Shown: positions 1-39,465 of the stretch, in pieces | How the letters are laid out: each line of letters starts with the position of its first letter | How positions within the stretch are numbered: the stretch's first letter is position 1 | IMG/VR virus record: IMGVR_UViG_2529293078_000013 | Length of the DNA: 39,465 bases | Direction: 5' to 3' (one strand) | From: a virus | Taxonomy: Duplodnaviria > Heunggongvirae > Uroviricota > Caudoviricetes | Position numbers and translations under genes: made by a program | The notes under the pieces: generated by a model | What the model was told of the DNA's origin: nothing | Database searches by the model: none | Seen by the model: only the letters and a program-made list of their open reading frames with translations

Positions 1-95
1 GGCACCGACAGCCAAACCGGTATCCTCAAGGGTCATCCTGAAAGGTTCTGTGTTGTGAGATGCGCGTGAGATGCGCAGAATATAGCGCGGCGATT

Positions 96-165
96 TTTTT
101 GATACCGATTTGCATTTCATTTGATACCGCTGAAAAACGCCGATACGCAACTTATTTGATACTAA
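96..165. repeat. Right-end (attR) cluster of three putative transposase-binding repeats, closely spaced
   Basis: TTTGATACC at 98-106 and 120-128, TTTGATACT at 155-163; GAAAAACGC element at 132-140 recalls the CGAAAAACGC of Mu end sites. Confidence 0.6.
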
Positions 166-208
166 ATCGGCGCTTTTCTTTTGAGTTTTAGAATGAGTTT
201 TTAAGCGC

Positions 209-946
209 TCATTCACTCTCTTTCAAACCAGTTTTAACTGTTTGTGGTTTTGGGTAAGGCTGGACTTTGAATAGCTTTGTGTTGAGGCGTTTTCTGGCCC
301 TCTTGTTCAGAAACCGGATGTAACGAAACTGTCGGAACTTATGAACACTGGCTCTGTCAATATTAGCCCTCAGATGTTCACCTCGTTGTCCGCCTCGTTT
401 AATGGCATTCCTGCAAATCTCGTGATACCACTCGCCATCAAGTTCATAGAATATTGATTCATGGCTGCCTACATAATCAAAATTGCTTGCCTGATACACG
501 ACACCAAGACAGCCACAACGCTCATCTGCAAACGACTGAACCCACTGTACCTGCGGATAAAGCTGCCTGATTAGCTTGAGCGCGTAACTGATTGCCCTTG
601 ATTCGGAGTTTCTCGGCATACAGTCATGCAGCCATAGCCGGTTAAGCTCCATATATTCTCGGTTCTGCGTACCCGTTACGACGCGTGCACCACTGTTTGG
701 GTTAAGGGCGTAACCCCATTGCATTACGCCAACAAGTTCCCGTTCTGAAAATATGCCCAGATGAAGGTAGGAGTTATTTACGAAACGGTGGCTGTAATGT
801 TTATTGACGATGACCAGTCTGGCCAGCCAGCAACTTATTGTCTCAACCCGCAACTCACGGGAGCCATAACCAACGATATTGTCGTTATAGCGAATAAGTT
901 CAGGCGTGCTGATGATTCGGGATGTGACTTGCTTTCTGTTCCCCAC
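209..946 (-). CDS. mom: Mom-like DNA modification protein, called from synteny (last gene before right end, overlapped by com)
   Basis: 245-aa ORF whose start overlaps the 3' end of the com ORF by 47 nt; rightmost gene, downstream of gin. Identity rests on position, not on recognised motifs. Confidence 0.55.
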
Positions 947-1100
947 GACAGGATTTCCTTGTGTATGTGGGGTGCTCTGTGGCGCTCGGAGATGTGATTT
1001 GATTGAGGGTTTTACAGCGCGGACATTTTACTTCCAGATAACTGAAACTGGCCCGTGCCAGTAGCTTATTGCAGTGTCGGCACCGTATGTTTCGATACAT
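900..1100 (-). CDS. com: Com-like zinc-finger translational activator of mom (the six-frame ORF extends to 1145; start at internal Met 1100 preferred)
   Basis: Motif [10 protein letters not shown]...VKCPRCK matches the Mu Com CxxC...CxxC zinc finger as I recall it; overlaps mom start. Confidence 0.75.
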
Positions 1101-1145
1101 GACCGCATAACCTCCTGCTTTGTTGTTGATGCCTTTCTCATGCAA

Positions 1146-1290
1146 TCGATCGACAAAAACGATCGATTCGATTTGTTTAATTGATACAACAAATAGATTG
1201 AAAAGTCATCAACAATGATTCAGGGAGGTGATTATTTACTTAAAGAAAACGAAGAGTTAGGTGGTGAAAACGATCATAAAATGATCATTT
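1146..1290. promoter_or_regulatory. com-mom upstream regulatory region with a cluster of Dam GATC sites
   Basis: Four GATC sites at 1148-1151, 1161-1164, 1272-1275 and 1283-1286, in palindromic contexts (ATCGATCGA; TGATCATAAAATGATCA); AT-rich. Confidence 0.4.
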
Positions 1291-1679
1291 TATTGACTTT
1301 TTATACAGTGAAGGTAGGATCACGCGTATATGTAGTATGTTTCAAATCAACAGGATACTACATAAAAGTGAAACCCAGCATAGCTGGAACTATGCTGGGT
1401 CAATCTGTAAAAACTTGCATCAATGCTTTACTTCGAGCTCGTGGCGTATCCTATGATATTCCCCGGTCTCCTGTAAAGCAGAGATGCATAAAAAGGAGAT
1501 CTTTATCATGGATGAAAGAGCCTGTTTGCCCTGCCTGTAAGACTCCCTTACAGCTCATCTATCGCCGTTCTCGATCTCAAAATGGCAAGACATACAAACC
1601 CAAAAATGCTTCCTGTTTCAGGATGCTGATATGTCCTGCCTGTTCTCCCAGGAGGGAAAATACACAAAACGTGCATTAA
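1215..1679 (+). CDS. Hypothetical plus-strand protein; C-terminal 55 aa form a two-CPAC zinc ribbon. Likely real start at 1512 (AGGAGA at 1494-1499)
   Basis: Only ORF in a 570-bp stretch lacking minus-strand ORFs; C-terminus CPACK...(x25)...C...CPAC; stop lies 10 nt before the bidirectional hairpin at 1689-1708. The N-terminal 100 aa are doubtful. Confidence 0.35.
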   Translation: MIQGGDYLLKENEELGGENDHKMIILLTFYTVKVGSRVYVVCFKSTGYYIKVKPSIAGTMLGQSVKTCINALLRARGVSYDIPRSPVKQRCIKRRSLSWMKEPVCPACKTPLQLIYRRSRSQNGKTYKPKNASCFRMLICPACSPRRENTQNVH

Positions 1680-1688
1680 CAAACTCAC

Positions 1689-1708
1689 CCGGCAGGGAAA
1701 CCTGCCGG
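1689..1708. terminator. Perfect 8-bp stem / GAAA-loop hairpin between convergent genes (putative bidirectional terminator)
   Basis: CCGGCAGG-GAAA-CCTGCCGG; sits between the stop of the plus ORF (1679) and the stop of the minus 81-aa gene (1718). Confidence 0.5.
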
Positions 1709-1717
1709 TCGGTATTG

Positions 1718-1963
1718 TTACATCATAGTACCGTCAGTTCCGGGCTGAACCGGCTCTGGTTGCTCTACGGGTTGAGGATCATTTTCCGTGCTGTTTTCAG
1801 CCGGAGAACGGCCAACCATTCGGGCCAGCACTTCATCAACATATGCGTCGATTTGTGCCTCAAAATCCTTGCGAACCTGCGCCTTCAGCACGCGGTTCAC
1901 TTCTTCAGAATAAAGTGCCTGTTTGACAAGCTCTTCAGTAACCGTGCCTTTAATCTCTGGCAT
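1718..1963 (-). CDS. Hypothetical 81-aa protein, helical N-terminus with acidic Pro/Glu/Gln-rich tail
   Basis: Protein-like composition; AAGGAGA Shine-Dalgarno 7 nt upstream of ATG; second gene of a two-gene minus-strand operon. Confidence 0.6.
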   Translation of the reverse strand: MPEIKGTVTEELVKQALYSEEVNRVLKAQVRKDFEAQIDAYVDEVLARMVGRSPAENSTENDPQPVEQPEPVQPGTDGTMM

Positions 1964-1998
1964 GAATATTCTCCTTTTGCAGGTATATTGCCCCGTTA

Positions 1999-2181
1999 TC
2001 AGAGCGGGGTCGGGTCGTTTGGGGATGACGGTGCCTGTGCTGTTTTACTGAGTTTTTCAGCTGCCGCATCATCAATTTTACGGCGAATATAATTTCTGAT
2101 GACCTTATAACCACCGCTCACCAGATATAACGCACTGACCACAGCGCAGAAATAAAGCAGCATTGTATGAACGAATGTCAT
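1999..2181 (-). CDS. Hypothetical 60-aa small membrane protein (one predicted TM helix followed by a basic segment)
   Basis: Hydrophobic stretch LLYFCAVVSALYLVSGG then RNYIRRK; immediately upstream of the 81-aa gene. Confidence 0.5.
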   Translation of the reverse strand: MTFVHTMLLYFCAVVSALYLVSGGYKVIRNYIRRKIDDAAAEKLSKTAQAPSSPNDPTPL

Positions 2182-2294
2182 ATAACCTTACCTTTGATAT
2201 TGACTACATAATTCGTTATCGGGTAAAAACATCGAAGCGACTGATAACCACTCCTTCGGGAGTATTTTTATTTTCCTTTATGGGTTAGGTAGCT

Positions 2295-2329
2295 CCCGCC
2301 AGCCATATCATGACCGGCGGGATTTTTTT
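2295..2329 (+). terminator. GC-stem hairpin followed by T7 run; intrinsic-terminator-like, oriented for plus-strand transcripts
   Basis: CCCGCC...GGCGGG stem (2295-2300 / 2316-2321) followed by TTTTTTT (2323-2329); abuts the stop of the 682-aa gene. Confidence 0.35.
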
Positions 2330-4376
2330 ATTCTGTTACCGCTTTTTTCACTTCCACCACAATGCTGTCAATCAGCACCGGGTAAGTTGCATTTTTTGTG
2401 ATATCCGTTACGCGGAGTTTGTCCACCGGGAAAGTTCCTACTGGTGACTGCGTCAGGGTAAACGCGGCACCATCCTGACCATCAATAACCGGAATAACCT
2501 GAAGGCTGTTATTTCCTGCAAAACGGAAGGCCAGCGTATGCCATTCATTATCAAATGCACCAAAGGTTCCCAGTTTCTGGTTATTTGTTGCCACTTTTGC
2601 ATTGTGGTACATCACATTCAGGTCTTTTGCGTCTGTCTGGATGTAGAACGATGCCAGCAGATTATTCCCTGCATCCCCTGTCAGGGTGACACCCTGCGGC
2701 AGAGAGGAAACCGGCCAGTAAAGCCCCATGACATACTGGTTTGCCACCAGGTCGCCAGGTACTTTAAAACGACAACTGATTAAACCACCATTTTTCAGCA
2801 GTTCAGCACCAGTACCGGCATCATGATCCAGATACCAAGATGATTTACCTGTTTCCTTGGTCAGTTTCATTGCCTTACCACCTGTGCCTCCTGCATCACT
2901 GATAATTTCAGCTTTACCGCCAGCCGGCTCCCAGCCCTGGGCTTTCAGATTTCCTTCTGACTCACTGACACGATAAGACAGCAGTGTTGTGGTTACTGCT
3001 TCAGTTTCTGAAGGTGACGGCACTGGTGCTTCAGTTTCAGAAGATGGAACATCGGCTTTTACTGTGGTTCGCCCCGCATGAGTCAGAACTGCCGTGGCCA
3101 GACGGTCGGAAATAATCCCACGACGTGCCCATGAACTGAAATGGCTGGCCCGGTCCGCAGATGTCCAGGTGGCGGCACTGTTACGCCACGTTGAGCCGTA
3201 ATAACCAATGGATTCAATATCCGGGTCTTCTGCCGGATTGTTGGTGGGTACATTCGCGTCATTTTCATCTGTCATTAATGGAACGAAATGAATGTTTTTA
3301 TCTGTTTTGTTTTTGTAGCCGCCATAGATTGCCTGGTATGCCGGTTCATTTTTCTGTTTCCAGAAATACGTGGTATCGCCACAAATCCACGGAACGCCAG
3401 CAGCACTGCCACCGGTACACTGTTCCGCCTGTTCAGCCAGGTCTGCGCGGAATTTTTCCACCATCGCCAGAAACAGCGCGGAATGCTCCGTCGGCTTCGC
3501 ATCAATATCAAACTCGCCCTGCATCCACACCACAGCAAGCAGGCGGTTTTTCGGGTTCTTCGCCAGTGCCGCTTTTGTCCGGCTGATTAAGTCCTTATAC
3601 AGCGGCTTATCCACACCCCAGCGGGCTGAGTCCTCTGAAGCACCCGTGCTGTCACTGTACGTGCCGTCAGCACCCGCCGTGAATGCAGAACCACCACGGC
3701 AGCAGGGAACCAGCAGAATCCCCGCATCTGCCGGAATAAACGGCAGCAGTTTTTTGGCAATGTGAAGCCCCTGACCCACGGTGCCATATTGCCCTTTAGC
3801 CACATCCGCTTTCGGGTGATTTTTTCCACTCATATCCTGCACATCATGCAGACAGTGGTCGGCCAGAATGATGTCGTTATACTGACAGGCTTTACCTCCC
3901 GGCGTGACTGTACTGCGACGGGCTAACTGCATAATACGCGGTTCGGGGCGGTCATATGTCTCCGGCAGTGGCAGACCTTCACCGTAAGCCATACCGTTTG
4001 ACTGACCAGCAAGAACCACCACGTAATACCAGGAAGGGGAGCTGGAAGCAGTTTCATTTCCTGACGGACGGGTATGTGTTTCAGCATTATCCCAGTCTGA
4101 CGGTTCAGCAGTACCGGCAACATCAGCACTTAACGGAATGACCGCACCAATACCCGCTCCGGTAATTTCCACACTCGGATCACCGGATACTGGCCTTACC
4201 CACAGGCAATCCCGTGTATTAAAACTGATGAGACAGTCAGCAAATGTCATTCCTCCTTTTGTTTCGGCCGGAGGAAAGGGAGCCTCAAGAAATGCCGCTG
4301 TACCACCGGAAACTTTAACGGTAAAGTTTCCGGGCATTGATGATAGTTGAACCCATTTGGACGTCATAATATTCAT
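2328..4376 (-). CDS. nanS-p: Prophage NanS-p-like sialate O-acetylesterase (SASA/SGNH-type) with C-terminal lectin-like domain; cargo gene
   Basis: Central region (LAGQSNGMAYGEGLPLPE, VPCCRGGSAFTAG, WMQGEFD, RRGIISDR) closely matches E. coli NanS/YjhS as I recall it; a Pro/Thr/Glu linker and a C-terminal domain follow. Confidence 0.8.
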   Translation of the reverse strand: MNIMTSKWVQLSSMPGNFTVKVSGGTAAFLEAPFPPAETKGGMTFADCLISFNTRDCLWVRPVSGDPSVEITGAGIGAVIPLSADVAGTAEPSDWDNAETHTRPSGNETASSSPSWYYVVVLAGQSNGMAYGEGLPLPETYDRPEPRIMQLARRSTVTPGGKACQYNDIILADHCLHDVQDMSGKNHPKADVAKGQYGTVGQGLHIAKKLLPFIPADAGILLVPCCRGGSAFTAGADGTYSDSTGASEDSARWGVDKPLYKDLISRTKAALAKNPKNRLLAVVWMQGEFDIDAKPTEHSALFLAMVEKFRADLAEQAEQCTGGSAAGVPWICGDTTYFWKQKNEPAYQAIYGGYKNKTDKNIHFVPLMTDENDANVPTNNPAEDPDIESIGYYGSTWRNSAATWTSADRASHFSSWARRGIISDRLATAVLTHAGRTTVKADVPSSETEAPVPSPSETEAVTTTLLSYRVSESEGNLKAQGWEPAGGKAEIISDAGGTGGKAMKLTKETGKSSWYLDHDAGTGAELLKNGGLISCRFKVPGDLVANQYVMGLYWPVSSLPQGVTLTGDAGNNLLASFYIQTDAKDLNVMYHNAKVATNNQKLGTFGAFDNEWHTLAFRFAGNNSLQVIPVIDGQDGAAFTLTQSPVGTFPVDKLRVTDITKNATYPVLIDSIVVEVKKAVTE

Positions 4377-4466
4377 CCTGTTCCTGAATAAACAGAATTA
4401 TCATATCCACAGACCGATAAACGCCATTTTGCGTTAATTCAGTAAAGGCCCAACAAAGGGAGCGTC

Positions 4467-5027
4467 TTATTTTTCCGAAACGCTCGCAGGATAATAACGA
4501 TAAAGGGTTGAAAGGCCGATATCAAAAATAAGTGCCACCTGTCTTCGACTGACACCCCCGGCCAGTAAACGCCCGACCTGCTCGTATTGTTCCTGCGTGA
4601 GACGACGGGGTCTGCCGCCGGTTCGTCCCCTTTCACGGGCAGCTGCAAGACCAGCCCGTGTCCGTTCGACAATTAATTCACGCTCCATTTCTGCCAGCGC
4701 ACCCATTATGTGAAAAAAGAAGCGCCCCATGGGGGTTGACGTATCAATGTTGTCAGTAAGACTACGAAAATTTATCCCCTGTTGCTGTAATTCATCTGTC
4801 AGCGCAACAAGGTGGCGCATACTGCGCCCCAGCCTGTCCAGTTTCCAGACCATCAGTGTGTCACCGGGTTTTAGTTTCTTCAGTGCCCGCTTCAGTCCCG
4901 GCCGCTGTGTCGTTTTACCACTCATTTTGTCTTCAAAAATCTGCTCACATCCTGCACATTCCAGCGCATTTCTTTGTAAACCGGTGTTCTGGTCATTTGT
5001 TGATACGCGTATATAGCCAATCAGCAT
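4467..5027 (-). CDS. gin: Serine recombinase / DNA invertase (Gin/Hin/Pin/Cin family)
   Basis: MLIGYIRVSTNDQNTGLQRNALECAGCEQIFEDK... is near-identical in pattern to Mu Gin; adjacent to the invertible segment. Confidence 0.9.
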   Translation of the reverse strand: MLIGYIRVSTNDQNTGLQRNALECAGCEQIFEDKMSGKTTQRPGLKRALKKLKPGDTLMVWKLDRLGRSMRHLVALTDELQQQGINFRSLTDNIDTSTPMGRFFFHIMGALAEMERELIVERTRAGLAAARERGRTGGRPRRLTQEQYEQVGRLLAGGVSRRQVALIFDIGLSTLYRYYPASVSEK

Positions 5028-5081
5028 GTATTTACCTTCCTTAAAAAGAGGTGGAAAGGCCTTTTAAAGCAGATATACGGC

Positions 5082-5107
5082 ATCCCTGAAACCTCGGTTT
5101 ACGGGAT
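5082..5107. other. gix-like recombination site, gin-proximal boundary of the invertible segment
   Basis: AAACCTCGGTTTACGGGA matches the centre of the Mu gix site; 13-bp core TCGGTTTACGGGA recurs inverted at 6458-6470. Confidence 0.65.
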
Positions 5108-5452
5108 ACTGTAAACAGGGCCGCGAATGCCCTGCCATCGAACGGAACGGCTGTTGCAGCGAATAAACTCGCCACTCCAAGAAATATTAATGGTGTCCCA
5201 TTTGACGGAACGCAGGATATAAATATTACATCGGGGATGACGCAGTCTGTGGCTGACTCACGTTATGTTCAAAGCATTCGAAGAGGTTCAAGGTCAACGA
5301 TTGGAATGCAATATAATATTTTTGAAGTTCCTGACGGATGCGTACTTACAGGGCTTGATGTCGCTGGTGATGGTAATGCAACGGTAACCGCATATTATCG
5401 ACCTGTTCAGTTTCTGATAGATGGTTCGTGGAAAACAGCTTCCAGCGCATAA
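5090..5452 (+). CDS. Sv': promoterless alternative tail-fibre C-terminal segment (no start codon; expressed only after inversion, fused to the constant part of S)
   Basis: Frame open from the TGA at 5087-5089; encodes NLGLRDTVNRAANALPSNGTAVAANKLATPRNINGVPFDGTQDINITSGMTQS..., colinear with S residues about 175-230, then diverges; ends YYRPVQFLIDGSWKTASSA versus S YYRPVQIYINNAWRTVSSV. Confidence 0.7.
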   Translation, partial: NLGLRDTVNRAANALPSNGTAVAANKLATPRNINGVPFDGTQDINITSGMTQSVADSRYVQSIRRGSRSTIGMQYNIFEVPDGCVLTGLDVAGDGNATVTAYYRPVQFLIDGSWKTASSA

Positions 5453-5531
5453 AAGTGCAGTAGTTCAAAAAACAGATTATCTGAATAAATATATGATGAT
5501 TTTGTCTTTTCAACAAAAACAAGGTGAAATA

Positions 5532-6053
5532 ATGGAGCTTATTAACGTAAAACGATATTACCCGGAACACAAACCCTATGGTGAGGATGTTCAGTATTTC
5601 CAGAGTGAGGACGGAAGGGATTTTTATGAATCTATCCCGCTTTTCACAAAGAAATACAAACTCTGTATTTCGCCTGTAACGGGTATTATCTGCTCTGTTG
5701 CTGAAGATGTCTCTGCTTTATATCCGGCAGGTTTTACTGTTGTTGAAGTGGACGAACTGCCGGAAGGTGTGAATATTGACGGTAACTGGCAGTGTTCTGA
5801 TGGCCTGATATCAAAGGTGCCGGTAAACTGGAAGACGGTTGCTGAAAAGCGTCGCTCATCGCTGCTCCAGGAAGCCAACGAAACCGTGGATGACTGGAAA
5901 ACAGAATTAAAACTGGACATGATTAGCGATGAAAATAAATTACAGCTGACGCGCTGGATGGCGTATATCCGACAGCTTAAAGAAATGCACTTTAATGATA
6001 TTGCCAGTGAGGGGCATTACCAGGCGATTCCCTGGCCGGAAAAACCGGAATAA
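5532..6053 (+). CDS. Tail fibre assembly protein (Tfa/U'-like), partner of Sv'
   Basis: MELINVKRYYPEHKPYGEDVQYF... is a typical Tfa N-terminus; AAGGTGA RBS before ATG at 5532; lies inside the invertible segment. Confidence 0.8.
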   Translation: MELINVKRYYPEHKPYGEDVQYFQSEDGRDFYESIPLFTKKYKLCISPVTGIICSVAEDVSALYPAGFTVVEVDELPEGVNIDGNWQCSDGLISKVPVNWKTVAEKRRSSLLQEANETVDDWKTELKLDMISDENKLQLTRWMAYIRQLKEMHFNDIASEGHYQAIPWPEKPE

Positions 6054-6087
6054 TTCAGAGGGTGCATTCAGCACCCTTTTCTGTGGT

Positions 6088-6999
6088 TTACACTGAACTT
6101 ACCGTTCTCCAGGCATTATTAATATAAATCTGAACCGGGCGATAATAGACCCCACCGATATTGTCCGCAGACCGGGAGCCGGTTTCCTGCACGTTAATAC
6201 CGGAAAGCATACAACCGGAAGGTGCGCTGTAATTCCATGATATTTCATTGCCTCCGGGTGAATGATAGCTCTGTGCTCCAAGCTGAACATTCTGTACATA
6301 CCGGCCATCTGCGGTTGACTGCGTCATTCCTGACGTGATGTTGATATCCTGCGTTCCGTCAAAAGGAACGCCATTAATATTTCTTGGGGTGGCGAGTCTG
6401 TTTGCTGCCACGGCGGTTCCACCCGATGGCAGGGCATCAGCAGCCTTATTTACCGTTTCCCGTAAACCGACGTTATCGATAAAAGCGCCTTTATCCGGAA
6501 TGTCTGCGCCGTTCTGCTCCCTGCGCAGGTAACGGTTATCACCTTCGCTTTTGCTGTAAACATCCAGATTATTACGGGCGGTTCCCGCATTCTCCAGGTC
6601 GGCAAGGTTCTGATCCTTCGCCAGAGCATTAACGTCACCGGGACCAAGACTGTTTTTTGTGGCAAGCGCCCCAAGACCAAGATAACCACGGGCAAGACGC
6701 TGGGCTTCCGCACCGGCATCAGCAATTTCTTTCAGGTTGTTTTTCCGGGAAAAGGCATTCGCAGCGATAATGGCTTTAATGGACAGCGTAAGCTGGTTTA
6801 ACTGCGCCTTATCCGGCTGAATACTGGCTTCAGCCAGAATATTCAGCAGTTCGGCCTGGAGAATATTCAGCCAGTCCTGACCAATCCAGCTGATACCTTT
6901 TTGTCCGTCACCTTCGGTAAACCAGGTGGTGGTATTACTCTGCGCCGGTGCCAGCGCAGGCATATTCGCCACGCCGGAATTATTATCAACATGAAACAT
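6088..6999 (-). CDS. Tail fibre protein S (constant N-terminal part outside, variable C-terminal part inside the invertible segment)
   Basis: 303 aa; the gix site falls at codons IDNVGLR (about residue 175); the C-terminal tip is paralogous to Sv'. Confidence 0.85.
   Translation of the reverse strand: MFHVDNNSGVANMPALAPAQSNTTTWFTEGDGQKGISWIGQDWLNILQAELLNILAEASIQPDKAQLNQLTLSIKAIIAANAFSRKNNLKEIADAGAEAQRLARGYLGLGALATKNSLGPGDVNALAKDQNLADLENAGTARNNLDVYSKSEGDNRYLRREQNGADIPDKGAFIDNVGLRETVNKAADALPSGGTAVAANRLATPRNINGVPFDGTQDINITSGMTQSTADGRYVQNVQLGAQSYHSPGGNEISWNYSAPSGCMLSGINVQETGSRSADNIGGVYYRPVQIYINNAWRTVSSV
6457..6482. other. gix-like recombination site inside S (S-proximal boundary of the invertible segment)
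   Basis: TCCCGTAAACCGA at 6458-6470 is the inverted copy of the 5094-5106 core. Confidence 0.65.
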
Positions 7000-7559
7000 T
7001 AAATAGTCTCCTCTTCATGGCTGTTTGCATACACGTAAATAAACGTCTGCCATGCAGGCTTATAACGGTTCAGAATACATTCCAGCGCACCGCCTTCATA
7101 AATACGCAGCGGCGTGAGAATATCATCCAGCACATTCATATTCCGGTAGCCGGTTTCACTGTTAATCGTGACAATACTGACCCACTGTGAATCCGGTGAT
7201 GGCTGAATATCTATTTCATAACCAAACTCTGCCGCAAACCGGATATAAAATTCACGGTTAAGAGAGGGTTTCATCCGGTATTTATTCCCGGCATAACGCT
7301 GACGCTCCTGAATTGTTGCGCCGGTCATATCACATTCCGGTAACCCCAGATAACGCTCCCAGTCTTCCAGCAGCAGACGGGATGAATCAGGAAAACGTTC
7401 TGCCAGCATCTGGTTACCGGTCCAGGAAACACGCTCCGTGGAATGACTGAGGCCCAGGCACAAAGCCGCAAGAACGGATGACGGCCGCTTATCCCATGCC
7501 AGCCCGTCAGGCAGCAACTGCAACAGGGCACGCTGATGCGGGGTCAGGGTTACAGCCAT
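6999..7559 (-). CDS. Baseplate/tail protein (Mu gp48-position)
   Basis: 186-aa ORF immediately upstream of S, translationally coupled to its neighbours. Confidence 0.6.
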   Translation of the reverse strand: MAVTLTPHQRALLQLLPDGLAWDKRPSSVLAALCLGLSHSTERVSWTGNQMLAERFPDSSRLLLEDWERYLGLPECDMTGATIQERQRYAGNKYRMKPSLNREFYIRFAAEFGYEIDIQPSPDSQWVSIVTINSETGYRNMNVLDDILTPLRIYEGGALECILNRYKPAWQTFIYVYANSHEEETI

Positions 7560-8635
7560 GTGATTTCCCCCACGGTCAGCAACTCTGTATCTCCGGCCAT
7601 CACGGACTTCAGCGGGCTGCGAACTTCAAAATCCTCCAGTCCTTTCACCCCTGCAACAGCCCGCCAGAATGATGAAGGCAATACAAGTCCACCCGGCCGC
7701 GATTCGTTATAAAGCAGGTCCGTTAATGCCTGTTTTACGGCAGCCTGATTTTCCGGCGTTTTGGGTACAATCCTGATCTCAAACGCCACCGGCTTATTGG
7801 TCAGCTTAAACACGCTGATTGTCGGCCCAAGTGGCTGACCAACGGGCTGGCCCGTCGCCGGATCATCATGACTGCGGATATAATCCGCCACCCGCTTCAC
7901 ATCACCTTCTCCGGGGAAAATGTCAGGGTTATTATCCTGAACAAAAGTCACACCAACACTACCCGCCTCAGGCCATTCAGGCTTACACCATGCCCGCGTC
8001 ACGCCCGGTACTTCCCGTGCCCAGCGTTCAAAATCATACTGTGTTCCCCCTGATGGCGGGTTCTGTACCCGGAATACCAGCCTGGACAGCAACTCCGGCA
8101 CCGTTTCCACATCCGCACCACCGGTGAGTCCCGTGCCGGTGACCGTGGCTGTCTGGTTGATGCCCGCCTGTGGCGTGATAAAGGACAGGCGGGTTCCGGT
8201 CGGGGTATTTCCAGCGCGCCCCGCACTTTCCGCCTCCACATTAACATTCAGTGTTCCGGCTTTTCCGGTCGCAGAGCCGGTGATGCGGTACACAACACCA
8301 TCGCTTCGCTGAAGGAGTACGCCTTCCGTGATCCCTGCATCCGTGGTCAGCATCAGTTGTACCGGTCCGTCAGCGCGGGAAGCCGGTTTACGGATGACAC
8401 CCCAGAATGCGCAGTGTTTCAGGAGTTCGGCTTCATCAGCTTCTGTCGGAATTATCTGCCGGGAGATCCAGGCCAGATGTTCATGCTCCTGTGCTGACAG
8501 ACCCGCCAGTGCATACGCAATGGCATTCAGGGTGGTTTCATTCACGCCCGGCTGCGAACCGGGCAGGCGCTGGCTGATATCCTGTTGTGTCTGTGTGATC
8601 AGTTGCGCCAGTGGTAAGGGCTGATAAGGCATCAT
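7550..8635 (-). CDS. Baseplate J-like wedge protein (Mu gp47-like)
   Basis: 361 aa; size and position within the baseplate block. Confidence 0.7.
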   Translation of the reverse strand: MMPYQPLPLAQLITQTQQDISQRLPGSQPGVNETTLNAIAYALAGLSAQEHEHLAWISRQIIPTEADEAELLKHCAFWGVIRKPASRADGPVQLMLTTDAGITEGVLLQRSDGVVYRITGSATGKAGTLNVNVEAESAGRAGNTPTGTRLSFITPQAGINQTATVTGTGLTGGADVETVPELLSRLVFRVQNPPSGGTQYDFERWAREVPGVTRAWCKPEWPEAGSVGVTFVQDNNPDIFPGEGDVKRVADYIRSHDDPATGQPVGQPLGPTISVFKLTNKPVAFEIRIVPKTPENQAAVKQALTDLLYNESRPGGLVLPSSFWRAVAGVKGLEDFEVRSPLKSVMAGDTELLTVGEITWL

Positions 8636-9069
8636 TCCCCCTTCATATCAGCATAAAAAATCATCGGATGTCTGCTTCCGTCCGGCAGGGTGATTTTCAC
8701 GGAAAGCGAAAGGCGAGCATGCCCCACACGCATGGCATGACATACCACGGATGTGGCAGCACCGCTTTTATGCAGCCACGCCAGCGCTTCATCAGCATAG
8801 GCCTGTGCACGGCTGACCACGGAGGACAGCGTCTTTTCACGGCTTAACAGCCAGAGACGGGAGCCAACGGGGCGCTCCCGGAAACTGTCTCCCCACCATC
8901 CCCGACGGTCACGGGTGCCGTCAGGGATTTCATCGGAATCCAGCGCCCGCCTGTCCGTAAACAGTGAAATAATGACCGCAGTCAGCAGGCTGTTATCCGT
9001 CAGAAGATCTGCGCCGTTCAGTTGCAGGGAACCGCAACCCTGATCCCAGACGACAGCAATATCAGCCAT
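8632..9069 (-). CDS. Baseplate protein (Mu gp46-like); start taken at internal Met 9069
   Basis: MADIAVVWDQG... begins at the Met that abuts the stop of the upstream gene (9062); the longer N-terminal extension of the six-frame ORF overlaps that gene in another frame. Confidence 0.65.
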   Translation of the reverse strand: MADIAVVWDQGCGSLQLNGADLLTDNSLLTAVIISLFTDRRALDSDEIPDGTRDRRGWWGDSFRERPVGSRLWLLSREKTLSSVVSRAQAYADEALAWLHKSGAATSVVCHAMRVGHARLSLSVKITLPDGSRHPMIFYADMKGE

Positions 9070-9676
9070 TCTCTGGTCCTCCCGTTTTGCTGCCTTCACC
9101 GTTATCGTGATGCACATGACCTGAATAGGTGATCCCGGCAATAACCGCTTCGGACATCGTGAACGTCCCCTGTGATCTTCCGGTGCCGTCAATGGACACA
9201 TTGCCTTTGACATGCAGGTTCTTATCCACTGTGACATTACCGGTAAAGTGAGCCTCCGGTGTATCCACCTGAACACCTTCATCGGCGTAAATCTCCAGCG
9301 TCTTACAGGTCACAATGATCCGGCCGTTCTTTGTCAGACGTATACGGTGCCCCTCATGGTGATACACGCCGGTATCTCCGGCGGTAAGTCCGGTCGGGCG
9401 ACTGCGGCGGTCTTCCACCACAAGCACCACGGCCTGATCCCGTTGTCCGCCAGCACAGGCCAGAAAAACTTCCGCACCAGGCAGGGGGACGCTGATTTGC
9501 CCGTACTGCTGGGGGCGTTCAACGTCATCAAAGGTTTCACCATCCATACCGGTGATTTGCACATTCTGGATTTTCAGCGTGTCCGTTGTGCCGGTCAGTA
9601 CACCACGCCCGAACAGCAGACGAACACCCCGCATCACGGGGGCCAGAAGGCGGCTGATGACTTCGTCATTCATCAT
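9062..9676 (-). CDS. Baseplate spike/assembly protein V-like (Mu gp45-like)
   Basis: 204 aa; position and composition typical of gpV-type spike proteins. Confidence 0.65.
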   Translation of the reverse strand: MMNDEVISRLLAPVMRGVRLLFGRGVLTGTTDTLKIQNVQITGMDGETFDDVERPQQYGQISVPLPGAEVFLACAGGQRDQAVVLVVEDRRSRPTGLTAGDTGVYHHEGHRIRLTKNGRIIVTCKTLEIYADEGVQVDTPEAHFTGNVTVDKNLHVKGNVSIDGTGRSQGTFTMSEAVIAGITYSGHVHHDNGEGSKTGGPENG

Positions 9677-10790
9677 TGAATTTAATCCCCTGTTTTTTCA
9701 TCTGTGCCCGCACGAAGGCGTCCACGTCACCCGCATTTCCGCTTCCGCTGTTTCCCGGCTCTGCCGGAACAATAAAGCCGTCACGGGGTGCCAGAATCAG
9801 ACGGGTGGTTTCGCCGTGATTTGCATCCAGCGAAAACTCCACCTGACAGACAAGAAGATCACGCTCTTCCACTCCGGTGCGGGGAGCCGTGACAGCCGTC
9901 AGCAGGTTGATATCCCACAACTGGCCGTTCTCCCGAAACCAGTGCCGCACGGTGGCTGTCAGGCGCACAGAGCGGGCAACCGCCCGGCGCATTTCCCGGA
10001 CAGCCCTCTGGCGTGCACCGTCTGCATCAACAGCATGATCCGCCAGCACAATTTTCGGTCTGTAACGGTGGATGGCACTGTCTGTCACCGTACCAACGGG
10101 TGCGGCCAGCGTTCCGGCTGTCAGTGCATCCCCGGCATGACCACCACCACGCCCGTGCCCCCGTACACGGTATTCACTGTGGCGCAGACGGTGATCCACG
10201 TTGTGATCCAAATCCAGCAGATTTTCGCCCAGCGTCAGCGTGTCGCCACGCTGACTGCCGGCCTGAGTGAAAACCAGTTCACCGGCGGCATTACTGGTTA
10301 CCAGGACGCCTCTGTGTCTCGCGGCCCGTGTCAGCGCATCTGCCACGGTTTCTGAGTTTTCCAGTGTGAAGGTGGAAAAGGGCCGGGCTGCCGTTGCATC
10401 ATTTACCTGCCAGCGCACCGTGACCCCGAACGGAGCACACAAATCTGAAGCAATGTGCTCCAGCGTGCGGTTCCTCCACTGGCTGCCCGGATGAATGGCT
10501 GAACAGTCCACCAGGTCACCGGTTTTATCCCGTCCGCTGAGCGTGATCTGAAAACGCGTGGCGCTGATGCGCTGCCGGACCTGATCCAGCCAGCCAGTGA
10601 TCACAGGCTGACCGTCAATGCGCAATTCCAGAGACTGACCGGCACGGACGGATGACGGAAGGCGTACACCGGGCATCATTACCCCCAGTTCAAAGGAGCC
10701 CGCCAGATGTTCAAGAGAGCGACGAACACTCACCGTCAGCCAGCCGGAAAAAATCTCACCGCCCAGATACAGTTCAACCCTGCTGCTCAC
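9666..10790 (-). CDS. Baseplate hub protein (Mu P / gpD-like)
   Basis: 374 aa, downstream of the tape measure and N-like genes. Confidence 0.7.
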   Translation of the reverse strand: MSSRVELYLGGEIFSGWLTVSVRRSLEHLAGSFELGVMMPGVRLPSSVRAGQSLELRIDGQPVITGWLDQVRQRISATRFQITLSGRDKTGDLVDCSAIHPGSQWRNRTLEHIASDLCAPFGVTVRWQVNDATAARPFSTFTLENSETVADALTRAARHRGVLVTSNAAGELVFTQAGSQRGDTLTLGENLLDLDHNVDHRLRHSEYRVRGHGRGGGHAGDALTAGTLAAPVGTVTDSAIHRYRPKIVLADHAVDADGARQRAVREMRRAVARSVRLTATVRHWFRENGQLWDINLLTAVTAPRTGVEERDLLVCQVEFSLDANHGETTRLILAPRDGFIVPAEPGNSGSGNAGDVDAFVRAQMKKQGIKFNDE

Positions 10791-12144
10791 TAATCACCTC
10801 CACTGAATGGCCTCCGGGAATGAACAGCGGATCAACAATACCGTTACGGCGCACAAAACGTTGCCAGCCGGTACTGTTCCCGGTGGCACGGTACAGGGTC
10901 ACCAGTGCAGGCTCGGTGGTACGTACAGTCACTACTGTTGCACCGGGTAGCTGAACTCCCCGTGTATTCAGATCCTCTGTCAGTGCCAGTCTGGCATCAC
11001 GAAGCGTCAGCGCCGTGGCGGTATACCCCTGCCCGGACAGTGTCATCACCTGCCGTTCGAGCGCTTCGCTTAAGTCACGGTTAATGCGCTGAAGATCAAC
11101 TGAACTTTCCAGCCAGACAGGCCAGGTACGGTGGGCTGCGTCACTGTCCGGCAGGGTTTCCTGACTGAGAACCTGATCCAGCAGTTTTCCCACGGTCTGT
11201 GCCTGGGCCACCACGGCAGCACTCTGCATTACCGCCCGTATCAGACGAATATTCTTTTGTGCTGCCGGTGTCAGACCGATGAGAGTCTGCGGATTATCCT
11301 GCTCATCCAGCACGTAACGCAGGGAAGATAATGTCCTGTACAGTTGCGGCATTCCCTGAGAGAAGGCGGATGTCGTCCGGCCGATACTGCCACCGGGCCG
11401 GGTATTCAGGCCTCCTGAAGACAGTGACGGCAGCGATGGCAGGGTGATCAGGGCACTGAAAAGCCCCGCAAAAGATGAGGCCATGCGGGAAGGTGCTGTC
11501 AGTAATGCCGTGGCATTCCCTTTCAGCGCCGTGAACGTGGCAGTAAAGGCACTGATATCCTGTACAATCCCCATGCCGGAAACGGCATTTTCCAGGGCGG
11601 ACACCTTATCGCTGATGGTTTCGGTCATTGCCTGGACATCGTGCATTCCGTCAGAAATCACCGTCCAGCCCGCTTCCAGGGTTTCAAAAACCTTCCCGAG
11701 CGCGGTGGTACTCTTCTGCTCCAGAATGGCGGCCGTGTCCTGTGTGACAGCAGGTGCGGTATCATCACTTACCGGCGTGACATTAATGGTGAACTCAACC
11801 ACGCCCTGTTCAGCAGCGTTATAACGACTTTCAAAGCTGTTTATCAGCACATTTAACGTGCCGTAATCCGGGTGAAGCAGCTCCCCGGCACCGGGAGCAC
11901 GAAGGGCATCACGCAGACGATTTCGCTGTGTCTGAACATCATCCCCCATCACAAGTACACTGAACGTAAATTCAGCCAGTTTAGGTCCCAGATCGTCTGC
12001 ACCACCGGTTTCCCGTAACGGATATTCCCGACGGACAATGTTTCGCCCGCCACGTTCGCGCTGCTCACGCCAGACGAGGAACGGCACACCACGGAACGCA
12101 CCACGACCGTCACCAGAGGCCATAATTCCCTCCGTTCCAGACAT
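10774..12144 (-). CDS. Mu N-like DNA circularisation / tail protein
   Basis: 456 aa, immediately after the tape measure gene as in Mu. Confidence 0.65.
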   Translation of the reverse strand: MSGTEGIMASGDGRGAFRGVPFLVWREQRERGGRNIVRREYPLRETGGADDLGPKLAEFTFSVLVMGDDVQTQRNRLRDALRAPGAGELLHPDYGTLNVLINSFESRYNAAEQGVVEFTINVTPVSDDTAPAVTQDTAAILEQKSTTALGKVFETLEAGWTVISDGMHDVQAMTETISDKVSALENAVSGMGIVQDISAFTATFTALKGNATALLTAPSRMASSFAGLFSALITLPSLPSLSSGGLNTRPGGSIGRTTSAFSQGMPQLYRTLSSLRYVLDEQDNPQTLIGLTPAAQKNIRLIRAVMQSAAVVAQAQTVGKLLDQVLSQETLPDSDAAHRTWPVWLESSVDLQRINRDLSEALERQVMTLSGQGYTATALTLRDARLALTEDLNTRGVQLPGATVVTVRTTEPALVTLYRATGNSTGWQRFVRRNGIVDPLFIPGGHSVEVISEQQG

Positions 12145-14185
12145 TCACATCCAGTCCGTGACCGGACGTGTCATCAATATCAATACTGCGAGCCTGCCAC
12201 CCTTCCGGGGCAACCAGCTCCACACGGGCAGAGGCTTTTTGTACCGCCTGTCCACTGCTTTCATCATCACTGCCCCGTAATTTCTGCCAGGCTTCAGTCA
12301 GCCATCCCCCCAGATAGTTACCGAGATAGCTGCCCACCGTAGAACCAATGGCAATCCCCACAGGTCCGGCTGCCGCCCCCAGCGCACCACCGGCAATACT
12401 GCCTGCAAGAGAGCCGACCGCTTCTCCCTTGTCTGTGGCACTGGCGCTGCCATCCAGCAGAACCGGGGCTGCCATCGCGCCAGCCCACAGGGCACCGCCA
12501 CCCAGCCGGCCGGCCAGTCCACCGGCACTGCGGAAAAAGCCGGAGAAACGCCCCAGCCCCATGCGGCTACCGACAGACGAAAGTAACCCACCGGCGCGCC
12601 CCATCATGCGCCCCCAGAACCCTGCCCCACCAGAAGAGGGAGACGGTGGCACTGGGGACGGTGGCAGGGGAGGCGTGACCGGTCTTCCGCGCCCCGGTCC
12701 GCGTTTCCTGCGGCCCCGCCCCTGACGTCCGCCTGAGGAAGTATCGGTCGCGCCGGTGCCGGACAGTCCTCCTGTGGGCCAGTTTGTTACAAGTACTGGC
12801 TGAACGGCTGCCGGATTTACCCCGGTAAGAAAGTTTATAAAACGTTGCCCTCGTCCCTGAGATGTGCCTGGTGGTGTTCCGGCCGGAGGAGAGCGCCGGA
12901 AAGGTGAAGTCAGGAAGGCCGCCGCTGATAATCCGTATCCCAGCAATGCAGCACCCGGACGTATAATCCCCGTTCCGACAGCCCGCGCCATTTTCAGGGC
13001 ACGGGTGGCGAGATACATGTACAGCAGGTATTTCGCGGCGGTCTGTGCCCCCTGACCAATGCGATCCAGCGCATCACCATAGCCCGCATCCCGCAGAGCC
13101 TGAAGCGTGTCGCGTACCTTTCTGATCGCCTGATAAAACCCTGTCACTGCATCACGGGCATACTCAAAGCCCTGGTTCATGGCTGATGCCGTGCTTTCCG
13201 CCAGGGAATGGTAACTGCCATCAGATTTGGCACTGTCAACCCATGAAAGAAATCCCCTGAGATTACCCTTCAGTTTTTCAAATGGCCCACTGTCCATCAC
13301 ATCCCGGGCAAACTGATCCCAGACGTCACCCATCATGGCCGTCAGGCCACTCCAGGAATTCATTGCGTCCTTTTGTGCTCCCCTGGCCTGTTCCGCCAGC
13401 GTCTGAAATAACAGGCGAATACTGTCCGGCCCAAGCAGCCCTTTTTCACCAAGTTTTCTGACCACTTTCTGGTCCACACCCAGACGATCAGCCAGCACGC
13501 GGTAGGCATTAATGCCGTAGGTGGCAAGAATATTTGCATCCGCCGCCTGAATACTGCCTCTTGCATACATCTGTTTCAGTTGCAGGGATGCCCCCTGTGC
13601 ATCGGACAGTGACCAGCCGCCCACGGCACCCTGATCCTGAAGCATGGTGACAAAATTTCGGGCCTCCCTGTCACTCATACCAAAGCCCAGACTGGACGTA
13701 TATTCCTGCATGACGCCAGCCAGCCCCCAGGTGGTTTCCTTCGCATTCTGTATTGCCCACCTGCGGACATCATCAGTTTTCGCCCGATCCCCTTTGTAAA
13801 GGGAGTTCAGGCGAATCATATAGGTTTCCATCTCCGCTGCCGGGCGAATAAATCCCCGGTTAAAGCCATATACAGCAGCACCACCGGCCAGCATTCCGTA
13901 AAGATTGCTGATCCGCCCGATGGTGCCGGTAATACTGCCCTGAAGACGGTCAAAATCAGAAGTGACATGGCGGATACTGCCCCGCACCCCGGCCAGCGTG
14001 CGCTGCATCCTGCTTCCGAGTACATCTGTTTCCTGCCCGGCACGGCGGGCAGCATTTCCCAGGCCACCCAGCCCCGCCTGGCCGGAGCGTGAGAATGCCC
14101 CCAGCTCCTGTGACCACTGGCGGGATTTGGCTGAGATATTGCCGAGCAAATCAACTATCAGAGATGCTCTGAGATTTCGGGCCAT
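12110..14185 (-). CDS. Tail tape measure protein
   Basis: 691 aa, helical Ala/Gly-rich with a Gly/Pro/Arg low-complexity segment; located between the chaperone and baseplate genes. Confidence 0.75.
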   Translation of the reverse strand: MARNLRASLIVDLLGNISAKSRQWSQELGAFSRSGQAGLGGLGNAARRAGQETDVLGSRMQRTLAGVRGSIRHVTSDFDRLQGSITGTIGRISNLYGMLAGGAAVYGFNRGFIRPAAEMETYMIRLNSLYKGDRAKTDDVRRWAIQNAKETTWGLAGVMQEYTSSLGFGMSDREARNFVTMLQDQGAVGGWSLSDAQGASLQLKQMYARGSIQAADANILATYGINAYRVLADRLGVDQKVVRKLGEKGLLGPDSIRLLFQTLAEQARGAQKDAMNSWSGLTAMMGDVWDQFARDVMDSGPFEKLKGNLRGFLSWVDSAKSDGSYHSLAESTASAMNQGFEYARDAVTGFYQAIRKVRDTLQALRDAGYGDALDRIGQGAQTAAKYLLYMYLATRALKMARAVGTGIIRPGAALLGYGLSAAAFLTSPFRRSPPAGTPPGTSQGRGQRFINFLTGVNPAAVQPVLVTNWPTGGLSGTGATDTSSGGRQGRGRRKRGPGRGRPVTPPLPPSPVPPSPSSGGAGFWGRMMGRAGGLLSSVGSRMGLGRFSGFFRSAGGLAGRLGGGALWAGAMAAPVLLDGSASATDKGEAVGSLAGSIAGGALGAAAGPVGIAIGSTVGSYLGNYLGGWLTEAWQKLRGSDDESSGQAVQKASARVELVAPEGWQARSIDIDDTSGHGLDVNVWNGGNYGLW

Positions 14186-14187
14186 AC

Positions 14188-14370
14188 TTACTGCTTCGTT
14201 CTGATGATTTTTTCTGTCTGTCGGCAGTGCCGGTAAAGTTGCGACAGGGGGAGGTTAAGCGCCCATTCCGGACCGCTTTTTGTCACCATCCCCAGGATAA
14301 TTGCCGCTTCTTCAATCTGATCCCGACACTGCGCCTGATCGCCCCCGGTCAGCTGCCAGCTTTCCGGCAA
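14188..14370 (-). CDS. Downstream overlapping ORF of the tail assembly chaperone (possible frameshift extension)
   Basis: 60-aa ORF overlapping the 3' end of 14312-14806 by 59 nt in a different frame; classic position of G/GT-type frameshifting. Confidence 0.35.
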   Translation of the reverse strand: MPESWQLTGGDQAQCRDQIEEAAIILGMVTKSGPEWALNLPLSQLYRHCRQTEKIIRTKQ

Positions 14371-14806
14371 GCGCGGTATCCAGCAGGCTGACCGCTGCCA
14401 TCAGGCGGGAGAGATCGCGCTCGCTTAACTGTCCAATCTGACGGGGTGACAACGGACCTTCAATGTCTCCCACTGCGGCAATCTGACGGCGCAGCAGTGC
14501 AACACCGCGTAACGACGGAGACGCTATCAGCATCGGGCCATTGTTTGTCTCCACCACGCGCTCGGCTTCTGCTTCTGCGTCAATACTGTCTTTCGCTGTC
14601 AGTTCCCGGAACGTGACACGATATTCACGGGTCTCACCAAACGGCAGACCATCAAGCAGATCCACATATCCCTTTGCCAGTTGCTCTGTCAGCCCGGCAG
14701 TGCGTGGATCAGCCCCCTCAAGTGCTTCCCGGATTGCCTCCATCACGGCTGCCTCGGAAACTGCCGTTTTTTTCTTACGTGTGGTCATTTTATTTTTCCT
14801 GATCAC
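14312..14806 (-). CDS. Tail assembly chaperone (Mu gp41-position)
   Basis: Acidic 164-aa protein between the tail tube and tape measure genes. Confidence 0.6.
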   Translation of the reverse strand: MIRKNKMTTRKKKTAVSEAAVMEAIREALEGADPRTAGLTEQLAKGYVDLLDGLPFGETREYRVTFRELTAKDSIDAEAEAERVVETNNGPMLIASPSLRGVALLRRQIAAVGDIEGPLSPRQIGQLSERDLSRLMAAVSLLDTALAGKLAADRGRSGAVSGSD

Positions 14807-15168
14807 TGAACACGGGTACTGGAGGCGCTGGCGAACTTCACGGAGATCTCCCCGCCACCGTCAAGCGAGGCCGGTTCACTGCTCCAGGCCTTCGTCATCA
14901 TGTGGACTTCGCCGGTATCCGCCACAAACTCGATAGTGACCGCAGTCCAGTTGTTGATTTCATCGGCGGCTGGTGAACCTTCTCCGCCTGCCGGAAATTT
15001 GCAGTCCAGCGTCGCTTCACGTGGTTTCTGGCGGTAACCATAGACTTTTGCGCCTTTCACCACTTCACGTTCAAAACCAGACGGAGAAAATGTAGCCCCC
15101 TCAAGCGTCTCGTATTCCTGACCGTTCACACGGATAGTGGCCGTACCCTGATACTGTTTTCCGCTCAT
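14803..15168 (-). CDS. Tail tube protein
   Basis: 121 aa, directly downstream of the sheath gene. Confidence 0.7.
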   Translation of the reverse strand: MSGKQYQGTATIRVNGQEYETLEGATFSPSGFEREVVKGAKVYGYRQKPREATLDCKFPAGGEGSPAADEINNWTAVTIEFVADTGEVHMMTKAWSSEPASLDGGGEISVKFASASSTRVQ

Positions 15169-15176
15169 GCCTTACC

Positions 15177-16679
15177 TCACAAAATGAAACGGATCTGTGC
15201 TGCCAGGAAGCGGAACTGGTTAACCAGATCCGGCGTGCATAACACGTCAAGACGGTTTCGATCTGACGCATTACGCTCCACAAGCAGATTCTTTTTAAAG
15301 GTGTCCAGATTTTCGACCAGCCCGAGTTCCACCCACTCTTCACCCAGCGAAATTAACTGAAGCTTCATGATCTCCGGCGTCACGATATTCTGACCGGCAC
15401 GAACGGGCGTCCCGTCATCAGCCAGTTTATGGCGCGGAAAACGTTGTGTGATAAAAGTACGCAGGGAATAACGCAGCCAGGAGAGGGTGTAGATGGTTTC
15501 CACATCCAGATAGCTGGGATCACTTTCGCCGTACACGTTCTGGCGATACATGGTCACCTGACGTTCGATCTGAACCACATCACCGGCAGCCACACTGACC
15601 GTGGCAATCCCTCCCCACAGCAGACTGTTACGCTCTTCACGCGTCAGACGATCGGCCGGAGCCGGGGCCATGCGTGACGGAAGCGCCAGCGTCTGAAGCG
15701 GACGCGCAGGATCTGCTCCCAGAGAGGGTGCACAGGTGGCACAGACCGCCGCTGCCCAGAGGTAATCCGGTTCAGGGGCTTTGGGAATGGATGTGCAGGT
15801 CGCCAGAAAATCATTGCGTTTTGCCCCGAATGCCTGCACCTCACCAAACGTGCCGGTATGTGCCAGCCACAGCACGCCGTCAGACATTTTGGCCGGTCCC
15901 CAGCGTTTCAGAAGCTCATCACTGATGATTTTCAGGTTTGCATCATCCTTATAGGGCATGACGACATAGTTGTACTGGCGATCGCCCATACCCGCCACGC
16001 TTCGGGTGATATCCGGGTTAGCCGCTTTTTGTTTCGGATAGGCTATAGCGACCTGTATTCCTTCCGGGGTTGCTTCCCCGTCGTGATAGTTCAGGCGCAC
16101 ATCATGAACGGAGCATTCACCGGTAAAGCGGGCGGTGATCCCCAGAGACCCTTTCAGACCTGCGCCATTATCACCACTTCCTGCACCAGAGGAGGCCGTG
16201 AAGGGCGCGTCAGGATCGGCATTGATCAGCGCGGCCAGCTCGTCGGTCAGTTCTTTGCCTTTCTTACCTTTTGGTGCCGGGAGTGTATAACGCCGCCCCC
16301 CCACGCAGGCATAAACAATCCCGTCACGGGTGACCGTTCCGGTCAGATTCATGGCCGCAGCCGTTGCCTGTCCGGTGCCGTTCCCCTGAGCAATGGCATA
16401 CAGTTCAGCATCAGGATTGATGGCGATAAATTCCGCCACCATCAGGGCAATCATGGAGCCGCGCCCCCAGAGTTCTGTTGCCTGAGACGCACGGGTGATC
16501 CTGACCGGAACATCCAGAACACCGGCACCGTCCACGGCATTCTCTTTCATTCTCGCCTGACCAAACAGCAGCACACACTGACGCTGTGCCGGAGTGCCGG
16601 TGACAGCCATGGAGTTATTAAACTCAACCTCAATCAGCGGTATACGGCGGTCATTACCGATCCCGTCAAAATTAATCAT
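15177..16679 (-). CDS. Contractile tail sheath protein
   Basis: 500 aa; sheath-tube-chaperone-tape measure order. Confidence 0.8.
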   Translation of the reverse strand: MINFDGIGNDRRIPLIEVEFNNSMAVTGTPAQRQCVLLFGQARMKENAVDGAGVLDVPVRITRASQATELWGRGSMIALMVAEFIAINPDAELYAIAQGNGTGQATAAAMNLTGTVTRDGIVYACVGGRRYTLPAPKGKKGKELTDELAALINADPDAPFTASSGAGSGDNGAGLKGSLGITARFTGECSVHDVRLNYHDGEATPEGIQVAIAYPKQKAANPDITRSVAGMGDRQYNYVVMPYKDDANLKIISDELLKRWGPAKMSDGVLWLAHTGTFGEVQAFGAKRNDFLATCTSIPKAPEPDYLWAAAVCATCAPSLGADPARPLQTLALPSRMAPAPADRLTREERNSLLWGGIATVSVAAGDVVQIERQVTMYRQNVYGESDPSYLDVETIYTLSWLRYSLRTFITQRFPRHKLADDGTPVRAGQNIVTPEIMKLQLISLGEEWVELGLVENLDTFKKNLLVERNASDRNRLDVLCTPDLVNQFRFLAAQIRFIL

Positions 16680-16921
16680 TGCGGTTTCTCCTTATCGGAT
16701 GCCGGTTGGGCGACCGGTTTTTCTGTCGCAGTCGTTGCATCCGCAGATACAGCCGGAGCCTCTTCAGCGGCTTTTTCAGCCTGAATGACATCGCCGTCAT
16801 CAAGACGCCGACACCAGAACGGCGTAAAGGGCTTTTCCTCCCCCTCCTGTGCCAGCGGGCGCATTGTGTCGGGATCACGAATCAGGCGTCCCGGCGCGGG
16901 TTTGATAAAGATGGTTTTCAT
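16676..16921 (-). CDS. Hypothetical head-tail region protein (Mu gp38-position)
   Basis: 81-aa ORF with acidic Ala/Pro-rich tail, coupled to the sheath gene. Confidence 0.5.
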   Translation of the reverse strand: MKTIFIKPAPGRLIRDPDTMRPLAQEGEEKPFTPFWCRRLDDGDVIQAEKAAEEAPAVSADATTATEKPVAQPASDKEKPQ

Positions 16922-17482
16922 TTACAGTTCCTCCGGCGGTTCGACCGCCGTTGTCGTGTTCCCCGGCAAATCAATATGTGCCTCAAACGGCGGCGTACCG
17001 GGCGGCTCCACAAAGGTTTCGTAATGACGCAGGAAGTCGTCCAGCGAGCTGGTATCGGTCAGCGGTGCGATCATTTCCTCGCAGGAGAAATAAAGCGCAT
17101 ACATCACCGCACCACTGTCCGCCTGGGTTTCGGTGTAACCGTTGACCGCCTTTTCAAAGTAAAGCGGTGAGGTTTTTTCTGTTCTGAAGCCGTTAAGCAC
17201 GGCAATCAGCCGGGCCACAATCTGATACAGTCCGGGACGGCTGGCCTCACGCCCGTTGAGCATGTCGCCGATGACGTAGAACACCCAGTGACTGACCAGG
17301 CGACCACGGGTACGGCCTTCACCGGCACCCAGCCAGGCAACGTAGATCGCCGGGGCGTTAATCAGCATGGTGCGCAGTACGCTGTCGCTCCAGTCGCCGG
17401 GATGCGTGTCAACAGACACCAGTTCATTCCCGAAATACTCACGGATACGGGCGATGTATGCCTGTTCGGTTTCCGTAATCAT
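16922..17482 (-). CDS. Head-tail joining/completion protein (Mu gp37-position)
   Basis: 186-aa ORF in conserved late-gene order. Confidence 0.55.
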   Translation of the reverse strand: MITETEQAYIARIREYFGNELVSVDTHPGDWSDSVLRTMLINAPAIYVAWLGAGEGRTRGRLVSHWVFYVIGDMLNGREASRPGLYQIVARLIAVLNGFRTEKTSPLYFEKAVNGYTETQADSGAVMYALYFSCEEMIAPLTDTSSLDDFLRHYETFVEPPGTPPFEAHIDLPGNTTTAVEPPEEL

Positions 17483-17898
17483 ATGAAGCCCTTCTGGTTG
17501 CGCCCGAATACCGCTGCATCAGACTGAACCTGTGGTAAATCCCCGGATTCAGGGGCCGCACCGTTCGTATCCACACCGACCGGCACATTGCCGTTCATGA
17601 CATCTTTCAGCCAGGCCAGCGCTTCACGGTAACGGTCACGCGCCTGATCGGAGGCTCGCTGATCGCACAGGTAATAAAAGGCAATCGCGCAACAGTGCTG
17701 AACAAGAACGGCCGGAATAACCTCCAGCGGCAACGTGTAACGGGCGGACAGATAGCTGTCGATAAGGGCTGACGCATCTGTCAGCGCCCGGTTCAGCTTG
17801 CGCGTGTCCGGCTCATCCGAACGGGGCACAGCCAGTAACGGCCTGAGCAAATCCTCGCGGTAACGCGCCCGCATATCGGTTTCAGTGGCGTAATTCAT
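17479..17898 (-). CDS. Head-tail connector/adaptor-like protein (Mu gp36-position)
   Basis: 139-aa ORF in conserved late-gene order. Confidence 0.55.
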   Translation of the reverse strand: MNYATETDMRARYREDLLRPLLAVPRSDEPDTRKLNRALTDASALIDSYLSARYTLPLEVIPAVLVQHCCAIAFYYLCDQRASDQARDRYREALAWLKDVMNGNVPVGVDTNGAAPESGDLPQVQSDAAVFGRNQKGFI

Positions 17899-18299
17899 GC
17901 ACGGGCCTGTTCCGCTTTGTTACCGGTCTTTTTCCGGGGAGCATCCTGTCCGGCTTCGGCTTCGGCTTCGGCTTCGGCTTCGGCTTCGGCTTCGGCTTCG
18001 GCTTCGGCTTCGGCTTCGGCTAAATCTGTACCGGCCACTGCATGAACCACACCCGCCACGCTCCCCGCATCATCAGCAGACGTCTGTAGTATTCGCACAG
18101 TGAGGCATGGCTCCTCCTCCAGTCGGGCAAGCTGCTCCGGGGTGACCTCAACCTGCTGACGTCCACGCGTGAACAGGAACCCCGCACGACGAAACGCCGA
18201 ACGACTGCAACGCACTTCTGCCAGCACCGTGACAGAATTGTCACCACTGACCTGAAGACCTGAATCATCTGTTGCTGCCACAGTGTGATGTTCATTCAT
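17895..18299 (-). CDS. Hypothetical head-region protein containing an (Ala-Glu)12 repeat
   Basis: 134-aa ORF between the major head and connector genes; its C-terminal part is encoded by a perfect hexanucleotide repeat. Confidence 0.55.
   Translation of the reverse strand: MNEHHTVAATDDSGLQVSGDNSVTVLAEVRCSRSAFRRAGFLFTRGRQQVEVTPEQLARLEEEPCLTVRILQTSADDAGSVAGVVHAVAGTDLAEAEAEAEAEAEAEAEAEAEAEAGQDAPRKKTGNKAEQARA
17949..18020. repeat. Perfect tandem hexanucleotide repeat (GCTTCG)x12 on the plus strand, in frame within a CDS
   Basis: ggcttcggcttcgg... read directly; encodes AEAEAE... on the minus strand. Confidence 0.95.
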
Positions 18300-18342
18300 A
18301 TTTGCCCTCCGCAGGGGCCGGGCCGTAAGCCCGGCTCACCGT

Positions 18343-19290
18343 TTACAGATAATCCGCGACAACCAGCTCCAGCTTACCCTTCATCTCGTTAGAGACGGTT
18401 GCGTTTCCGTCTGCGAACAGTTCACGCTCCAGCAGCTGCACCGCCTGTTTTTCCAGCGAGGTGGGGACAACAATATGGGTGGGTTTAATGCCGAGTTTGC
18501 GGCCACCGTCAGCGGTAAATTCGCGCATGGCTGACCAGCCGTGCCACAGTGCATCCAGCGTCAGCGGTGACTGCATCATGTAGGCCATCTGCCAGAAGCC
18601 GTAGCCCACATTGCGACGGGCGGATGCACCAAACACAAATTCGTTATCGGTGAATGCGCGACCTTCATCGACTTTGGTCTGGGCAACCAGTTCAGCCTTA
18701 CGGCGATCCTGATAAATCAGCGGTTTTACCGCGCGGGAGCAGTCAAGCAGATACCAGGCCGGACCGCTGTAATCAGCCTGTGCGCCGACAGAGCCGGTTT
18801 TTGCCACAAACATATTGCTGACCATCTGCGCATCCCCGGAGCCATCCACTTTGGGGTAAACCGGATGTTCGGTATCAAAGAAGTTCTGACCGTCATAGCA
18901 GGCCGCACTGATCCCGTCACGCAGGGCAGCAAAGACCAGCTCATCCGGTTGTACCGCCGCAGCGCGCCCCATCTCCTGGAACAACGGGGAATAAATACCG
19001 AGGTTGTCGTCTTCGAAGTCATCGCGGCTAATGGCGACAGTGCCTTCAAAAGTTTTGTTCACGATGGCATAGCCATAGGCTTTCATCTTCTCGATGACGC
19101 GGGAGCCGATCCACTCACGGAACTGCGGGAACTGCCCCAGCCAGCCGTAGGTGTTGGATTTCGATGTGGAGGGCACGGTCATCGCAATTTTTTTATACTG
19201 CGACGGGGCCATGGACATCCCGGCCTGAAAATCAGAACGGTAGCCCGTCATCAGGGCTGTGATCATCGCCGGTGTAATCGGGGTAGGCAT
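18343..19290 (-). CDS. Major head (capsid) protein (Mu T-like)
   Basis: 315 aa, directly downstream of the protease/scaffold gene. Confidence 0.8.
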   Translation of the reverse strand: MPTPITPAMITALMTGYRSDFQAGMSMAPSQYKKIAMTVPSTSKSNTYGWLGQFPQFREWIGSRVIEKMKAYGYAIVNKTFEGTVAISRDDFEDDNLGIYSPLFQEMGRAAAVQPDELVFAALRDGISAACYDGQNFFDTEHPVYPKVDGSGDAQMVSNMFVAKTGSVGAQADYSGPAWYLLDCSRAVKPLIYQDRRKAELVAQTKVDEGRAFTDNEFVFGASARRNVGYGFWQMAYMMQSPLTLDALWHGWSAMREFTADGGRKLGIKPTHIVVPTSLEKQAVQLLERELFADGNATVSNEMKGKLELVVADYL

Positions 19291-20414
19291 TATTGCATTT
19301 CCTCTTTCATTTTCAGGAACTCGGCTTCGGTTTTACCCAGCAGTTTGGCGGCCGCGATATCTTCAGCCGACAGCGCAGCGGTGGCAGTCTTTTTATCCGG
19401 CACGGTCACGGTGTCGGTCTGAAGAGAGGTCAGGGCCGCAACCGGCTGGCGGGCGTCAAGCTGTGCAGAAAGTGCCGCAACGCCAATCTGCCCGCCCAGT
19501 TGTTCCAGATAGCCGCGTTCGCTTTTGAAGATGCGCCCTTCGGATTCAGCCTTGTCCAGCACCTGCTCCAGCGTGGTGCTGCCGTGCTGCGCCGACAGCG
19601 CAACGTATTCGGTACGCAGGGCGTTATACGTTTCAACGGGCACGTATTTCGTCAGATCAATAATGCCGCCAGCCGGTGTGCCTTTTGCGGTTTCCAGCTC
19701 TGCCGACAGACTGGCGACCTGTGTTTTCAGGTTGTCGTGTGCATCCGCACGGGTTTTGATCCCGGTGAGGGCAGACAGCGCCGCCGTGCCCAGCTCCGGC
19801 GTAAATTCGTCACCGTCAGCCACGGTCAGACCGAGCGCCGTCAGCAACTGGCGTAATTGCTCATTCATGGAGGTATCCTTTAAAGGAGGGTTTAAGGCGT
19901 TATAAAGGTCATCCGCCGACAGCGCGGCGACAGGATTCATGCCGGTCAGACCGGGGTCACCGGTAATAGCCAGCATCCGAAGTTCGACAGGTTCGCCGGT
20001 GTTCTCGTCATAGCCAATCACCGGTGAAAACCAGGGGAATTCGTTATTACGCAGATGTTCAAGGGCCGGAGGGTTCCACTTCGGGCGCACCTCGAAGCCA
20101 CGCTCTTCACTGAAGCGAAAATTCTCCGGTGAGGCCATCACAAAACCGGCAGCCGGTGCCTGATGCCCCTTAATCAGGGTCTGGTGGTTGTAGTCAATTT
20201 TCACCGGCTGATTGAGCGCCACAACCCGGGATACCATGCGCTCAACGGTCGCACGGTTAATCAGCCAGCCCTCGGCCGGTTTTTCCGGGCGACCGTCACG
20301 GGCCTTTACCCGACCGGCTGGCATGATCTGACACCAGTCACCGTCCCCGTCTGCGGACAGGCTGATGGCATTCAGAATGGCATAAGCAAGTTTGGGCGTG
20401 TTTTTCGTCTTCAT
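19290..20414 (-). CDS. Head protease/scaffold protein (Mu I-like)
   Basis: 374 aa with Ala-rich helical C-terminus; position before the capsid gene. Confidence 0.75.
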   Translation of the reverse strand: MKTKNTPKLAYAILNAISLSADGDGDWCQIMPAGRVKARDGRPEKPAEGWLINRATVERMVSRVVALNQPVKIDYNHQTLIKGHQAPAAGFVMASPENFRFSEERGFEVRPKWNPPALEHLRNNEFPWFSPVIGYDENTGEPVELRMLAITGDPGLTGMNPVAALSADDLYNALNPPLKDTSMNEQLRQLLTALGLTVADGDEFTPELGTAALSALTGIKTRADAHDNLKTQVASLSAELETAKGTPAGGIIDLTKYVPVETYNALRTEYVALSAQHGSTTLEQVLDKAESEGRIFKSERGYLEQLGGQIGVAALSAQLDARQPVAALTSLQTDTVTVPDKKTATAALSAEDIAAAKLLGKTEAEFLKMKEEMQ

Positions 20415-20590
20415 TCCGGCAGCATAAGCCGGGAATTTTCAGGGCGGGTTTTGCGGGATTTCAGGAAGTGCTTCCAGGGGAAAAATACAAAGGCGCTTCA
20501 CGCAGATTTTAAAGCCCGTTAAATACAGGTTAGAAAATCACGACACGCGCCTGAAGGGGGTAAGGTAATGCATTTGCATACCTTAAACAA

Positions 20591-21064
20591 TTAAGGCGTT
20601 TCTGTGGCCTTTTTAAAGCGTTTTCTGATTTCGTCCATGATCTCCTGCTCTGCCACCTGATCAAAGCCCATATACGGGCGTGCGCCAATGGCCGCCGGTC
20701 CCGGTGGCATACCAGGCAGGCCACCCCACTGATGAATGGCCGCATAAGGCTCATTTGATCCAATCAGCGCCCAGGTATCGCCATAATCCGTGGTCAGGCG
20801 TCGGGCCAGATCGCCGTTCAGCGTCAGGATTTTGCCGGGCATGTATCCCTTACGGGTACGCCACTTGCGGTAAGGATCTGACCAGTCATGCCAGCGTTCG
20901 CCGTCCGGCTCTTTTTCCTGTTCAAACGCCATTTCTGACGATGACAGAAGACTCGCCGCCACACTGCGGGCCAGGTCTTTCCCTCCACCCACAAACTGAA
21001 GCCGGGCAAAGACCCGCTGGAGACGCGTAACGTCAACAACGACAGCGGCATCAATGGATGACAT
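20591..21064 (-). CDS. Virion morphogenesis protein (Mu G-like)
   Basis: 157 aa between the F-like and I-like genes. Confidence 0.65.
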   Translation of the reverse strand: MSSIDAAVVVDVTRLQRVFARLQFVGGGKDLARSVAASLLSSSEMAFEQEKEPDGERWHDWSDPYRKWRTRKGYMPGKILTLNGDLARRLTTDYGDTWALIGSNEPYAAIHQWGGLPGMPPGPAAIGARPYMGFDQVAEQEIMDEIRKRFKKATETP

Positions 21065-21185
21065 ATTGCCTCCGCATAAAGGATGAATATAAAATAAACA
21101 GGCGGTCAGTGTACGCTTAACTGGTAAAGTCGGTGCCTGCCTCCGGGTGGATCATGTATGCGGGTTCAACCCCCGCCACTGACCG

Positions 21186-22517
21186 TTAATCAATATCTCC
21201 TTCCAGTACCTCAAGCATTCCACCCCGGATATCCGATTTCAGCTTATCCATATTGATAACCCGGTAAGCATTCACAATCACATCCAGTTTATCCGGCTGA
21301 CGCTTCAGGCTGTACGGCGCATTAACGGCAATCTGCACACTGCTATCCTTACTTTCCACGATATACATCAGATTGTTGTGGCGTTTGTCCCACAGCACCG
21401 CTTTTGGCTTTGCCAGCATTGCCGGTAATCGACCGAAATCCTCCGGCGTCAGGGCGATACCGTCATTCTGATGTTTCATGCTGTCCGCATGGAGCACATT
21501 TTTACCGCTCATCGCCAGCAGGCGGGCCGGTGGCGTTCCCGTCCGGCTTTCCACCGCCTGCGCAATGCTTTCGGTCATAAAGCCCAGCGTGCGGATATCG
21601 TTACCGCCTCGCCGGGTTTTCATGATGTTTTTTGCCCAGATGCGGAACGCCAGCTGCCGCTCCGGGCTGTTGTTCATCTCCTGCACTACCATTTCCCGCA
21701 GCGCCGGGCTTTTCACCTCGATCAGTTTACGGATCAACGCCTGGTCTGTGCCGAACGCCGCCGAGCCGGGGTTATATGACCAGCCCACATCCGGTGTCAT
21801 GGTTCTGGTGCCATCTGAATATGTGGTCACCGGCATTTCTCTGACTTCTCCGGTCTGCTTATCCACGCCAGCCTCAACATTGCGGGTGGAAAGATGATCC
21901 TGACCGGATGAAACGGATAACCCCATTGCATCCAGACGGGTCTGAGACAATGGCCGGACACGGCAGCGGCAGTTCCAGCCATTGGGTGGGTAGTGTGTAT
22001 TCCAGAACGGATCGTCATAGCGGAATACCTGCCCGTTAAGGGCGGAATGCGCCGGGCGGGTGCGGCTGTCCATCACCGCCACATACTGCCAGAACGGATG
22101 CGTGTCCGTGTTGTTCATCATCTGCGTGTAACGCCCGGCATTGTAAGCCACGCGGGTGTTCACGTTGTAAATCAGCGCCAGACGGCGGGGACTGCCCAGT
22201 TGCACTTCTTCTGCGTTACCGGCGCTGTCCACCACAATCTGCTTTCCCCACCATCCCAGCTTTTGCAGGCGGGGTGTCAGTGTGCGGATAAATGCTTTCT
22301 GTGAAATCCCCTCATCAACAGCACGCTGCACTTCCGCCTGTAGTGTGGTCAGTACGTCCAGGCGTGCCACTTTTGCCGCCGTGAATGAACGGGCATGAAC
22401 ATCCGCGTCTGTTTCGAACCAGTTCCAGCTGATATGCGCCCCTTTGGCGCGGAAGTATGCCACCGCCTCTTTTGAGGGAAGCGTGGCGGCATAACCTAAA
22501 TCAATCCCCTGTGCCAT
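21186..22517 (-). CDS. Head morphogenesis protein (Mu F-like)
   Basis: 443 aa immediately downstream of the portal gene. Confidence 0.75.
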   Translation of the reverse strand: MAQGIDLGYAATLPSKEAVAYFRAKGAHISWNWFETDADVHARSFTAAKVARLDVLTTLQAEVQRAVDEGISQKAFIRTLTPRLQKLGWWGKQIVVDSAGNAEEVQLGSPRRLALIYNVNTRVAYNAGRYTQMMNNTDTHPFWQYVAVMDSRTRPAHSALNGQVFRYDDPFWNTHYPPNGWNCRCRVRPLSQTRLDAMGLSVSSGQDHLSTRNVEAGVDKQTGEVREMPVTTYSDGTRTMTPDVGWSYNPGSAAFGTDQALIRKLIEVKSPALREMVVQEMNNSPERQLAFRIWAKNIMKTRRGGNDIRTLGFMTESIAQAVESRTGTPPARLLAMSGKNVLHADSMKHQNDGIALTPEDFGRLPAMLAKPKAVLWDKRHNNLMYIVESKDSSVQIAVNAPYSLKRQPDKLDVIVNAYRVINMDKLKSDIRGGMLEVLEGDID

Positions 22518-24099
22518 CCAGCATCCCCTTCATTTCCGCAGCAAACATGGCATCACTGAGCAGCGTCATCAGGCGGGAATCATCCATTTCACGGTAAAGG
22601 GCAGGCAGGTCTGCCAGTGCCTCCGCCAGCCCCCGCGTTCTGATGGCTTCAATGACCGGCTCCAGTACCGGGTCGATGGCCTCCTGTAACCGGCGGGCAG
22701 GCACCGCATCCCCCATGTCGTCCAGTTCATCTCGGGGGCTGCTCTTCGCTTCCGGCAGTCTGGCAGCCAGCGCTGTCTGCTCTGTCTTCTCCTGTTTTTC
22801 CGGTGGCATCTCTTTGTCTGTCTGAGCAGGTTCATTGCCACTCTGACGGACACGGAAGATGGCTTCACCGGGGGCAGGCTGTGGAATACCGGTCTGCTCC
22901 CGCACCCAGGGATCAGGAATATCCATCCCCGTACTGAGCTGCATCACCGCACTGGTGATTTTGGTGATATCCCCCGGCTCTTTTGTCTGGAAACAGATAC
23001 GCGGCAGGCGACGGATATCAATGGCGTGGGCGGTGTTCAGGGCATACAGCGGATACACCAGATCGCGGTTCAGCGTGGCGGCCAGCTGACGTAAATCAGA
23101 ATCCCTGATTTCCCGGCGCACCTCGTTATGCACTTCACCCAGCGAACGTGCGCCCTTGTCTCCGGCTTCCGTGGTCAGCGTGCCGCCGAGGATAGCTTTG
23201 GAGATGGAACGCTCCCCCCACGAAATCATGGTTTCAAACGGATCGGCCTGACCGTTCGCTGCCGCCTGAAACTCCAGCGACATCCCGGCCGGGATGATCC
23301 CGCCTGTACGTCGCCCGATATCCATCACCGCCCGCATCAGGGCGCTTTTCTGCTCCGGTGTTGCCCCGGACGGGTATTTACCGACCTTCATCGGCAGGCC
23401 GTACACCTCCAGAAATTCAGCCAGATCGCGCACGGAATAGTTTTTGAAAATGAACGGCCAGATAAGCGTTCTGACAAGCCCCGTCGCACCACCGTAGCCA
23501 GTGCGTGAACGCGACTGATGCACTATCCAGCCAAAGGGCTGAAACGCCACCCCGGCATGGCTGCCGTCACGCAGCCGCAGTTCGCTCAAATCATCCGGGT
23601 TAAGGCAGAAATGCCCGCTGTCACGCCAGCGGATGGCGCGGATGATGTGCATTTTACCGAGCATCCCGTGCTCAATCTCCATGCAGGAATAGCCTTTCAG
23701 GATGGCATCGGTGGCATCAAACAGCATGGCATCAAACCAGTCGGCGGAATGCAGGTATTCGTCGAGCATTTCCGCGTCCTTTTTCTCATTCGCGCTGGCG
23801 TTCGGGGGCGGCTCAATACTCCAGGGCACCCCCTGAATGGCAAGACGTCGCTTGCCCAGCTCTGCAAAAAGATGGGTATCCTTTTCTTCAATGTCAGCGG
23901 CCAGATCGGACTGGGCAATCAGATCGCCACGTTCAGCCCCGCGAAGGCACTGTGCCGCCCGGTTCGGGGTGATACCCGAGGCCGGATGTTCAATATAACG
24001 GCTGGCAATCTGCGGAATATCCAGCACGGCACTCTGCATCTCCGGGTCAAAGGAGAAAGGTTTTCCGTCAAGATCAATTATGCGTCCCACTACCAGCAC
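22501..24099 (-). CDS. Portal protein (Mu gp29-like)
   Basis: 532 aa downstream of the large terminase gene. Confidence 0.8.
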   Translation of the reverse strand: MLVVGRIIDLDGKPFSFDPEMQSAVLDIPQIASRYIEHPASGITPNRAAQCLRGAERGDLIAQSDLAADIEEKDTHLFAELGKRRLAIQGVPWSIEPPPNASANEKKDAEMLDEYLHSADWFDAMLFDATDAILKGYSCMEIEHGMLGKMHIIRAIRWRDSGHFCLNPDDLSELRLRDGSHAGVAFQPFGWIVHQSRSRTGYGGATGLVRTLIWPFIFKNYSVRDLAEFLEVYGLPMKVGKYPSGATPEQKSALMRAVMDIGRRTGGIIPAGMSLEFQAAANGQADPFETMISWGERSISKAILGGTLTTEAGDKGARSLGEVHNEVRREIRDSDLRQLAATLNRDLVYPLYALNTAHAIDIRRLPRICFQTKEPGDITKITSAVMQLSTGMDIPDPWVREQTGIPQPAPGEAIFRVRQSGNEPAQTDKEMPPEKQEKTEQTALAARLPEAKSSPRDELDDMGDAVPARRLQEAIDPVLEPVIEAIRTRGLAEALADLPALYREMDDSRLMTLLSDAMFAAEMKGMLDGTGD

Positions 24100-25754
24100 C
24101 CCCGATCAAATTCATGATATGCCTCATCGTCATCACGATAACCGCCCTCCATGGCCCGCGACCGCTCCGGCAGCGCCTGGCAGGCTGATTCATCCAGGAT
24201 AAAGCCCTCCATGTATGACGCCCGGTTTGCCATACAGAGCGCCACGGCAAAATCACCATGGCGGCGGGCGTTCACAGCTGTTGCGTTCTGGTCCTTCGTA
24301 CGCCCCTTGTCGATTTGCGGGATACCGTTCACCACCTTCACATGGCGCAAATCATCAAGCGTGGTCTGATGGCGGGCGACGAGGATATTCTGATCCTCAA
24401 ACTCGGCCTTCAGTTTTGGCATCCACTCGCCGTACCACTTCGGCGATAACATCACGCAGTCGATGATGTCCGGGCCAAAGGCCAGCAGCGCGGCTTCGGC
24501 CAGATAGCCGCCGTTACCGGTGGCGTCGAACGCCGCACCGACCAGCGCCGGAACGCGGGTCAGGATGTACATCATCACCTGCTCCTGCTGGGCATACGGC
24601 AGGTTGCGCAGCTCCACGCGAAACACCTCGCGTTTTGCCAGGGATTCAGTGATTTCCAGCAGCACAAAGCAGGAGAGGTCACCGGTGCGGGCAAAGTCTT
24701 CCCCGAAGCTGAAGCGGGAACGGGGATTTAACGCCTCTAAAAGCGGTTTTAAATGTTCTTCACACCAGGTTAAAACCTCCGATTCACGCAGCCATGCGGC
24801 ACGGCTGATGAAGTCGTCCGGGGCTTCAAACGTCAGAATCGGGATGTCGCGGATCATCGCCATTTCAATAAGCGCGTGAGGAATATAGGCACCGCCGGAT
24901 TTTTTCGGGATACAGCCGTATTCCTCGTCGGCATCCTCACGGGTCGGGGCGTTTTTGTAGAGATCATCACGCCACTTCTGCTCGCTTTCCGGTGACCATT
25001 CGCGGCCGGTGACATAACAGATACGACGGTACAGCCCGTCCGCAATGGCATCATCCAGGGTTATGCGGTGGACACTGTAATCCTTGCGTCCCTCGCGGGC
25101 TTCCTGAATGTACTGATTAAACAGATTATCGACGCCGTTATGCGTGGAGATAATACGCACGCGCGCGCCCCACATGGTGAGCGCCATTGCCGCCTTGAGA
25201 AGCTCATCCAGTGACTCGTGGAACGCGGCTTCATCAATCACCACATCCCCCTGAAGGCCGCGCAGGTTTGACGGACGGGAAGACAGTGCCTGAATTTTGA
25301 ATCCACTGTTCGGAAAGCGGATCATGTAGGTCAGAATTTCTTCTTTTTTATCCCGATCCCAGAAGGTCTGCTCATACACATCAGCATCGGCCAGCTGGTT
25401 AAAGGCACGGGAGAACAGTGCGCAGGCAGAAATATATTCCAGCGCCATCTCCTGCTTTGACCCCACATAAAACACATTACGGCCACCACGACGCTTAGGC
25501 TTTGCGGCGGTAATGACGTTACGCCCGGCTTCCGCCCAGGTAAGCCCGGTGCGGCGGGATTTTTCCGCGATGCAGACCTCACTTTCATCCTCAAACCAGC
25601 GGGCCTGATAATCCAGAAACACCGGCATATCACCGGGCAAATCAAGGCTGTCCGGCACATCCACGCCCAGCAGGGCTTTTTCACCGGCCAGATCAATTTT
25701 GCGGGTGGAGACGGTATTCGTCAGTAAGGGGGAGAGTTCTTCGGCGTTATTCAT
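24090..25754 (-). CDS. Terminase large subunit (Mu gp28-like)
   Basis: 554 aa; first large gene of the head module. Confidence 0.8.
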   Translation of the reverse strand: MNNAEELSPLLTNTVSTRKIDLAGEKALLGVDVPDSLDLPGDMPVFLDYQARWFEDESEVCIAEKSRRTGLTWAEAGRNVITAAKPKRRGGRNVFYVGSKQEMALEYISACALFSRAFNQLADADVYEQTFWDRDKKEEILTYMIRFPNSGFKIQALSSRPSNLRGLQGDVVIDEAAFHESLDELLKAAMALTMWGARVRIISTHNGVDNLFNQYIQEAREGRKDYSVHRITLDDAIADGLYRRICYVTGREWSPESEQKWRDDLYKNAPTREDADEEYGCIPKKSGGAYIPHALIEMAMIRDIPILTFEAPDDFISRAAWLRESEVLTWCEEHLKPLLEALNPRSRFSFGEDFARTGDLSCFVLLEITESLAKREVFRVELRNLPYAQQEQVMMYILTRVPALVGAAFDATGNGGYLAEAALLAFGPDIIDCVMLSPKWYGEWMPKLKAEFEDQNILVARHQTTLDDLRHVKVVNGIPQIDKGRTKDQNATAVNARRHGDFAVALCMANRASYMEGFILDESACQALPERSRAMEGGYRDDDEAYHEFDRGCW

Positions 25755-26335
25755 CAGGCTTTACCCAACAGAATTCCCTTAATACGGGACTCAAGCTGTT
25801 CACTCATCCCGTCCACGCCGCGCAGCTCGTCGGTAACCGCGTTTGCCATCTCTTCAGCAAATGCAGCCCGGATTTCTTTTTCACGTTTAATGCTGCGCTC
25901 GGCGGCACTTTCCGCACGCTGTGCTGACAGGAGGATGTCCTTAATAAGACGCATATCCACGTCGCTGTCACTGTTCAGGGATTCGGTCGCGGCACGCAGA
26001 CGGCGGTACATCAGGGCGCGGGACATCTCCAGAATCAGTGCCGTGGTTTCACCGGTCGGCTTGTCCCCCAGTTCGGCCATCATGGCTTTTGTCTGCTCGC
26101 GTAAATCACGCAGGTTACGGGCAATCAGCTCATTACGGGAGGCTTCCCGGCTGATGGCCGCCGGTGAAAGCTGCTGCTCTTCCGGCAGGCCTGCCTCGCG
26201 GATCAGACGGTTGATTTCCTCGCGGATCTGGACCTGCGTCAGACGTTTTTCACGCAGCATTTCCAGCAGTGGCTTACGGATGCTGTCGGGGAGCAAATCC
26301 ACCTTGCGCACGCGGCCACGCGTCGGCTTGTCCAT
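25754..26335 (-). CDS. Terminase small subunit-like protein (Mu gp27-position)
   Basis: 193-aa helical, charged protein directly upstream of the large terminase. Confidence 0.6.
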   Translation of the reverse strand: MDKPTRGRVRKVDLLPDSIRKPLLEMLREKRLTQVQIREEINRLIREAGLPEEQQLSPAAISREASRNELIARNLRDLREQTKAMMAELGDKPTGETTALILEMSRALMYRRLRAATESLNSDSDVDMRLIKDILLSAQRAESAAERSIKREKEIRAAFAEEMANAVTDELRGVDGMSEQLESRIKGILLGKA

Positions 26336-26337
26336 CG

Positions 26338-26628
26338 CTACCCCCTTGCGCGTGGTTTCTTCACACCCGGAACGGTGGCGCGGCCTTCCGCCACATCCTG
26401 ACCCCGGCCGGTCAGTTCAGCGATGAAATAACCATTAACGAGCGTGCGCTTACGCACCAGCCCCTGCTCGGCAAGCCAGGCAATATGAGTATGAACGGTG
26501 TCGCGGGACACGCGGTGACCGTAATCATCCAGACAGTCCTGGAGCACGGATTCACCCAGTTCGCCGTTGTAATCCGCCAGCGACCGCAGAATGACAAGAC
26601 GCTGATCTTCAGTAATGAAATCACTCAT
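26338..26628 (-). CDS. Small winged-helix-like protein (Mu gp26-position)
   Basis: 96-aa ORF coupled to its neighbours. Confidence 0.5.
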   Translation of the reverse strand: MSDFITEDQRLVILRSLADYNGELGESVLQDCLDDYGHRVSRDTVHTHIAWLAEQGLVRKRTLVNGYFIAELTGRGQDVAEGRATVPGVKKPRARG

Positions 26629-26933
26629 TGTGTTTTTTTCCTTACCGCCTGCTCCAGCAGCAGTTCGTTCTGATAGGAGACAGAGCGGAGCGTGGCGTTC
26701 GTGGTTTTCAGTTCACCCCGCAGGGTCACGATTTCCACATTCAGACGGTTGACCTCGGCTTCTGTCGGCAGTGACGACAGGCGGGTTTCCACCTTCTCAA
26801 CGCGGTCGGAGAGTTTTTCAAAGGCCTCGCGGGGGACAAACGTTTTGCGCATCAGCGCCATGAATATCCCGCCAGCGGTTGCCGTCGCCGAAAGGATCGG
26901 CACAACATAATCTTTAACGATGCTGACCCACAT
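26625..26933 (-). CDS. Membrane protein at the Mu gp25 position (possible releasin-type lysis protein)
   Basis: 102 aa with N-terminal hydrophobic helix then coiled-coil-like region, at the end of the lysis cassette. Confidence 0.5.
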   Translation of the reverse strand: MWVSIVKDYVVPILSATATAGGIFMALMRKTFVPREAFEKLSDRVEKVETRLSSLPTEAEVNRLNVEIVTLRGELKTTNATLRSVSYQNELLLEQAVRKKTQ

Positions 26934-27141
26934 GACGGGCCTCCATGATGTTCTGGCAGTTCACACAACGGATGGCATCCGGCACAGCAACAAGACGTGC
27001 GGCGGGGATCTCTCCGCCACAGTCCGCGCAGACACGTCTGCCCGGAGCATCCATTGCCCGGCGCTTACGTGTCAGCCGGTTACAAAGGGCGCGTTCTGAT
27101 CCCCGCTCCATCACAGCCTGAGCACGATCTGAATCATCCAT
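26914..27141 (-). CDS. TraR/DksA-type C4 zinc-finger protein (start at internal Met 27141 preferred)
   Basis: CADCGGEIPAARL...RCVNCQ zinc-finger motif. Confidence 0.6.
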   Translation of the reverse strand: MDDSDRAQAVMERGSERALCNRLTRKRRAMDAPGRRVCADCGGEIPAARLVAVPDAIRCVNCQNIMEARHVGQHR

Positions 27142-27151
27142 ACCTTTTTCC

Positions 27152-27523
27152 TTACTTCGTCTTTCCTGCCGGAACAGCAGGCGTTCCGGCCATATCAGTA
27201 AATTCATGTTGTCGCCGCGCCTCCAGACGACGAATACTGGCCTTGTCCACGTTGCAGTTCTTGATCACCGCCAGCAGTTGCAGGTTGTAAGTGACCGATG
27301 CCCCAAACGTGAACGGCTCCGGCGCAGGAGGGACCAGGCAGTCAGCCAGCCATTCAGCGGGGATCGGCACCGGCTTCACAGGCACGTATTTCACAGACGG
27401 CCCGGCGCACCCGATCAGCCACATCATCAGGAACAGGGGCAGAGGCCGCAGGCACTGCCTCCAGCGACCGGCGGACAACGCTCTGCTGCCCCTCGCTGTG
27501 CTGAATGTTCTGTTGTTTTTCAT
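27152..27523 (-). CDS. o-spanin (Rz1-like outer-membrane lipoprotein), start uncertain; overlaps the i-spanin gene in another frame
   Basis: Lipobox LIGC followed by a Pro-rich mature sequence (PSVKYVPVKPVPIPAE...PPAPEP). Confidence 0.45.
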   Translation of the reverse strand: MKNNRTFSTARGSRALSAGRWRQCLRPLPLFLMMWLIGCAGPSVKYVPVKPVPIPAEWLADCLVPPAPEPFTFGASVTYNLQLLAVIKNCNVDKASIRRLEARRQHEFTDMAGTPAVPAGKTK

Positions 27524-27875
27524 TCGTGGCCGCCTCACTGATTTGTGAAATGAGTTGCAGGGTGTGCTGCTGATTTGCCAGCACCTGACGCGCCTCATCC
27601 CGCTCACGCACAAGCACCTGATTATTGTCTTCAAGGCGCTGCGTCTTCTGGTGCATTCCCCATATAGCGGCAACCAGTACAGCGATAATCCCCAGCGCCG
27701 CCATGCACGCCCCGGCAATCAGGGCCGGTAAGGCATTATTCACCGCAGCCACAGGACACCCCGTAACAGCAGTACCGCACACAGCAGCGCTATCATGAGC
27801 GGTCGCCAGAAGCGGTTCAGACTTTCGGCAAGTCGTAGCGACATAACCATTCATCCGCCGAACGGCGGGCCTCAA
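27354..27875 (-). CDS. i-spanin (Rz-like), start uncertain
   Basis: Hydrophobic TM segment ALIAGACMAALGIIAVLVAAIWG followed by a Gln/Glu-rich coiled coil. Confidence 0.5.
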   Translation of the reverse strand: MRPAVRRMNGYVATTCRKSEPLLATAHDSAAVCGTAVTGCPVAAVNNALPALIAGACMAALGIIAVLVAAIWGMHQKTQRLEDNNQVLVRERDEARQVLANQQHTLQLISQISEAATNEKQQNIQHSEGQQSVVRRSLEAVPAASAPVPDDVADRVRRAVCEIRACEAGADPR

Positions 27876-28317
27876 GGCCGGGGAGTTTCACCCCCTTTGA
27901 ATAAATCCAGCGGATATACTGCTTACAGGACGCGGGCATCTGCCCGGCATTGATCAGGCGCAGAAGCGTGGAGTTGCGAAAGTTCGTTTCACCGGCCCAG
28001 AAGATCCACGAAGCCAGCGCCACCGTCTGACCACGGGTAAGCGGCACCTGAACACGCCGATCAATGGCCGCAAAGGCCCATTTCATGTCCTTTTCCAGTA
28101 GTTCCAGGCATTCTTCATCTGTCAGGGTCATACCCGGTTTCACATCCGGGCCGGTATGGCCGTAACAGATGGTGGGTGTACCGGTGGGATCGATATACGT
28201 GGAGTTTTCTTTCCCTTCCCAGTAACCGGTGTAATGCGTGGCAATCGTGAACGTCCCGGCACCGGCCAGAACAAGGGCAATCAGCTTTTTACGCAGTGGT
28301 GCGGGGAGTTTTGGCAT
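27817..28317 (-). CDS. SAR endolysin (lysozyme-like) resembling Mu Lys
   Basis: N-terminal signal-anchor LIALVLAGAGTFTIA; CYGHTGPDV and AAIDRRVQVPLT match Mu Lys motifs as I recall them. Confidence 0.8.
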   Translation of the reverse strand: MPKLPAPLRKKLIALVLAGAGTFTIATHYTGYWEGKENSTYIDPTGTPTICYGHTGPDVKPGMTLTDEECLELLEKDMKWAFAAIDRRVQVPLTRGQTVALASWIFWAGETNFRNSTLLRLINAGQMPASCKQYIRWIYSKGVKLPGLEARRSADEWLCRYDLPKV

Positions 28318-28388
28318 TGTTACGCTGTCTCATGATGTTCTCTGAGTCAGCGTAACGGTGAAGGAGAGGCGGCAGGCTTTGCGGAATA

Positions 28389-28814
28389 TCAGAAAAGTGG
28401 CGGTTGCGTTCTTACCAGATGCAGACGGCGCTGTTCGCGTATGACGGTATAAATCTGGGTTTCTGACATCCGGTAATGGCGGCGAAGGGATTCAATTTTC
28501 TCGCCCCGGTCCCAGCGCGAAAATATCTCATTGTTTCGCAGCTCGGCAAAGAGAGATTCCCCGACCGGCAGGTAATAACCCCGTCCGCCCATATAGGCGG
28601 CCTGAGCCGCAGCCACCTTGCGTGCCAGTTTACCGGCCAGTACCGGCTCAATCCCCTGACGCTGAAGTTCTGCGCCGGTGACTTCAACCAGTTCTGACAG
28701 GGTCCGCGGCCAGTTCTTTTTGAGAACATCATCAGGGATGTCATCAAGGCGGTCGATAAGGGCGTGCAGTTGCTCACTGTCACCACCAAACATGCTCATC
28801 TGAGTTTCTGCCAT
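28389..28814 (-). CDS. Mor/C-family late-transcription activator (the only recognisable member in this phage)
   Basis: C-terminal region GGRGYYLPVGESL...LRRHYRMSETQIYTVIREQRR resembles the Mor/C HTH; lies after the early terminator and before lys. Confidence 0.75.
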   Translation of the reverse strand: MAETQMSMFGGDSEQLHALIDRLDDIPDDVLKKNWPRTLSELVEVTGAELQRQGIEPVLAGKLARKVAAAQAAYMGGRGYYLPVGESLFAELRNNEIFSRWDRGEKIESLRRHYRMSETQIYTVIREQRRLHLVRTQPPLF

Positions 28815-28856
28815 ATCAGCCTCCGGTTCTCGCGTTCCCGGTAAGTTTAAAATAAA

Positions 28857-28880
28857 AATCCCGCGTTGTGGCGGGATTTG
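28857..28880 (-). terminator. Rho-independent terminator at the end of the early operon
   Basis: 9-bp stem AAATCCCGC/GCGGGATTT with 6-nt loop; on the minus-strand RNA it is followed by UUUAUUUUAAA. Confidence 0.65.
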
Positions 28881-28883
28881 GAG

Positions 28884-29393
28884 TTAACGGGGAAGTGATT
28901 TTTCATACTGCCTGCAAACGGCGTCATACCCCATCAGCGTGCGTTCGGGCATTCCCATCGCGGCCAGCATTTTGCGGCGGTGCCATCGCTTGAGACGCTC
29001 CAGCACATCTGAGGCCAGGGCGGGGTGTTGCTCCAGCCACTGCCAGTTTGCCACACCTTCGCCGCCGTTCTGCGCGGCCGTCTGCGATTTCACCCAGCGG
29101 TTAAGGGCGGTTTCCGCACCATCGGTGATAAAGCCCTGCCGGTGCATCACCTTCCAGATGGCGCGAATTTTGGCGGTCACCGTACCCGGTTTTAAGGCCC
29201 GGTTAACCGGGTTCTGACGCACTTTAAAACCGCGTTTTTTGAAAACATCCAGCACGCGGGATAACTCATCCGGTGACATATCCCGGCAGCTGGTTTTGCC
29301 GGTAGCTGCCAGCAGCGCGGATGTATAAGTCTCATCATCCAGGGCAAGCTCGCGCTTTGCCACATGAATGGCGGATATCAGTTTTCCTCTCAT
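28884..29393 (-). CDS. GemA-like protein (Mu gp16-position)
   Basis: 169-aa basic protein, last early gene before the terminator. Confidence 0.6.
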   Translation of the reverse strand: MRGKLISAIHVAKRELALDDETYTSALLAATGKTSCRDMSPDELSRVLDVFKKRGFKVRQNPVNRALKPGTVTAKIRAIWKVMHRQGFITDGAETALNRWVKSQTAAQNGGEGVANWQWLEQHPALASDVLERLKRWHRRKMLAAMGMPERTLMGYDAVCRQYEKSLPR

Positions 29394-29686
29394 ACCGTAT
29401 TTACCTTTTTACGGACATGGAAAGCCTTTTCTGCCTCATCCCACCGGGCATGGTGTGTTGGCGGAATAATCATTATGTGCCAGCCATCTCTGCTTGTTAT
29501 TCGGCAGAAAAATTCACCGTTATATAACACAATGGCCTGCTGAATGAGCGCATCAGCCGCCCGTTCAACCGGATGTCTTTTATCAAAAAAGCAGATGATT
29601 TTTCGACATAACCACCGGGTAATAACAAATGCGCCGAAAAAGGATGTGATATATAAGCACCAGAACAACAGAGAACTATTGTCCAT
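29390..29686 (-). CDS. Hypothetical small membrane protein (AT-rich early block)
   Basis: 98 aa with N-terminal TM helix LLFWCLYITSFFGAFVITRWL. Confidence 0.45.
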   Translation of the reverse strand: MDNSSLLFWCLYITSFFGAFVITRWLCRKIICFFDKRHPVERAADALIQQAIVLYNGEFFCRITSRDGWHIMIIPPTHHARWDEAEKAFHVRKKVNTV

Positions 29687-29873
29687 TATCTTTCTCCTTA
29701 TTCACTCTTCTGCGGCATTCGGCACAGTCATCAGGGCTTTCAAATGTATCCGGCTCGCGATTATGAGCCAGATATAACCACCGTCCACATATACTGATAT
29801 TTTCGCCTGTTTTAAAAAAATGATGCTTCCTGGCCATTAGTGGCCGCGCCCATCCAGCGGGTAGACTATTCAT
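29676..29873 (-). CDS. Hypothetical 65-aa protein with Cys/His cluster
   Basis: ICGRW...H...CAEC spacing suggests possible metal binding. Confidence 0.4.
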   Translation of the reverse strand: MNSLPAGWARPLMARKHHFFKTGENISICGRWLYLAHNREPDTFESPDDCAECRRRVNKEKDNGQ

Positions 29874-30201
29874 TTGCTTTATCCTCCATGCTGGACAGAA
29901 TCATATGTATTAATGTCGGGCGTGGAGATATACGCATTTCATTAAGCGTCTGAAGGGCAGCAACAGCTGCCTGTTTATCGGTGCCTTTGGCAATTTCAGC
30001 AAGAGAATGCACAATCCATAACGGGCTTAACGCTACGGCTGAATGCAGAATCATGTCATCCATAATAATTTCTGGCATATCCCGTTTGTCACATTCTTTA
30101 TCCATAAAAGAAACGATTTTTTCTGCATCTTCCGGTTTCATGCCTCCGGCGATGAGAATTTTACGATATTCATAAGACGATCTTAATTCAATACTCATCA
30201 T
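29866..30201 (-). CDS. Hypothetical protein
   Basis: 111-aa ORF coupled to its neighbours. Confidence 0.45.
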   Translation of the reverse strand: MMSIELRSSYEYRKILIAGGMKPEDAEKIVSFMDKECDKRDMPEIIMDDMILHSAVALSPLWIVHSLAEIAKGTDKQAAVAALQTLNEMRISPRPTLIHMILSSMEDKANE

Positions 30202-30213
30202 TCACCTGCCTGT

Positions 30214-30606
30214 TTAATCAGTTTCCAGTGCTTTGCTACGGGCAACAGCCTCACACTCAAAAAATACCGACTCCGGCACACGCTCCTTTAATTCACGAAC
30301 AAGAAAATCATTAACGAGTTCATGACGTCTTATATTTCTTTCCTTTTCCTCCTGGCGCAATACAGCAAGGCGGTATTCAACAGTCCGGCGTTGTTTCTGA
30401 AAGACAGCCAGTGCTTTTCTGGCAGAGTTACGCCATGTATCATCGCCACAGGGTTCGTATTCAAGCTGAAATTTAATCTCTTCAATGGTTTCTTTTATTT
30501 TTGCCAGCAAGCTAAGACAGTCGCTGATTGTCTTCAGTTTTTCATTATCAATATAACTTCTCACGCATTCACCTCCCGTCATTCCGGTAAAGCTGAAATA
30601 TGGCAC
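30214..30606 (-). CDS. Hypothetical protein
   Basis: 130-aa ORF with coiled-coil-like centre. Confidence 0.45.
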   Translation of the reverse strand: MPYFSFTGMTGGECVRSYIDNEKLKTISDCLSLLAKIKETIEEIKFQLEYEPCGDDTWRNSARKALAVFQKQRRTVEYRLAVLRQEEKERNIRRHELVNDFLVRELKERVPESVFFECEAVARSKALETD

Positions 30607-30890
30607 CAGTGCGTCACCTGTCCGTCCTCATCTTCAAGGCAGGCTCCGGTTTCTTCATCAATAAAAAAGCCTTCATACCCCATATGGCCGATGCGCAGTT
30701 CCTGTTGGTCACCATACTGAACAATCAGCACGACAGCCTCCATATCAGGCGGAAATGCGTCATCCAGTGAATGCCAGGGATAACCGCGCAAATCCCCGAA
30801 ATAAACACCGGTCAGCGTTCCGCCACAAACCGACATTCCGGCGGCACATACCAGAGGCTCGTCTGATTCAACAAATAATGTCGTTATCAT
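30579..30890 (-). CDS. Hypothetical strongly acidic protein (candidate DNA-mimic/anti-restriction)
   Basis: 103 aa with about 19 Asp/Glu against 2 Arg and no Lys. Confidence 0.45.
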   Translation of the reverse strand: MITTLFVESDEPLVCAAGMSVCGGTLTGVYFGDLRGYPWHSLDDAFPPDMEAVVLIVQYGDQQELRIGHMGYEGFFIDEETGACLEDEDGQVTHWCHISALPE

Positions 30891-31438
30891 GGCATTAACT
30901 CCCGTAATACAACATCTTCGGCAGTCCGGCGATGGTGATAAATAAAATTCACCGTACTCTCGGATAATTCAAATTTCTCGCCTATTTCCCGGAAGGTAAG
31001 ACGTCGTGGTGATTCAGCATCCCGTAATTCACGAATAAGATGAACATCATCATCAGGTATACGGGTGAAGGGCAGCAACTCTCCGTATTTTTTCATGCTT
31101 ACGCCAATATATCGCGCCCGTTTGTGGACAGGATCCCGGTCTCGCCCCAGATATTCTCCTATTTGCTTACCGGTCATCGTTCTGGCATTTTTTCGGATAA
31201 ATTTATCTTCATCATGTTTAAATCTTGGACGTTTGCATTTGAGCAACTCCGGGTAAGTACCGCGTAATAAAACAATCCGGTGATGTACACCCCAGAAACT
31301 TCTTTTTACCCTGACAGCAATATCCTTAACCGGGGTGGATGGATAAAGCGCAATCAGCAGTGCATCTTCTTCAGGTGTCCACGCACGGACATGAGCGGGT
31401 GCACGGCCTTTTCGCCCCATGGGTTGTAAAATCATCAT
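30887..31438 (-). CDS. Putative DNA-binding regulator with repeated HTH-like segments
   Basis: WTPEEDALLIALYP..., GKQIGEYLGRD..., LTFREIGEKFELSESTVNFIYHHRR. Confidence 0.5.
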   Translation of the reverse strand: MMILQPMGRKGRAPAHVRAWTPEEDALLIALYPSTPVKDIAVRVKRSFWGVHHRIVLLRGTYPELLKCKRPRFKHDEDKFIRKNARTMTGKQIGEYLGRDRDPVHKRARYIGVSMKKYGELLPFTRIPDDDVHLIRELRDAESPRRLTFREIGEKFELSESTVNFIYHHRRTAEDVVLRELMP

Positions 31439-31441
31439 ACA

Positions 31442-31957
31442 TCACCCCCTGACTCGCTTTTCAGCAGCATAAAACTCATCAGACAGAATTTCGGTCATTT
31501 TCTGTTTTGCGGGTTTTACGCCGCACTGAAGGTAAATCACATCGTCAACGCAGAACCACTCCACAGGGCCAAACAGGATTGCCGAGAAATCAATACCCAG
31601 CCAGAACAACAGGGCATCGGTTCTGGCATACGTGACGGGCGAATATTCACGCCACAGACTGTTAAGTTCGTCAGAGGCAGCGCACAGGGCTTTGGGAATA
31701 CACGATGTGCGCGGCGTGCAGCTCCAGCCATTCGACGCAGTCGGTTTTCGCCATAAGTCGCGATGAAAAGGATATTTGTTATCCGTAAAACGCAGTCCTT
31801 TAAAATAAAAACCATTGATACCGGATACAAATACCGACCGACAATCAACATTCAGCACGGCCTCAAGACGTTTTGCCTCATCCTTAACTTTCTGGCAGTC
31901 CTGCTGGTATTTTTGCCACGCAGCCAGCGCGGAAGGGTTTGATGTTTTAAAGAACAT
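31442..31957 (-). CDS. Hypothetical early protein
   Basis: 171-aa ORF, tightly packed with its neighbours. Confidence 0.5.
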   Translation of the reverse strand: MFFKTSNPSALAAWQKYQQDCQKVKDEAKRLEAVLNVDCRSVFVSGINGFYFKGLRFTDNKYPFHRDLWRKPTASNGWSCTPRTSCIPKALCAASDELNSLWREYSPVTYARTDALLFWLGIDFSAILFGPVEWFCVDDVIYLQCGVKPAKQKMTEILSDEFYAAEKRVRG

Positions 31958-32490
31958 TACGCCACCTCCGCAGATATCCCGGCAGGCGCGGCCGTCCGGT
32001 CAACAATCAGGTAACGCAGAACGCGCGAGGTGATATTCCAGCCGCTTAAACCGCAGATAATGACACCCAGGCGAATGTCGATATACGCCATCACAAACTG
32101 GGGCACGCCTTCTTTCATGGCCTGCTCATCAACTTCAGCCACCACATAAACGGTTTCGCAGGTCAGTACGCCCTGAGCAAATTCCCACGCCATCGACGGA
32201 ATATCATGCCCCTCAATCCACGGCAGGGACTTTCTGAAGCTGCACCACTGAACATCATCAGCCGCACCTTCCTGGCTGCATTTGCGACGAACCGGCTGCA
32301 CCGGGCGGGGACGCGGAATATCATAAAAACCGTTACATTCCGTCAGCACCCCGGCATCGACCGCATCACGCAGAAAATAAACCATCGAGGATGGCGGCAT
32401 ATTCATTTTTTCAGCCAGAACACCGCAGGTCAGACGTCCGTAAATACGCAGCCAGTTTTTAACCCCTTCAAGCACTTTTGCATCAATCAT
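31957..32490 (-). CDS. Hypothetical early protein, possible winged-helix N-terminus
   Basis: 177-aa ORF; start overlaps the upstream stop. Confidence 0.5.
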   Translation of the reverse strand: MIDAKVLEGVKNWLRIYGRLTCGVLAEKMNMPPSSMVYFLRDAVDAGVLTECNGFYDIPRPRPVQPVRRKCSQEGAADDVQWCSFRKSLPWIEGHDIPSMAWEFAQGVLTCETVYVVAEVDEQAMKEGVPQFVMAYIDIRLGVIICGLSGWNITSRVLRYLIVDRTAAPAGISAEVA

Positions 32491-32493
32491 GAA

Positions 32494-33036
32494 TTATTCC
32501 TCCGTCAGCGCCACATATTCAGAATGTTTAATTTCCTGGCATTCTTCAGGAATACACCCGTTTATTTCCCTGCCATAAGCGCCTACTTTAAACACCACGC
32601 ACAGGGCATCACGGGAGAGTGACGGGGTCCACCAGGAGTCCGTGTTAAACATGGAGGGGATTCTCATTACCCCCAGCTTTTCACAGAGCCAGACAAGGAA
32701 ATCAGGACGCTTTCTTAACTCGCGTTCAGCGGCTTCAACCATTGCGGCAATCGCCGGACCTTCAGGGCATGACTCATCAGGTCTGGCAATAAAGCACGGT
32801 CCGCCCCCGATAAAAGCCACATCATCGCGCTTACGCCAGCCCGCAGGCAGAGAACCAGAAAAATAAAACTCACTGATTACGTCCATGGCGAACGGCTTTA
32901 AGCGCAATCCGGCAGCGCCTGTATTTTTCAGTAATGCCCGAAGAATACTGTTGCGTAGCGGTAAAACAGTCTGTTGATATTTGGTGAAATATTTATTTGT
33001 CTGTACACGGTCTAATTTGAAATAAAAATATGCCAT
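32494..33036 (-). CDS. Hypothetical early protein
   Basis: 180-aa ORF directly downstream of gam. Confidence 0.5.
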   Translation of the reverse strand: MAYFYFKLDRVQTNKYFTKYQQTVLPLRNSILRALLKNTGAAGLRLKPFAMDVISEFYFSGSLPAGWRKRDDVAFIGGGPCFIARPDESCPEGPAIAAMVEAAERELRKRPDFLVWLCEKLGVMRIPSMFNTDSWWTPSLSRDALCVVFKVGAYGREINGCIPEECQEIKHSEYVALTEE

Positions 33037-33133
33037 ATTTCCTGTTCCTTATTTTCAGTTTACAGGCGCAGGCAGTCCCCTGACGCGAGCGCCATAATTA
33101 AAACGAAGTGATATTTAATTGATTAATGCGGTG

Positions 33134-33664
33134 TTATTTATTCAGTCCGGCGTCCTGTTCAAAAGGCTCGACATAAAAACTTTCAGCGCCTTTATTCACC
33201 TTAATACCGGCAATCCCTTTCACCGCATCCGGCTCCGCCAGGACCGCTTCCTTGTTCACTTCCTCTTTCGTGCGGATAAAACGCTCAAGGCCCATACGGC
33301 GCAGCATTTCAATCACACCTTCCACATCACGACTGACGCTGCATGATGGATTCCCCAGTCGCCATGACACCGTTCCGGTGGTCAGATTGGCAGTTTTGGT
33401 TTTGCCGCCGTTCGTCAGCTCATCACGGTTGGTTTTGCACCAGTCCTGAATCCCCTTAAAAAGCACTTTGATTTCTTTTTTAAGGTTTTCAATCTGCGGC
33501 GTATAACGGGCGGTGATTTCTGCCACTTCATCATTCATCGCTGTTTCCAGGCGCAGCGCCTCTCGCTGAATATCGCCCAGGGTGCGGATATCGCGGCTGA
33601 CCTCTTCACGGGTCTGCGGTGCCGCCTCTGCTGCGGCCTTTAATTTTGTAACGCGTTTTGCCAT
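33134..33664 (-). CDS. gam: Host-nuclease inhibitor Gam (Mu Gam/Ku-like DNA end-binding protein)
   Basis: LETAMNDEVAEIT..., NRDELTNGGKTKTANLTTGTVSWR, FIRTKEEVNKEAVLAEP closely match Mu Gam as I recall it. Confidence 0.9.
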   Translation of the reverse strand: MAKRVTKLKAAAEAAPQTREEVSRDIRTLGDIQREALRLETAMNDEVAEITARYTPQIENLKKEIKVLFKGIQDWCKTNRDELTNGGKTKTANLTTGTVSWRLGNPSCSVSRDVEGVIEMLRRMGLERFIRTKEEVNKEAVLAEPDAVKGIAGIKVNKGAESFYVEPFEQDAGLNK

Positions 33665-33675
33665 TTTGTTTTTCC

Positions 33676-33969
33676 TTATTGCAGTGTGCCTGATGCTTTA
33701 TGCACGCGGTGGCGTTTAATGATGGCATCCGCCCCAAAAGCCTGTACAGATGCCTGAAATTCCGCTGAGAGAAACTGAATAATTTCAGGACTGTGATACT
33801 GGAGAATACTTGCATAAACGCCACAGAGTGACGTCGGCCTGTTATTCGTATCACGTTCTGTTTTTACATCCACACCAATCTTTTCATGCACTTCAACACA
33901 GTCATTGCCTGCCGGTTTTTCGTCATGCGAAACATGCTTAAATTCAAAAATAACGCGTACTTTGCTCAT
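33676..33969 (-). CDS. Hypothetical protein, tandem paralogue 2 (start at internal Met 33969)
   Basis: Begins MSKVRVIFEFKH..., paralogous to the upstream MSKVVRIIFEYKEH... protein. Confidence 0.5.
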   Translation of the reverse strand: MSKVRVIFEFKHVSHDEKPAGNDCVEVHEKIGVDVKTERDTNNRPTSLCGVYASILQYHSPEIIQFLSAEFQASVQAFGADAIIKRHRVHKASGTLQ

Positions 33970-33973
33970 GGAA

Positions 33974-34246
33974 TTACCCCTGCTGATTAAATTCATTACC
34001 TTTAATAACCCCGGAACGCATGCTCATATCTTTCATGAGCGCACTGGCTTTCATTGCCACAAGTTCAGCAAAGTCTCTGCTTTCCGCGAGCATAACCACC
34101 CCAAAAATCATGGCGGGTCCATCACCTTTCTGCTTTATCCCGGTTGAACGTATGTCCAGACTTACCCCCATGCGCACTGTTCCATCAGCGTTTTTATGGA
34201 TAACGTGCTCCTTGTATTCGAAAATAATGCGTACGACTTTACTCAT
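33974..34246 (-). CDS. Hypothetical protein, tandem paralogue 1
   Basis: 90 aa; N-terminus MSKVVRIIFEYKEH shared with the downstream gene. Confidence 0.5.
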   Translation of the reverse strand: MSKVVRIIFEYKEHVIHKNADGTVRMGVSLDIRSTGIKQKGDGPAMIFGVVMLAESRDFAELVAMKASALMKDMSMRSGVIKGNEFNQQG

Positions 34247-34524
34247 CCTCTGGTCCTCGTTCTGTTTGGATAACTGACCCGGCGTCTGACCTCACGGCAG
34301 AACCGAATCATGGCATTAAAGGCTTCTTCCTCCGTCACCGCTTCCGGTATCCCCGGAACCAGTAACTGCTCCTGTTCATCACGTCCATGACGCGCCATAA
34401 CCTCAATCACATGCCGTACCGTGGCAGGCTTTCCGGCAACTATCGGCAATGCACCTTCCGGCAGGACGTAACCAAACTCAATAAGACCACTCGACCACGC
34501 CCATGCAATGAGATTTTTTTTCAC
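34243..34524 (-). CDS. Hypothetical early protein
   Basis: 93-aa ORF coupled to its neighbours. Confidence 0.45.
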   Translation of the reverse strand: MKKNLIAWAWSSGLIEFGYVLPEGALPIVAGKPATVRHVIEVMARHGRDEQEQLLVPGIPEAVTEEEAFNAMIRFCREVRRRVSYPNRTRTRG

Positions 34525-34525
34525 C

Positions 34526-34792
34526 TCACACCTCCCAGTAAACCGTGCAGCCGCTGATGCGGGTGGCCTTCACACGGCGGCGCAGGCCGTTGGTCTGTAT
34601 GGTGATTTCAATTTCACCGGTTCCCTGCACGTTGCCTACCGGCGGCGTGGTTTTCAGTGCAAAACGTTGCGGATAGCGCTTACTGCGTTCCAGTACCGCA
34701 CCGGCAAGTTCGGTCAGACGGCGCGCGCTGTTCAGGGAGTCGAATAAATTCATTTTGTTACCGCAGGATTGCATATTCATATAACACCTCAT
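34526..34792 (-). CDS. Hypothetical early protein
   Basis: 88-aa ORF; start may be an internal Met. Confidence 0.4.
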   Translation of the reverse strand: MRCYMNMQSCGNKMNLFDSLNSARRLTELAGAVLERSKRYPQRFALKTTPPVGNVQGTGEIEITIQTNGLRRRVKATRISGCTVYWEV

Positions 34793-35020
34793 TTAGCTGA
34801 CTTGTTTCGCACCAACAGAACGGCATATTCCGCTGTAAACGTCTGTCGCACCTTCGCGATCAAGTCCGGCAGATATCACCATTCGTGTGCGGTCATTAAA
34901 TTCAAAAAGTAAATCGCCACATTCTTTATTTTCGGCCAGTGAAATCACCTTCACGTTATCGAAATTAACCAGGTAAAAGCGTCCGTAAATATCAGGAATA
35001 TTAAATACCGCCATAATCAC
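34793..35020 (-). CDS. Hypothetical small protein at the Mu kil position (first gene after B)
   Basis: 75 aa, overlaps the B stop; Mu kil is about this size and here, but no sequence recognition. Confidence 0.45.
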   Translation of the reverse strand: MIMAVFNIPDIYGRFYLVNFDNVKVISLAENKECGDLLFEFNDRTRMVISAGLDREGATDVYSGICRSVGAKQVS

Positions 35021-35949
35021 ACCTGTGAGAGTAATTCAGGGTTGGTATAAACCTCTTTAAAGGCCGCATTAATATGTTTTTCTGTCAGCGCCGCGCCTTC
35101 ACCGCTGGCGGTGAGCCACGCCTGGTTAAGCGTATGTGTCAGAACGCGTAACGCTCCCGGCTTTTCAGCGATAGCCTGCATGACGGCCAGCTCGGCCTCA
35201 CCACTGATCCCCCACGCCCTGGCAATGGCCAGCACATCCGCCTTTTTGGCCTTGCGAAGTTGTTTTGTACGGGCAAGACGGCTGAACAGGCGCGATAAAT
35301 CATCAAAGGCGCGGCGTCCACCTTTAAACAATCCGCGCGGGTTACCAATAAGCACCATCCCGATCCCCGTGGCGTCCTGAATTGCCCGGAGTTGCTCCAG
35401 ACCGTCAATACCCAGATGATCCGCCTCATCCACAATCACCAGTCCACGCGTTCCCATCAGGCGACGGCGGATGGCGCGGGATAATGCCCCTTTGTTCGCG
35501 CGGGTGTAATCAATCCCCAGCGCATCGGCCAGCTCCAGCAGACACTCCGTGACGCTGGAGTGCGCGGGTGACAGGGTGATCATCCAGGTGTTTGGTTGCT
35601 CCTGGCAGTAATTACGGGCAGTGGCCGTTTTACCCACACCCGGTACGCCCACAATAACGTTAATACAGCCCATCAGACGAACCGCCTGAAACAGTGCGCG
35701 CAGCTCCTGGACTGTCTGCGTTTCCACAAACTGCGGCGGTTCCGGCAGTGCGCTTTGTTTATTCCAGTTTTCATACCAGGAACGCAGGGAAGCAGCCACA
35801 GCGGCGTTATCGCCTTTATATTTCCCCTTGCGGAAAGCCGATAATGTGCCGTCGGAAATTCCCGCCTCTCTGGCGATGGCATACTGCGTCAGTACGCCGC
35901 CATCAATAAGTTCATCAATGGTCTTGATTACATCGTTAATATCAGTCAT
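35017..35949 (-). CDS. B: Transposition ATPase / target DNA activator B (MuB-like AAA+)
   Basis: Walker A GVPGVGKT, Walker B LVIVDEADHL, and FVETQTV / KKADV...AW / KPGALR motifs match MuB as I recall it. Confidence 0.9.
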   Translation of the reverse strand: MTDINDVIKTIDELIDGGVLTQYAIAREAGISDGTLSAFRKGKYKGDNAAVAASLRSWYENWNKQSALPEPPQFVETQTVQELRALFQAVRLMGCINVIVGVPGVGKTATARNYCQEQPNTWMITLSPAHSSVTECLLELADALGIDYTRANKGALSRAIRRRLMGTRGLVIVDEADHLGIDGLEQLRAIQDATGIGMVLIGNPRGLFKGGRRAFDDLSRLFSRLARTKQLRKAKKADVLAIARAWGISGEAELAVMQAIAEKPGALRVLTHTLNQAWLTASGEGAALTEKHINAAFKEVYTNPELLSQV

Positions 35950-36020
35950 ATTATTAACCTCTCATTTGATACCTTGTTTAATCAAATAACCTGAGTCGCC
36001 GCTCGGGTTATTTTTTTATT

Positions 36021-38111
36021 TCAGGCCAGCGGGTCATTTTCTTTTAATTTCGCTTCCAGCAACTGCAATCCCCGCTGGAAATTACGCTCGTATTCTTCAT
36101 CAGGTTCATCGTCAGCGACCGGTTGCTGAACGGTCACCGTATTACCCACAGGGCGGTATATGTTTTCCAGCCAGGGCTCCTGCGGCTTGTGCTCCAGCAC
36201 GTTGACAACCTCATCCTCGGCATCACGGATTTTTTCCTCTGCGCGTTTACGCATGCCTTTAAGGCGTTGCTGCTGTTTGTAGTATTCCGCGCTGACCGGG
36301 AAGGCTTCGCGTTTATTGCCGTCCCATACCGCCTCGCAAATCACGCTGCCATCCAGGCGACGTACGGTAATTCGTTCGGCATCATGAATGTCATAGCTGA
36401 TAAGCACCTTACGGCCATGCTCGTCACGCAGCTCGGGCGCGTAGTAAATATTATTCAGCCAGCGTATTTCACAGCGTCTTACAGGGCGTTCCACCATCGG
36501 CCGGAACATATCCCGCAGCTCAACATCGGACAGCCATTCAATTTCCGTGTCCTCTTCCGCCAGGCGTTTTTTTCTGAACTCCGCCGGGCTGTAATGCTTG
36601 CCGTTCGGCTTCACCGGTAATTCATCGTGCGGCCGGTTGTTGTACCACTCAACACCGTCACGAATGGCATCAATCAGTTCAGACCAGGACGGTAAATCAC
36701 GCATCGCTGACTGCTGCCGGGCGTTCAGCCGTTTGCCCTGTTGCAGGGCAGTAAATGCCGAGCGTAAATCGCGGTTGGTTTTGCGTAACGTCTCGCGATC
36801 TGCACCTTTCCCGAAATAGGTGCGGTATTTACGGGCTATGCGCATCGGTAATGTGCGGTTAAGCCGTTCGATAATGCCTCGTCCCTGCGGATTACCGGCA
36901 ATCCCGGTCGGGTGATTAATCCCCAGTCGCGGCAGTATCCCCACAACCTCCTTATCCAGGATGTCGGCGGTTTCCCCGGAGCCGTTATCCGAGTAATACA
37001 GAAACGGTTTGCCGTGATGGCGAATGCCGTGCTGTATGGCACCGGCTACGGCGAAAACATTTTCAGCCAGGTCAAGGCTCCAGCCCACCACAAAGCGCGT
37101 GCCACCGTCGATAACAAAGGTCACTTCCGGTGCAAATGGCCGACCGTGAACCGGGTGTGCGCATTTCAGCTTCATGCCGTGACCGTCACCAATCCAGACA
37201 TAATTCACCGGCATTCTGGACCAGTCGCGGCGCGTGAATCCCTCAAGCTGGCGGTATTCACTGCCGGTCACCCGGCCTTTTTGTTTCACCACTTCCGGCA
37301 GTTTCTTCATTGCGCGGCGAATGGTGTCATAAGACGGCATGATATCGAGCATATAAGGCTCATCAGCGTGCCGGTGCTGCCATTCAGCGACAAAATCCTC
37401 GTAAGCCTCGGTCATTGGTCGGCCGTTTGACTGGCGATACTGCGCCAGAAATTCGGGCAGCCAGTTAATATCTTCGGCTTTTATTTCCTGGCGCTTACCC
37501 GGTGCCAGTAAAAGCAGGCGTTCAGCGGCGTTCTGCGCCTTGTTAAAGGCCGCAATCCAGCGTTTCAGCGTGATTTCACTTAACGCGCGGCTGTTTCCCT
37601 TTTTGGCGTTCGCCGTCTCAACCATTGCCACAATGCGCTCGTCCAGCTGCGAACGTGCCAGGTTGTCAACGATAAACCGGATAGCCTTCGCACAGCTGAA
37701 ACCAGGTTGTTGCGCGACTTTCAGAACTTCGCTGACGATCGCGATTCGTGCATCAGCCACCTGGCGCTGGTTTTCAGTCAGGGCATTAAGGCGTTCGACC
37801 ATCAGTTGTGGTGATCCGCGATATGCCTCCACCGCATCAACCACGGCAGGCGAGCGTCTGGCCTTTGTCACCACTGGAGCCGGTGATTCATCGACTTTTT
37901 GAGTCATCAGTTGCAGGGCGTAGCGTTCACGTAATGCCTGCTGCGTCACTTCAGGTAAACAGTCGATGCTGTATTCAGTTGCTTTAGAGCCTGAGCGACG
38001 ACGGGAACAACAGCTTTTCCCTTGTACGTAACGTTGTAATGCCTGGCGAATACCTTTTGTTGTAGCAGGCATTCCGGGCGCGCCAATCAGTTCTTTTGCA
38101 ATGACATACAT
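36021..38111 (-). CDS. A: DDE transposase A (MuA-like)
   Basis: 696 aa; N-terminal DNA-binding region and central core (WIGDGHGMKL...GWSLD...) align in pattern with MuA; sits between ner and B. Confidence 0.9.
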   Translation of the reverse strand: MYVIAKELIGAPGMPATTKGIRQALQRYVQGKSCCSRRRSGSKATEYSIDCLPEVTQQALRERYALQLMTQKVDESPAPVVTKARRSPAVVDAVEAYRGSPQLMVERLNALTENQRQVADARIAIVSEVLKVAQQPGFSCAKAIRFIVDNLARSQLDERIVAMVETANAKKGNSRALSEITLKRWIAAFNKAQNAAERLLLLAPGKRQEIKAEDINWLPEFLAQYRQSNGRPMTEAYEDFVAEWQHRHADEPYMLDIMPSYDTIRRAMKKLPEVVKQKGRVTGSEYRQLEGFTRRDWSRMPVNYVWIGDGHGMKLKCAHPVHGRPFAPEVTFVIDGGTRFVVGWSLDLAENVFAVAGAIQHGIRHHGKPFLYYSDNGSGETADILDKEVVGILPRLGINHPTGIAGNPQGRGIIERLNRTLPMRIARKYRTYFGKGADRETLRKTNRDLRSAFTALQQGKRLNARQQSAMRDLPSWSELIDAIRDGVEWYNNRPHDELPVKPNGKHYSPAEFRKKRLAEEDTEIEWLSDVELRDMFRPMVERPVRRCEIRWLNNIYYAPELRDEHGRKVLISYDIHDAERITVRRLDGSVICEAVWDGNKREAFPVSAEYYKQQQRLKGMRKRAEEKIRDAEDEVVNVLEHKPQEPWLENIYRPVGNTVTVQQPVADDEPDEEYERNFQRGLQLLEAKLKENDPLA

Positions 38112-38112
38112 A

Positions 38113-38361
38113 TCATGACGCCTTTCTCATATAGCTCTTAACCTGGTATCGACTGGGCCAGATTTCTTCAGGCGATACCCCAAGAGCATCAGCAATTATT
38201 TGCTGATACGGTCGGCAAGGAGTACGTAATACGCTTTTCAGCGAATCCCTGCTGTAACCAGCCTTTAAAGATAAAGAGCGCAGTGATAAGCCAGCCATGT
38301 GTAAGCGCGCCTTGATGATTTCAGGCGGCCAATCGTGATCTGAAACTTCTCTTCTACTCAT
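38113..38361 (-). CDS. ner: Ner-like DNA-binding early regulator (Ner/Nlp family)
   Basis: IIADALGVSPEEIWPSRYQ matches the Ner/Nlp signature. Confidence 0.85.
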   Translation of the reverse strand: MSRREVSDHDWPPEIIKARLHMAGLSLRSLSLKAGYSRDSLKSVLRTPCRPYQQIIADALGVSPEEIWPSRYQVKSYMRKAS

Positions 38362-38528
38362 ACTTCCTCTATTCTAAAAAGTTACCCGCGCGGATATTCG
38401 TGCGGATATCTGTACGGGTAAATAATAGAACAAACAAAAGAACCAAATCAAGGTATTTTGTTCTTTTTATTCTTTGCGGTGTTTTTGTTATTAATATCAA
38501 TAAGATAAATACAAAGGAACCTGAGAGC
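38362..38528. promoter_or_regulatory. Divergent early/repressor promoter-operator region with repeats
   Basis: Inverted repeat TTACCCG...CGGGTAA flanking direct repeats GCGGATAT x2; second inverted repeat AAAAGAAC...GTTCTTTT with 16-bp spacer; AT-rich. Confidence 0.5.
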
Positions 38529-39113
38529 ATGAACATGAAAAACAGTTCTTTTCTCGACGAAGGAAAAGAACCAGTGATCGAACGGATTTTTCGTCTTGCA
38601 GAGCGTTACAAATCGAGAAGTGAGGCGGCTAGAGCATGGGGAATAAACGTTCAGACATTGCAGAACTACTACAAAAGGAGAAACAATCAGCCGCCACCAC
38701 AACCAAGAAAGCACCATCTCCAGAACATTGCAGAAAGAGAACATGTATCTATGGAGTGGCTAGTCAATGGTTATGGTGATGAGCCAAGCATGAAAAAAGA
38801 ACCAATTGAACAAACAAAAAGAACAAAAAAACAAAGAATTGATGATAGTGATTCCATCATCATGAGGGCGTGGGACTCGCTAACTTCATCTGAACAAGAG
38901 ATTTTGTCCAACTTATTGATCAGAAAAGGGGCCGAACTACTAACCGTTTTGCTTGATACAGATATTCAAAAACTGCACTCATTGAGCGGAGTCAAAAGAG
39001 CACTAGCATTGAGTCTACAAGAGTTACCCGATGATACTGTAAGAGAGATTTATGAAGAATGTGAAGCTAAGGTTAATCATTTAAATGTAACCCAGAAAAA
39101 GGCTGGTGCGTAA
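38529..39113 (+). CDS. c: Mu c-type lysogeny repressor (the six-frame ORF starts at 38400; start at Met 38529 preferred, AGGAA RBS)
   Basis: Divergent from ner next to the left end; N-terminal HTH; C-terminal region resembles the Mu repressor C-terminal domain. Confidence 0.7.
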   Translation: MNMKNSSFLDEGKEPVIERIFRLAERYKSRSEAARAWGINVQTLQNYYKRRNNQPPPQPRKHHLQNIAEREHVSMEWLVNGYGDEPSMKKEPIEQTKRTKKQRIDDSDSIIMRAWDSLTSSEQEILSNLLIRKGAELLTVLLDTDIQKLHSLSGVKRALALSLQELPDDTVREIYEECEAKVNHLNVTQKKAGA

Positions 39114-39210
39114 GGGAGTGGTGCAATTTTTGTGCTGTAGTACACTCCTTTAAAGACAATCTGGAGAAAAACGTTTTAAGCCTTTTTAAAGCCATTTTAA
39201 GCGTCAATCC

Positions 39211-39372
39211 GTAGTATCAAAAGTTTTGCCGATTTTAGAATAAACGATTAATTATTGCACAATCGGTATCAAATAGACTTTAAGCGCTCATCCAGACATC
39301 ACCTGTTTTATTTCAGTATCTTACAGGTGATTTCACCTCCTTTCACTAAAACCCTCGTTGGTATCAAATGAT
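39211..39372. repeat. Left-end (attL) cluster of three putative transposase-binding repeats with L1/L2/L3-like spacing
   Basis: GGTATCAAA at 39360-39368 and 39265-39273, AGTATCAAA at 39213-39221: inverted copies of the right-end motif; one site near the end, two about 95 and 145 bp inward, as in Mu. Confidence 0.6.
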
Positions 39373-39465
39373 TCACCTGGTTACAAGAAATGACAAAGGC
39401 ATCATTACGGTGCCTGAGTGTTAAACAACTGTTTTGACTTTATTCACTTACATTTTGCCAATTTG

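Follow-up and report, generated by a model that had tools for sequence, protein, structure and literature searches.

The window analysed here, a 39,465-nt stretch of viral DNA (IMGVR_UViG_2529293078_000013), matches the Sp18 prophage of E. coli O157:H7 Sakai at 100% identity and originates from this Mu-like prophage. The distance from the gin stop to the com start is 94 nt in Mu and 3.3 kb in the window, which bears out the claim of an initial annotation that this region carries cargo absent from Mu. The limits of 1215-2330 given there for the insert had to be replaced, as alignment with Mu places the breakpoints at ~1190 and ~4466; the resulting insert of ~3.3 kb between gin and the mom promoter includes the nanS-like gene, and its left edge relative to Mu is marked by the mom regulatory region (Table 1). 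Likewise, the description of the insert as AT-rich holds for ~1100-1400 (34% GC) only, the remainder having a GC content of 41-55%. The three small ORFs themselves lie where they had been placed, with the 60-aa and 81-aa ORFs on the minus strand and the plus-strand ORF ending at 1679, and the view that no function is known for their products was supported. Our literature search found no paper naming ECs4994-4996 and no expression data for these genes.

Table 1 Features in and beside the gin-com insert, with the evidence on which each assignment rests.
Feature	Position	Strand	Basis
mom regulatory region (GATC sites), upstream of com	1141..1190		aligns with Mu gin-com intergenic GATC region
Annotated 154-aa ORF (ECs_4996, NP_313023.2)	1215..1679	+	database annotation
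Predicted sigma-70 promoter, TTGACT-16-TAGGAT	1293..1320	+	consensus scan, conserved in relatives
Conserved 11-bp leader hairpin	1373..1400	+ (acting strand unsettled)	folding, compensated substitutions
Conserved leader blocks and Shine-Dalgarno site (AAGGAG, 1493-1498)	1401..1507	+	identity with L054
Zinc-ribbon gene, 55 aa, pI 10, two CPxC pairs	1512..1679	+	homologues, AlphaFold, synonymous variation
Perfect 8-bp GAAA hairpin between convergent stops	1689..1708		folding, compensated stems in relatives
DUF826 protein (ECs_4995), 81 aa, acidic, long helix and disordered tail	1718..1963	-	PF05696, phrog_311, AlphaFold
DUF1378 protein (ECs_4994), 60 aa, one N-terminal TM helix, basic RRK junction	1999..2181	-	PF07125, phrog_494
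Predicted antisense sRNA unit	2200..2330	+	promoter-like pair and terminator shared with lambdoid and Mu-like loci
nanS-p-like sialate O-acetylesterase (SASA and DUF6645), first gene of captured block	2328..4376	-	Pfam

The plus-strand ORF had been described as a zinc-ribbon gene convergent with the other two, an assignment that our analysis confirmed, with a shorter ORF proving superior to the 154-aa model of the database. The ORF carries the signature CPAC...CPAC, and a homologue at 43% identity retains both CPxC pairs together with a GKTY.PK motif. The AlphaFold model of the protein (pLDDT 79.7) contains four beta strands, and variable sites are mainly synonymous in the 1512..1679 frame, while Pfam returned generic zinc-ribbon hits only, all of them below threshold. 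In relatives the gene begins with ATG GAT AAA GAG CCT, 9 nt downstream of AAGGAG; its ancestral start is the ATG at 1508, and a G inserted at 1514 moved the start in the window to 1512. As judged by comparison of the alleles, the basic zinc ribbon of 55/56 aa is the conserved coding unit of the plus-strand partner, and its product may well bind nucleic acid.

Upstream of this gene, the predicted promoter reads TTGACT-16-TAAGAT in two relatives (L054 and L057) and TTGACG-16-TATAAT in a third (L056). Position and hexamers are kept among these copies, spacer and flanks have diverged, and ATATGTAGT comes next in all of them; like the other promoters reported here, it is identified as a consensus match only. 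Comparison of the window with L054 gave 78-83% nucleotide identity over 1357-1507 as opposed to 60% in the coding region, and in L054 and L055 the zinc-ribbon gene is ended by a canonical hairpin with a T-run. We propose that these elements, i.e. the sigma-70 promoter, a ~180-nt leader with a compensated hairpin, the Shine-Dalgarno site and the zinc ribbon, would make up a small gene complete in itself, of a kind typical for several Mu-like phages at the com-mom end, which would end at the terminator at 1689-1708, the meeting point with the minus-strand genes.

Such an arrangement resembles phage 'morons', the self-contained accessory units of transcription, each equipped with a promoter and a terminator, of Juhala et al. 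(2000, as cited in PMC4104026). The zinc-ribbon unit likewise comprises promoter, leader, gene and terminator and sits in a slot of variable content among related phages. Unlike in morons, its leader is better conserved than its coding region and contains a hairpin with compensated changes. The protein also shares several traits with Com (PF10122), the zinc-finger translational activator of mom, in being small and basic, in having four cysteines and in being encoded beside the mom promoter. However, the two genes are transcribed in opposite directions, the zinc-ribbon protein showed no match to the Pfam profile PF10122, and the pairwise comparison yielded only a negligible resemblance of 13 residues around CPxCKT.

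The perfect 8-bp hairpin with a GAAA loop reported between the convergent stops proved exact. It reads CCGGCAGG-GAAA-CCTGCCGG and folds with -18.5 kcal/mol (z -3.5; 0/200 shuffles as good), and other compensated stems occupy its position in two relatives (L004 and L031; Table 1). This hairpin is probably a bidirectional terminator. The second hairpin is perfect and real as well, although its extent of 10 bp at 1373-1398 had to be revised to 11 bp at 1373-1400. Its folding energies amount to -19.0 kcal/mol on the plus and -21.5 kcal/mol on the minus strand (z -4.7 and -5.9, respectively; 0/200 shuffles as good). At least five perfect stem alleles with changes on both sides were found in addition to two degenerate copies, and in 5/6 cases the best pairing partner of a 5' arm is the 3' arm of the same allele.

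The location of this second hairpin in the zinc-ribbon leader, downstream of the conserved plus-strand promoter, argues against action on the minus strand, yet that strand has to be considered as well. There, the hairpin could be a second terminator that keeps read-through out of the toxic com-mom operon, or the terminator of a ~75-nt minus-strand sRNA started at TTTACA-18-TAGGAT (1477-1448). It was flagged as terminator-like on the minus strand in our scan, its fold is the stronger one on that strand, and the promoter-like hexamers of the putative sRNA lie within the conserved blocks that flank it. Furthermore, expression of mom at the wrong time is cytotoxic (PMC3378877), which we counted in favour of a minus-strand terminator. 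On the other hand, the minus-strand T-tail is weak in other alleles (UCCCUUUAU), and the two degenerate copies keep their pairing via U.G wobbles on the plus strand only. Overall, we regard action on the minus strand as possible but doubtful.

Regarding the minus-strand genes, none of the proteins had been recognised in the initial annotation, although two of them belong to long-catalogued Pfam families. The 60-aa protein matches DUF1378 (PF07125) with 131.5 bits (1.2e-38; residues 1-59 of 59 profile positions) and phrog_494 of PHROGs (3.5e-34), while the 81-aa protein matches DUF826 (PF05696) with 56.7 bits (2.8e-15) over residues 1-52, corresponding to its helical part, and phrog_311 (6.6e-30); the Pfam gathering cut-off is 25 bits for both families. 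In agreement with the single transmembrane helix assigned to it earlier, the DUF1378 protein has one hydrophobic stretch at residues 3-21 (Kyte-Doolittle 19-residue maximum 2.02), followed by the basic residues K26, R29, R33, R34 and K35. Equally well founded was the description of the DUF826 protein as helical with an acidic tail and a strong ribosome-binding site: its pI is 4.3 and its charge -8.5, the AlphaFold model predicts a helix at 20-50 followed by a disordered, acidic and proline-rich tail, and AAGGAG stands 7 nt upstream of its ATG. DUF1378 would be a small anchor in the inner membrane, its N-terminus facing outwards and its C-terminus lying in the cell, and DUF826 is predicted to stay in the cytoplasm as a soluble protein, acidic and helical. 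Relative to a second Mu-like lineage, dN/dS is 0.22 for DUF826 and 0.32 for DUF1378; by this measure the pair is under purifying selection between Mu-like lineages.

The origin of the pair becomes apparent from its neighbourhood. In lambdoid loci of E. coli, Citrobacter and Stx phages, the gene order is nanS-p, DUF1378, DUF826, class II holin, lysozyme and Rz, with a different ORF replacing DUF826 in one sampled locus, and most of the 309 phage records in which DUF1378 is present are Stx phages. The window has the esterase, DUF1378 and DUF826 in this lambdoid order, on a single strand and with short gaps. It thus shares with the Stx/lambdoid late region (933W, VT2-Sakai and relatives) three gene families, their order and orientation, and a terminator-like hairpin after the esterase stop, at ~70-77% DNA identity for the esterase (4028 to 2344) and ~52-66% protein identity for DUF1378. 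Unlike its lambdoid counterparts, the block has its place in a transposable phage of the Mu type, with gin on one side and the mom promoter on the other, and does not adjoin a holin, endolysin or Rz gene: directly after DUF826, class II holin and endolysin are absent, and the terminator and the convergent zinc-ribbon gene are found instead. The esterase also differs in its N-terminal region (~116 aa) at the place where DUF1737 stands in the lambdoid enzymes. Block and gin and com junctions recur in the second Mu-like lineage, which is listed in 6,381 index blocks (>1,000 contigs) and in which the ORF in the slot beside the mom promoter differs.

We propose that DUF1378 and DUF826 represent the tail of an esterase-DUF1378-DUF826 block from a lambdoid/Stx late region upstream of the class II holin, which would have been captured without the holin and placed in a Mu-like phage, with gin and the mom promoter as its new neighbours. 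The earlier notion of a minus-strand two-gene operon holds in that both ORFs are real and lie on the same strand, but not with respect to a promoter of its own, as the sigma-70 consensus scan detected no separate promoter for the two genes. Most likely, the pair continues the nanS-like transcript and would be co-transcribed with the esterase. Its role would most likely be a late, membrane-proximal accessory function linked with either the lysis cassette or the esterase, rather than that of a toxin-antitoxin or defence pair standing on its own.

For the lysis cassette, we considered a gp25-like releasin split in two, in which DUF1378 and DUF826 would tune SAR endolysin release or pinholin timing. 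According to Chamblee et al. (2022, PMC9239132), gp25, the releasin of Mu, is N-out/C-in and combines an anionic domain in the cytoplasm with an RR/RK junction and 4 residues in the periplasm. DUF1378 is predicted to share this topology, having a single transmembrane helix with the RRK junction and exposing ~4 residues to the periplasm; its tail is net basic, however, and the counterpart of the anionic part of gp25 would be DUF826, a separate polypeptide encoded by its own gene. In lambdoid phages both families occur together with lysis cassettes, and each of the sampled lambdoid loci has the pair directly upstream of class II holin and lysozyme; in phage BUCT708, a cassette of holin, lysozyme and membrane protein ends with DUF1378, which is coupled by an ATGA overlap. 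Unlike gp25, the pair in the window is not near an endolysin: the lysis genes of Sp18 are located at 26.6-28.3 kb, 25 kb away from the pair, and Sp18 retains its own DUF2730 releasin. Profile comparison of DUF1378 and DUF826 with DUF2730 revealed no homology (hhalign probabilities of 0.4% and 0.2%; no Pfam hit). Moreover, the pair moved along with the esterase and without the holin, and purifying selection on it in Mu-like phages, far from a class II holin, weakens a holin-specific role. In light of these findings, a lysis accessory appears unlikely.

Still less probable in our estimate is that the pair serves the NanS-p esterase, e.g. in localisation or release. Esterase and pair entered both Mu-like lineages together, and the esterase adjoins the pair in all lambdoid loci that carry it. 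Nevertheless, EPEC PP2 and PP5 as well as L055 have nanS-p but lack the pair, and BUCT708 has DUF1378 but no nanS-p; neither association is therefore obligate, and the sequences give no mechanistic hint for such a service.

A further candidate element lies between nanS-p and DUF1378, where a promoter-like pair (TTGACT at 2200-2205, an 18-nt spacer, and TAAAAA at 2224-2229) is followed by ~95 nt whose end forms a terminator of a hairpin (2294-2322) and seven T (2323-2329), the latter overlapping the nanS stop codon. Both promoter-like pair and terminator recur in lambdoid and Mu-like loci. This layout is known from PasC and PasA, Hfq-dependent sRNAs of EPEC prophages (PMC8550237; Zhu, Shabalina and Storz 2026 preprint), of which PasC is a validated EPEC sRNA (Pearl Mizrahi et al. 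2021, PMC8550237 Table S6). Like the unit predicted in the window, they are convergent to the esterase gene, have a TTGACA-type -35 element at the equivalent place as part of an upstream sigma-70 promoter, and end in an intrinsic terminator whose hairpin and U7-8 abut the esterase stop codon. The likeness is one of architecture: a BLAST search with the long form of PasA matched its own locus alone, and comparison with PasC, made by eye only, showed no similarity to the predicted RNA body. In the supplements searched for the Sakai Hfq crosslinking study, no entry carried Sakai coordinates within 5,077,500-5,080,999 in plain digits. In contrast to the window, in which the predicted unit stands alongside DUF1378 and DUF826, both EPEC prophages lack these two genes.

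Given this neighbour, DUF1378 might be taken for a membrane peptide resembling type I toxins and under the control of the predicted plus-strand antisense RNA at 2236-2330, which is complementary to its upstream UTR. The size of 60 aa, the one transmembrane helix and the conservation of antisense promoter and terminator upstream of DUF1378 in all loci fit this idea, which we nonetheless consider very improbable. The predicted unit lies 55-150 nt upstream of the DUF1378 ATG and overlaps neither its ribosome-binding site nor its coding region, PasC and PasA show the matching architecture in EPEC in the absence of DUF1378, and DUF1378 itself is located within a late operon behind a large enzyme gene and does not resemble Hok, Ldr, Ibs, TisB or families of that kind in Pfam and NCBIfam.

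How the zinc ribbon relates to the DUF pair was decided by their distribution among Mu-like phages. In the presence/absence matrix, L054, L055, L056 and L057 have the zinc ribbon but not the pair, and L031 and L004 have the pair but not the zinc ribbon. DUF1378 and DUF826 are inherited together and are always located behind nanS-p or in a lysis cassette. Because the partners assort independently, they constitute two units and not the one three-gene functional module initially envisaged. We thus hold it to be likely that the stretch is mosaic accessory DNA in which two independent units lie side by side and meet at a shared terminator hairpin. That the three ORFs form a single toxin-antitoxin, superinfection-exclusion or abortive-infection module is hardly credible, even though the genes are small and convergent across a hairpin, one of them encodes a membrane protein and the setting is one of prophage accessory genes, as other lineages carry unrelated genes in the slot beside the mom promoter, the place of the DUF pair in the late operon of lambdoid phages is fixed beside the holin, our scan detected no separate promoter for the pair, and nothing in the sequence favours such functions. 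The profile and structure-based homology searches suggested as a check (Pfam, NCBIfam, PADLOC, PDB sequence searches and fold searches) returned no toxin, antitoxin or defence match; Pfam, NCBIfam and PADLOC contained no type II toxin or antitoxin domain for the DUF pair, and the sole PADLOC match among all proteins was a chance-level one of DUF826 to PbeC (E = 0.052). As two independent units, one of them with a pair of already catalogued, uncharacterised families copied from Shiga-toxin-type phages, the locus represents ordinary mosaic phage cargo with a few testable leads.

Finally, the 154-aa ORF annotated in the database was judged to be an annotation artefact in which promoter and leader are fused to the zinc-ribbon ORF. 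From the alignment of alleles, it is a Sakai-lineage-specific fusion through a 1-nt insertion. The C-terminal frame varies in relatives, giving 135-, 137-, 153- and 154-aa versions, a 1-nt deletion at 1246 is present in 3/9 comparable alleles, the residues encoded across the hairpin are unrelated from one allele to another, and no Shine-Dalgarno site precedes the ATG at 1215. The upstream part of the ORF shows a mild third-position excess (7/15 changes), which leaves some room for a short upstream peptide in this region.

The 1.25 kb around the finding proved 100% identical to Sp18, the Mu-like prophage inserted in sorM of E. coli O157:H7 Sakai. Many other STEC genomes carry an identical copy of this prophage stretch, at least 80% of which is present in 168 of 5,426 complete E. 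coli genomes. In the window, the prophage is read from its right end leftwards. In Mu, 94 nt lie between the gin stop and the com start, and alignment with Mu placed the breakpoints of the insert at ~1190 and 4466, giving a cargo of ~3.3 kb. The initial annotation had delimited an AT-rich, three-gene cargo module at 1215-2330; this stretch is real, and all features described for it (ORFs, Shine-Dalgarno sequence, hairpins) exist at the locus, but it covers only the left third of the cargo, and AT-richness holds for 1100-1400 (34% GC) but not for the remainder. While the observation itself is sound, the region is ordinary mosaic phage cargo in two parts, namely an Stx-type block and a zinc-ribbon gene of the Mu lineage.

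Features of the Sp18 cargo region and lysis region (window coordinates)
Feature	Position	Strand	Remark
mom	209-946	(-)	
com	ends at 1100	(-)	
mom control region	~1141-1190		GATC-rich
Sigma-70-like promoter of the zinc-ribbon unit	1293-1320	(+)	TTGACT-16-TAGGAT; consensus scan; position kept, surroundings diverge
Second (leader) hairpin	1373-1400		11 bp
Zinc-ribbon gene	1512-1679	(+)	annotated as part of ECs_4996
Terminator-like hairpin	1689-1708		perfect 8 bp, GAAA loop
DUF826 gene	1718-1963	(-)	ECs_4995, 81 aa
DUF1378 gene	1999-2181	(-)	ECs_4994, 60 aa
Promoter-like pair, predicted antisense unit	2200-2229	(+)	TTGACT-18-TAAAAA
Terminator hairpin, predicted antisense unit	2294-2322	(+)	
T-run	2323-2329	(+)	seven T, overlapping the esterase stop codon
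SASA/DUF6645 esterase	2328-4376	(-)	682 aa
Esterase N-terminal region	4029-4376	(-)	~116 residues
gin invertase	4467-5027	(-)	
Mu-type lysis region	26625-28317	(-)	
DUF2730 releasin homologue	26625-26933	(-)	
DksA/TraR-type zinc-finger protein	26914-27207	(-)	
Lysozyme	27817-28317	(-)	

The products of the two minus-strand genes, which the initial annotation had not recognised, are full-score members of Pfam DUF1378 (60 aa, 131.5 bits) and DUF826 (81 aa, 56.7 bits) and also match PHROGs 494 and 311, all four families being of unknown function. The former protein has a single hydrophobic stretch (residues 3-21) followed by K/R residues, while the latter is acidic (pI 4.3) and is predicted to have two helices, the first short and the second long (20-50), ahead of a disordered tail rich in acidic residues and proline, and its gene is preceded by AAGGAG 7 nt 5' of the ATG. 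The home of the pair is the lambdoid late region, in the order Q, tRNAs or stx, nanS-p esterase, DUF1378, DUF826, class II holin, lysozyme and Rz, which was found in an E. coli mouse isolate, PhiR12 phages, VT2-Sakai, and Citrobacter and E. coli prophages; in another E. coli prophage, DUF826 is replaced by an ORF without Pfam match. A tblastn search with DUF1378 returned 309 phage records, mostly of Stx-converting phages. The label "head completion protein" on the PhiR12 homologues of DUF826 is an unsupported annotation, the gene lying between DUF1378 and the holin there too. In the literature a single paper names both families, as unknown ORFs between nanS-p and S, and no study is devoted to them; the Stx-phage homologues, sought by locus tag, led to unrelated papers only, and no paper mentions ECs4994-4996.

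The window esterase matches lambdoid nanS-p genes at ~70-77% DNA identity from 4028 to 2344, and as this match runs on into DUF1378, we concluded that esterase and pair arrived as one block, captured without the holin. Its N-terminal region is not found in lambdoid NanS-p proteins, where a DUF1737 domain takes this place, and is shared with a second Mu-like lineage. This very common lineage (6,381 index blocks; >1,000 contigs) has the order gin, esterase, DUF1378, DUF826, com and mom, with the same arrangement and junctions, and dN/dS values between the two lineages (0.22 for DUF826, 0.32 for DUF1378) indicate that the pair is kept functional in the Mu context. A consensus scan detected no promoter between the esterase and DUF1378, and the gap of 35 nt between the two small genes contains no terminator, so that the pair would most simply form the distal part of the esterase transcript. 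An Stx-type late-operon block, a sialate esterase with two small companions, has been captured by a transposable Mu-like phage, which can bring it to any chromosomal site.

The strongest contextual signal for the function of the pair is the lysis cassette, as in the sampled lambdoid loci the pair directly precedes the class II holin. Phage vB_SmeS_BUCT708 (L008, 3474-4153) has a 50-aa DUF1378 homologue (61% identical) at the end of a lysis cassette, after class II holin, lysozyme and a 176-aa membrane protein, and an ATGA overlap couples it translationally to the preceding gene; neither an esterase nor DUF826 was found near it. SAR endolysins are freed by the Mu releasin gp25, which is anchored N-out/C-in and has an anionic domain in the cytoplasm (PMC9239132). 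Taken together with the separate, anionic and helical DUF826, the topology predicted for DUF1378 (~4 residues outside and a single transmembrane helix with RRK at the junction) is reminiscent of gp25. However, neither protein shows releasin homology by sequence, and Sp18 retains its own DUF2730 releasin homologue and so has no need of the captured pair for this function. As the pair also travelled with the esterase and without a holin, a late membrane-proximal accessory role, tied to lysis or to the esterase, is most likely. The toxin-antitoxin, exclusion or abortive-infection module originally proposed is not supported, since no toxin, antitoxin or defence model in Pfam, PADLOC or NCBIfam matches the pair, which takes one such candidate off the list.

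The interval between esterase and DUF1378 holds a further element. In all loci examined, lambdoid and Mu-like alike, an A7-8 run and then a GC-rich hairpin with covarying stems come after the stop codon of the esterase, and on the opposite strand these read as a hairpin followed by U7-8. On that strand, ~20 nt from the DUF1378 start, TTGAC(A/T/G)-18 nt-TAAAAA occurs in six of the seven loci examined (the TTGAC motif is absent from locus L037), and in the window ~95 nt lie between TAAAAA and the end of the terminator. The same architecture is known from EPEC, where the validated small RNA PasC (78 nt, Hfq-dependent) terminates at the stop codon of the esterase (PMC8550237 Table S6); the related PasA is located between esterase and holin in a prophage without the DUF pair (2026 preprint). 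BLAST detected no similarity of PasA to the window, and we therefore limit the claim to design and position, in which the predicted antisense unit is the same as PasC, rather than to family membership. Such a gene would be missed by sequence searches for Pas RNAs. The supplements of the Sakai Hfq crosslinking work contain no entry, in plain digits, within 5,077,500-5,080,999, a range corresponding to only part of the stretch. In the EPEC E2348/69 prophages PP2 (L043, 2767-3213) and PP5 (L045, 2332-2765), the esterase is present and DUF1378/DUF826 are absent; the interval holds the pasA or pasC gene, with only an 11-codon remnant ORF where DUF1378 would start.

The second part of the cargo has a different distribution. 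The zinc-ribbon alignment, when used to scan viral contigs, detected four divergent loci; all lie on Mu-like contigs (36-40 kb), and the gene invariably adjoins com and is transcribed away from it. Two of these comparison loci (L054, L056) carry mom, com and zinc ribbon and lack esterase, DUF1378 and DUF826; L057 has com, zinc ribbon and gin only; and in L055, which lacks the DUF pair, com and zinc ribbon are followed by a directly convergent esterase. The pair is present and the zinc ribbon absent in L031, of the commonest Mu-like lineage, and in L004. As this tblastn matrix shows independent assortment in 10 locus types, the three ORFs are not a co-inherited module as had been assumed.

Databases record a 154-aa protein at 1215-1679. 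Its relatives are confined to this locus of Mu-like prophages, and their reading frame is not conserved: the version met most often has 135 aa, its distal third being read in another frame, and lengths of 137, 153, 97 or 106 aa also occur. DNA alignment accounts for these differences. In all alleles but the Sakai one, the sequence ATG GAT AAA GAG CCT GTT TGC CCT GCC TGT opens a 56-aa zinc-ribbon ORF, the ATG corresponding to window position 1508 and lying 9 nt 3' of AAGGAG. The Sakai allele carries one extra G at 1514, which destroys this ancestral start (now yielding the 10-aa peptide MDERACLPCL), provides instead an in-frame ATG at 1512, at a distance of 13 nt from the Shine-Dalgarno site, and fuses the zinc-ribbon ORF with the open frame that precedes it. 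This upstream frame looks non-coding: three of nine comparable alleles have a 1-nt deletion at 1246, no Shine-Dalgarno site precedes its start at 1215, and it crosses the hairpin, whose sequence would specify unrelated residues from allele to allele. Within the zinc-ribbon ORF few sites vary, and most of the changes are silent when read in its own frame and alter the residue in the alternative one. ECs_4996 and 205 database copies are thus mis-annotated, the recorded protein being a 55/56-aa zinc-ribbon gene with promoter and leader. When 1.84 billion representative proteins were searched exhaustively with HMMER, only four zinc-ribbon relatives were recovered, one of them 43% identical and retaining MDKE, both CPxC pairs, GKTY.PK and CSP. 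The AlphaFold model shows a small zinc ribbon rich in beta structure (pLDDT 79.7). Given how basic the protein is (pI 10, net charge +8.5), it is reasonable to infer that it binds nucleic acid; real similarity to Com was not found when it was considered as a Com homologue.

The promoter reads TTGACT-16-TAAGAT in L054 and L057, and TTGACG-16-TATAAT in L056, where spacer and upstream sequence are unrelated; in all three and in the window, ATATGTAGT comes next. Between window and L054, the part of the leader from hairpin to start codon shows 78-83% identity, against only 60% for the coding region. Both hairpins are far more stable than shuffled sequence (z -3.2 to -5.9; 0 or 1 of 200 shuffles as good). 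The leader hairpin occurs in at least five perfect alleles (5'/3' arms ACCCAGCATAG/CTATGCTGGGT, GGTCCAGATAG/CTATCTGGACC, GACCCGGTAG/CTACCGGGTC, GACCCAGTAG/CTACTGGGTC and GCCCGGCAG/CTGCCGGGC) and two degenerate copies. An arm-swap energy matrix was used instead of a column-wise covariation count, MAFFT having gapped one arm only, and in five of six cases the best fold for a 5' arm was obtained with its own 3' arm. The unit upstream of the gene, composed of ACTACATAAA, the hairpin and GCATCAATGCT, is tandemly duplicated in L004 (5208-5370), L055 (1508-1665) and L056 (1099-1255), the second copy being degenerate. At the 3' end of the gene, L054 and L055 have a canonical hairpin plus T-run, a position occupied in the window by the hairpin at 1689-1708, the stem of which shows compensated variation in L004 and L031.

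U.G wobbles in the degenerate copies favour a leader hairpin that acts in plus-strand RNA. Alternatively, it may act on the minus strand as a terminator, for which its terminator-like form with a U-rich tail in the consensus scan speaks, and could then shield the com-mom operon, which is cytotoxic (PMC3378877). The mom control region of Mu also contains a divergent promoter, momP2, used by RNA polymerase when the activator C is absent (PMC3378877); such transcription, should it occur here, would enter the zinc-ribbon unit. A more ambitious reading, which we consider rather improbable, would see in the zinc-ribbon gene and its structured, unusually conserved leader an undescribed regulatory circuit at the com-mom end of Mu-like phages, and would in parallel take DUF1378 and DUF826 together as a counterpart of the Mu releasin divided between two chains. 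In such a circuit the gene, which points away from the mom control region on the momP2 side, would encode a small basic protein that binds RNA or DNA and recognises the compensated hairpin, leading to autoregulation or to an effect on the toxic Mom modification function.

Further searches were largely uninformative. An Rfam scan of 1-5200 with E up to 1 gave two chance matches only, neither the zinc ribbon nor the DUF826 profile had a match in PDB sequence searches, and fold searches returned nothing for the DUF826 model in BFVD and nothing at E <= 0.001 for the zinc-ribbon model in PDB and BFVD, where generic zinc ribbons scored best. PADLOC and NCBIfam searches and scans of species-representative genomes were likewise empty. 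Although the practical gains are modest, three leads emerge: the conserved structured leader beside the mom control region, the predicted PasC-like RNA, and the DUF1378/DUF826 pair, which lies directly 5' of the lysis genes in hundreds of Stx phages and has never been studied.

No Mom match was found in L053, L050, L055 or L057; in L055 (1-1149 (-)), as in L053 and L050, com is followed by a 382-aa ORF instead of mom, which, judged by eye only and without a domain search, resembles a C5-cytosine DNA methyltransferase. The slot adjoining the mom promoter is a variable cargo site among Mu-like phages: in L031 (5423-5716, minus strand of the locus) it holds an unrelated acidic 86/97-aa convergent ORF, in L004 a 66-aa ORF on the other, minus strand, and in L054 a 108-aa ORF resembling that of L031 lies 3' of the zinc-ribbon gene (1605-1931).

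Follow-up and report, generated by a model that had tools for sequence, protein, structure and literature searches.

How does a sialate O-acetylesterase gene of the kind found in lambdoid Stx phages come to reside in a Mu-like prophage, and what might its product do there? NanS-p esterases are thought to aid STEC in using the O-acetylated sialic acids of gut mucus as food. One of their lambdoid homologues, gp84 of phi24B, is reported to be a capsid decoration protein held by its DUF1737 domain, which serves as the anchor of the esterase on the capsid hexons (2026 cryo-EM preprint, bioRxiv 10.64898/2026.04.10.717836). We analysed a 39,465-nucleotide stretch of viral DNA (IMG/VR record IMGVR_UViG_2529293078_000013; hereafter, the window), in which a preliminary description had pointed out a NanS-like gene. 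The same enzyme core is found here in a transposable Mu-like prophage, with another front-end module.

The nanS-p-like gene and its carrier prophage

The carrier is a Mu-like prophage of E. coli O157. Positions 81..39385 of the window are 99% identical to a prophage of O157:H7, for which the RefSeq annotation lists a Mu transposase, a MuB-like ATPase, Gam, Mor, the gpT head protein and Mu-type baseplate genes. The markers considered for a Mu-like transposable prophage were a Mu-type transposase with its ATPase, Gam, Mor, the gpT head, baseplate genes (gp44-48), an invertible fibre segment with gin, and com/mom; they were found through the annotation of the 99%-identical prophage and through Pfam matches for gin, Com and Mom. 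On either side (1-80 and 39386-39465) the DNA is that of a lambdoid phage, and the Mu-like prophage, together with its nanS-p-like copy, is inserted in a lambdoid prophage. Sp18, a Mu-like prophage of O157 Sakai that has been reported as not mitomycin-inducible, is presumably of the same type as the one in the window.

The nanS-p-like CDS is an intact frame of 682 aa on the (-) strand (2328..4376), with the same limits in the ORF list as in the preliminary description; the RefSeq start is the second ATG, at 4367, which gives a protein of 679 aa. This exact 679-aa protein is present on at least 999 contigs in public collections, where it is named 'sialate O-acetylesterase / DUF6645 domain-containing protein', and PHROG 143 covers residues 65-680. 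The 5' neighbour is a gin-type DNA invertase (4467..5027, (-) strand; Pfam Resolvase and HTH_7, PHROG 125), and the downstream neighbours are com (900-1145, (-) strand; Pfam Zn_ribbon_Com and PHROG) and mom (209-946, (-) strand; Pfam Mom and PHROG). Fibre and fibre-assembly proteins of the prophage are encoded at 6088-6999 and 5421-6053. In phage Mu the gap between gin and com is just 94 bp, in agreement with the earlier observation that the gene lies between gin and com, where Mu has none.

A 13-bp hairpin without a U-tract directly follows the nanS-p stop codon (2294..2322, (-) strand; RNA fold dG -23.8 kcal/mol, z -4.4). Next come a DUF1378 gene (1999..2181, (-) strand; 60 aa, Pfam PF07125, E 1e-38) and a DUF826 gene (1718..1963, (-) strand; 81 aa, Pfam PF05696, E 3e-15). 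A terminator-like, GC-rich hairpin with GUGAGUUUGUU, located 3' of DUF826 (1678..1708, (-) strand; dG -22.1 kcal/mol, z -4.7), is likely the end of the transcript of these three genes. The genes nanS-p, DUF1378 and DUF826 form a module common to lambdoid Stx phages, where they follow one another in the same order. The preliminary description, which regarded nanS-p genes as known from lambdoid prophages and the Mu context as unusual, had missed the three-gene module shared with Stx phages. A promoter scan returned fewer sites than shuffled sequence and nothing above chance, and therefore no promoter is claimed. The module, which no terminator-like structure separates from gin, would probably be read from the gin transcript or from the late tail transcript, ending at the hairpin after DUF826.

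Catalytic and lectin-like domains

Judged by its sequence, the ORF is a secure member of the NanS-p family. Its SASA/SGNH catalytic domain (residues 113-431; 3084..4040, (-) strand) was delineated by alignment to E. coli NanS (PDB 3PT5; residues 107-431, E 1.9e-118) and by the match to Pfam SASA (PF03629; residues 119-315, E 6.6e-12). In the window protein the GQSN motif corresponds to residues 124-127 and the RASH motif to residues 409-412, the two blocks by which active NanS-p proteins have been defined (PMC10462455). The GQSN serine is Ser126 (codon 3999-4001) and the RxSH histidine is His412 (codon 3141-3143); both codons were verified, and both residues are invariant across a 15-sequence alignment. 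Their counterparts in NanS are Ser19 and His301. The protein is 74% identical to VT2-Sakai NanS-p over residues 68-676. Chromosomal NanS (YjhS) has a homologous catalytic domain (57-60% identity), but it is a single-domain protein of ~326 aa encoded in the nanCMS sialic-acid operon, whereas the nanS-p-like protein has three domains in 682 aa and is prophage-borne.

The C-terminal lectin-like jelly-roll domain (DUF6645; residues 462-677; 2346..2993, (-) strand) aligns over residues 462-677 with the C-terminal domain of NanS-p (PDB 6YP6, E 1e-111) and matches Pfam DUF6645 at residues 527-645 (PF20350, E 2.4e-69). The proposed sugar site keeps its four aromatic residues (Y548, Y553, Y578 and F649, corresponding to Y510, Y515, Y540 and F611 of vb_24B_21), and the module would keep the enzyme on glycans. 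Thus, the HMM search matched both SASA and DUF6645, bearing out the initial reading of a NanS/YjhS-like central domain followed by a lectin-like one, and, of the Ser/His/Asp positions whose absence had been named as speaking against it, Ser and His are in place.

For the NanS-p proteins of EDL933 and O104:H4, activity towards Neu5,9Ac2 and towards mucin has been demonstrated (review, PMC8065619). The 74-80% identity to alleles reported active suggests that the window protein is likewise functional and removes 9-O-acetyl groups from sialic acids, its probable substrates being Neu5,9Ac2 and O-acetylated mucin glycans.

The resemblance to lambdoid NanS-p extends over most of the protein. The SASA domains are 78-80% identical, with GQSN and RASH blocks in both, the lectin-like jelly-rolls are 78-86% identical, with the four aromatics in both, and the three-part layout with flexible linkers as well as the downstream DUF1378 and DUF826 genes are shared. 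The differences lie at the N-terminus and in the surroundings. Lambdoid NanS-p starts with DUF1737 (PF08410), whereas the window protein has an unrelated all-beta domain instead. The lambdoid gene is located between stx and the S-R lysis genes of a lambdoid phage, whereas the window gene follows gin and precedes com/mom in the prophage of a transposable Mu-like myovirus.

A distinct N-terminal domain in place of DUF1737

The all-beta domain spans residues ~5-85 (4122..4364, (-) strand). It is followed by linker 1 (residues 86-112; 4041..4121, (-) strand), which is rich in Ser/Thr/Pro, poorly conserved, of low pLDDT and ends with ...ASSSPS. SSP-containing motifs have been proposed as autoprocessing sites in phi24B (bioRxiv 10.64898/2026.04.10.717836), and the end of linker 1 may be analogous to them.

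As the preliminary description had supposed, the N-terminal part is an unrelated domain: the first ~110 residues have no Pfam match, and a profile search of PDB sequences with the N-domain found none either. We considered whether the N-domain could be a diverged DUF1737 and rejected this possibility. The N-terminus does not align with the DUF1737 N-terminus of VT2-Sakai NanS-p, PF08410 is not matched, the hhalign probability for the pair is 0.2%, and the predicted folds differ (all-beta versus a helix plus three strands). Structure prediction, proposed earlier as a check, was informative for the N-domain, modelled by AF2 as an all-beta fold with pLDDT 74-81, but not for the full-length protein, for which the AlphaFold model based on the 15-sequence alignment had a mean pLDDT of 44 and was not used.

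The N-domain is real and under purifying selection. It is 52-55% and 37% identical to those of two further Mu-like lineages; between lineages pN is 0.25 versus pS of 0.78, and within lineage b dN/dS is 0.17. It represents a new small domain family without a Pfam model. A search with the N-domain HMM against all ORFs of the window, L004 and L031 revealed no paralogue; the domain is therefore no duplicate of a fibre or baseplate domain from its own phage. No hydrophobic signal-like stretch was found at the N-terminus. The enzyme is already familiar, but the replacement of its front end appears to be undescribed: in a literature search of partial coverage, which may have missed an earlier description, no paper tied nanS-p to Mu-like phages or Sp18.

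Distribution, phage type and mosaicism

Among 5426 complete E. coli genomes, the architecture is present in 205 as type a and in 28 as type b (~4%). The N-domain subfamily is also found in Shigella and Salmonella, and only in Mu-like prophages. The position at the gin-mom junction, which had been considered unusual, is thus that of a conserved sub-family, and a survey of Mu-like prophages, likewise proposed in the preliminary description, found the gene to be recurrent and always in prophages of this type. A genome may carry up to four nanS-p copies.

The N-terminal module goes with the type of phage. All 24 of the 24 IMG/VR loci with the N-domain have Mu markers where their flanks permit a check, and DUF1737 is absent from every one of them. 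Conversely, all 56 DUF1737 loci are without Mu markers and have lambdoid holin/lysozyme or stx genes where a flank is available. The pairing of the N-domain with Mu-type prophages recurs in type b of E. coli and in Salmonella (L031), although vertical inheritance within only some three lineages could account for it. No isolated phage of the GenBank phage collection was found to have the N-domain, except for two Stx-phage records with an inserted Mu-like prophage.

The remainder of the protein behaves differently. Comparison of alleles indicates continuing recombination of the catalytic and lectin parts with their lambdoid counterparts: identity of the SASA and C-terminal parts is 78-86% to lambdoid alleles versus 69-73% to other Mu-type alleles, and recombinants were identified (P0068, L013 and L018). 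Salmonella esterase cores that are 91-92% identical are joined to N-termini that differ between Mu-like, P2-like, lambda-like and other prophages. Across all domains dN/dS is 0.1-0.2.

Stand-alone relatives in tail-fibre clusters

Word-based and full HMMER searches that used just the N-domain as query yielded only near-identical fragments and one distant fragment (P0128), with which genome and metagenome scans gave no match. Only a profile built from distant N-domain members detected a family of stand-alone ORFs of 77-82 aa in Salmonella P2-like and lambda-like prophages (e.g. P0191, P0186), related to the N-domain with an hhalign probability of 92.9% (E 3.6e-7). These ORFs are located directly after a tail-fibre assembly gene or an invertase and either overlap a downstream gene encoding a DUF6645-only or ILEI-domain protein or are separated from it by no more than 6 nt. 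Similarly to the N-domain, they occupy the niche behind fibre assembly genes and ahead of a glycan-binding protein; they differ in being separate polypeptides and in having DUF6645-only or ILEI-domain proteins, not a SASA esterase, as partners.

Modules of the N-domain type were found only at the ends of phage tail-fibre gene clusters. Outside Stx phages, the esterase gene itself is always downstream of tail-fibre and fibre-assembly genes. Distant relatives of the N-domain are also present in lambda-like siphovirus prophages, which means that the module is not bound to one particle architecture.

Possible role of the protein

Taking these observations together, we consider it somewhat probable that the protein is a NanS-p esterase of a Mu-like-specific sub-family, in which an ~80-residue beta domain has been swapped in for the DUF1737 capsid anchor, and that it is associated with the phage particle. 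The N-domain would then serve for docking or as a partner module, with a link to the tail-fibre gene cluster, and the esterase would be a particle-associated modifier of mucus or other glycans, able to feed the lysogen population too. Since the protein has no export signal, it would reach its substrates through cell lysis or on the phage particle. Precedents for esterases on particles are gp84 of phi24B and the tailspike deacetylases of Acinetobacter phages. Several points weigh against this reading: Sp18, presumably of this type, reportedly cannot be induced by mitomycin, the promoter scan gave no signal, the pairing with phage type may be vertical inheritance, and relatives of the N-domain occur in siphovirus prophages. 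Cargo genes ('morons') are likewise classically located where a tail-fibre cluster ends, so position alone cannot separate a particle role from a cargo role. However, only DUF1737 has been replaced and its replacement is tied to tail-fibre clusters, and a role on the particle is therefore at least as strongly indicated as one of cargo. A broader proposal is tentative: the beta domain may be a docking module of tail-fibre clusters which, fused or separate, mounts a SASA esterase, a DUF6645 lectin or an ILEI domain on the long-tailed particles of Mu-like, P2-like and lambda-like phages, as the counterpart of DUF1737 on the capsid of Stx podoviruses.

Alternatively, the gene may be pure lysogenic-conversion cargo, its esterase serving only the host by making O-acetylated sialic acids available as a carbon source and its N-domain being a neutral or enzyme-intrinsic addition (for oligomerisation or substrate binding) that has nothing to do with the particle. 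This reading is plausible but, on balance, rather unlikely. The gene is outside the core Mu set and at the prophage end typical of cargo genes, and carriage is enriched in STEC genomes associated with cattle and humans. In Mu, gin is expressed in lysogens, and the 90-nt spacer between gin and nanS-p contains no terminator-like structure (RNA fold z -0.8), so nanS-p could by analogy be expressed in the lysogen as well. Furthermore, lambdoid NanS-p alleles permit growth of EHEC on Neu5,9Ac2 and de-O-acetylate mucin glycans (PMC8065619). Yet a protein that lacks an export signal would need release through lysis anyway, and the cargo explanation accounts neither for the fact that only the N-terminal module varies with phage type while the core recombines freely, nor for the existence of N-domain homologues as ORFs of their own, paired with lectin-like genes within tail-fibre clusters. 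In addition, the lambdoid homologue has been reported to be structural (bioRxiv 10.64898/2026.04.10.717836).

A particle-borne esterase could also act on the bacterium rather than on mucus, de-O-acetylating surface polysaccharides (O-antigen, capsule, colanic acid) near the fibres for adsorption or to block superinfection. The constant position of the gene behind fibre genes outside Stx phages fits such a receptor-modifying enzyme, LPS de-O-acetylation by NanS-p has been raised as a possibility in a review of STEC phages (PMC8065619), and Acinetobacter phages do have SGNH/SASA tailspike deacetylases, one of them shown to be structural (PMC11126041). The latter (e.g. Aristophanes gp41) likewise combine an SGNH/SASA esterase with a phage-specific N-terminal part and are encoded with tail/fibre genes. 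However, that N-terminal part has no sequence relationship to the window protein, and the Acinetobacter enzymes act on host capsule and are proven virion components. In its catalytic domain the window protein shares 57-60% identity with the sialate-specific chromosomal NanS and 78-80% with NanS-p alleles whose activity on Neu5,9Ac2 has been demonstrated. It has no evident region resembling a trimeric tailspike or a fibre, and we found no evidence that O157 hosts bear a surface glycan that is sialylated or suitably O-acetylated. Action on bacterial receptors is thus improbable. Finally, although lambdoid and Mu-like nanS paralogues do recombine and the window copy lies inside a lambdoid prophage, the idea of a decaying, non-functional fragment left by recombination between such prophages is effectively refuted by the conservation data, namely the intact 682-aa frame with its catalytic residues, the low dN/dS in all domains, the identical protein on so many contigs and an architecture kept in lineages whose N-domains share only 37-55% identity.

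Returning to the reading that we favour, a NanS-p esterase docked on the particle by its N-domain, its main consequence would be that O157 Mu-like virions carry a sialate O-acetylesterase acting on host mucus. The front end of the enzyme is swapped by phage type both in E. coli and in Salmonella, and what has so far been a single structural observation would become a testable rule, whereby temperate enterobacterial phages display mucin-modifying enzymes via interchangeable adaptors. For the bacteria, the gene raises the number of nanS-p esterase copies in many O157 strains by one and supplies homology for recombination between otherwise unrelated prophages.

Esterase gene and its surroundings

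The window is occupied by a Mu-like prophage (about 81-39385). It shares 99% identity with an E. coli O157:H7 prophage whose annotation comprises Mu-type transposase, AAA ATPase, Gam, Mor, gpT head and Mu-type baseplate genes, as well as an invertible fibre segment, gin, com and mom. The window prophage is presumably of the Sp18 type, Sp18 being a Mu-like prophage described in the literature for O157 Sakai. The minus strand carries, in order, gin (4467-5027), the esterase gene (2328-4376), DUF1378 (1999-2181) and DUF826 (1718-1963) genes, com (900-1145) and mom (209-946). In phage Mu, gin and com are only 94 bp apart, so that about 3.3 kb is extra in the window prophage. The esterase gene, for which the preliminary description proposed a cargo role, thus does lie between gin and com and has no counterpart in Mu; overlooked there was that DUF1378 and DUF826 genes are the neighbours of lambdoid nanS-p. 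The order in lambdoid Stx phages is stx, SASA esterase, DUF1378, DUF826, S and R, and the two genes downstream of nanS-p have also been noted in PMC10462455. Both prophage types therefore share a three-gene module.

No terminator-like structure was detected in the 90-nt spacer between gin and the esterase gene (fold z −0.8), and a promoter scan gave no signal exceeding chance. Beyond DUF826 there is a GC-rich hairpin, its U-tract weak (dG −22 kcal/mol, z −4.7). Directly 3′ of the esterase stop codon, a 13-bp hairpin on the minus strand (2294-2322; dG −23.8 kcal/mol, z −4.4, no U-tract) might stabilise the RNA, or serve in its processing, between the esterase and DUF1378. Judging from this anatomy, the esterase gene would be transcribed by read-through out of gin or the late tail operon.

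On the opposite (plus) strand, between DUF826 and com, there is a putative gene of unclear status (1215-1679), a 154-aa ORF called 'hypothetical protein' in RefSeq, which has two CxxC pairs, no Pfam match and a strong internal 13-bp hairpin (1372-1401). The stretch 1001-1482 recurs at 88-92% identity in prophage L004 (type b) of E. coli, where no equivalent ORF is called. On the other side of gin, inverted repeats of ~158 bp (~82% identity; 5090-5247 and 6317-6474) flank the tail-fibre C-terminal and assembly genes, and the segment between them is the invertible host-range segment of the prophage.

The window flanks (1-80 and 39386-39465) consist of lambdoid phage DNA and match VT2-Sakai at 100% identity between its ant and R (lysozyme) genes. 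This Mu-like copy was thus inserted within a lambdoid, Stx-type prophage, which would have its own nanS-p a few kb past the right edge of the window. In GenBank, Stx-phage records LC727881 and LC727895 likewise include a Mu-like phage insertion, though at different sites. In three independent insertions (window 77-81 and 39382-39389; loci L001/L002; locus L089) the target duplication of this prophage is 4 bp (AGAA, CAGA, GATG), as likewise annotated by the depositors of LC727881, whereas that of Mu is 5 bp. The prophage ends are 5′-TATAGCG...GGTTACA-3′, the mom-side end beginning with TA instead of TG as in Mu.

Catalytic and lectin domains

The gene is an unbroken ORF of 682 codons. RefSeq starts it at the second ATG (4367), giving a 679-aa protein found in identical form on at least 999 contigs in public collections, under the names 'sialate O-acetylesterase' or 'DUF6645 domain-containing protein'. 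Pfam searches matched residues 119-315 to SASA (PF03629, E = 6.6e−12) and residues 527-645 to DUF6645 (PF20350, E = 2.4e−69). PHROG 143, the phage NanS-p family, covers residues 65-680. The structure of E. coli NanS/YjhS (3PT5) aligns with residues 107-431 (E = 1.9e−118) and that of the NanS-p C-terminal domain (6YP6) with residues 462-677 (E = 1e−111). Both the serine of GQSN (S126, codon 3999-4001) and the histidine of RASH (H412, codon 3141-3143) are present and invariant across a 15-sequence alignment; they belong to the SGNH blocks that PMC10462455 describes for active NanS-p alleles. The protein is thus an intact NanS-p-type esterase with a catalytic dyad and a lectin module, in agreement with the preliminary reading of a NanS-like enzyme with a lectin-like C-terminus. 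Lambdoid alleles have been shown to de-O-acetylate Neu5,9Ac2 and mucin sialoglycans, and as a member of their family the window protein would do the same. No signal-like hydrophobic stretch was found in its first ~110 residues; without export, the esterase would be released at lysis or borne on particles.

A SETEA-repeat linker (residues 432-461, window ~2994-3083) joins the catalytic and lectin domains. Ten of its residues are missing from a common 669-aa allele, and this length polymorphism falls where lambdoid NanS-p is reported to self-cleave.

N-terminal domain

From about residue 113 on, the esterase is 74% identical to VT2-Sakai NanS-p, whereas residues 1-67 have no counterpart there. 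The N-terminal domain had been suspected to be unrelated to the rest, and indeed the first ~110 residues gave no family match. An AlphaFold model based on a six-sequence alignment predicts an all-beta domain at residues 5-83 (pLDDT 74-81), hereafter N-domain, followed by a disordered Ser/Thr/Pro linker. The N-domain stands where lambdoid NanS-p has DUF1737, described as one helix and three strands (bioRxiv 10.64898/2026.04.10.717836); as a DUF1737 relative it scored a profile-profile probability of only 0.2%. According to the same 2026 preprint, NanS-p of phi24B (gp84) is a structural protein: in the T=9 capsid its DUF1737 hexamers plug the central hexons, and its esterase part is cleaved off later. 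The part swapped in the Mu-like prophage is exactly this anchoring domain. Between lineages a (that of the window) and b, pN of the N-domain is 0.25 against a saturated pS of 0.78, and dN/dS within lineage b is 0.17. These values point to purifying selection and hence to more than a junk extension.

Full-length searches revealed two further lineages of the same architecture, and in the survey of related Mu-like prophages the gene recurred in E. coli, Shigella and Salmonella lineages. Group b consists of 681-691-aa proteins from E. coli and Shigella, 66% identical to the window protein overall and 52-55% in the N-domain. Their genes lie downstream of Gp48, fibre, fibre-assembly and gin genes and upstream of DUF1378, DUF826 and a C5 methylase instead of com/mom. 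Group c is a 770-784-aa protein of Salmonella enterica (L031, P0131, P0153) with a 37% identical N-domain. Its gene comes directly after those for fibre and fibre assembly in a Mu-like prophage, at a locus that lacks gin, DUF1378 and DUF826. In types b and c a C5 cytosine methyltransferase replaces the com/mom DNA-modification genes at the same prophage end (11792-12844 in L004; 13791-14843 in L031).

Among 80 IMG/VR loci compared, 24 have the Mu-type N-domain, none of these with DUF1737, and Mu markers (gp48, gin, mom) are found in all where flanks allow. The other 56 have DUF1737, with lambdoid holin/lysozyme or stx genes where the flank is available and no Mu markers. Of 5426 complete E. 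coli genomes, 205 have type a (as many as four copies in one genome; two copies on plasmids) and 28 have type b. In the GenBank phage collection, no isolated phage has the Mu-type N-domain, except for two Stx-phage records with an inserted Mu-like prophage.

Exchange of enzyme cores and front ends

The window protein is closer to lambdoid alleles than to Mu-type group b both in the SASA domain (78-80% versus 69-73% identity) and in the C-terminal domain (78-86% versus 70-72%), whereas its N-domain clusters with Mu types only. Recombinants were also identified. P0068 is a chimera of a DUF1737 N-terminus and a Mu-type-a C-terminal half, and in viral contigs L013 (96-5136) and L018 (1213-12691) the gin side and the Mu-type N-domain are joined to lambdoid DUF1378, DUF826, S and R; the latter looks like an inversion. 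Thus, nanS paralogues are recombination substrates between Mu-like and lambdoid prophages. Unrelated prophages therefore swap the enzyme core, whereas the front end remains tied to its phage type.

Esterase cores of Salmonella enterica that share 91-92% identity bear different N-termini: the Mu-type domain in Mu-like prophage L031, a third, unrelated one in P2-like prophage L102 (after fibre, assembly and invertase genes), a short one in another myovirus-type prophage (L101), DUF1737 in P0147, and a distant relative of the Mu-type domain in a lambda-like siphovirus prophage, directly after stf-tfa (P0145, L107). A separate 78-aa ORF at locus L100 is homologous to the N-domain. It shares bases with the end of the fibre-assembly gene, and 15 nt separate it from the esterase gene downstream. 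Using a profile of N-domain members, we found a family of stand-alone 77-82-aa Salmonella ORFs. In P2-like prophages they follow the invertase gene and precede an ILEI-domain protein by 6 nt; in lambda-like prophages they follow tfa and share a 4-nt overlap with the gene of a DUF6645-only protein. Both arrangements continue with a DUF1353 gene. Profile-profile comparison linked the Mu-type N-domains to the stand-alone family (92.9% probability, E = 3.6e−7, 63 columns), which places the N-domain in an uncharacterised family of small beta-modules without a Pfam model. Fused or separate, the module always stands at the end of a tail-fibre cluster, ahead of a protein that binds or modifies glycans. 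In S. enterica prophages L109-L114 the stand-alone homologues have 79-81 aa; L112-L114 also carry, a few kb further downstream, a gene for a pertussis-like toxin S1.

Possible role of the N-domain

The placement of the esterase after fibre, assembly and invertase genes is conserved. We favour the N-domain as a docking or partner module linked to the tail-fibre module, which is the weakest step of our interpretation, because in phi24B gp84 a virion anchor occupies the homologous position, the N-terminal module alone tracks phage type, its homologues within fibre clusters show translational coupling to lectin-like genes, and structural SGNH/SASA esterases are known in Acinetobacter phages. Against docking, the N-domain has no structural match to a known anchor, its lineages are few, distant relatives occur in siphovirus prophages too, and the site is also a classic location of cargo genes. 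The pure-cargo reading of the preliminary description therefore stays a serious rival. An esterase acting on bacterial surface glycans is a minor one, and a decaying remnant is ruled out by conservation.

The enzyme family and its activity are well known, as is the lambdoid gene, and automated annotation already names the protein. The literature searched yielded no account of the Mu-like sub-family, of DUF1737 being replaced, or of the N-domain family and its stand-alone relatives. The main value of the finding is that the idea of a virion-displayed mucin esterase with interchangeable adaptors becomes testable.

Follow-up and report, generated by a model that had tools for sequence, protein, structure and literature searches.

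Invertases of the Din family flip the C-termini of tail fibres in the C segment of P1 (Cin), the P segment of e14 (Pin) and the Min system of p15B; P1 and e14 have one tail-fibre-assembly gene (tfa) per tip, and in Min several cassettes are shuffled. Models of phage host-range evolution and the engineering of fibres for phage therapy and tailocins usually take tail-fibre tips and Tfa proteins to be inseparable pairs. In the passages of PMC9608196 that describe them, Tfa proteins consist of an N-domain that binds the fibre and varies, and a helical C-terminal domain that is conserved, and in Mu, where the source cites North et al. 2019, the fibre tip is bound by the Tfa N-domain and Tfa stays on the virion. 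Inversion in the E. coli Mu-type prophage FDAARGOS_1059 has been confirmed by long reads (PMC9881135). An invertible region was already noted in 2009 in Sp18 of E. coli O157:H7 Sakai by Asadulghani et al. (PMC2669165), whose sections on Sp18 record that it was spontaneously induced, that its DNA was packaged and that Mu-like particles were seen; a single tfa, variable alternative-tip (Sv') cassettes and gin-less derivatives are not described in those sections. In this study, we characterise the tail-fibre switch of a 39,465-nucleotide stretch of DNA (the window), a Mu-like prophage of the Sp18 type from E. coli O157:H7. The segment is a reduced version of the site-specific inversion switch (Gin/gix) known from the Mu G segment, adjoined by an intact gin and carrying two alternative tips and the only tfa of the 39.5 kb. 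The features of the region, in window coordinates, are as follows.

4467-5027, minus strand: gin, serine DNA invertase, 186 aa (Pfam Resolvase, E-value 1.4e-51; HTH_7, E-value 1.7e-14)
5082-5107: gin-side gix site, 26 bp, CATCCCTGAAACC-TC-GGTTTACGGGAT, central TC at 5094-5095
5087-5452, plus strand: Sv', promoterless alternative C-terminus, an open frame silent in the window orientation; unique tip 5272-5449
5090-5271, plus strand: left arm of the inverted repeat, the shared fibre-coding part of Sv' (repeat search and alignment)
5094-6470: invertible segment, 1,377 bp between crossover dinucleotides, its inverted form matched in natural genomes
5453-5531, plus strand: spacer between Sv' and tfa, 79 nt, AT-rich, belonging to the swappable cassette
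5532-6053, plus strand: tfa, sole tail-fibre assembly gene, 173 aa (Pfam PF02413 Caudo_TAP, E-value 5e-18; PHROG 136)
6057-6079, no strand assigned: GC-rich hairpin between the convergent stop codons, central terminator (terminator scan; RNA fold -17.9 kcal/mol)
6088-6470, minus strand: Sv, variable C-terminus expressed in the window orientation; unique tip 6091-6292
6293-6474, minus strand: right arm of the inverted repeat (repeat search and alignment)
6457-6482: Sc-side gix site, 26 bp, central dinucleotide at 6469-6470; the late strand reads TTATCGATAACG-TC-GGTTTACGGGAA
6471-6999, minus strand: Sc, constant N-terminal portion of the fibre gene S, not included in the segment; aligned with Mu S (residues 1-190 to 1-191)

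The 13-bp core TCGGTTTACGGGA is present as two exact copies in the whole window, at 5094-5106 (plus strand) and 6458-6470 (minus strand); dinucleotide-preserving shuffles yielded a mean of 0.05 matches each, and two matches in 0 of 100. Both cores lie inside a 182-nt inverted repeat (5090-5271 and 6293-6474), the arms of which are 79% complementary. The sites resemble the 26-bp Mu gix, TTATCCAAAACC-TC-GGTTTACAGGAA, and the central dinucleotide TC is common to all three; by manual count, 10-11 of the 12 positions in the inner half-sites and 9 of the 12 in the Sc-side outer half-site agree with Mu gix. Gin was ~76% identical to Mu Gin (counted manually from the alignment), with the catalytic Ser9 and the GYIRVSTNDQ motif present. 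Between nucleotides 61 and 180, gin has an identity of roughly 70-75% with its Mu counterpart. Recombination between the two inverted gix sites is carried out by Gin and connects Sc with Sv in one orientation, that of the window, and with Sv' in the other. An earlier reading, made from the sequence alone, had proposed Gin-type inverted sites with a 13-bp core bounding a segment of ~1.4 kb, less than half the length of the Mu G segment, with Sv on the minus strand and a promoterless Sv' plus a tfa gene on the plus strand; the two exact cores, the length of 1,377 bp (45% of about 3,059 bp) and the gene content agree with it on each of these points.

The fibre gene S (6088-6999, minus strand) encodes 303 aa, the N-terminal 190 of which match Mu S (5yvq_A, E-value 1e-48). 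Both joins are in frame and open, producing Sc-Sv of 303 aa and, in the inverted form, Sc-Sv' of 295 aa with an identical N-terminus. Sv and Sv' share about 60 repeat-encoded residues, beyond which 67 aa are unique to Sv and about 59 aa to Sv'; identity across the last 75 aa is 36%, in keeping with the paralogy of the two tips that had been proposed before. The Sv tip matches the C-terminal domain of Mu S (5yvq_A residues 434-503) and shares 65% of its residues with the fibre tip of Rac-SA53, 55-61% with P2-like H tips and 59-60% with the SfMu S' tip, while the nearest tip to Sv' was that of the Hafnia phage yong1 fibre (57% by tblastn, 51% across the last 75 aa). All tips keep the C-terminal motif YYRPxQxxIxGxW, which is also found at the end of Mu S. 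Comparison of the Sv tip with its relatives gave dN/dS values of 0.07-0.11 at dS of 0.5-1.7, which points to purifying selection on a functional tip.

The tfa product aligns to residues 23-158 of Mu U (5yvq_B, E-value 3e-14), scores 65.9 bits against PF02413 (cut-off 22.1) and has the two-domain make-up of a Tfa. Its stop codon lies only 34 nt from that of S. The sequence-only reading had allowed that a second tfa might have been overlooked, and none was found by tblastn of the whole window, in which nine Tfa/DUF4376 queries (the window Tfa, Mu U and U', SfMu 50 and 51, yong1, Rac-SA53, the L015 Tfa and a DUF4376 protein) matched only 5532-6053. The layout also fits its statement that the fibre expressed here has no tfa downstream, and that fibre and Tfa come together only upon inversion. 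A chaperone ORF hidden antisense to tfa, downstream of Sv, was considered and rejected, as the 98-aa ORF is not kept open in relatives; the possibility that a deleted tfa had left traces in the 34-nt or 79-nt gap was likewise dismissed, the spacers having no similarity to tfa genes. The hairpin at 6057-6079 has a U-tract on the plus strand only in the window, and every relative examined has a hairpin at this point, as do Mu and SfMu in the gap separating U from U'. A role for it as an orientation-dependent gate on read-through into gin was dropped, since relatives have A and T tracts on both sides; in view of these tracts and of the equivalent hairpin of Mu and SfMu, it is best taken as an ordinary end-of-operon terminator.

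Among complete E. coli genomes, 182 were collinear with the window form and 23 with a synthetic inverted form, the window orientation accounting for about 89% of copies (182/205); partial matches to the region were found in 797 of 5,426 E. coli genomes. Sister assemblies differing only in orientation were found (L010 and L011; L012 and L013), as were single genomes carrying two copies in opposite orientations, such as strain 8479, Z869 and SMN197SH3. Inversion occurs in nature and both forms exist. The sequence-only account depended on inversion taking place, and the presence of both orientations among complete genomes (182 vs 23) upholds it there.

In all relatives with a tfa 59-98% identical to that of the window, one tfa was found, convergent with an Sv-family tip, and this layout is kept even where tfa is only 59-72% identical, so that a single tfa is the normal state and not an accident. 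At least four types of Sv' cassette were found beside tfa, and only two related tip types in the convergent position; that the variability of the Sv' cassette would far exceed that of the convergent tip had not emerged from the sequence-only reading. The boundary of homology among cassette variants falls exactly on the ATG of tfa, the spacer being 51, 79 or 121 nt long. The window and L007 have near-identical tfa genes (98%) beside Sv' tips that are unrelated, the L007 tip being Mu-S-like, and in L006 and L012 the tfa N-domain is 99% identical while the Sv' tips are only 45% identical. On these pairings, Tfa appears promiscuous. A tfa gene was also located directly behind an Sv-type tip in SfMu, Rac-SA53, P2-like phages and Cronobacter CR3, CR8 and PBES02. 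In the non-invertible loci L015/L016, L020 and Rac-SA53, that gene belongs by similarity to the tfa family of the window and lies 2-15 nt behind the tip, a second point new relative to the earlier reading. A Mantel-type analysis of tfa/tip covariation gave a weak correlation (rho 0.41), with all parts reassorting; restricted to the invertible loci (n=7), rho was 0.56 for tfa vs Sv' and 0.32 for tfa vs Sv. The tandem relatives had suggested that tfa might be a strict cognate partner of Sv, but among the invertible loci it tracked Sv' at least equally. A first species scan for the tfa family found nothing and a second found one degraded Symbiopectobacterium locus; for the most part, the family is restricted to E. 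coli and species close to it.

In seven complete genomes the prophage is a derivative that has lost gin, the gin-side gix site and most of Sv' by deletion. These locked derivatives have one common junction, 94-99% identical, and their fibre and tfa genes are permanently convergent in the window-like orientation. The five locked prophages examined are located at five host genes (xdhA, next to citF, bcsA, flgL and hsdR) in unrelated strains and otherwise look full length. The full 173-aa tfa ORF is present in 6 of 7 locked loci examined (four of the five genomes and two other assemblies), with pairwise dN/dS among locked loci of 0.11-0.36. Synonymous divergence of tfa between locked prophages is 0.07-0.43, against 1-6% in the adjacent non-coding junction, and the tfa alleles may therefore be recombination imports; the selection signal in tfa may not stem from the locked state. 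The deletion allele itself could have spread by recombination instead of infection. The L007 spacer matched only the upstream region of the locked form.

A promoter for tfa was sought on its own strand. The best sigma-70-like candidate on the plus strand at 4990-5545 scored 8.7, inside the background (median 7.0, 90th percentile 9.1), and consensus and weight-matrix sigma-70 scans gave nothing above background in the window, in the other cassette types or in the locked form. A phage late-promoter motif derived from the lysis and protease operons, CTGAWATYCCGCAAARCCYGCC-N17-TTAYGCTG, had no match in 4900-6600; its sensitivity is limited, as the P and mom promoters, which it should have found, were missed as well. 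Since the sequence upstream of tfa differs by cassette type and homology stops at the ATG, no conserved promoter can lie there.

We tentatively favour a reading, which could well be right, in which one promiscuous Tfa serves either tip and is expressed regardless of orientation. The single Tfa would act as chaperone for whichever tip Sc carries, and motif YYRPxQxxIxGxW is a candidate for what it recognises. In the inverted form, Tfa would be made by co-transcription with S-Sv', and in the window form from a putative promoter on its own strand. If the chaperone is no longer tied to a particular tip, the position beside tfa could accept bare tip cassettes, an exchange that would explain the highly variable Sv' beside a stable tfa and a stable convergent tip family. 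Counted against a shared, independently expressed Tfa are the absence of a promoter match in the scans above and the possible import of the locked tfa alleles by recombination.

The main rival is that the Sv tip is Tfa-independent, Sc-Sv folding alone or via host chaperones, with Tfa serving Sv' only and inversion toggling both the tip and the Tfa on the virion. It would account for a tfa that is co-oriented with Sv' and reachable from the late operon only in the inverted form, for the lack of a visible promoter in the window orientation, for the spread of gin-less prophages having Sv-type fibres and no co-transcribed tfa, and for the 182 of 205 complete-genome copies in the orientation without a downstream tfa. 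It fits poorly with the relatives, since outside this architecture every Sv-type tip found has a tfa directly behind it, three of these genes being of the window's own tfa family. A gene serving Sv' only should also decay in locked loci that have lost Sv', yet there it is kept intact (6/7, at the dN/dS given above), and Grundy and Howe are said to have found in 1984 that Mu fibre formation requires U. We consider Tfa-independence of Sv unlikely.

Supply of Tfa in trans is improbable, whether from some of the many phage copies flipping during lytic replicative transposition, by which a single cell would come to make S-Sv, S-Sv' and Tfa, or from the tfa genes of co-resident prophages. Tfa-type chaperones can cross-complement, as lambda Tfa does for T4 gp38; gin is intact, opposite orientations are found together in single two-copy genomes, and related fibre and tfa sequences are many in E. 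coli (the 797 genomes with partial matches). Inversion of the Mu G segment is, however, too slow to matter within one lytic cycle, and locked derivatives without gin cannot flip, yet the layout has been kept and has spread in them. Nor are the late genes of other prophages expected to be on simultaneously. Sp18 is recorded as not induced by mitomycin C (PMC2669165).

A defective or off orientation, in which the Sv fibre goes unassembled without Tfa as an on/off phase variation of infectivity or as decay after the loss of one tfa, would suit the missing tfa downstream of S-Sv and the fact that exactly this layout would result if a G segment like that of Mu simply lost U' by deletion, but is very improbable given the strong purifying selection on the Sv tip in lineages with dS up to 1.7, the layout conserved where tfa is only 59-72% identical, the window's tfa family behind Sv-type tips in non-invertible relatives, the locked prophages at five insertion sites in unrelated strains and the roughly 89% of sequenced copies in the window orientation. 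Of the three options raised by the sequence-only reading, the defective orientation is thus disfavoured by the dN/dS of 0.07-0.11 for Sv and the spread of the locked form, and both the shared chaperone and the chaperone-independent tip are retained.

Put more broadly, Tfa would be uncoupled from the switch, transcribed from its own strand within the invertible segment either way and able to fold at least five tip types exchanged as bare cassettes of ~60 codons; or else Sv would be Tfa-independent and inversion would toggle Tfa on the fibre. This wider proposition is conceivable and, on balance, doubtful. If Tfa is indeed an independently expressed generalist, it would be a useful helper for tip swapping; if the Sv tip can do without Tfa, it would break the apparent rule, seen in every relative examined, that such tips come with a tfa. 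The natural gin-less derivatives, among them S1-CAM-01-A, M1, M18 and CI5, are ready-made locked strains. The system is widespread: about 200 of the 5,426 complete genomes of E. coli have it, O157:H7 among them. It combines one chaperone with several interchangeable tips, and its commonest state has the chaperone gene on the strand opposite the fibre gene.

Like the window, SfMu and the Mu-type prophages of E. coli are Mu-like and have gin and an invertible fibre segment, but their layout is symmetrical, with four genes including two tfa. The tandem fibre-tfa modules (Rac-SA53 tail1/tail2, Mu-like L015/L016 and P2-like L020) share the tfa family (identity 53-57% over the whole protein and 64-69% within the N-domain), and their Sv-type tips are 55-66% identical to that of the window; they differ in having fibre and tfa 2-15 nt apart in tandem, no invertase and no alternative tip. 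The Mu G segment occupies the same genome position, after the gp48 homologue and before gin and com/mom, and has a Gin about 76% identical, near-identical gix sites with central TC, an S homologous to Sc (190 aa), alternative C-termini ending in YxRPxQxxINGxW and a central terminator hairpin. In contrast to Mu, the segment of the window measures 1,377 bp against about 3,059 bp, its variable fibre parts are about 127 and 119 aa long against about 320 aa, and one tfa converges with one tip where Mu has one behind each (S-U and S'-U'). The tfa of the window is only about 28% identical to U and U', and the extra genes SASA/DUF6645, DUF1378 and DUF826 lie between gin and com. The underlying switch belongs to ordinary Gin/gix biology, and that Sp18 has an invertible region was known before from PMC2669165, a third point absent from the sequence-only reading; new here, relative to these systems, are the conserved single-tfa layout, the Sv' cassette types, tfa behind Sv-type tips, the selection on Sv and the gin-less locked derivatives.

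The 13-bp core TCGGTTTACGGGA was found in exactly two copies, inverted, at 5094-5106 and 6458-6470, while shuffled sequence gave a mean of 0.05 matches and two copies in none of 100 shuffles. Both cores lie within a 182-nt inverted repeat (5090-5271 and 6293-6474, 79% complementary), and the two 26-bp sites resemble Mu gix and have the central TC in common. From crossover to crossover the segment measures 1,377 bp; its Mu counterpart is about 3,059 bp long.

Genes of the fibre switch
4467-5027, minus strand: gin, with Resolvase and HTH_7 domains, catalytic serine kept
5087-5452, plus strand: Sv', the alternative tip, an open frame without a start
5532-6053, plus strand: tfa, the tail-fibre assembly chaperone gene, matching Pfam Caudo_TAP and Mu U, after a 79-nt spacer behind Sv'
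6088-6999, minus strand: S, the fibre gene, 303 aa, first 190 residues matching Mu S (E 1e-48)

Gin shares about 76% identity with Mu Gin, and S ends in 70 residues that match the Mu S C-terminal domain. The stop codons of tfa and S are only 34 nt apart, a gap that holds a GC-rich hairpin, and no second tfa was detected in the whole 39.5 kb by tblastn with nine Tfa-type queries. The sequence-only reading, which had proposed inverted gix-like sites around a segment less than half of Mu G, the variable end of S on the minus strand, a promoterless Sv' and a Tfa gene on the plus strand, and no other tfa, was right in all structural respects.

It had also called for both orientations to be sought. 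The inverted form was built in silico and both forms were searched in 5,426 complete E. coli genomes, with collinearity taken as at least 80% coverage. The window form was collinear in 182 genomes (141 at ≥99% identity) and the inverted form in 23 (14 at ≥99%). Where a genome has two copies, these can face opposite ways (strain 8479, Z869, SMN197SH3), and in two pairs of sister assemblies (L010 and L011, L012 and L013) tfa is identical and orientation is the sole difference. Inversion is therefore real, and the locus is a genuine, active switch of the fibre by Gin and gix, of the same kind as in Mu; the 8:1 orientation bias is uninterpretable, since clonal genomes are numerous in the set and each assembly shows the majority state only.

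Complete E. coli O157:H7 chromosomes match the region at 100% identity (e.g. NZ_CP038328), and public phage records label it 'inserted Bacteriophage Mu-like phage'. The repressor, ner and transposase A and B lie at the right end, and the late genes, on the minus strand, are followed in Mu order by baseplate J/gp47, gp48, fibre, invertase and com/mom. This gene order, with the O157:H7 matches, identifies the window by sequence as a Mu-like prophage of the type of Sp18 from strain Sakai. The same phage is annotated inside Stx2c- and Stx1a-converting prophages (LC727881 and LC727895), these copies being 94% identical over the region and in the window orientation.

All relatives with a tfa identity of 59-98% carry one tfa, convergent with a fibre tip. 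Between variants, homology stops where the 182-nt repeat ends and restarts exactly at the tfa ATG, enclosing a cassette made of a unique Sv' tip and a spacer of 51, 79 or 121 nt, of which there are at least four types. In the related locus L007 the cassette holds a Mu-S-like tip, yet its tfa is 98% identical to that of the window. Only two types, related to each other, occupy the convergent position: Sv (the tip of S in the window orientation) and 'D', which share the motif GxKVQDxGxxxADNxGGVYYRP; YYRPxQxxIxGxW ends all tips, Mu S included. By these alignments the single-tfa layout is conserved with Sv' as its variable part, and the asymmetry of the switch, one chaperone with two or more tips, is conserved. 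A plus-strand ORF of 210 aa (5421-6053), the long form in some public gene calls, begins within Sv' in another frame and reads into tfa; the extension is probably a gene-calling artefact, since conservation of it fails in the other types of cassette.

Locked derivatives, fixed in a window-like orientation, were found in 7 of the 5,426 genomes (locked loci in the comparison: L014, L018, L019 and L025-L029). They have lost gin, the gin-side gix and most of Sv' (the equivalent of window 4400-5450) at one common junction, 94-99% identical, leaving fibre gene and tfa permanently convergent and a 3'-end remnant of Sv' (ending in TAYYRLIIDLTIHDAAFST and the stop) upstream of tfa. The five locked prophages examined each sit at a different host gene (xdhA, next to citF, bcsA, flgL, hsdR); strains M1 and M18 have nearly identical locked copies in different places, and the one locked prophage examined in full was complete apart from an IS element. 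Locked copies differ more at synonymous sites of tfa (0.07-0.43) than in the adjoining junction (1-6%); these tfa alleles may have been imported by recombination, and the deletion allele could itself have spread by recombination rather than infection.

The reading that we tentatively favour, at somewhat less than even confidence, is that one promiscuous Tfa, made in both orientations, serves either tip. Covariation across 15 loci was weak, tfa, Sv and Sv' all reassorting freely, and promiscuity would describe tfa better than strict cognate pairing. As to expression, no sigma-70-like site above background was found upstream of tfa in any cassette type or locked form. A motif taken from the lysis and protease operons (upstream of the lysozyme and protease/scaffold genes), CTGAWATYCCGCAAARCCYGCC followed by 17 nt and TTAYGCTG, occurs on the minus strand at about 28392 and about 20464 and is probably this phage's late promoter, which would depend on a C-like activator; it is absent from 4900-6600, and neither of the positions expected for the P and mom promoters yielded it. 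An antisense ORF was ruled out, as it is not conserved. A special role for the central hairpin was dropped; Mu has an equivalent hairpin between U and U', so that of the window appears to be just an operon terminator.

The main rival, which we consider unlikely, is that the Sv tip is now Tfa-independent, a reading that the negative promoter searches favour. Every Sv-tip homologue found outside the single-tfa architecture has a tfa directly behind it (SfMu S' tip, Rac-SA53, P2-like H genes, Cronobacter CR3, CR8 and PBES02), and members of the window tfa family without an invertase lie 2-15 nt behind an Sv-type tip (Mu-like prophages L015 and L016, P2-like L020, Rac-SA53). This tandem arrangement had suggested that tfa is the old partner of Sv, not of Sv', but with the weak covariation strict cognate pairing is unproven. 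L015 and L016, from other E. coli, carry downstream of tfa a second, lambda-stf-like fibre of 657 aa, a DUF4376 protein and then com/mom, by their gene content a different solution with two fibres in place of a switch.

Supply of Tfa in trans is less likely, and we regard it as improbable. That the window orientation is a defective state is very improbable: the unique Sv tip is constrained among relatives (dN/dS 0.07-0.11, dS 0.5-1.7), locked forms occupy five insertion sites, six of the seven locked loci that were studied (assemblies L014 and L018 among them) keep a full-length tfa ORF, with pairwise dN/dS of 0.11-0.36, and the Sp18 paper (PMC2669165) records spontaneous induction, packaged DNA and Mu-like particles, so a dead orientation is unlikely. 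The same paper had already mentioned the invertible region of Sp18; its accessible part holds no description of the single tfa, the cassette variability or the locked derivatives.

The interval between gin and com/mom (1718-4376, minus strand) holds three further genes, which may be a cargo module from another phage type, and next to them lies an ORF annotated as frameshifted in NZ_CP038328.

Genes between com and gin
1215-1679, plus strand: 154-aa ORF between com and the DUF826 gene, on the opposite strand; PHROG 26524 (unknown function)
1718-1963, minus strand: DUF826 gene
1999-2181, minus strand: DUF1378 gene
2328-4376, minus strand: 682-aa protein with sialate O-acetylesterase-type SASA domain and DUF6645

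In Mu and SfMu, by contrast, gin lies directly beside com.

Follow-up and report, generated by a model that had tools for sequence, protein, structure and literature searches.

A polymorphic in-frame hexanucleotide array in the gp35-like gene of a Mu-like prophage is the EHEC typing locus EHC-5

Short tandem arrays of high purity are not expected in the structural genes of phages. One such array, built from a 6-nt unit, is found near the end of a gene in the head region of a tailed phage (Caudoviricetes; IMG/VR record IMGVR_UViG_2529293078_000013). This raises the questions of how the array is maintained, whether its length varies between related phages, and whether that length matters to the protein that carries it. 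We addressed these questions using the complete available stretch of 39,465 nt, hereafter referred to as the window, together with complete Escherichia coli genomes, protein family searches and the literature.

The window holds a Mu-type gene set extending from Mom to MuA, and therefore represents an entire Mu-like prophage. The genes that are relevant for the following are listed by position:

209..946, minus strand, Mom
4467..5027, minus strand, Gin-like serine invertase
15177..16679, minus strand, tail sheath
16922..17482, minus strand, gp37
17479..17898, minus strand, Mu gp36-type head-tail adaptor, the downstream neighbour (Pfam Phage_Mu_Gp36, E 3.5e-35; phrog_195 'head-tail adaptor')
17895..18299, minus strand, gene for a 134-aa protein related to Mu gp35 and FluMu gp35 (HI1506) (open reading frame supported by Pfam, PHROG and PDB matches)
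18343..19290, minus strand, Mu-type major head subunit gpT, the upstream neighbour (Pfam Mu-like_gpT, E 6.6e-119)
19290..20414, minus strand, Mu I protease/scaffold
21186..22517, minus strand, MuF
22501..24099, minus strand, portal
35017..35949, minus strand, MuB
36021..38111, minus strand, MuA

Near the Mom end of the prophage, a gene at 2328..4376 (minus strand) encodes a 682-aa protein with a SASA (sialate O-acetylesterase-like) carbohydrate esterase domain and DUF6645. This gene adjoins the Gin-like invertase gene (4467..5027, minus strand) and a tail-fibre assembly gene (5421..6053, plus strand), and together they resemble a host-range region in which the fibre or spike of the Mu-like phage would have enzymatic activity. 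At the other end, a 237-aa open reading frame without a Pfam match (38400..39113, plus strand) may encode the repressor, judged by its position. At 38794..38835 lies an A-rich imperfect repeat with two copies of period 21, in which periods 4 and 9 are also detected.

The gene carrying the array is located between the genes for gpT and gp36, and its stop codon overlaps the gp36 start codon in the sequence ATGA (17895..17898). The sole Pfam match of the encoded protein is FluMu_N (PF17891), covering residues 36-72 with 35.1 bits against a cutoff of 25.8. It also matches phrog_3622 (E 2e-78), the NMR structure of FluMu gp35/HI1506 (PDB 2OUT; phmmer E 1.6e-4) and Mu_35 (tblastn E 4e-4), and the protein is named 'HI1506-related protein' in RefSeq. 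Judged by its N-domain and gene slot, the window protein is a member of the FluMu gp35 / HI1506 / Mu gp35 family. The slot between gpT and gp36 is the same in phage Mu and in distant metagenomic Mu-like phages, and the order gpT, FluMu_N protein, gp36, gp37 is kept in distant Mu-like phages of both the myovirus and the siphovirus type. As this order is kept with contractile as well as non-contractile tails, the gp35-like gene belongs to the head/neck module, independent of tail type. The gp35-like protein would be an accessory factor of this module.

Careful inspection of the array itself gave the following two features:

17955..18020, minus strand, (GCCGAA)11 array encoding (Ala-Glu)11, residues 94-115; the perfect periodicity reaches 17951..18021
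17949..17954, minus strand, variant end unit GCCGGA (Ala-Gly), which closes the array in 19 of the 20 alleles examined

At its longest, the perfect period-6 run spans 71 nt (17951..18021), or 11.8 units. Tandem Repeats Finder reports it with 11.8 copies, a 100% match and a score of 142, and as the one strong tandem repeat in the window. Runs of this kind are expected by chance at about 3e-35 per 39.5 kb; the array is real and cannot be a product of chance. An earlier note, made from the sequence alone, had described a perfect (GCTTCG)12 at 17949-18020 encoding (Ala-Glu)12. The repeat is indeed present, but GCTTCG occurs in 11 consecutive copies (17953..18018), not 12. The interval given in the note corresponds exactly to the coding register on the minus strand, in which 11 GCC-GAA units (18020..17955) are followed by GCC-GGA (17954..17949). 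The product is thus not (Ala-Glu)12 but (Ala-Glu)11-Ala-Gly, the last unit being a variant, and it occupies residues 94-117 of the 134-aa open reading frame. The description of the array as in-frame, close to the C-terminus and part of a head-region gene agrees with this position and with the surrounding block of head and neck genes.

The array turned out to be a locus that is already in use for strain typing. [quoted passage not shown]

17912..17934, plus strand, EHC-5 reverse primer site, CCGCTTTGTTACCGGTCTTTTTC (exact match; primer sequence from S5 Table, PMC10062581)
18070..18092, minus strand, EHC-5 forward primer site, ATACTACAGACGTCTGCTGATGA (exact match; primer sequence from S5 Table, PMC10062581)

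The primers converge around the array with 0 mismatches each and delimit an amplicon of 181 bp in the window. No match in the window was found for the primers of the other 17 MLVA loci, including EHC-6, when up to 2 mismatches were allowed. EHC-5 belongs to the Japanese EHEC MLVA scheme of Izumiya et al. 2010 (Microbiol Immunol 54:569), as cited in PMC10062581, and the primers of the scheme are given in S5 Table of Hirai et al. 2023 (PMC10062581). In O157 the alleles 0 (absent), 2, 3, 5, 6, 7, 10, 11, 12, 13 and 14 are reported, and allele '0' is found in most O157 isolates, with 31-100% across the O157 clades of S3 Table (PMC10062581). EHC-5 and the window share the 6-bp unit, a highly polymorphic copy number and a null state in strains that lack the element. 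The hexamer array is EHC-5, the same locus, and nothing differs at the DNA level. Its polymorphism is therefore already known, the locus having been in routine typing use since 2010. The same tables show that EHC-5 and EHC-6 are absent from an equal fraction (0.762) of O157 clade 2 isolates (PMC10062581, S3 Table); a different element, inherited together with the prophage in this clade, may carry EHC-6.

EHC-5 is handled as an anonymous marker only in PMC10062581. The present analysis may make a modest addition, in that it places the marker in the gp35-like gene of a Mu-like prophage capable of transposition, identifies the product as (Ala-Glu)n and locates this stretch within the protein architecture. 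Full-text literature searches with the hexamer in its circular permutations returned unrelated papers only, and those combining O157 VNTR with Mu-like, or Sp18 with O157 tandem repeat, as well as those on HI1506, gave nothing useful.

The loci O157-3, -9, -17, -19, -25 and -37 are in-frame 6-bp VNTRs of the MLVA schemes for Shiga-toxin-producing E. coli (STEC) O157. Like EHC-5, they are arrays of short units that change fast enough to distinguish outbreak strains and are sized as fragments. Unlike these loci, EHC-5 is carried by a Mu-like prophage that can transpose, which is why most strains lack it and others may have several copies. A megablast search of the repeat region against 5426 complete E. 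coli genomes, with one best place counted per genome record, detected it in 228, mostly Shiga-toxin-producing strains of O157, O26, O111, O103 and O145. Some E. coli genomes carry up to 4 copies. These copy numbers, together with the many chromosomal positions occupied, suggest that the Mu-like phage still transposes in STEC. The same Mu-like phage is also annotated inside Stx1a- and Stx2c-converting phages (LC727895.1, 26891..27265; LC727881.1, 53841..54197).

Between matches with 100% identical flanks, the length differences were exact multiples of 6 nt. The alleles of 20 loci, those of 19 fetched complete E. coli genomes and that of the window, were read directly. The fetched loci contain 1, 2, 5, 6, 7, 8, 9, 10, 12, 13, 14, 15, 16, 17, 18 or 20 GCCGAA units and the window contains 11; arrays of 5, 6, 11, 16, 18 or 20 units occur between flanks that are 100% identical to those of the window. 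The reading frame is kept in all 20 alleles. The arrays are pure in all alleles read except one (L015), in which a GTC (Val) variant unit is present twice, and a single allele (L020) lacks the GCCGGA end unit and ends in ACCGTA (Thr-Val). Unit numbers inferred from the lengths of 52 evenly spaced hits gave 16 alleles and a Simpson's D of about 0.94. The allele spectrum in these 52 sampled genomes is nearly even from 1 to 18 units, without a preferred length, and lineages with a single unit persist. The earlier note had considered the unit number likely to be polymorphic and had proposed a comparison across related prophages; this comparison gave 1-20 units among 20 genomes, with flanks up to 100% identical, rather than one number shared by all.

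Protein databases contain further derived arrays with AG, EV, AK, ES or ET interruptions. In one database sequence, P0071, the array is read in another frame as (Lys-Pro)n followed by the normal tail; as this is a single sequence, it could be a sequencing error. The C-terminal tails of P0050 and P0053 are frameshifted. The end of the basic tail (17898..17925) varies as well, reading ...GNKAEQARA in the window and ...GNKAKQAKKARA in most relatives, a 9-nt difference. This 9-nt variant is the reason why genome-to-genome length differences sometimes depart from multiples of 6.

The mechanism can be narrowed down using closely related isolates. Two near-clonal cattle isolates, 121 and 136, whose chromosomes are almost equal in length and share the insertion coordinate, carry 13 and 14 units, respectively; of six isolates from this cattle series, three have each allele. 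Slipped-strand mispairing is recognised by the combination seen here, namely steps of one unit between clonal isolates, arrays that are pure, and point variants that have been duplicated. The recent slippage proposed in the earlier note is thus borne out by the single-unit step between isolates 121 and 136 at the same site and by the purity of the arrays. Instability driven by hairpins was considered and ruled out. With minimum free energies of -3.8 and -2.4 kcal/mol, the two array strands are less stably folded than shuffled controls (z +3.8 and +3.2), and all 200 shuffles fold at least as well. Since neither strand has hairpin potential, expansion driven by secondary structure need not be invoked. 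The copy number changes through slipped-strand mispairing during DNA replication, usually by whole 6-nt units, so that the gene stays in frame and remains translationally coupled to the adaptor gene downstream. A phase-variable ON/OFF contingency switch was also rejected, given a 6-nt unit inside the open reading frame and a frame that is kept in all 20 alleles.

At the protein level, two segments frame the array:

18075..18230, minus strand, folded N-domain with the conserved FluMu_N, predicted beta-beta-alpha-beta, residues ~24-75 (AlphaFold2, alignment motifs and Foldseek)
17898..17948, minus strand, short basic C-terminal tail QDAPRKKTGNKAEQARA, residues 118-134 (alignments; pLDDT <50)

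An AlphaFold2 model was built with a 30-sequence alignment. It predicts strands and a helix within residues 25-73, with a pLDDT of 84-94 over residues 21-70. The alignment places the conserved motifs FRRAG and EP(M/C)LxV in this N-domain, and the top PDB match of the domain in Foldseek is 2OUT. Residues 76-134, including the array, are predicted without secondary structure at a pLDDT of 44-52, a value that on low-complexity sequence is not proof of disorder. The flexible acidic linker near the C-terminus, as it was called in the earlier note, is consistent with this drop from 84-94 in the N-domain. The (Ala-Glu)n would thus be intrinsically disordered, with the conserved N-domain on one side of it and the short basic tail on the other.

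An exhaustive profile search for the family returned 4314 representative clusters, mostly of proteins of 64-145 aa. The tails of 124 members have a median length of 58 aa, with 47% of the residues being A, E, K or P and 11% hydrophobic, and half of them have at least 3 K/R among the last 10 residues. Judged from this composition, an acidic-then-basic low-complexity tail is a common design of the family. A perfect peptide repeat of at least 4 copies was found in 1 of the 124 tails. Perfect dipeptide arrays are thus rare in the family, so that the pure microsatellite would be a lineage-specific accident of the E. coli lineage and not a family trait. Among the larger family members, P0121-P0125, P0129-P0131 and P0134 (185-259 aa) contain two FluMu_N domains in tandem; we know of no description of this architecture.

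The tails suggest that the length of the spacer is only loosely constrained. In the family, this segment would be constrained in composition, being rich in Ala, Glu, Lys and Pro, acidic first and often with a basic end, rather than in sequence or length. Any number of units between 1 and at least 20 would then be tolerated by selection, leaving the array free to drift. From the tolerance seen across genomes we infer that spacer length is probably neutral. Taken together, we consider it very likely that the array is a hypervariable in-frame VNTR identical to EHC-5, that it is driven by slippage, and that it forms a length-tolerant disordered spacer in an accessory protein of the head/neck module of a Mu-like prophage in STEC.

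The window protein, Mu gp35 and HI1506 have in common a homologous N-domain, the slot between gpT and gp36, and a flexible segment after the N-domain. They differ in what follows. Mu gp35, the Edwardsiella homologue P0084 and the protein P0092 carry, after a short linker, a mutually alignable C-terminal region of about 50 aa (LNTRIRA...NPEHF...PKV...LG...). In the window protein the place of this region is taken by (Ala-Glu)n and a basic tail of about 18 aa, whereas Mu gp35, P0084, P0092 and HI1506 have no microsatellite. HI1506 reportedly has a folded C-domain according to its NMR paper. Most of the distant family members also lack the Mu-type C-terminal region, so this region defines a subfamily and not the whole family. 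MAFFT aligns AGQDAP...TG of the window tail with AGLDKANPEHFTAG, a similarity too short to tell whether the window tail could have arisen by truncation of the Mu-type C-domain.

One alternative to a length-tolerant spacer is that the protein is a true virion component, either an accessory of the neck or connector or a decoration of the capsid. The (Ala-Glu)n would then lie exposed on the particle as a spacer or surface feature, possibly in helical form. In the curated Mu record AF083977, Mu_35 carries the annotation 'head-to-tail connector complex protein' and a reference to HI1506, and the gene lies within the head/neck block. Furthermore, the authors of a cryo-EM study of the Mu virion list gp35 among three probably structural proteins and state that it may be an additional connector-related protein (PMC11915804). 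However, gp35 was not located in the virion map, and the capsid has no cement proteins (PMC11915804). The label 'structural gene' is therefore unproven, and the same observations fit a factor that is not a stable, ordered component of the virion. AlphaFold2, moreover, predicts no helix for the repeat. We regard a role as a virion component as unlikely.

A second alternative is that the array is an adaptive tuning knob, where the repeat number alters the reach or net charge of a tether and thereby packaging efficiency, particle yield or neck assembly. It would then be an in-frame contingency locus providing heritable and reversible variation. The very high allelic diversity (Simpson's D given above) can be read in this way, as can the position of the array between two presumably functional modules and the addition of one negative charge per unit beside a basic tail. 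The nearly even spectrum from 1 to 18 units argues against a tuned length, as do the persisting single-unit lineages, the great differences in length and sequence between the tails of other family members, and the (Lys-Pro)n reading of P0071, albeit a single sequence. Adaptive tuning is in our view decidedly unlikely.

A role at the level of nucleic acid, be it structured DNA or RNA, a regulatory site or an antisense open reading frame, instead of the peptide, is very improbable. Plus-strand open reading frames do run across the array, at 17897..18103 with (Arg-Leu)n and at 17917..18045 with (Ser-Ala)n, and C-TTCG-G motifs occur on this strand. These antisense frames are, however, created by the repeat alone and lack support from homology, the poor folding of both strands speaks against a structured element, and the minus-strand gene is backed by Pfam, PHROG, PDB and conserved synteny. 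That the length differences are assembly or sequencing artefacts is next to negligible: numerous 'partial' database proteins stop within the array, marking the places where short-read assemblies break, but the alleles were read from closed genomes, in which identical flanks enclose arrays whose lengths differ in exact 6-nt multiples, the arrays of at most 126 nt lie well inside single reads, and comparable variation is seen independently by capillary fragment sizing in MLVA (PMC10062581).

The function of the protein as a whole can be approached by comparison with phage lambda. Lambda gpFI binds the major capsid protein, stimulates terminase-dependent packaging and is absent from mature virions. 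Its gene, FI, is flanked by the major capsid gene E and the adaptor gene FII, and the gp35-like gene of the window is flanked by those for gpT and gp36, so that both occupy the slot between major capsid and adaptor. Lambda gpFI consists of two modules and an acidic linker, with the order of the modules reversed compared to the gp35-like protein. The weak fold matches include the C-domain of lambda gpFI (2LSM), YqbF (2HJQ) and HI1506 (2OUT). HI1506 and YqbF are said to have been proposed as structural relatives of gpFI by Popovic et al. in 2012. For the gp35-like protein, no similarity to Packaging_FI (PF14000) was detected in sequence or profile comparison, the hhalign probability being 0.08%, and FluMu_N was the only family detected in the Pfam scan of the window protein. 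gpFI has been described as a bridge between the capsid and the terminase-DNA complex (PMC13595911). By analogy, our best guess is that the gp35-like protein might act as a gpFI-like tether, with one end on the procapsid and the other on the DNA/terminase side. We tentatively consider this the most likely function, while still finding it somewhat doubtful, and offer it as a working model and not as membership in the gpFI family.

A short identity was observed between the two proteins. The hexapeptide AGQDTP occurs in the lambda gpFI linker at residues 48-53 (L025, 1503..1898) and in the gp35-like variant P0066 at residues 91-96, after the repeat, and its counterpart in the window protein is AGQDAP at residues 116-121. 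BLASTP between gpFI and the gp35-like variant gave an E of 0.038, which is marginal for a single comparison. The identity may be due to chance, or AGQDTP may be a short motif common to two proteins of the same gene slot.

Combining the working model with the variation of the array leads to a further speculation, namely that (Ala-Glu)n is a tether adjustable in length and charge in the Mu-type counterpart of gpFI, and that slippage would generate subpopulations differing in packaging efficiency or particle yield. We consider this a long shot. If true, the array would be an in-frame 'evolvability' locus in a morphogenesis gene and not a neutral marker.

The location of the array on a mobile element bears on the use of EHC-5 in typing. 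The locus is sized by Japanese public-health laboratories to separate outbreak strains of EHEC O157, O26 and O111. A mobile prophage that may be absent, present in up to four copies, or located inside Stx phages can explain the null alleles of EHC-5, and several prophage copies per genome could in principle yield multiple EHC-5 peaks. For the biology of the Mu-like phages, the array is a clean natural experiment: between N-domain and basic tail, gp35-like proteins accommodate a spacer with 2 to 40 extra residues, in keeping with the constraint on composition alone that is seen across the family. While Mu gp35 is still missing from the structure of the Mu virion, these natural length variants offer a ready handle on gp35 function.

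Follow-up and report, generated by a model that had tools for sequence, protein, structure and literature searches.

In phage Mu, late transcription is reached by way of a relay in which Mor drives a middle operon, composed of gp18–20 and C, and in which C then acts on the late promoters. Both regulators belong to the Mor/C family of small proteins (~100–150 amino acids) that combine an acidic N-terminal half and a basic C-terminal half with a linker and a C-terminal HTH (PMC2582627). The dyad of Mor is placed on the hairpin of the early terminator, and the site of C is related to this dyad (PMC4287176). Mu C furthermore needs two clamp-binding motifs for its function, an N-terminal Qx[D/E][L/M]F and a C-terminal QPDLF (PMC12867686). 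For Mu-like phages of Mannheimia, it was noted by the authors that mor adjoins lys and that C is absent (PMC4553209). The DNA analyzed here, a stretch of 39,465 nucleotides that we refer to as the window, represents an Sp18-type Mu-like prophage of E. coli whose gene order, according to Pfam scans, is that of Mu. Missing from it are traits of the three-tier Mu programme, namely the second paralogue, a mor gene overlapping gemA, gp18–20, and the terminator between C and lys.

A Single Mor/C-Family Gene in an Sp18-Type Prophage

The long ORFs of the window are located on the minus strand. The early order is c, followed by ner, the genes for transposase A and for B, a Kil-like gene, gam, a gp11-like gene and gemA; downstream follow one Mor/C gene, the genes for lysozyme, spanins and terminase, the head and tail genes, gin, and com/mom. 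With the repressor gene c near one end and mom near the other, the window contains the prophage in full. At the DNA level, a prophage in E. coli 2000-3039 agrees with it completely (100% identity) and prophage Sp18 of O157:H7 Sakai to ~98%; among 5426 complete E. coli genomes, 232 have matches of the window type. According to its annotation, a Mu-like element with 99% identity has inserted into an Stx2c phage, accompanied by a target-site duplication. Sp18 itself has been judged intact and Mu-like (PMC2669165). The features of the regulatory region and of the gene I promoter are compiled in Table 1.

Table 1. Positions of regulatory features and of the adjoining genes in the window.
Feature	Position	Strand	Remarks
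Repressor gene c	38400–39113	plus	
gemA, last gene of the early operon	28884–29393	minus	Pfam GemA, 3.2e-30; 44% identical to Mu GemA
Intrinsic terminator of the early transcript	28846–28879	minus	9-bp stem AAATCCCGC/GCGGGATTT, 6-nt loop, U-tract
Putative -10 (TAAACT) of the activator's own promoter, P(C)	28844–28849	minus	6 nt past the hairpin; no good -35
Ribosome-binding sequence GGAGG before the activator gene	28820–28824	minus	
Sole Mor/C-family gene (141 aa), C-type late activator	28389–28814	minus	Pfam PF08765, 1.2e-31
Predicted activator box of the lys promoter, CTGATATTCCGCAAAGCCTGCC	28371–28392	minus	overlaps the stop codon of the activator gene
Putative -10 (TACGCT) of the lys promoter	28349–28354	minus	
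lys-proximal hairpin GTTACGCTG...CAGCGTAAC	28319–28356	minus	1 nt before the lys ATG; no U-tract
lys, endolysin, first late gene	27817–28317	minus	Pfam Phage_lysozyme, 6.3e-37
Predicted activator box of the gene I (protease/scaffold) promoter, CTGAAATCCCGCAAAACCCGCC	20443–20464	minus	
Putative -10 (TATGCT) of the gene I promoter	20421–20426	minus	6 nt before the ATG of I (20414)

Some features lie apart from this region. A gene for a 75-amino acid TraR/DksA-type zinc-finger protein (26914–27141, minus strand; Pfam, 5.4e-12) is embedded among the lysis and packaging genes; in Sakai its annotation reads RNA polymerase-binding factor, and a gene of this type occupies the same place in Pasteurella Pmp9. 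Between gin and mom (2328–4376, minus strand), a protein of 682 amino acids combines a sialate-O-acetylesterase-like (SASA) domain with DUF6645 and is without counterpart in Mu. Both com (at about 900–1100) and mom (209–946) are present on the minus strand. A GATC-rich palindrome, AATCGATCG-N7-CGATCGATT, is found just upstream of com, no late-type box was detected near it, and a plus-strand ORF of 154 amino acids (1215–1679) occupies the place where the mom promoter is expected. In the G–I intergenic region (20480–20590, minus strand), the first ~110 nt are almost invariant among variants and the next ~30 nt variable; Mu has a strong gyrase site at the position matching the conserved stretch. 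None of the Rfam families matched when searched against the whole window.

The protein encoded upstream of lys is a clear member of the Mor/C family, scoring 109.3 bits with PF08765 (cut-off 24.9) over profile positions 2–107 of 107, 4.3e-49 with a family HMM of 147 sequences, and 1.3e-44 with phrog_532 ('late transcriptional activator') of the PHROGs collection. By BLASTP it is 39% identical to Mu C over 137 amino acids (105 bits), compared with 27% identity and 51 bits for Mu Mor; likewise, it reaches 95.8 bits (2e-26) with PDB 9l0x ("Late transcription activator C") versus 39.9 bits (3.8e-9) with 1rr7 (Mor). The N-terminal half has a pI of 4.75 and the C-terminal half a pI of 9.97, in which Mu C and Mor are alike, and the GGRxxYLP linker is kept, with G76, G77, R78, Y81 and P83 being invariant or nearly so in an alignment of 21 sequences. 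Both beta-clamp-binding motifs are kept as well, as QMSMF (residues 5–9) and QPPLF (residues 137–141), the serine in the third position of the former fitting the general clamp consensus QL[SD]LF rather than the D/E of the family. The gene also takes the position of C, directly upstream of lys and downstream of the early terminator; in the 71-nt gap between it and lys, no terminator was found. On these sequence grounds, we regard the gene as an orthologue of Mu C and not of Mor. With a C orthologue in the position of C, the parts that are missing relative to Mu are mor and the gp18–20 portion of the middle operon. The late-activator role as such is not new, the gene being already annotated in Sakai (ECs_4961) as 'positive regulator of late transcription protein'.

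The first-pass annotation had described one Mor/C-like gene followed by lys, without a recognizable second member of the family, and our searches agree with it on either point (for the Pfam matches of the two genes, see Table 1). When Mu Mor, Mu C and the window protein were compared by phmmer, with filters off, to 909 six-frame segments of at least 25 amino acids, the best other match had E = 0.17. With the 147-sequence family HMM, the next match in the window after the known gene had E = 1.5; Pfam scans of 30 ORFs returned one Mor match and no second, and the RefSeq annotation of the identical prophage lists one Mor/C member only. When applied to Mu, this HMM picks up Mor (5e-34) as well as C (1.4e-47), which makes the absence of a second paralogue from the window meaningful. 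The finding that the annotation had named as contrary to its view, a second Mor/C homologue among the early ORFs, was thus not encountered in the six-frame and HMM searches.

Related loci, drawn from viral contigs (a scan of genome contigs returned no relatives), share this layout. A single Mor/C match was obtained within ±10 kb in all 33 loci whose activators are 52–99% identical to that of the window, and also in 48 of 50 loci from two further lineages, amounting to 81 of 83 in total. The two loci with a second Mor/C-like match (L059, 10808–11083, 8e-5; L063, 8462–8683, 1.8e-23) carry it as a short segment downstream of the main gene, which may represent a fragment or partial duplication in each case. 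According to the HMM, B3 and BcepMu have one Mor/C gene each, next to gemA; tblastn gave one match each in Pasteurella Pmp9, Shewanella MuM16-1 and Pseudoalteromonas HS6, and KS10 is annotated with one activator adjoining gemA. Apart from the Mu/D108/SfMu group, Mu-like phages as a rule have one activator, and the single-activator layout is an ordinary one that is already in print (PMC4553209). The simplified one-step cascade that had been proposed for the window therefore survives as the best reading, in the sense of a shortened early-to-late programme, but not as a peculiarity of this phage, since 81 of the 83 loci as well as B3 and BcepMu likewise have one activator.

Candidate Late Promoters Upstream of lys and Gene I

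A position matrix derived from Mu's four C sites had top scores of 11–12 in a scan of the window, against a mean shuffle maximum of 12.5. Matches by eye to Mu Plys and PP were dropped as evidence, given that this matrix gave no signal. Because it drew a blank, boxes were sought de novo, from two promoters and their relatives. The boxes thus identified upstream of lys and of gene I have 18 of 22 bases in common and are separated by an identical 16-nt gap from a TAYGCT hexamer. Within the window, the 22-nt motif occurs only at these two promoters; 0.01 chance matches would be expected, for a pattern that was derived from these very two. Among close variants, the lys spacer changes in sequence but never in length, and the gene I box is conserved with variable sequence in its neighbourhood.

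In the lys box, GCAAAGCC precedes the -10 by 20 nt, the distance also seen in late promoters of Mu. When sequences were anchored on the -10, an nnAAnnCC-type element was found exactly 20 nt upstream of it in 12 late promoters (four of Mu, six from three other lineages, and the two of the window), with the variants ATAAYCCC, GTAATCCC, GGAATCCC, GTAAACCC, CAAATCCC, GTAAATCC and GCAAARCC; Mu Pmom (ATAACCAC) is the single partial exception among the 12. Since this box geometry is the one expected for C-dependent promoters, we take the two sites to be the lys and I promoters. From their sequence, then, we infer two late promoters, one upstream of lys and one upstream of gene I, to which the activator would bind. 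Proteins of the Mor/C family act as oligomers on a dyad ahead of promoters devoid of a -35, where they recruit RNA polymerase, and late activators of the C type are expected to have their sites near -43.5 in the lys, I, P and mom promoters; the two window boxes are candidates for such sites.

The search of the window for a box belonging to a tail-gene promoter (the PP equivalent) or to mom yielded none, and a matrix built from the two window boxes revealed no third site, the best other score being 13.8 compared with ~40 for both boxes; the region before the activator gene scored 6.7 in that register. Two shorter patterns were discarded. The 8-mer AATCCCGC is borderline, with 6 matches where 2.2 would be expected and with as many in 2 of 100 shuffles, and its copies at 14120 and 25554 are intragenic with no -10 at a suitable distance. 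CAAADCCYGCC has 4 matches versus 0.24 expected, but three of these had defined the pattern.

At gene I, the 6-nt spacing between the -10 and the ATG is likewise present in three other lineages (L034, L043, L044) despite different sequences. This geometry suggests that the protease/scaffold mRNA may be leaderless, unlike the gene I mRNA of Mu, which has a leader of ~26 nt. The lys-proximal hairpin has an RNA folding energy of -20.1 kcal/mol (z = -6.3) and occurs in all close variants. The putative lys -10 shares bases with its left arm, so that only transcripts initiated farther upstream would be able to fold into it; in this way, it may block translation of lys from read-through RNA.

The Early Terminator and Expression of the Activator Gene

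The terminator hairpin, AAATCCCGC-CACAAC-GCGGGATTT at 28879–28856 of the minus strand, begins 4 nt past the gemA stop codon and is directly followed by TTTTTATTTT. Its RNA folding energy amounts to -13.5 kcal/mol (z = -4.5; 0 of 200 shuffles as good), that of the Mu early terminator to -12.2, which bears out the earlier description of gemA as being followed at once by a strong terminator. On the plus strand there is no T-run after the stem, so that termination is to be expected in the phage sense only. The left arm of the hairpin carries the late-box core AATCCC. An intrinsic terminator requires pairing and structure, and no fixed sequence. Four lineages (the window, L035, L043 and L044) share the arms AAATCCCGC and GCGGGATTT without any change, although their loops and flanks have nothing in common and the activators of the other three have no more than ~45–57% identity to that of the window. 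As termination needs pairing only, yet the arms are identical, some other constraint acts on them; besides a site for the activator, this could be a site for another binding protein or a conserved early/late recombination linker.

The junction between gemA and the activator gene differs in several relatives. In L018, an insert of ~800 bp (2563–3330) is located upstream of the hairpin, which means that the hairpin goes with the activator gene there and not with gemA. L034 and L036 have an extra ~480 bp between hairpin and activator gene. In L024 (8494–10000), a ~1.5-kb element with inverted ends (TAATGCC.../...GGCATTA) and an 11-bp duplication (GCCACAGCGCG) is positioned inside the terminator loop and parts gemA from the activator gene. 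Judging from L018, L034 and L036, cargo genes seem to be acquired preferentially at this junction.

Only 41 nt lie between the terminator hairpin and the start codon of the activator gene, and a scan of this interval for a consensus sigma-70 promoter found none. Of the 6 positions in the putative -10 of P(C), 4 agree with the consensus, as do 3 of 6 in the -35 region, GCCACA, so that a weak activator-independent promoter is possible as well. Equivalent -10 hexamers are found 4 nt past the hairpin in L035 (TATACT), L043 (TATACT) and L044 (TATAAT). Relative to the boxes of the late promoters, the AATCCC core is displaced by 1–3 bp away from the -10, the value for the window being 3 bp. Viewed as a dyad, the hairpin is centred near -30, a repressor-like position, meaning that protein binding could also repress rather than activate. 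A Pm-like geometry was rejected, as a hairpin centre at -43.5 would put AACGCG at the -10.

The explanation that we favour, and consider fairly probable as a whole, combines a C orthologue, a two-tier programme and an activator promoter of its own that is primed by read-through. With this protein as the only Mor/C member of the phage, the lytic programme would have two tiers, versus three in Mu. Early transcription from the ner-A-B operon would end at the terminator after gemA, behind which the activator gene would form a small unit of its own. Slight read-through of the terminator would supply the first activator protein, and the elements found at the hairpin suggest that this protein may then turn on its own promoter. 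Upon accumulation, the activator would fire the late promoters, which offer a usable -10, no -35, and the GCAAARCC part of the box 20 nt upstream. For the autoregulation that we infer here, the left hairpin arm would serve as the activator's own box; the right arm would be constant because it must pair with the left one to terminate early transcripts. The same nucleotides would then be early terminator and activator site, much as the Mor site of Mu is placed on the early terminator. Given that both clamp motifs are retained, coupling to replication could supply the delay that is provided by Mor in Mu. One may go further, more tentatively and with rather less than even confidence, and propose that the strongest activator site resides in the terminator arm, where the same 24 bp would both stop and start transcription, that the weaker lys and I boxes would be served later, that the clamp would tie the process to replication, and that Mor would have originated as a duplicate within one lineage and then have taken over the site embedded in the terminator.

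One has to consider whether the activator could be made entirely from early read-through, with no dedicated promoter and with the hairpin acting as a leaky terminator that provides a low and delayed dose. The hairpin indeed has the features of a textbook intrinsic terminator, the 41 nt to the start codon harbour no detectable sigma-70 consensus promoter, and in B3 and BcepMu the single activator gene simply closes the early operon, where it abuts or overlaps gemA. What this scheme would leave unexplained is the identity of the arms across four lineages, although termination depends on structure alone, and the good -10 hexamers 4–6 nt past each hairpin, among them a perfect TATAAT; even L034, with its extra ~480 bp, still has a -10-like TATCGT past the hairpin. 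We consider expression by read-through alone rather unlikely. The first-pass annotation had also raised the idea of a non-homologous middle regulator, which found no support in our analysis: no conserved alternative middle regulator was detected among the early genes. The candidate for an early protein acting in place of Mor would be a D5-like HTH regulator of 183 amino acids (30887–31438, minus strand), which is encoded by the only other regulator-like early gene besides ner and c, matches phrog_323 ('transcriptional regulator, D5-like') with 7.2e-57, shows weak C-terminal HTH matches in Pfam, and is kept in Sakai Sp18. However, it is absent from Mu and from the clade with 57%-identical activators, which keeps the gemA-hairpin-activator-lys layout including the hairpin, and in L029 it is only 70% identical with the hairpin arms unchanged. 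The early genes common to both clades are ner, A, B, the Kil-like gene, the gp11-like gene and gemA, with Ner, the early repressor, as the only known transcription factor. A substitute for Mor of this kind is improbable in our view. The 183-amino acid protein, whose N-terminal portion has a Myb-like motif, is the product of an accessory gene; as a hidden relative of Mor it was rejected, its match to the Mor/C HMM (E = 5.9) being at noise level.

The palindrome might instead be an operator for negative control, bound by the activator or by another phage or host protein, or a recombination linker between modules. A dyad centre near -30 overlaps the core promoter, a typical repressor position, and the differing insertions beside or within the hairpin in L018, L024 and L034 are of the sort to be found at a module junction; on the other hand, the left arm comes within 1–3 bp of the position of the late-box half-site and, with only 3 of 6 consensus matches in the -35 region, some activator is expected. 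To us, a purely negative or linking role seems decidedly doubtful. Last, mor and gp18–20 are missing between gemA and C relative to Mu, as would be the case in a defective Mu derivative that lost mor and the middle genes, or if a second activator were encoded outside the window. This we hold to be extremely improbable: the span from c to mom corresponds to a whole prophage, the layout is conserved in the 232 E. coli genomes and in 81 of 83 related loci, and the phage works with this layout, in that Sp18 counts as intact in the literature (PMC2669165) and the near-identical element in an Stx2c phage is annotated with a target duplication.

Implications and Comparison with Known Systems

The Mor-then-C relay is a feature of Mu, D108, SfMu and close kin, which corrects an expectation centred on Mu; most transposable phages, including the Sp18-type prophages that are common in pathogenic E. 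coli, use one activator. What our study adds is the prediction of promoter boxes and of a terminator-embedded, possibly self-activating promoter. If such a promoter does drive the activator gene, the locus would be a compact case of one DNA element serving as stop and start signal, a one-protein circuit could still give ordered expression, and Mu's two-activator cascade would appear to have arisen by duplication. A practical bearing lies in the induction of Mu-like prophages that hop into Stx phages.

Mu C (gp21; PDB 9l0x, 9vw8) is the closest characterized homologue of the window activator. It has the same length and resembles it in the charge of the two halves, the GGRxxYLP linker, the C-terminal HTH, the clamp motifs and the location of the gene upstream of lys. 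Its late promoters are also like the predicted ones of the window in having the box 20 nt upstream of the -10; the box is GCAAARCC in the window versus ATAAYCCC in Mu, hence the failure of the Mu site matrix. The Mu C gene differs from that of the window in belonging to a Mor-driven middle operon and in having its own terminator after it. Mu Mor (gp17; PDB 1rr7) is a member of the same family, at only 27% identity and 51 bits. The Pm region of Mu is comparable to the window insofar as the hairpin of the early terminator is found at the same place as the promoter region that follows the early operon. However, mor overlaps gemA and thus lies upstream of the terminator, whereas the activator gene of the window lies downstream of it, and the dyad of the Pm hairpin is centred at -43.5, that of the window near -30 relative to the best -10.

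Where the region can be aligned, Sakai Sp18 (ECs_4961) has 98% DNA identity to the window; it is devoid of two small early ORFs of the window (30214–30890) and has a different short ORF there. A single Mor/C gene near gemA is furthermore found in Mannheimia phages 3927AP2, phiMhaMu2 and SuMu, in Pseudomonas B3 and D3112-like phages, in Burkholderia BcepMu and KS10, in Pasteurella Pmp9 and in Shewanella MuM16-1. Unlike in the window, the activator gene of B3, BcepMu and KS10 abuts or overlaps gemA without an intervening terminator. In Pmp9, it is preceded by a 130-nt AT-rich region that lacks the hairpin of the window and is followed by a terminator. In the Mannheimia/SuMu phages, lys comes directly after the activator gene, as it does in the window (PMC4553209).

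Follow-up and report, generated by a model that had tools for sequence, protein, structure and literature searches.

A variable segment between gp12 and gemA of a Mu-like Escherichia coli prophage, with a candidate divergent DUF551 protein

What is a block of small, AT-rich genes doing amid the early genes of a Mu-like prophage, and is the strongly acidic protein that it encodes a DNA mimic of the Ocr/ArdA type? The original prediction placed this block at 29390–30890 of a 39,465-nt stretch of phage DNA (the window), in the semi-essential early region, and proposed host-takeover and anti-defence functions for it. The window comes from Shiga-toxigenic E. coli, in which it is a Mu-like prophage; its minus-strand genes run in the order A, B, small ORFs, gam, gp11, gp12, an HTH gene, the block, gemA and mor (Table 1). 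Genes flanking the block are clear homologues of those of Mu (gp11 68% and gemA 44% identical; for gp12 and gam, which does lie nearby as had been said, see Table 1), and the block together with the adjoining HTH gene fills the gp12-to-gemA interval, whose equivalent in Mu is gp13–gp15. BLASTP of the five block proteins against all Mu proteins, gp13, gp14 and gp15 included, detected no similarity, and we therefore rejected them as homologues of these three; the HTH protein resembles Mu gp9, with 31% identity over its C-terminal half. The block thus lies between the transposition genes and gam on one side and gemA–mor on the other, on one strand and with no strong terminator intervening. In the identical prophages present in RefSeq, all five genes are annotated as encoding hypothetical proteins.

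Table 1. Coordinates in the window of the block genes, their neighbours and the terminator-like hairpin.
Feature	Position	Strand	Remarks
Terminator-like hairpin	28856..28879	-	9-bp stem and T run; just after gemA
GemA (gp16) homologue	28884..29393	-	Conserved downstream border of the slot
98-aa protein	29390..29686	-	phrog_17269; one N-terminal TM segment (residues 5–23)
65-aa protein	29676..29873	-	phrog_2358; putative zinc-binding mini-protein
110/111-aa protein	29866..30201	-	phrog_1988; mildly acidic (net −5/−6)
116-aa protein	30214..30564	-	phrog_6158; GTG start with GGAGG upstream
103-aa acidic protein	30579..30890	-	phrog_6925
HTH/Myb-like DNA-binding protein, 183 aa	30887..31438	-	phrog_323
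Mu gp12 homologue	31442..31957	-	54% identity; conserved upstream border of the variable slot
Gam host-nuclease inhibitor	33134..33664	-	57% identical to Mu Gam

The block has a GC content of 0.446, compared with 0.572 in the late region (7501–29389, and likewise in 27000–29389), 0.490 in 30891–35000 and 0.532 over the whole window. Only 3.4% of all 1501-bp windows were equally low or lower in GC, the remainder being found at the mom and repressor ends and near the gin/tail-fibre segment (~4650–4900). On the late side the change is a sharp step from 0.55 to 0.44 at position 29390, exactly at the gemA start, and it is also seen in GC3, which is 0.37–0.47 in the block genes versus 0.57–0.65 in gemA, mor and lys. 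Towards the upstream early region, GC stays low through the HTH gene to ~31440 and then reaches only ~0.51. The AT-richness claimed relative to both flanks is therefore strong on the late side but modest on the upstream side, and the real tract is 29390–31440, with six genes rather than the five initially delimited. This tract, HTH gene included, coincides with the segment that is not syntenic with Mu.

The five small ORFs are as originally described, all on the minus strand and tightly packed, and each is a member of a PHROG family with a near full-length match. The 98-aa protein, taken to be a TM protein, indeed has one hydrophobic segment (KD19 1.82), and a Mu-like prophage of Serratia has a weak relative in the corresponding position. 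The 65-aa protein, described as containing Cys and His, has three of each, and it carries a GW..P...K.HFF motif. Its distant homologues invariably keep H18, C29, C51 and C54; many PB1-like Pseudomonas phages and several E. coli phages encode members of this family. Homologues of the 110/111-aa protein are encoded by SfMu and by Mu-like phages of Yersinia. For the next gene, a mechanically delimited ORF of 130 aa extends to 30606, but its start is most likely the GTG at 30564, as indicated by the GGAGG upstream, the PGAP start choice and a PHROG match spanning residues 15–130 of the longer ORF. Finally, the 103-aa protein is as acidic as had been stated, with 19 D+E against 2 K+R, a net charge of −17 and a pI of 4.05. 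Searches with PADLOC and NCBIfam models gave no meaningful match for any block protein, and a PDB sequence search with the 111-, 116- and 65-aa proteins gave only chance-level matches.

The block genes lie end to end, with several ATGA-type start/stop overlaps and with ribosome-binding sites. Thus, the ATG of the acidic gene overlaps the stop codon of the upstream HTH gene (ATGA), with GGGAG 9 nt upstream, and at the other end the stop codon of the 98-aa gene overlaps the gemA start. Of the terminator-like hairpins downstream of the block, the strongest is the one that follows gemA, and neither promoter-like nor terminator-like sites within the block showed an excess over shuffled sequence (5 against 6.9 and 8 against 5.2 respectively). 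This coupled arrangement suggests that the block is co-transcribed with the transposition genes, from the early promoter (Pe) to the terminator after gemA.

Comparison with related E. coli prophages revealed at least four alternative gene sets in the slot, between flanks that are 83–99% identical, with entire genes or pairs of them exchanged at or close to the borders between genes. One prophage (L007) has a 61-aa ORF with two TM segments in place of 30214–30880, another (L008) a reverse-strand DUF2513 gene in place of 29370–29953, and a third (L009) a Mu gp14-like gene and a reverse-strand 79-aa gene in place of 29370–30566; in O157:H7-type prophages, the 116-aa and acidic genes are jointly replaced by another cassette. 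The acidic gene was found at 160 places in 144 genomes and gemA at 270 places in 231 genomes, the former being kept in only ~59% of copies. Like Mu-like early accessory genes, those of the block are therefore variable and dispensable. The assignment to a semi-essential early region thus holds for position and variability, and early expression is probable from the gene arrangement.

We then asked what the acidic protein is. In Pfam, at E values up to 10, its only match was a weak one to DUF551 (13.0 bits, E 0.2), in which residues 39–96 align with profile positions 2–61 of 68 and which misses the gathering threshold of 22 bits. Matches to DUF551 were likewise sub-threshold in five members of the family (E 0.0047–0.2; 15.2–18.2 bits in the relatives), and YfdS, an accepted DUF551 member, itself scores only 22.2 bits. 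Profile–profile comparison was far clearer: hhalign of the family alignment (A5) against a Pfam-verified DUF551 set (A6) gave a probability of 96.1% (E 3.7e-9) over residues 37–103, rising to 97% (E 1.3e-10) with a DUF551 set that included P0037 and reaching 81% against YfdS alone (alignment A3), whereas reversed and 20 column-shuffled controls gave at most 0.5%, with scores of 8–14 versus 54. The reference set in these comparisons is small (YfdS and three or four others), since a homologue search with a DUF551 protein gave three sequences. Both terminal motifs of the domain can be recognized, that at the start (W..L...LPP) as PWHSLDDAFPP at residues 38–48 and that at the end (VTHW...P.P) as VTHWCHISALPE at residues 92–103. 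Moreover, the AF2 model of the protein (pLDDT 81; one from a shallow alignment, with pLDDT 51, was discarded) is beta-rich and compact, and most of its best 50 Foldseek matches in BFVD are annotated as DUF551, with modest E values (best 1.7e-3) and TM scores, normalised on the target, of up to 0.81. From these alignments and the predicted fold, we take the 103-aa protein to be a divergent DUF551-like (PF04448) beta-barrel at residues ~37–103, preceded by a family-specific N-terminal extension of ~36 residues (consensus hhV.FE...P......ILGG.L..V.F.D.R).

Every distant member of this acidic subfamily (31–47% identical; from Serratia and metagenome assemblies) is encoded in a Mu-like early operon, in the interval from gp11/gp12 to gemA, and has a net charge of −11 to −18. 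The residues that are invariant in the subfamily (G24, D33, R35, W39, P47, G82, T93 and W95) do not form a catalytic constellation. In common with the DUF551 domains of CPS-53 YfdS, P22-like 'EaE' and the C-terminal part of Stx-phage Ea22 V2, the acidic protein has a beta-rich acidic domain of ~65 residues, with W-x-[SPA]-[LV]-x3-[LFW]-P-P near its start and V-T-H-W-x3-5-P-x-P at its end, and the profile and predicted-fold matches span the whole domain. In temperate phages DUF551, too, is encoded by non-essential early genes; the DUF551 proteins that we compared are all acidic, and the domain is fused to many different modules. The acidic subfamily differs from other DUF551 proteins in its greater acidity and its own N-terminal extension, and in being confined to the Mu-like gp12–gemA slot, whereas the DUF551 genes of lambdoid phages lie in the exo–xis/ea region.

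The reading that we favour, with a probability of roughly 0.6, is that the tract is a variable accessory segment of a Mu-like early operon, lying between conserved gp11–gp12 and gemA–mor, and that the acidic protein is a divergent DUF551 member acting as a dispensable protein-binding modulator and not as an Ocr/ArdA-type mimic. On this view the GC content would be low because these genes come from a pool of mobile phage accessory genes that is richer in AT. The acidic protein would be a small beta-barrel of the SH3/Tudor type, with the N-terminal extension peculiar to its subfamily. Early in the lytic cycle it would bind a positively charged protein, belonging either to the host or to a competing element, and, since it has no conserved catalytic-type residues, its action would most likely be stoichiometric. 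Judging from its type of fold and the absence of catalytic residues, its most likely role is thus that of a dispensable early protein-binding factor; such binding might serve host takeover or defence, and an anti-defence role of the protein is possible. The analysis itself establishes what the element is, its synteny and mosaicism, the link to DUF551 and the conservation of acidity and position, whereas early co-transcription, action through protein binding and any tie to host takeover or defence are inferences.

That the protein is an Ocr/ArdA-style DNA mimic directed against restriction or another DNA-binding defence, with further anti-defence genes in the rest of the block, was the functional core of the original prediction, and we now consider it unlikely. 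It resembles Ocr (T7 gp0.3) and ArdA in its small size, pI of about 4, large negative charge and probable early expression; its acidity persists in relatives of only 31–47% identity, as would that of a nucleic-acid mimic; its gene occupies a variable early position of the sort that phages use for counter-defence genes; and the retention of this gene in only a part of the prophage copies is arms-race-like. Nonetheless, D+E amount to only 18% of its residues, well below the fraction in Ocr, and neither Pfam nor a PDB sequence search at E values up to 10 linked it to Ocr or ArdA, the matches in profile and fold being to DUF551 instead, a family whose compared members share its acidity and occur fused to many modules. 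A PDB sequence match to gp84 (9zd7, E 0.46) was not reproduced with the profile and was therefore rejected as chance. Structure comparison of the model matched no solved DNA mimic and, unlike the helical, DNA-shaped dimers of Ocr and ArdA, the predicted structure is a compact beta-barrel and not an elongated, mainly helical DNA-like rod. A beta-barrel does not in itself speak against mimicry, because known DNA mimics have diverse folds; the prophage, however, already encodes Mom, a dedicated anti-restriction DNA modification. Equally improbable, in our view, is a version in which DUF551 is a compact, negatively charged beta-barrel serving as an early nucleic-acid-competitive or sponge-like inhibitor of a DNA- or RNA-binding host immunity protein, with a fold that would be new among DNA mimics; the neighbouring cassettes, for the H/C/C/C mini-protein, the TM protein and the putatively helical proteins, would be further counter-defence genes. 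On that version the acidic subfamily could disclose what the DUF551 superfamily as a whole does.

Somewhat less doubtful, though still tentative, is the idea that the block modulates the phage's own development (replication or transposition efficiency, the lysis–lysogeny balance or membrane events), analogous to the poorly mapped 'arm'/'lig'-type semi-essential early functions of Mu or to lysogeny-favouring lambda Ea22. Consistent with this, distant relatives have the acidic gene coupled to gp11/gp12 and gemA both in position and in translation, the gene for the 65-aa H/C/C/C protein adjoins replication genes in other phages, a DUF551 domain is found in Stx phages in variant V2 of Ea22, a family of early proteins that favour lysogeny (PMC10834534), and the DUF551 protein YfdS belongs to a set of prophage genes that, when overexpressed, inhibit initiation of chromosomal replication (PMC4776307). 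But the block genes are dispensable and freely swapped between near-identical prophages, and Mu, D108 and SfMu-type phages, which lack them, develop normally. By far the least credible alternative is that some or all five ORFs are decaying filler in a domesticated prophage, with low GC arising by mutational drift. Frameshifted or truncated copies do exist (P0016, P0017 and P0012–P0015) and many STEC prophages are defective, yet the near full-length PHROG matches of every ORF, homologue clusters with hundreds of intact members and the preserved compact, coupled organisation all argue against decay, as does an acidic family that keeps its length, motifs and position across genera and has a confidently predicted fold.

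If the tract is indeed an exchangeable gp12–gemA accessory slot of Mu-like phages, five 'hypothetical proteins' found in pathogenic E. coli and Salmonella, in hundreds of genomes, are placed in a context, and one of them would join DUF551, a domain that is very common in phages. With its constant position, its dispensability and an acidity that is both extreme and conserved, the acidic subfamily would offer a small, convenient and testable entry point to the role of DUF551, and the alternative cassettes provide a ready list of genes that are candidates for host interaction or counter-defence. As a finding this is genuine but rather ordinary, and unsurprising for a temperate phage. The slot is reminiscent of the accessory-gene (AG) hotspots of enterobacterial phages, where small, fast-changing genes lie between conserved flanks and, as here, differ between otherwise near-identical phages; that approach yielded E6/Mup07 (gnarl2), a precedent for a host-modifying accessory gene in the Mu early region (Silas et al., bioRxiv 10.1101/2023.04.06.535777). 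Our literature search found no paper on the gp12–gemA slot or the five block genes. Mu gp13–gp14–gp15 (E14, E15, Mu_54) share with the block their position, strand, early operon and small protein size, and their GC is also lowered (0.455–0.48). Unlike the window, Mu has no DUF551-like acidic protein; its gp14 has a relative in this very slot in the L009 variant, and both slots encode a Cys-rich mini-protein, putatively helical proteins and a small hydrophobic protein adjoining gemA.

The window, 39.5 kb long, constitutes a complete E. coli Mu-like prophage, with all early genes on the minus strand. The region of its block of five small genes at 29390-30890 matches chromosomal prophages of Shiga-toxigenic strains (e.g. 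NZ_CP101302) at 100% identity, and segments labelled 'inserted Mu-like phage' in two Stx-phage records at 96-98%. In some E. coli genomes this Mu-like lineage is present in as many as four copies, and one copy lies on a plasmid, consistent with active transposition. No counterpart of the five block proteins was found in Mu (AF083977), whose gp13, gp14 and gp15 have their place taken here by the block genes. The Mu gp9-related HTH gene is also placed differently: it lies downstream of gp12, not upstream of gam.

Coordinates of features in the window and in other loci
Feature	Sequence	Coordinates	Strand	Remarks
Plus-strand ORF	window	38400-39113	+	no Pfam match; shorter 176-aa hypothetical protein in RefSeq
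Transposase A	window	36021-38111	-	first in early order
B	window	35017-35949	-	after A; followed by several small ORFs, then Gam
Gam	window	33134-33664	-	57% identity to Mu Gam
180-aa ORF	window	32494-33036	-	between gam and gp11; phrog_2260
gp11 homologue	window	31957-32490	-	Pfam Gp11_C; 68% identity to Mu gp11
gp12 homologue	window	31442-31957	-	54% identity to Mu gp12
183-aa HTH/Myb-like protein	window	30887-31438	-	C-terminal half 31% identical to Mu gp9 (E 9e-9)
Acidic 103-aa protein	window	30579-30890	-	candidate DUF551 member
65-aa protein	window	29676-29873	-	probable zinc-binding protein
GemA	window	28884-29393	-	44% identity to Mu GemA; directly after block in early order
Mor	window	28389-28814	-	27% identity to Mu Mor; followed by lysozyme
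Tail-fibre assembly gene	window	5421-6053		adjoins Gin-like invertase, opposite orientation
Gin-like serine invertase	window	4467-5027		Resolvase + HTH_7
682-aa protein	window	2328-4376	-	SASA carbohydrate (sialate-type) acetylesterase domain + DUF6645
Mom-family protein	window	209-946	-	right end of prophage; PF25680, E 4e-77
Replaced in slot variant L007 (O157:H7 type)	window	30214-30880		116-aa and acidic genes; 201 bp with 61-aa two-TM peptide instead
Replaced in slot variant L008	window	29370-29953		TM gene, 65-aa gene, 3' end of 111-aa gene; reverse-strand DUF2513 gene instead
Replaced in slot variant L009	window	29370-30566		four genes; Mu gp14-like gene and reverse-strand 79-aa gene instead
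Reverse-strand gene	L008	963-1310	+	
Reverse-strand gene	L009	968-1207	+	
Reverse-strand genes	related locus L005	2235-2456; 3069-3377	-; -	
65-aa family gene	locus L012	1477-1689		
65-aa family gene	locus L013	1480-1674		
65-aa family gene	locus L014	1486-1689		

The five ORFs are as originally described: a TM protein (98 aa, with a single hydrophobic segment at residues 5-23), a Cys/His-containing 65-aa protein (3 Cys and 3 His), two small proteins of 110/111 and 116 aa (the latter most likely starting, within a mechanically called 130-aa ORF, at the GTG at 30564 behind GGAGG) and an acidic 103-aa protein, whose estimated charge of about -17 was matched by computation (19 D+E and 2 K+R; net -17, pI 4.05) and is conserved in its family. 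Genes in the block are tightly packed, with recognisable ribosome-binding sites, ATGA-type overlaps at 30887-30890 and 29390-29393, and further overlaps at 29866-29873 and 29676-29686. Promoter-like or terminator-like sites within the block showed no excess over shuffled sequence, and the strongest terminator-like hairpin (28856-28879) occurs just past gemA. This arrangement fits a single early transcript, of which the block would form part.

GC content of the block is 0.446, compared to 0.572 in the late region, 0.490 in the remaining early region and 0.532 in the whole window, and only 3.4% of 1501-bp windows have a GC this low or lower, the others being at the mom end, around the gin/tail-fibre segment and at the repressor end. 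The block genes have a GC3 of 0.37-0.47, compared to 0.57-0.65 for gemA, mor and lys. Since the gemA start codon marks the exact point where GC steps from ~0.55 to ~0.44, and GC stays low across the HTH gene up to ~31440, the low-GC tract corresponds to the segment non-syntenic with Mu. The proposed AT-richness of the block therefore holds, but not its extent, as the tract comprises six genes rather than five. The lowest GC of the window (~0.40) is at the repressor end (38001-39465), next to which the reference genome has the host gene ycjT.

Of 5426 complete E. coli genomes, 231 carry gemA of this lineage (270 places), but only 144 the acidic gene (160 places). Variants of the gp12-gemA slot whose flanks are 83-99% identical carry differing gene sets, with breakpoints mostly at gene borders or a few bases off, that of L008 (29953/29954) falling inside the 111-aa gene. 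Such swapping is what an accessory-gene hotspot would show. The accessory nature and early-region location proposed for the block are borne out. In SfMu, proteins unique to that phage, or to Mu and D108, were reported to map to one shared genome region (PMC4406740). Precedent for a host-modifying accessory gene in the Mu early region exists in E6/Mup07, which is gnarl2. The 183-aa HTH gene is ~70% identical between variants, with flanks >90%. A second variable slot holds the 180-aa gene, which is absent in variants L008 and L010, where homology stops at 32498 and resumes at 33019. Reverse-strand genes, found in several slot variants and beside gemA in distant Mu-like prophages, encode a protein with a weak DUF2513 match, a 79-aa acidic protein and a signal-peptide-like protein of 102 aa. 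These genes resemble morons, with expression that would be independent of the early operon.

Close homologues of the acidic protein come only from E. coli and Salmonella. Distant members, 98-117 aa long, emerged from an exhaustive profile search: one is from Serratia, the rest are from metagenome assemblies. Wherever a distant case was examined, the gene was part of a Mu-like early operon and lay before gemA, often with start and stop codons overlapping and, in three of four, preceded by a Gp11_C or Gp12 gene (directly in two). The C-terminal two-thirds of the acidic protein contain the pattern typical of DUF551 (PWHSLDDAFPP ... VTHW...LPE), and four independent lines of evidence support its assignment as a divergent member of this family. 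First, hits to Pfam DUF551 stayed below threshold, with E 0.2 for the window protein over residues 39-96 and E 0.0047-0.04 for four relatives; the cut-off is 22 bits, which the accepted member YfdS reaches with only 22.2. Second, in hhalign the family alignment matched YfdS alone with 81% probability and, over residues 37-103, four Pfam-verified DUF551 proteins with 96.1% (E 3.7e-9) and these plus a fifth with 97% (E 1.3e-10). Third, reversed and 20 column-shuffled profiles gave at most 0.5%, with scores of 8-14 versus 54, so the match is not an artefact of composition. Lastly, AlphaFold2 yielded a beta-rich model with a 15-sequence alignment (pLDDT 81, compared to only 51 with a shallow one), for which most of the best 50 Foldseek hits among predicted viral structures are annotated DUF551 (best E 1.7e-3). 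The eight invariant residues of the subfamily (G24, D33, R35, W39, P47, G82, T93, W95) include no catalytic set. The acidic protein is a newly recognised member, scoring below threshold, of a domain family that is known but uncharacterised, and its gene occupies an accessory slot typical of phages.

Its acidity is a property of that family: members of the acidic subfamily have net charges of -11 to -18 and the DUF551 proteins compared -5 to -14. The C-terminal domains of Ea22, among them that of the V2 variant of Stx phages, which contains DUF551, are also described as acidic (PMC10834534). Both PMC10834534 and PMC4776307 were the sources for DUF551 as a portable domain of unknown function. 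The most likely explanation, with a probability of about 0.6, is that the tract is a segment of exchangeable accessory genes in the Mu-like early operon, expressed along with the transposition genes, and that its cassettes come from a pool of phage accessory genes richer in AT. On this reading the acidic protein would be a divergent DUF551 beta-barrel that binds a basic partner protein in the early lytic phase. Analogy with Ea22 and YfdQRST suggests instead that the block could encode modulators of replication or of the lysogeny decision of the phage itself, which we regard as a lesser possibility. That the block is decaying filler is very improbable. The acidic gene is real, with position and acidity both conserved across distant members.

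The idea of an Ocr/ArdA-like mimic found no support: the acidic protein is unlike Ocr and ArdA in both sequence and predicted fold. With D+E at 18%, its extreme net charge stems mostly from the near absence of Lys and Arg. Known DNA mimics have diverse folds, so a DNA-competitive action is conceivable, but nothing in this analysis specifically points to it, and the prophage already has Mom, a dedicated counter-restriction gene outside the block that would provide the classical anti-restriction DNA modification of Mu. A true DNA mimic or anti-restriction protein is unlikely. Overall, the observation is confirmed and its interpretation partly supported; its importance would rise considerably only if experiments showed the DUF551 barrel to be a counter-defence inhibitor.

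The other four block proteins gave near end-to-end matches to PHROG families of unknown function, with no meaningful Pfam, NCBIfam, PADLOC or PDB-sequence matches, and we found no papers on any of the five in the searchable literature. The 65-aa family extends to ~170 PB1-like Pseudomonas phages and several unrelated E. coli phages, in two of which the gene clusters with polymerase, nuclease, helicase or sliding-clamp genes. Its invariant H18, C29, C51 and C54, with an equally invariant GW..P...K.HFF motif, point to what is probably a small H/C/C/C zinc-binding protein and make the family a widespread uncharacterised phage candidate for this function. Relatives of the 111-aa protein occur in SfMu and Yersinia Mu-like phages, and a weak relative of the 98-aa TM protein in Serratia at the same position, directly upstream of gemA; Mu gp15, likewise next to gemA, reads as hydrophobic too.

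The gene of the 682-aa SASA-domain protein, between mom and the gin-like invertase, is unusual cargo compared to Mu and may encode a receptor-modifying or tail-associated esterase. Domain content and orientation of the adjoining genes suggest an invertible host-range segment at 4467-6053, as in Mu, where local GC is low (~0.42-0.43).

Follow-up and report, generated by a model that had tools for sequence, protein, structure and literature searches.

Two adjacent small genes in the early operon of a Mu-like prophage of E. coli are shown by profile comparisons to encode anciently diverged, full-length paralogues belonging to one small family of 75–100-residue proteins found in Mu-like phages of Enterobacterales. 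The same comparisons place gp7 of phage Mu (also called E6 or Mup07 and recently studied as Gnarl2) in this family. What is new here is the occurrence of the protein in duplicated, divergent copies; the kind itself was recently described through Gnarl2.

Results

Organization of the early operon

The window, a stretch of 39,465 nucleotides, is a complete Mu-like prophage of E. coli that lies on the minus strand and shares 96% DNA identity with the 'inserted Mu-like phage' of an Stx2c phage record. Its early operon runs in the order MuA (36021–38111), MuB (35017–35949), a 75-aa ORF (34793–35020; phrog_3375, of unknown function), a Kil-like gene (34526–34792; phrog_2679, E=7.8e-46), a 93-aa accessory gene (34243–34524; phrog_1518, which carries the label 'host nuclease inhibitor'), gene 1 (33974–34246), gene 2 (33676–33969), Gam (33134–33664; PF07352, E=1.5e-41), a gp10-like gene of 180 aa (32494–33036; phrog_2260, of unknown function and with no Pfam match) and a gp11-like gene, all coordinates being on the minus strand. 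A preliminary description of the sequence had reported two adjacent small genes beside gam, and both ORFs were indeed recovered at the positions given for them, with gam as the next gene downstream. Our locus comparisons, for which loci were taken from viral contigs and from a set with one genome for each species, were anchored on Gam, the conserved downstream neighbour, which inhibits host nucleases and binds DNA ends. At the other end of the region, the GTG start of the 75-aa ORF overlaps the MuB stop codon; Mu has no equivalent of this ORF at that position and its kil follows B directly.

Gene 1 encodes a protein of 90 aa that begins MSKVVRIIFEYKEH (WP_000049432.1-type; phrog_4107, E=1.1e-61), and gene 2 one of 97 aa that begins MSKVRVIFEFKH (WP_000049304.1-type; phrog_2230, E=6.2e-40). 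In gene 1 the opening residues, which form the predicted first ß strand, are encoded at 34205–34246 (minus strand); the corresponding 5’ segment of gene 2 (33934–33980, minus strand) additionally contains a GGGG Shine-Dalgarno sequence located within the last codons of gene 1. A mechanical listing of ORFs extends gene 2 over 33676–33996, but the true start is the ATG at 33969 and not the in-frame ATG at 33996, as supported by the Shine-Dalgarno sequence 7 nt before the former, by the family alignment and by the RefSeq coding sequence. RefSeq annotates coding sequences of 294 nt (WP_000049304.1) and 273 nt (WP_000049432.1) with the same boundaries, both as 'hypothetical protein'.

The genes are tightly packed. 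The ATG of gene 1 overlaps the TGA stop of the upstream 93-aa gene (ATGA), an arrangement that suggests translational coupling between the two, and the gene 1 stop codon is located 4 nt ahead of the gene 2 ATG. The two-gene region has no Rfam match and no promoter-like or terminator-like site on the minus strand, and the idea that the conserved 5’ ends contain an RNA element or an internal promoter was rejected. Both genes are translated from the long early transcript and are tightly coupled to their neighbours, and neither a promoter nor a terminator lies within them.

Similarity between gene 1 and gene 2

The pair had been described as a tandem, diverged set of paralogues with near-identical N-termini. 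The N-terminal sequences quoted for them are correct, and the contrast between the two parts of the proteins is marked: 9 of 13 residues are identical at the N-terminus and 6 of 76 in the remainder (17% overall). At the DNA level, the same codon is used at 8 of the 11 identical-residue positions in a hand alignment of the shared N-terminus. The similarity as a whole is above chance, with a BLASTP E value of 8e-4 (33% identity over 55 aa) and a Smith-Waterman score of 45 that was reached by 6 of 5000 shuffled sequences. When the first 13–14 residues are removed, the pairwise score is 22, compared with a shuffle mean of 21.6. Pairwise alignment, one of the checks that had been proposed, thus bears out the relationship at the N-terminus but leaves the remainder at chance level, so that on this evidence alone the pair comes close to the outcome named as fatal to the idea, namely similarity confined to 12 N-terminal residues of proteins with unrelated folds.

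Profile comparisons lead away from that outcome. Homology beyond the N-terminus is visible only at this level: alignment of the gene 1 family with the gene 2 family in hhalign gave a probability of 87% (E=4e-6, 43 columns), and each family also matched a profile of the wider family from which both genes had been withheld and in which Mu gp7 was retained, with 96.1% probability for gene 1 (E=3.7e-9, 71 columns, residues 5–77) and 98.9% for gene 2 (E=1e-17, 75 columns). Leave-group-out HMMs likewise recovered gene 1 (2.7e-6), gene 2 (2.3e-17) and Mu gp7 (1.4e-7). Taken with the common topology predicted for the two proteins, these matches to a profile built without either gene sustain the description of the genes as diverged paralogues, and the similarity is neither confined to 12 residues nor accompanied by unrelated folds.

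Structure prediction, also suggested at the outset, assigns both proteins a strand–strand–long helix topology, that is, a ß-hairpin followed by a helix. In the AlphaFold2 models the elements span residues 6–18, 24–35 and 44–73 of gene 1 (pLDDT 81.9) and residues 4–17, 26–39 and 48–77 of gene 2 (pLDDT 75.9); because both runs used one joint alignment, the agreement between the folds is supportive rather than independent. No convincing structural relative was found in the PDB or BFVD, and Pfam and NCBIfam scans of the two proteins returned no match. From a reading of the sequences, the hydrophobic stretches of both proteins are too short to span a membrane. Gene 1 is basic (pI 9.45) and gene 2 neutral (pI 7.0); since neither protein is acidic, the idea that they act as DNA mimics was ruled out.

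The wider family and phage Mu gp7

Homologue searches with word-indexed methods and single proteins as queries returned close E. coli relatives only, and tblastn against 50,697 phage records matched only two Stx-phage records with an inserted Mu-like phage, without reaching Mu. The family is small: a profile built from the joint alignment retrieved only 28 clusters at E<=1e-3 from 1.84 billion representative proteins. Just upstream of gam, small ORFs that begin with the N-terminal pattern of gene 1 and gene 2 are present in Mu (gp7/E6), Kluyvera, an Enterobacteriaceae bacterium and Edwardsiella, among others. From end to end the family alignment remains coherent: strand one (V-I-F-E-F) is followed by a loop of variable sequence, by strand two, by a turn rich in D/E in which G-P is frequent, and by a helix with the pattern x-Y-A-x-I-L-x4-P-x-I-I. 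No other segment is as conserved across the whole family as the N-terminal strand (V-x-V-I-F-E-F), whose conservation extends well beyond gene 1 and gene 2. Within this set, gene 2 is a typical member and gene 1 a divergent one.

The link to Mu gp7 is an indirect one. On its own, Mu gp7 matched the family from which it and both window genes had been removed (95.1%, E=3.4e-8), and it gave a full-length match to phrog_2230, the PHROG of gene 2 (E=0.009). However, direct hhalign comparisons of the gene 1 and gene 2 families with Mu gp7 alone were not significant (E=0.35 and 0.66, respectively), and the identity to Mu gp7 is 17% for gene 1 and 21% for gene 2. The relationship is therefore a transitive one, established through intermediate sequences that were gathered with a profile itself containing gene 1 and gene 2, and the function may not be conserved.

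Genomic position agrees with the assignment. A family gene occupies the slot between kil and gam in Mu (where the order is B, kil, gp6, gp7, gp8, gp9, gam) and in six of the compared loci (L162, L163, L082, L083, L094 and L081), and the window pair occupies the same place in its Mu-type early operon. The Kil-like gene forms the upstream edge of this slot in Mu, L162 and L163, and its counterparts in the latter two are recorded under PF26843 (Kil_protein). The 93-aa gene that separates Kil from gene 1 in the window is hypervariable or replaceable: it is missing from L162 and L021, in which Kil directly precedes the family gene. The counterpart of its last ~19 codons in L162 is a non-coding leader, a sign of a mosaic insertion joint.

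Two further features of the family were noted. A 71-aa ORF in another locus (L046:3515–3730, or L046a), which starts MSKIVIELKD and lies directly upstream of a true family member (L046:3730–3960, = P0067), resembles a further tandem copy but does not pass a leave-one-out HMM test (E=3.8), and could be either a highly diverged copy or an unrelated protein. In addition, most family members end in a histidine (..KH, ..IH, ..TH, ..AH or ..CH) in a survey that covered P0081–P0099, L001:4784–5047, L046:3730–3960, L081:3709–3960, L082:2724–3026, L094:2688–2954 and L163:3911–4204; the window genes, which end in ..NQQG (gene 1) and ..GTLQ (gene 2), lack it. The last codons at several loci read CAC-TGA-GG, with GAGG forming the Shine-Dalgarno sequence of the next gene, but L082 and L094 use CAT-TAA, and the histidine may for this reason be selected at the protein level.

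Distribution and variation among prophages

The two-gene region is present in 232 of 5426 complete E. coli genomes (~4%), in 226 of them at >=80% coverage. Among the matches listed, many are O157:H7 or other Shiga-toxin-producing strains, and O103:H2 and O111:H11 strains also occur. Some E. coli carry the locus at up to four places per genome, which implies several Mu-like prophages per chromosome; one place is on a plasmid. Presence and copy number in related prophages, whose comparison had been proposed, proved variable: of the 165 loci compared, two copies are present in 40, a single copy in 10 (contig ends cut some of these), and no family gene in the 115 others, which do bear Gam. A gene 1-type gene was never found without gene 2 among the 50 family-bearing loci.

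Both genes evolve under purifying selection that is three to four times more relaxed than that on gam (dN/dS 0.30 for gene 1, 0.36 for gene 2 and 0.09 for gam), and at these values positive selection is not seen at the level of the whole gene. Together with the RefSeq annotation and the lack of any competing Rfam, promoter or terminator signal, the dN/dS ratios indicate that gene 1 and gene 2 are real genes. Across 39 haplotypes, nucleotide diversity is 0.10–0.17 in the gene bodies, 0.04–0.06 in the 5’ ends and 0.03–0.07 in gam. Gene 1 shows 0.06 at its 5’ end against 0.13–0.16 in its body, the 5’ end and the upstream leader being its least variable part, and gene 2 shows 0.04 against 0.10–0.17. 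Diversity in the flanking genes reaches 0.3–0.48 (0.35–0.48 in the 93-aa gene and 0.3–0.43 in the gp10-like gene); the near-invariant gam thus sits between two hypervariable stretches in otherwise near-identical prophages.

Gene 2 exists in two allele classes that are ~59% identical. Allele swaps in gene 1 take place independently of gene 2, as a comparison of the window with L162 shows: the gene 2 copies are 93% identical, whereas identity between the gene 1 copies is 55% over the whole protein and 48% once the conserved first 14 residues are set aside, and their opening 39 nt (13 codons) match exactly in DNA. Some prophages tolerate the loss of one copy, since L021 lacks gene 1 and has a single gene 2-type gene joined to the leader that normally lies ahead of gene 1 (L021:3597–3989), and gene 1 or gene 2 is frameshifted or truncated in L042 (3414–3879), P0050 and P0053.

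The pair does not stem from a recent duplication. Gene 2 is 24–30% identical to the single-copy genes of other phages (P0086, P0089, P0097 and L082) and 17% identical to gene 1, and a rough neighbour-joining tree places gene 1 outside a clade formed by gene 2 and the single-copy relatives. As the two are thus not each other's closest relatives in the protein body, and do not behave as sister paralogues, either the duplication is old or gene 1 is fast-evolving.

The alleles do not sort by host serogroup. Hosts of types O157:H7, O103:H2 and O111:H11 share one allele (~99%), and each of the two allele classes of gene 2 is found in O157:H7 as well as in O103:H2, a pattern that weakens the idea of serotype-matched specificity.

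Discussion

The experimental reference point for this family is Mu E6/Mup07 (NP_050611.1; NC_000929, 4784..5047), the product of the gene named gnarl2 (Silas et al., Nat Commun 2025, PMC12373910). Expression of Gnarl2 in the wild E. coli strains ECOR1 and ECOR22 shifts the O-antigen bands down and increases T5 infection by 10^5- to 10^6-fold, and the list of host-gene pairs affected by gnarl2 includes ECOR1 and ECOR22 but not ECOR3 (PMC12373910). The phenotype comes from heterologous expression, and affinity purification–mass spectrometry (AP-MS) of Gnarl2 gave no clear target; its authors proposed interference with a host O-antigen enzyme, with superinfection exclusion or the avoidance of re-adsorption to debris as the benefit (PMC12373910).

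Because the homology, position and size of gene 1 and gene 2 match those of Mu E6, it is about an even call that their products are likewise small cytoplasmic proteins that bind host proteins and disturb O-antigen/LPS synthesis, given the ~20% identity over which the function is carried across. On this proposal each small protein would act not as an enzyme but by binding a host protein in the cytoplasm, and its expression early in the lytic cycle would disturb O-antigen/LPS synthesis; the changed cell surface could, for example, exclude related phages or prevent progeny virions from adsorbing again to debris. The N-terminal strand, the most constrained element, might form a structural core or an edge for dimerisation or docking, and the variable hairpin loop and the helix might set the choice of partner. 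More speculatively, the two diverged copies could widen the range of targets or divide it between them. Since the same alleles are found across different O-serogroups, a conserved component of the pathway is the more likely target, provided that the function holds.

A competing reading, less probable than this proposal but one that we take seriously, keeps the family assignment and changes the job: gene 1, gene 2 or both may bind a different host protein, such as a component of a defence system, a replication or repair factor or a division protein, with no connection to O-antigen, and the Gnarl2 phenotype would then be one of several functions of a set of fast-evolving binders. The 17–21% identity to Mu E6, the contrast between a basic gene 1 and an acidic Mu E6 (pI 5.6) and the failure of alleles to follow O-serogroup are all compatible with such a change, as are the AP-MS result for Gnarl2 and the variety of host processes hit by the neighbouring genes (septation for Kil, nucleases for Gam). 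Against it, the O-antigen phenotype is the sole experimental datum for any family member, and both the genomic slot and the predicted fold are conserved.

The two proteins could also work only jointly and not as independent effectors, for instance as a heterodimer formed through their near-identical N-terminal strands. The 40 loci with both genes, which include L162 with its 55%-identical gene 1, fit an obligate partnership, as does the constant company of gene 2 wherever a gene 1-type gene is found; the 4-nt spacing with translational coupling and the conservation of the shared strand, the most conserved part of both proteins, point in the same direction. We nevertheless regard this as unlikely, as most other lineages (Mu, L163, L081–L083 and L094) and the variant L021 have a single family gene, so that one copy suffices, and Mu E6 acts alone (PMC12373910).

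Least probable is the view that the 13 N-terminal codons serve as a 'handle' for recombination or gene conversion, or as a cassette for translation initiation, placed in front of unrelated bodies: chance-level similarity outside the N-terminus, shared codons, low 5’ diversity, an L162 allele exchange that appears to start just past the conserved 5’ end and the direct fusion of the gene 1 leader to a gene 2-type coding sequence in L021 speak for it, but the two bodies can be aligned separately to the family profile, each across its second strand and helix, both proteins have a common predicted topology, and the N-terminal strand is the most conserved element across the entire family and not just in these two genes.

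Returning to the proposal of O-antigen/LPS disturbance by full-length paralogues, the preliminary description had linked their divergence to specificity diversification against variant host targets. This is a plausible hypothesis: Gnarl2 acts on some strains only, and the independent allele swaps of gene 1 speak for it, whereas dN/dS values below 1 in both genes and alleles that do not sort by O-serogroup speak against it. A more far-reaching version, which we hold to be improbable as a whole, would describe a two-protein Gnarl2-family module in the resident Mu-like prophage of O157:H7 and other Shiga-toxin-producing E. coli, in which the shared N-terminal strand is a docking or dimerisation edge and the diverged helices address two host targets; early expression would remodel the O157 (O103, O111) surface and with it susceptibility to phage or serum, and the conserved 5’ ends would in addition be recombination handles through which phages exchange effector bodies.

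The assignment has practical consequences. Two 'hypothetical proteins' carried by ~4% of complete E. coli genomes gain a testable function, in that they may alter the O-antigen barrier; the ~28 diverse cluster representatives, the motif and the predicted fold, now united around Mu E6/Gnarl2, can guide the search for targets. Should the copies differ in specificity, the pair would constitute a natural experiment in the diversification of a binder.

Comparison with known systems

Three PHROGs of 'unknown function', phrog_4107 (gene 1), phrog_2230 (gene 2) and phrog_10252 (Mu gp7), have been kept as separate groups and are joined here into one family, for which no Pfam or NCBIfam model was found. 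Mu gp7/E6 resembles the window pair in size class (87 aa), in its kil–gam slot and in its profile family, and the N-terminal strand motif is alike (MAKVIIEIK in Mu, MSKVRVIFEF in the window). It differs in being single-copy, where the window has two diverged copies, in its low identity to them, in its C-terminal histidine and in its acidic character; the O-antigen phenotype has been demonstrated for Mu E6 alone within the family.

Other small phage proteins offer functional parallels. Gnarl1 and Gnarl3, the latter of which binds GalU, are non-enzymatic accessory proteins of 40–90 aa that alter O-antigen on their own and may work like the window genes (PMC12373910); in contrast to these, however, they originate from lytic phages, they share a name by phenotype rather than by homology, and they are absent from the matches to the family profile. 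Pseudomonas phage D3, as cited in PMC12373910, provides a further case in Iap, a small protein that inhibits the O-antigen polymerase of the host and so embodies the concept proposed for the window genes. By the account given there, D3 seroconversion also requires two phage enzymes and involves another host and another type of phage, and the likeness to gene 1 and gene 2 is one of concept.
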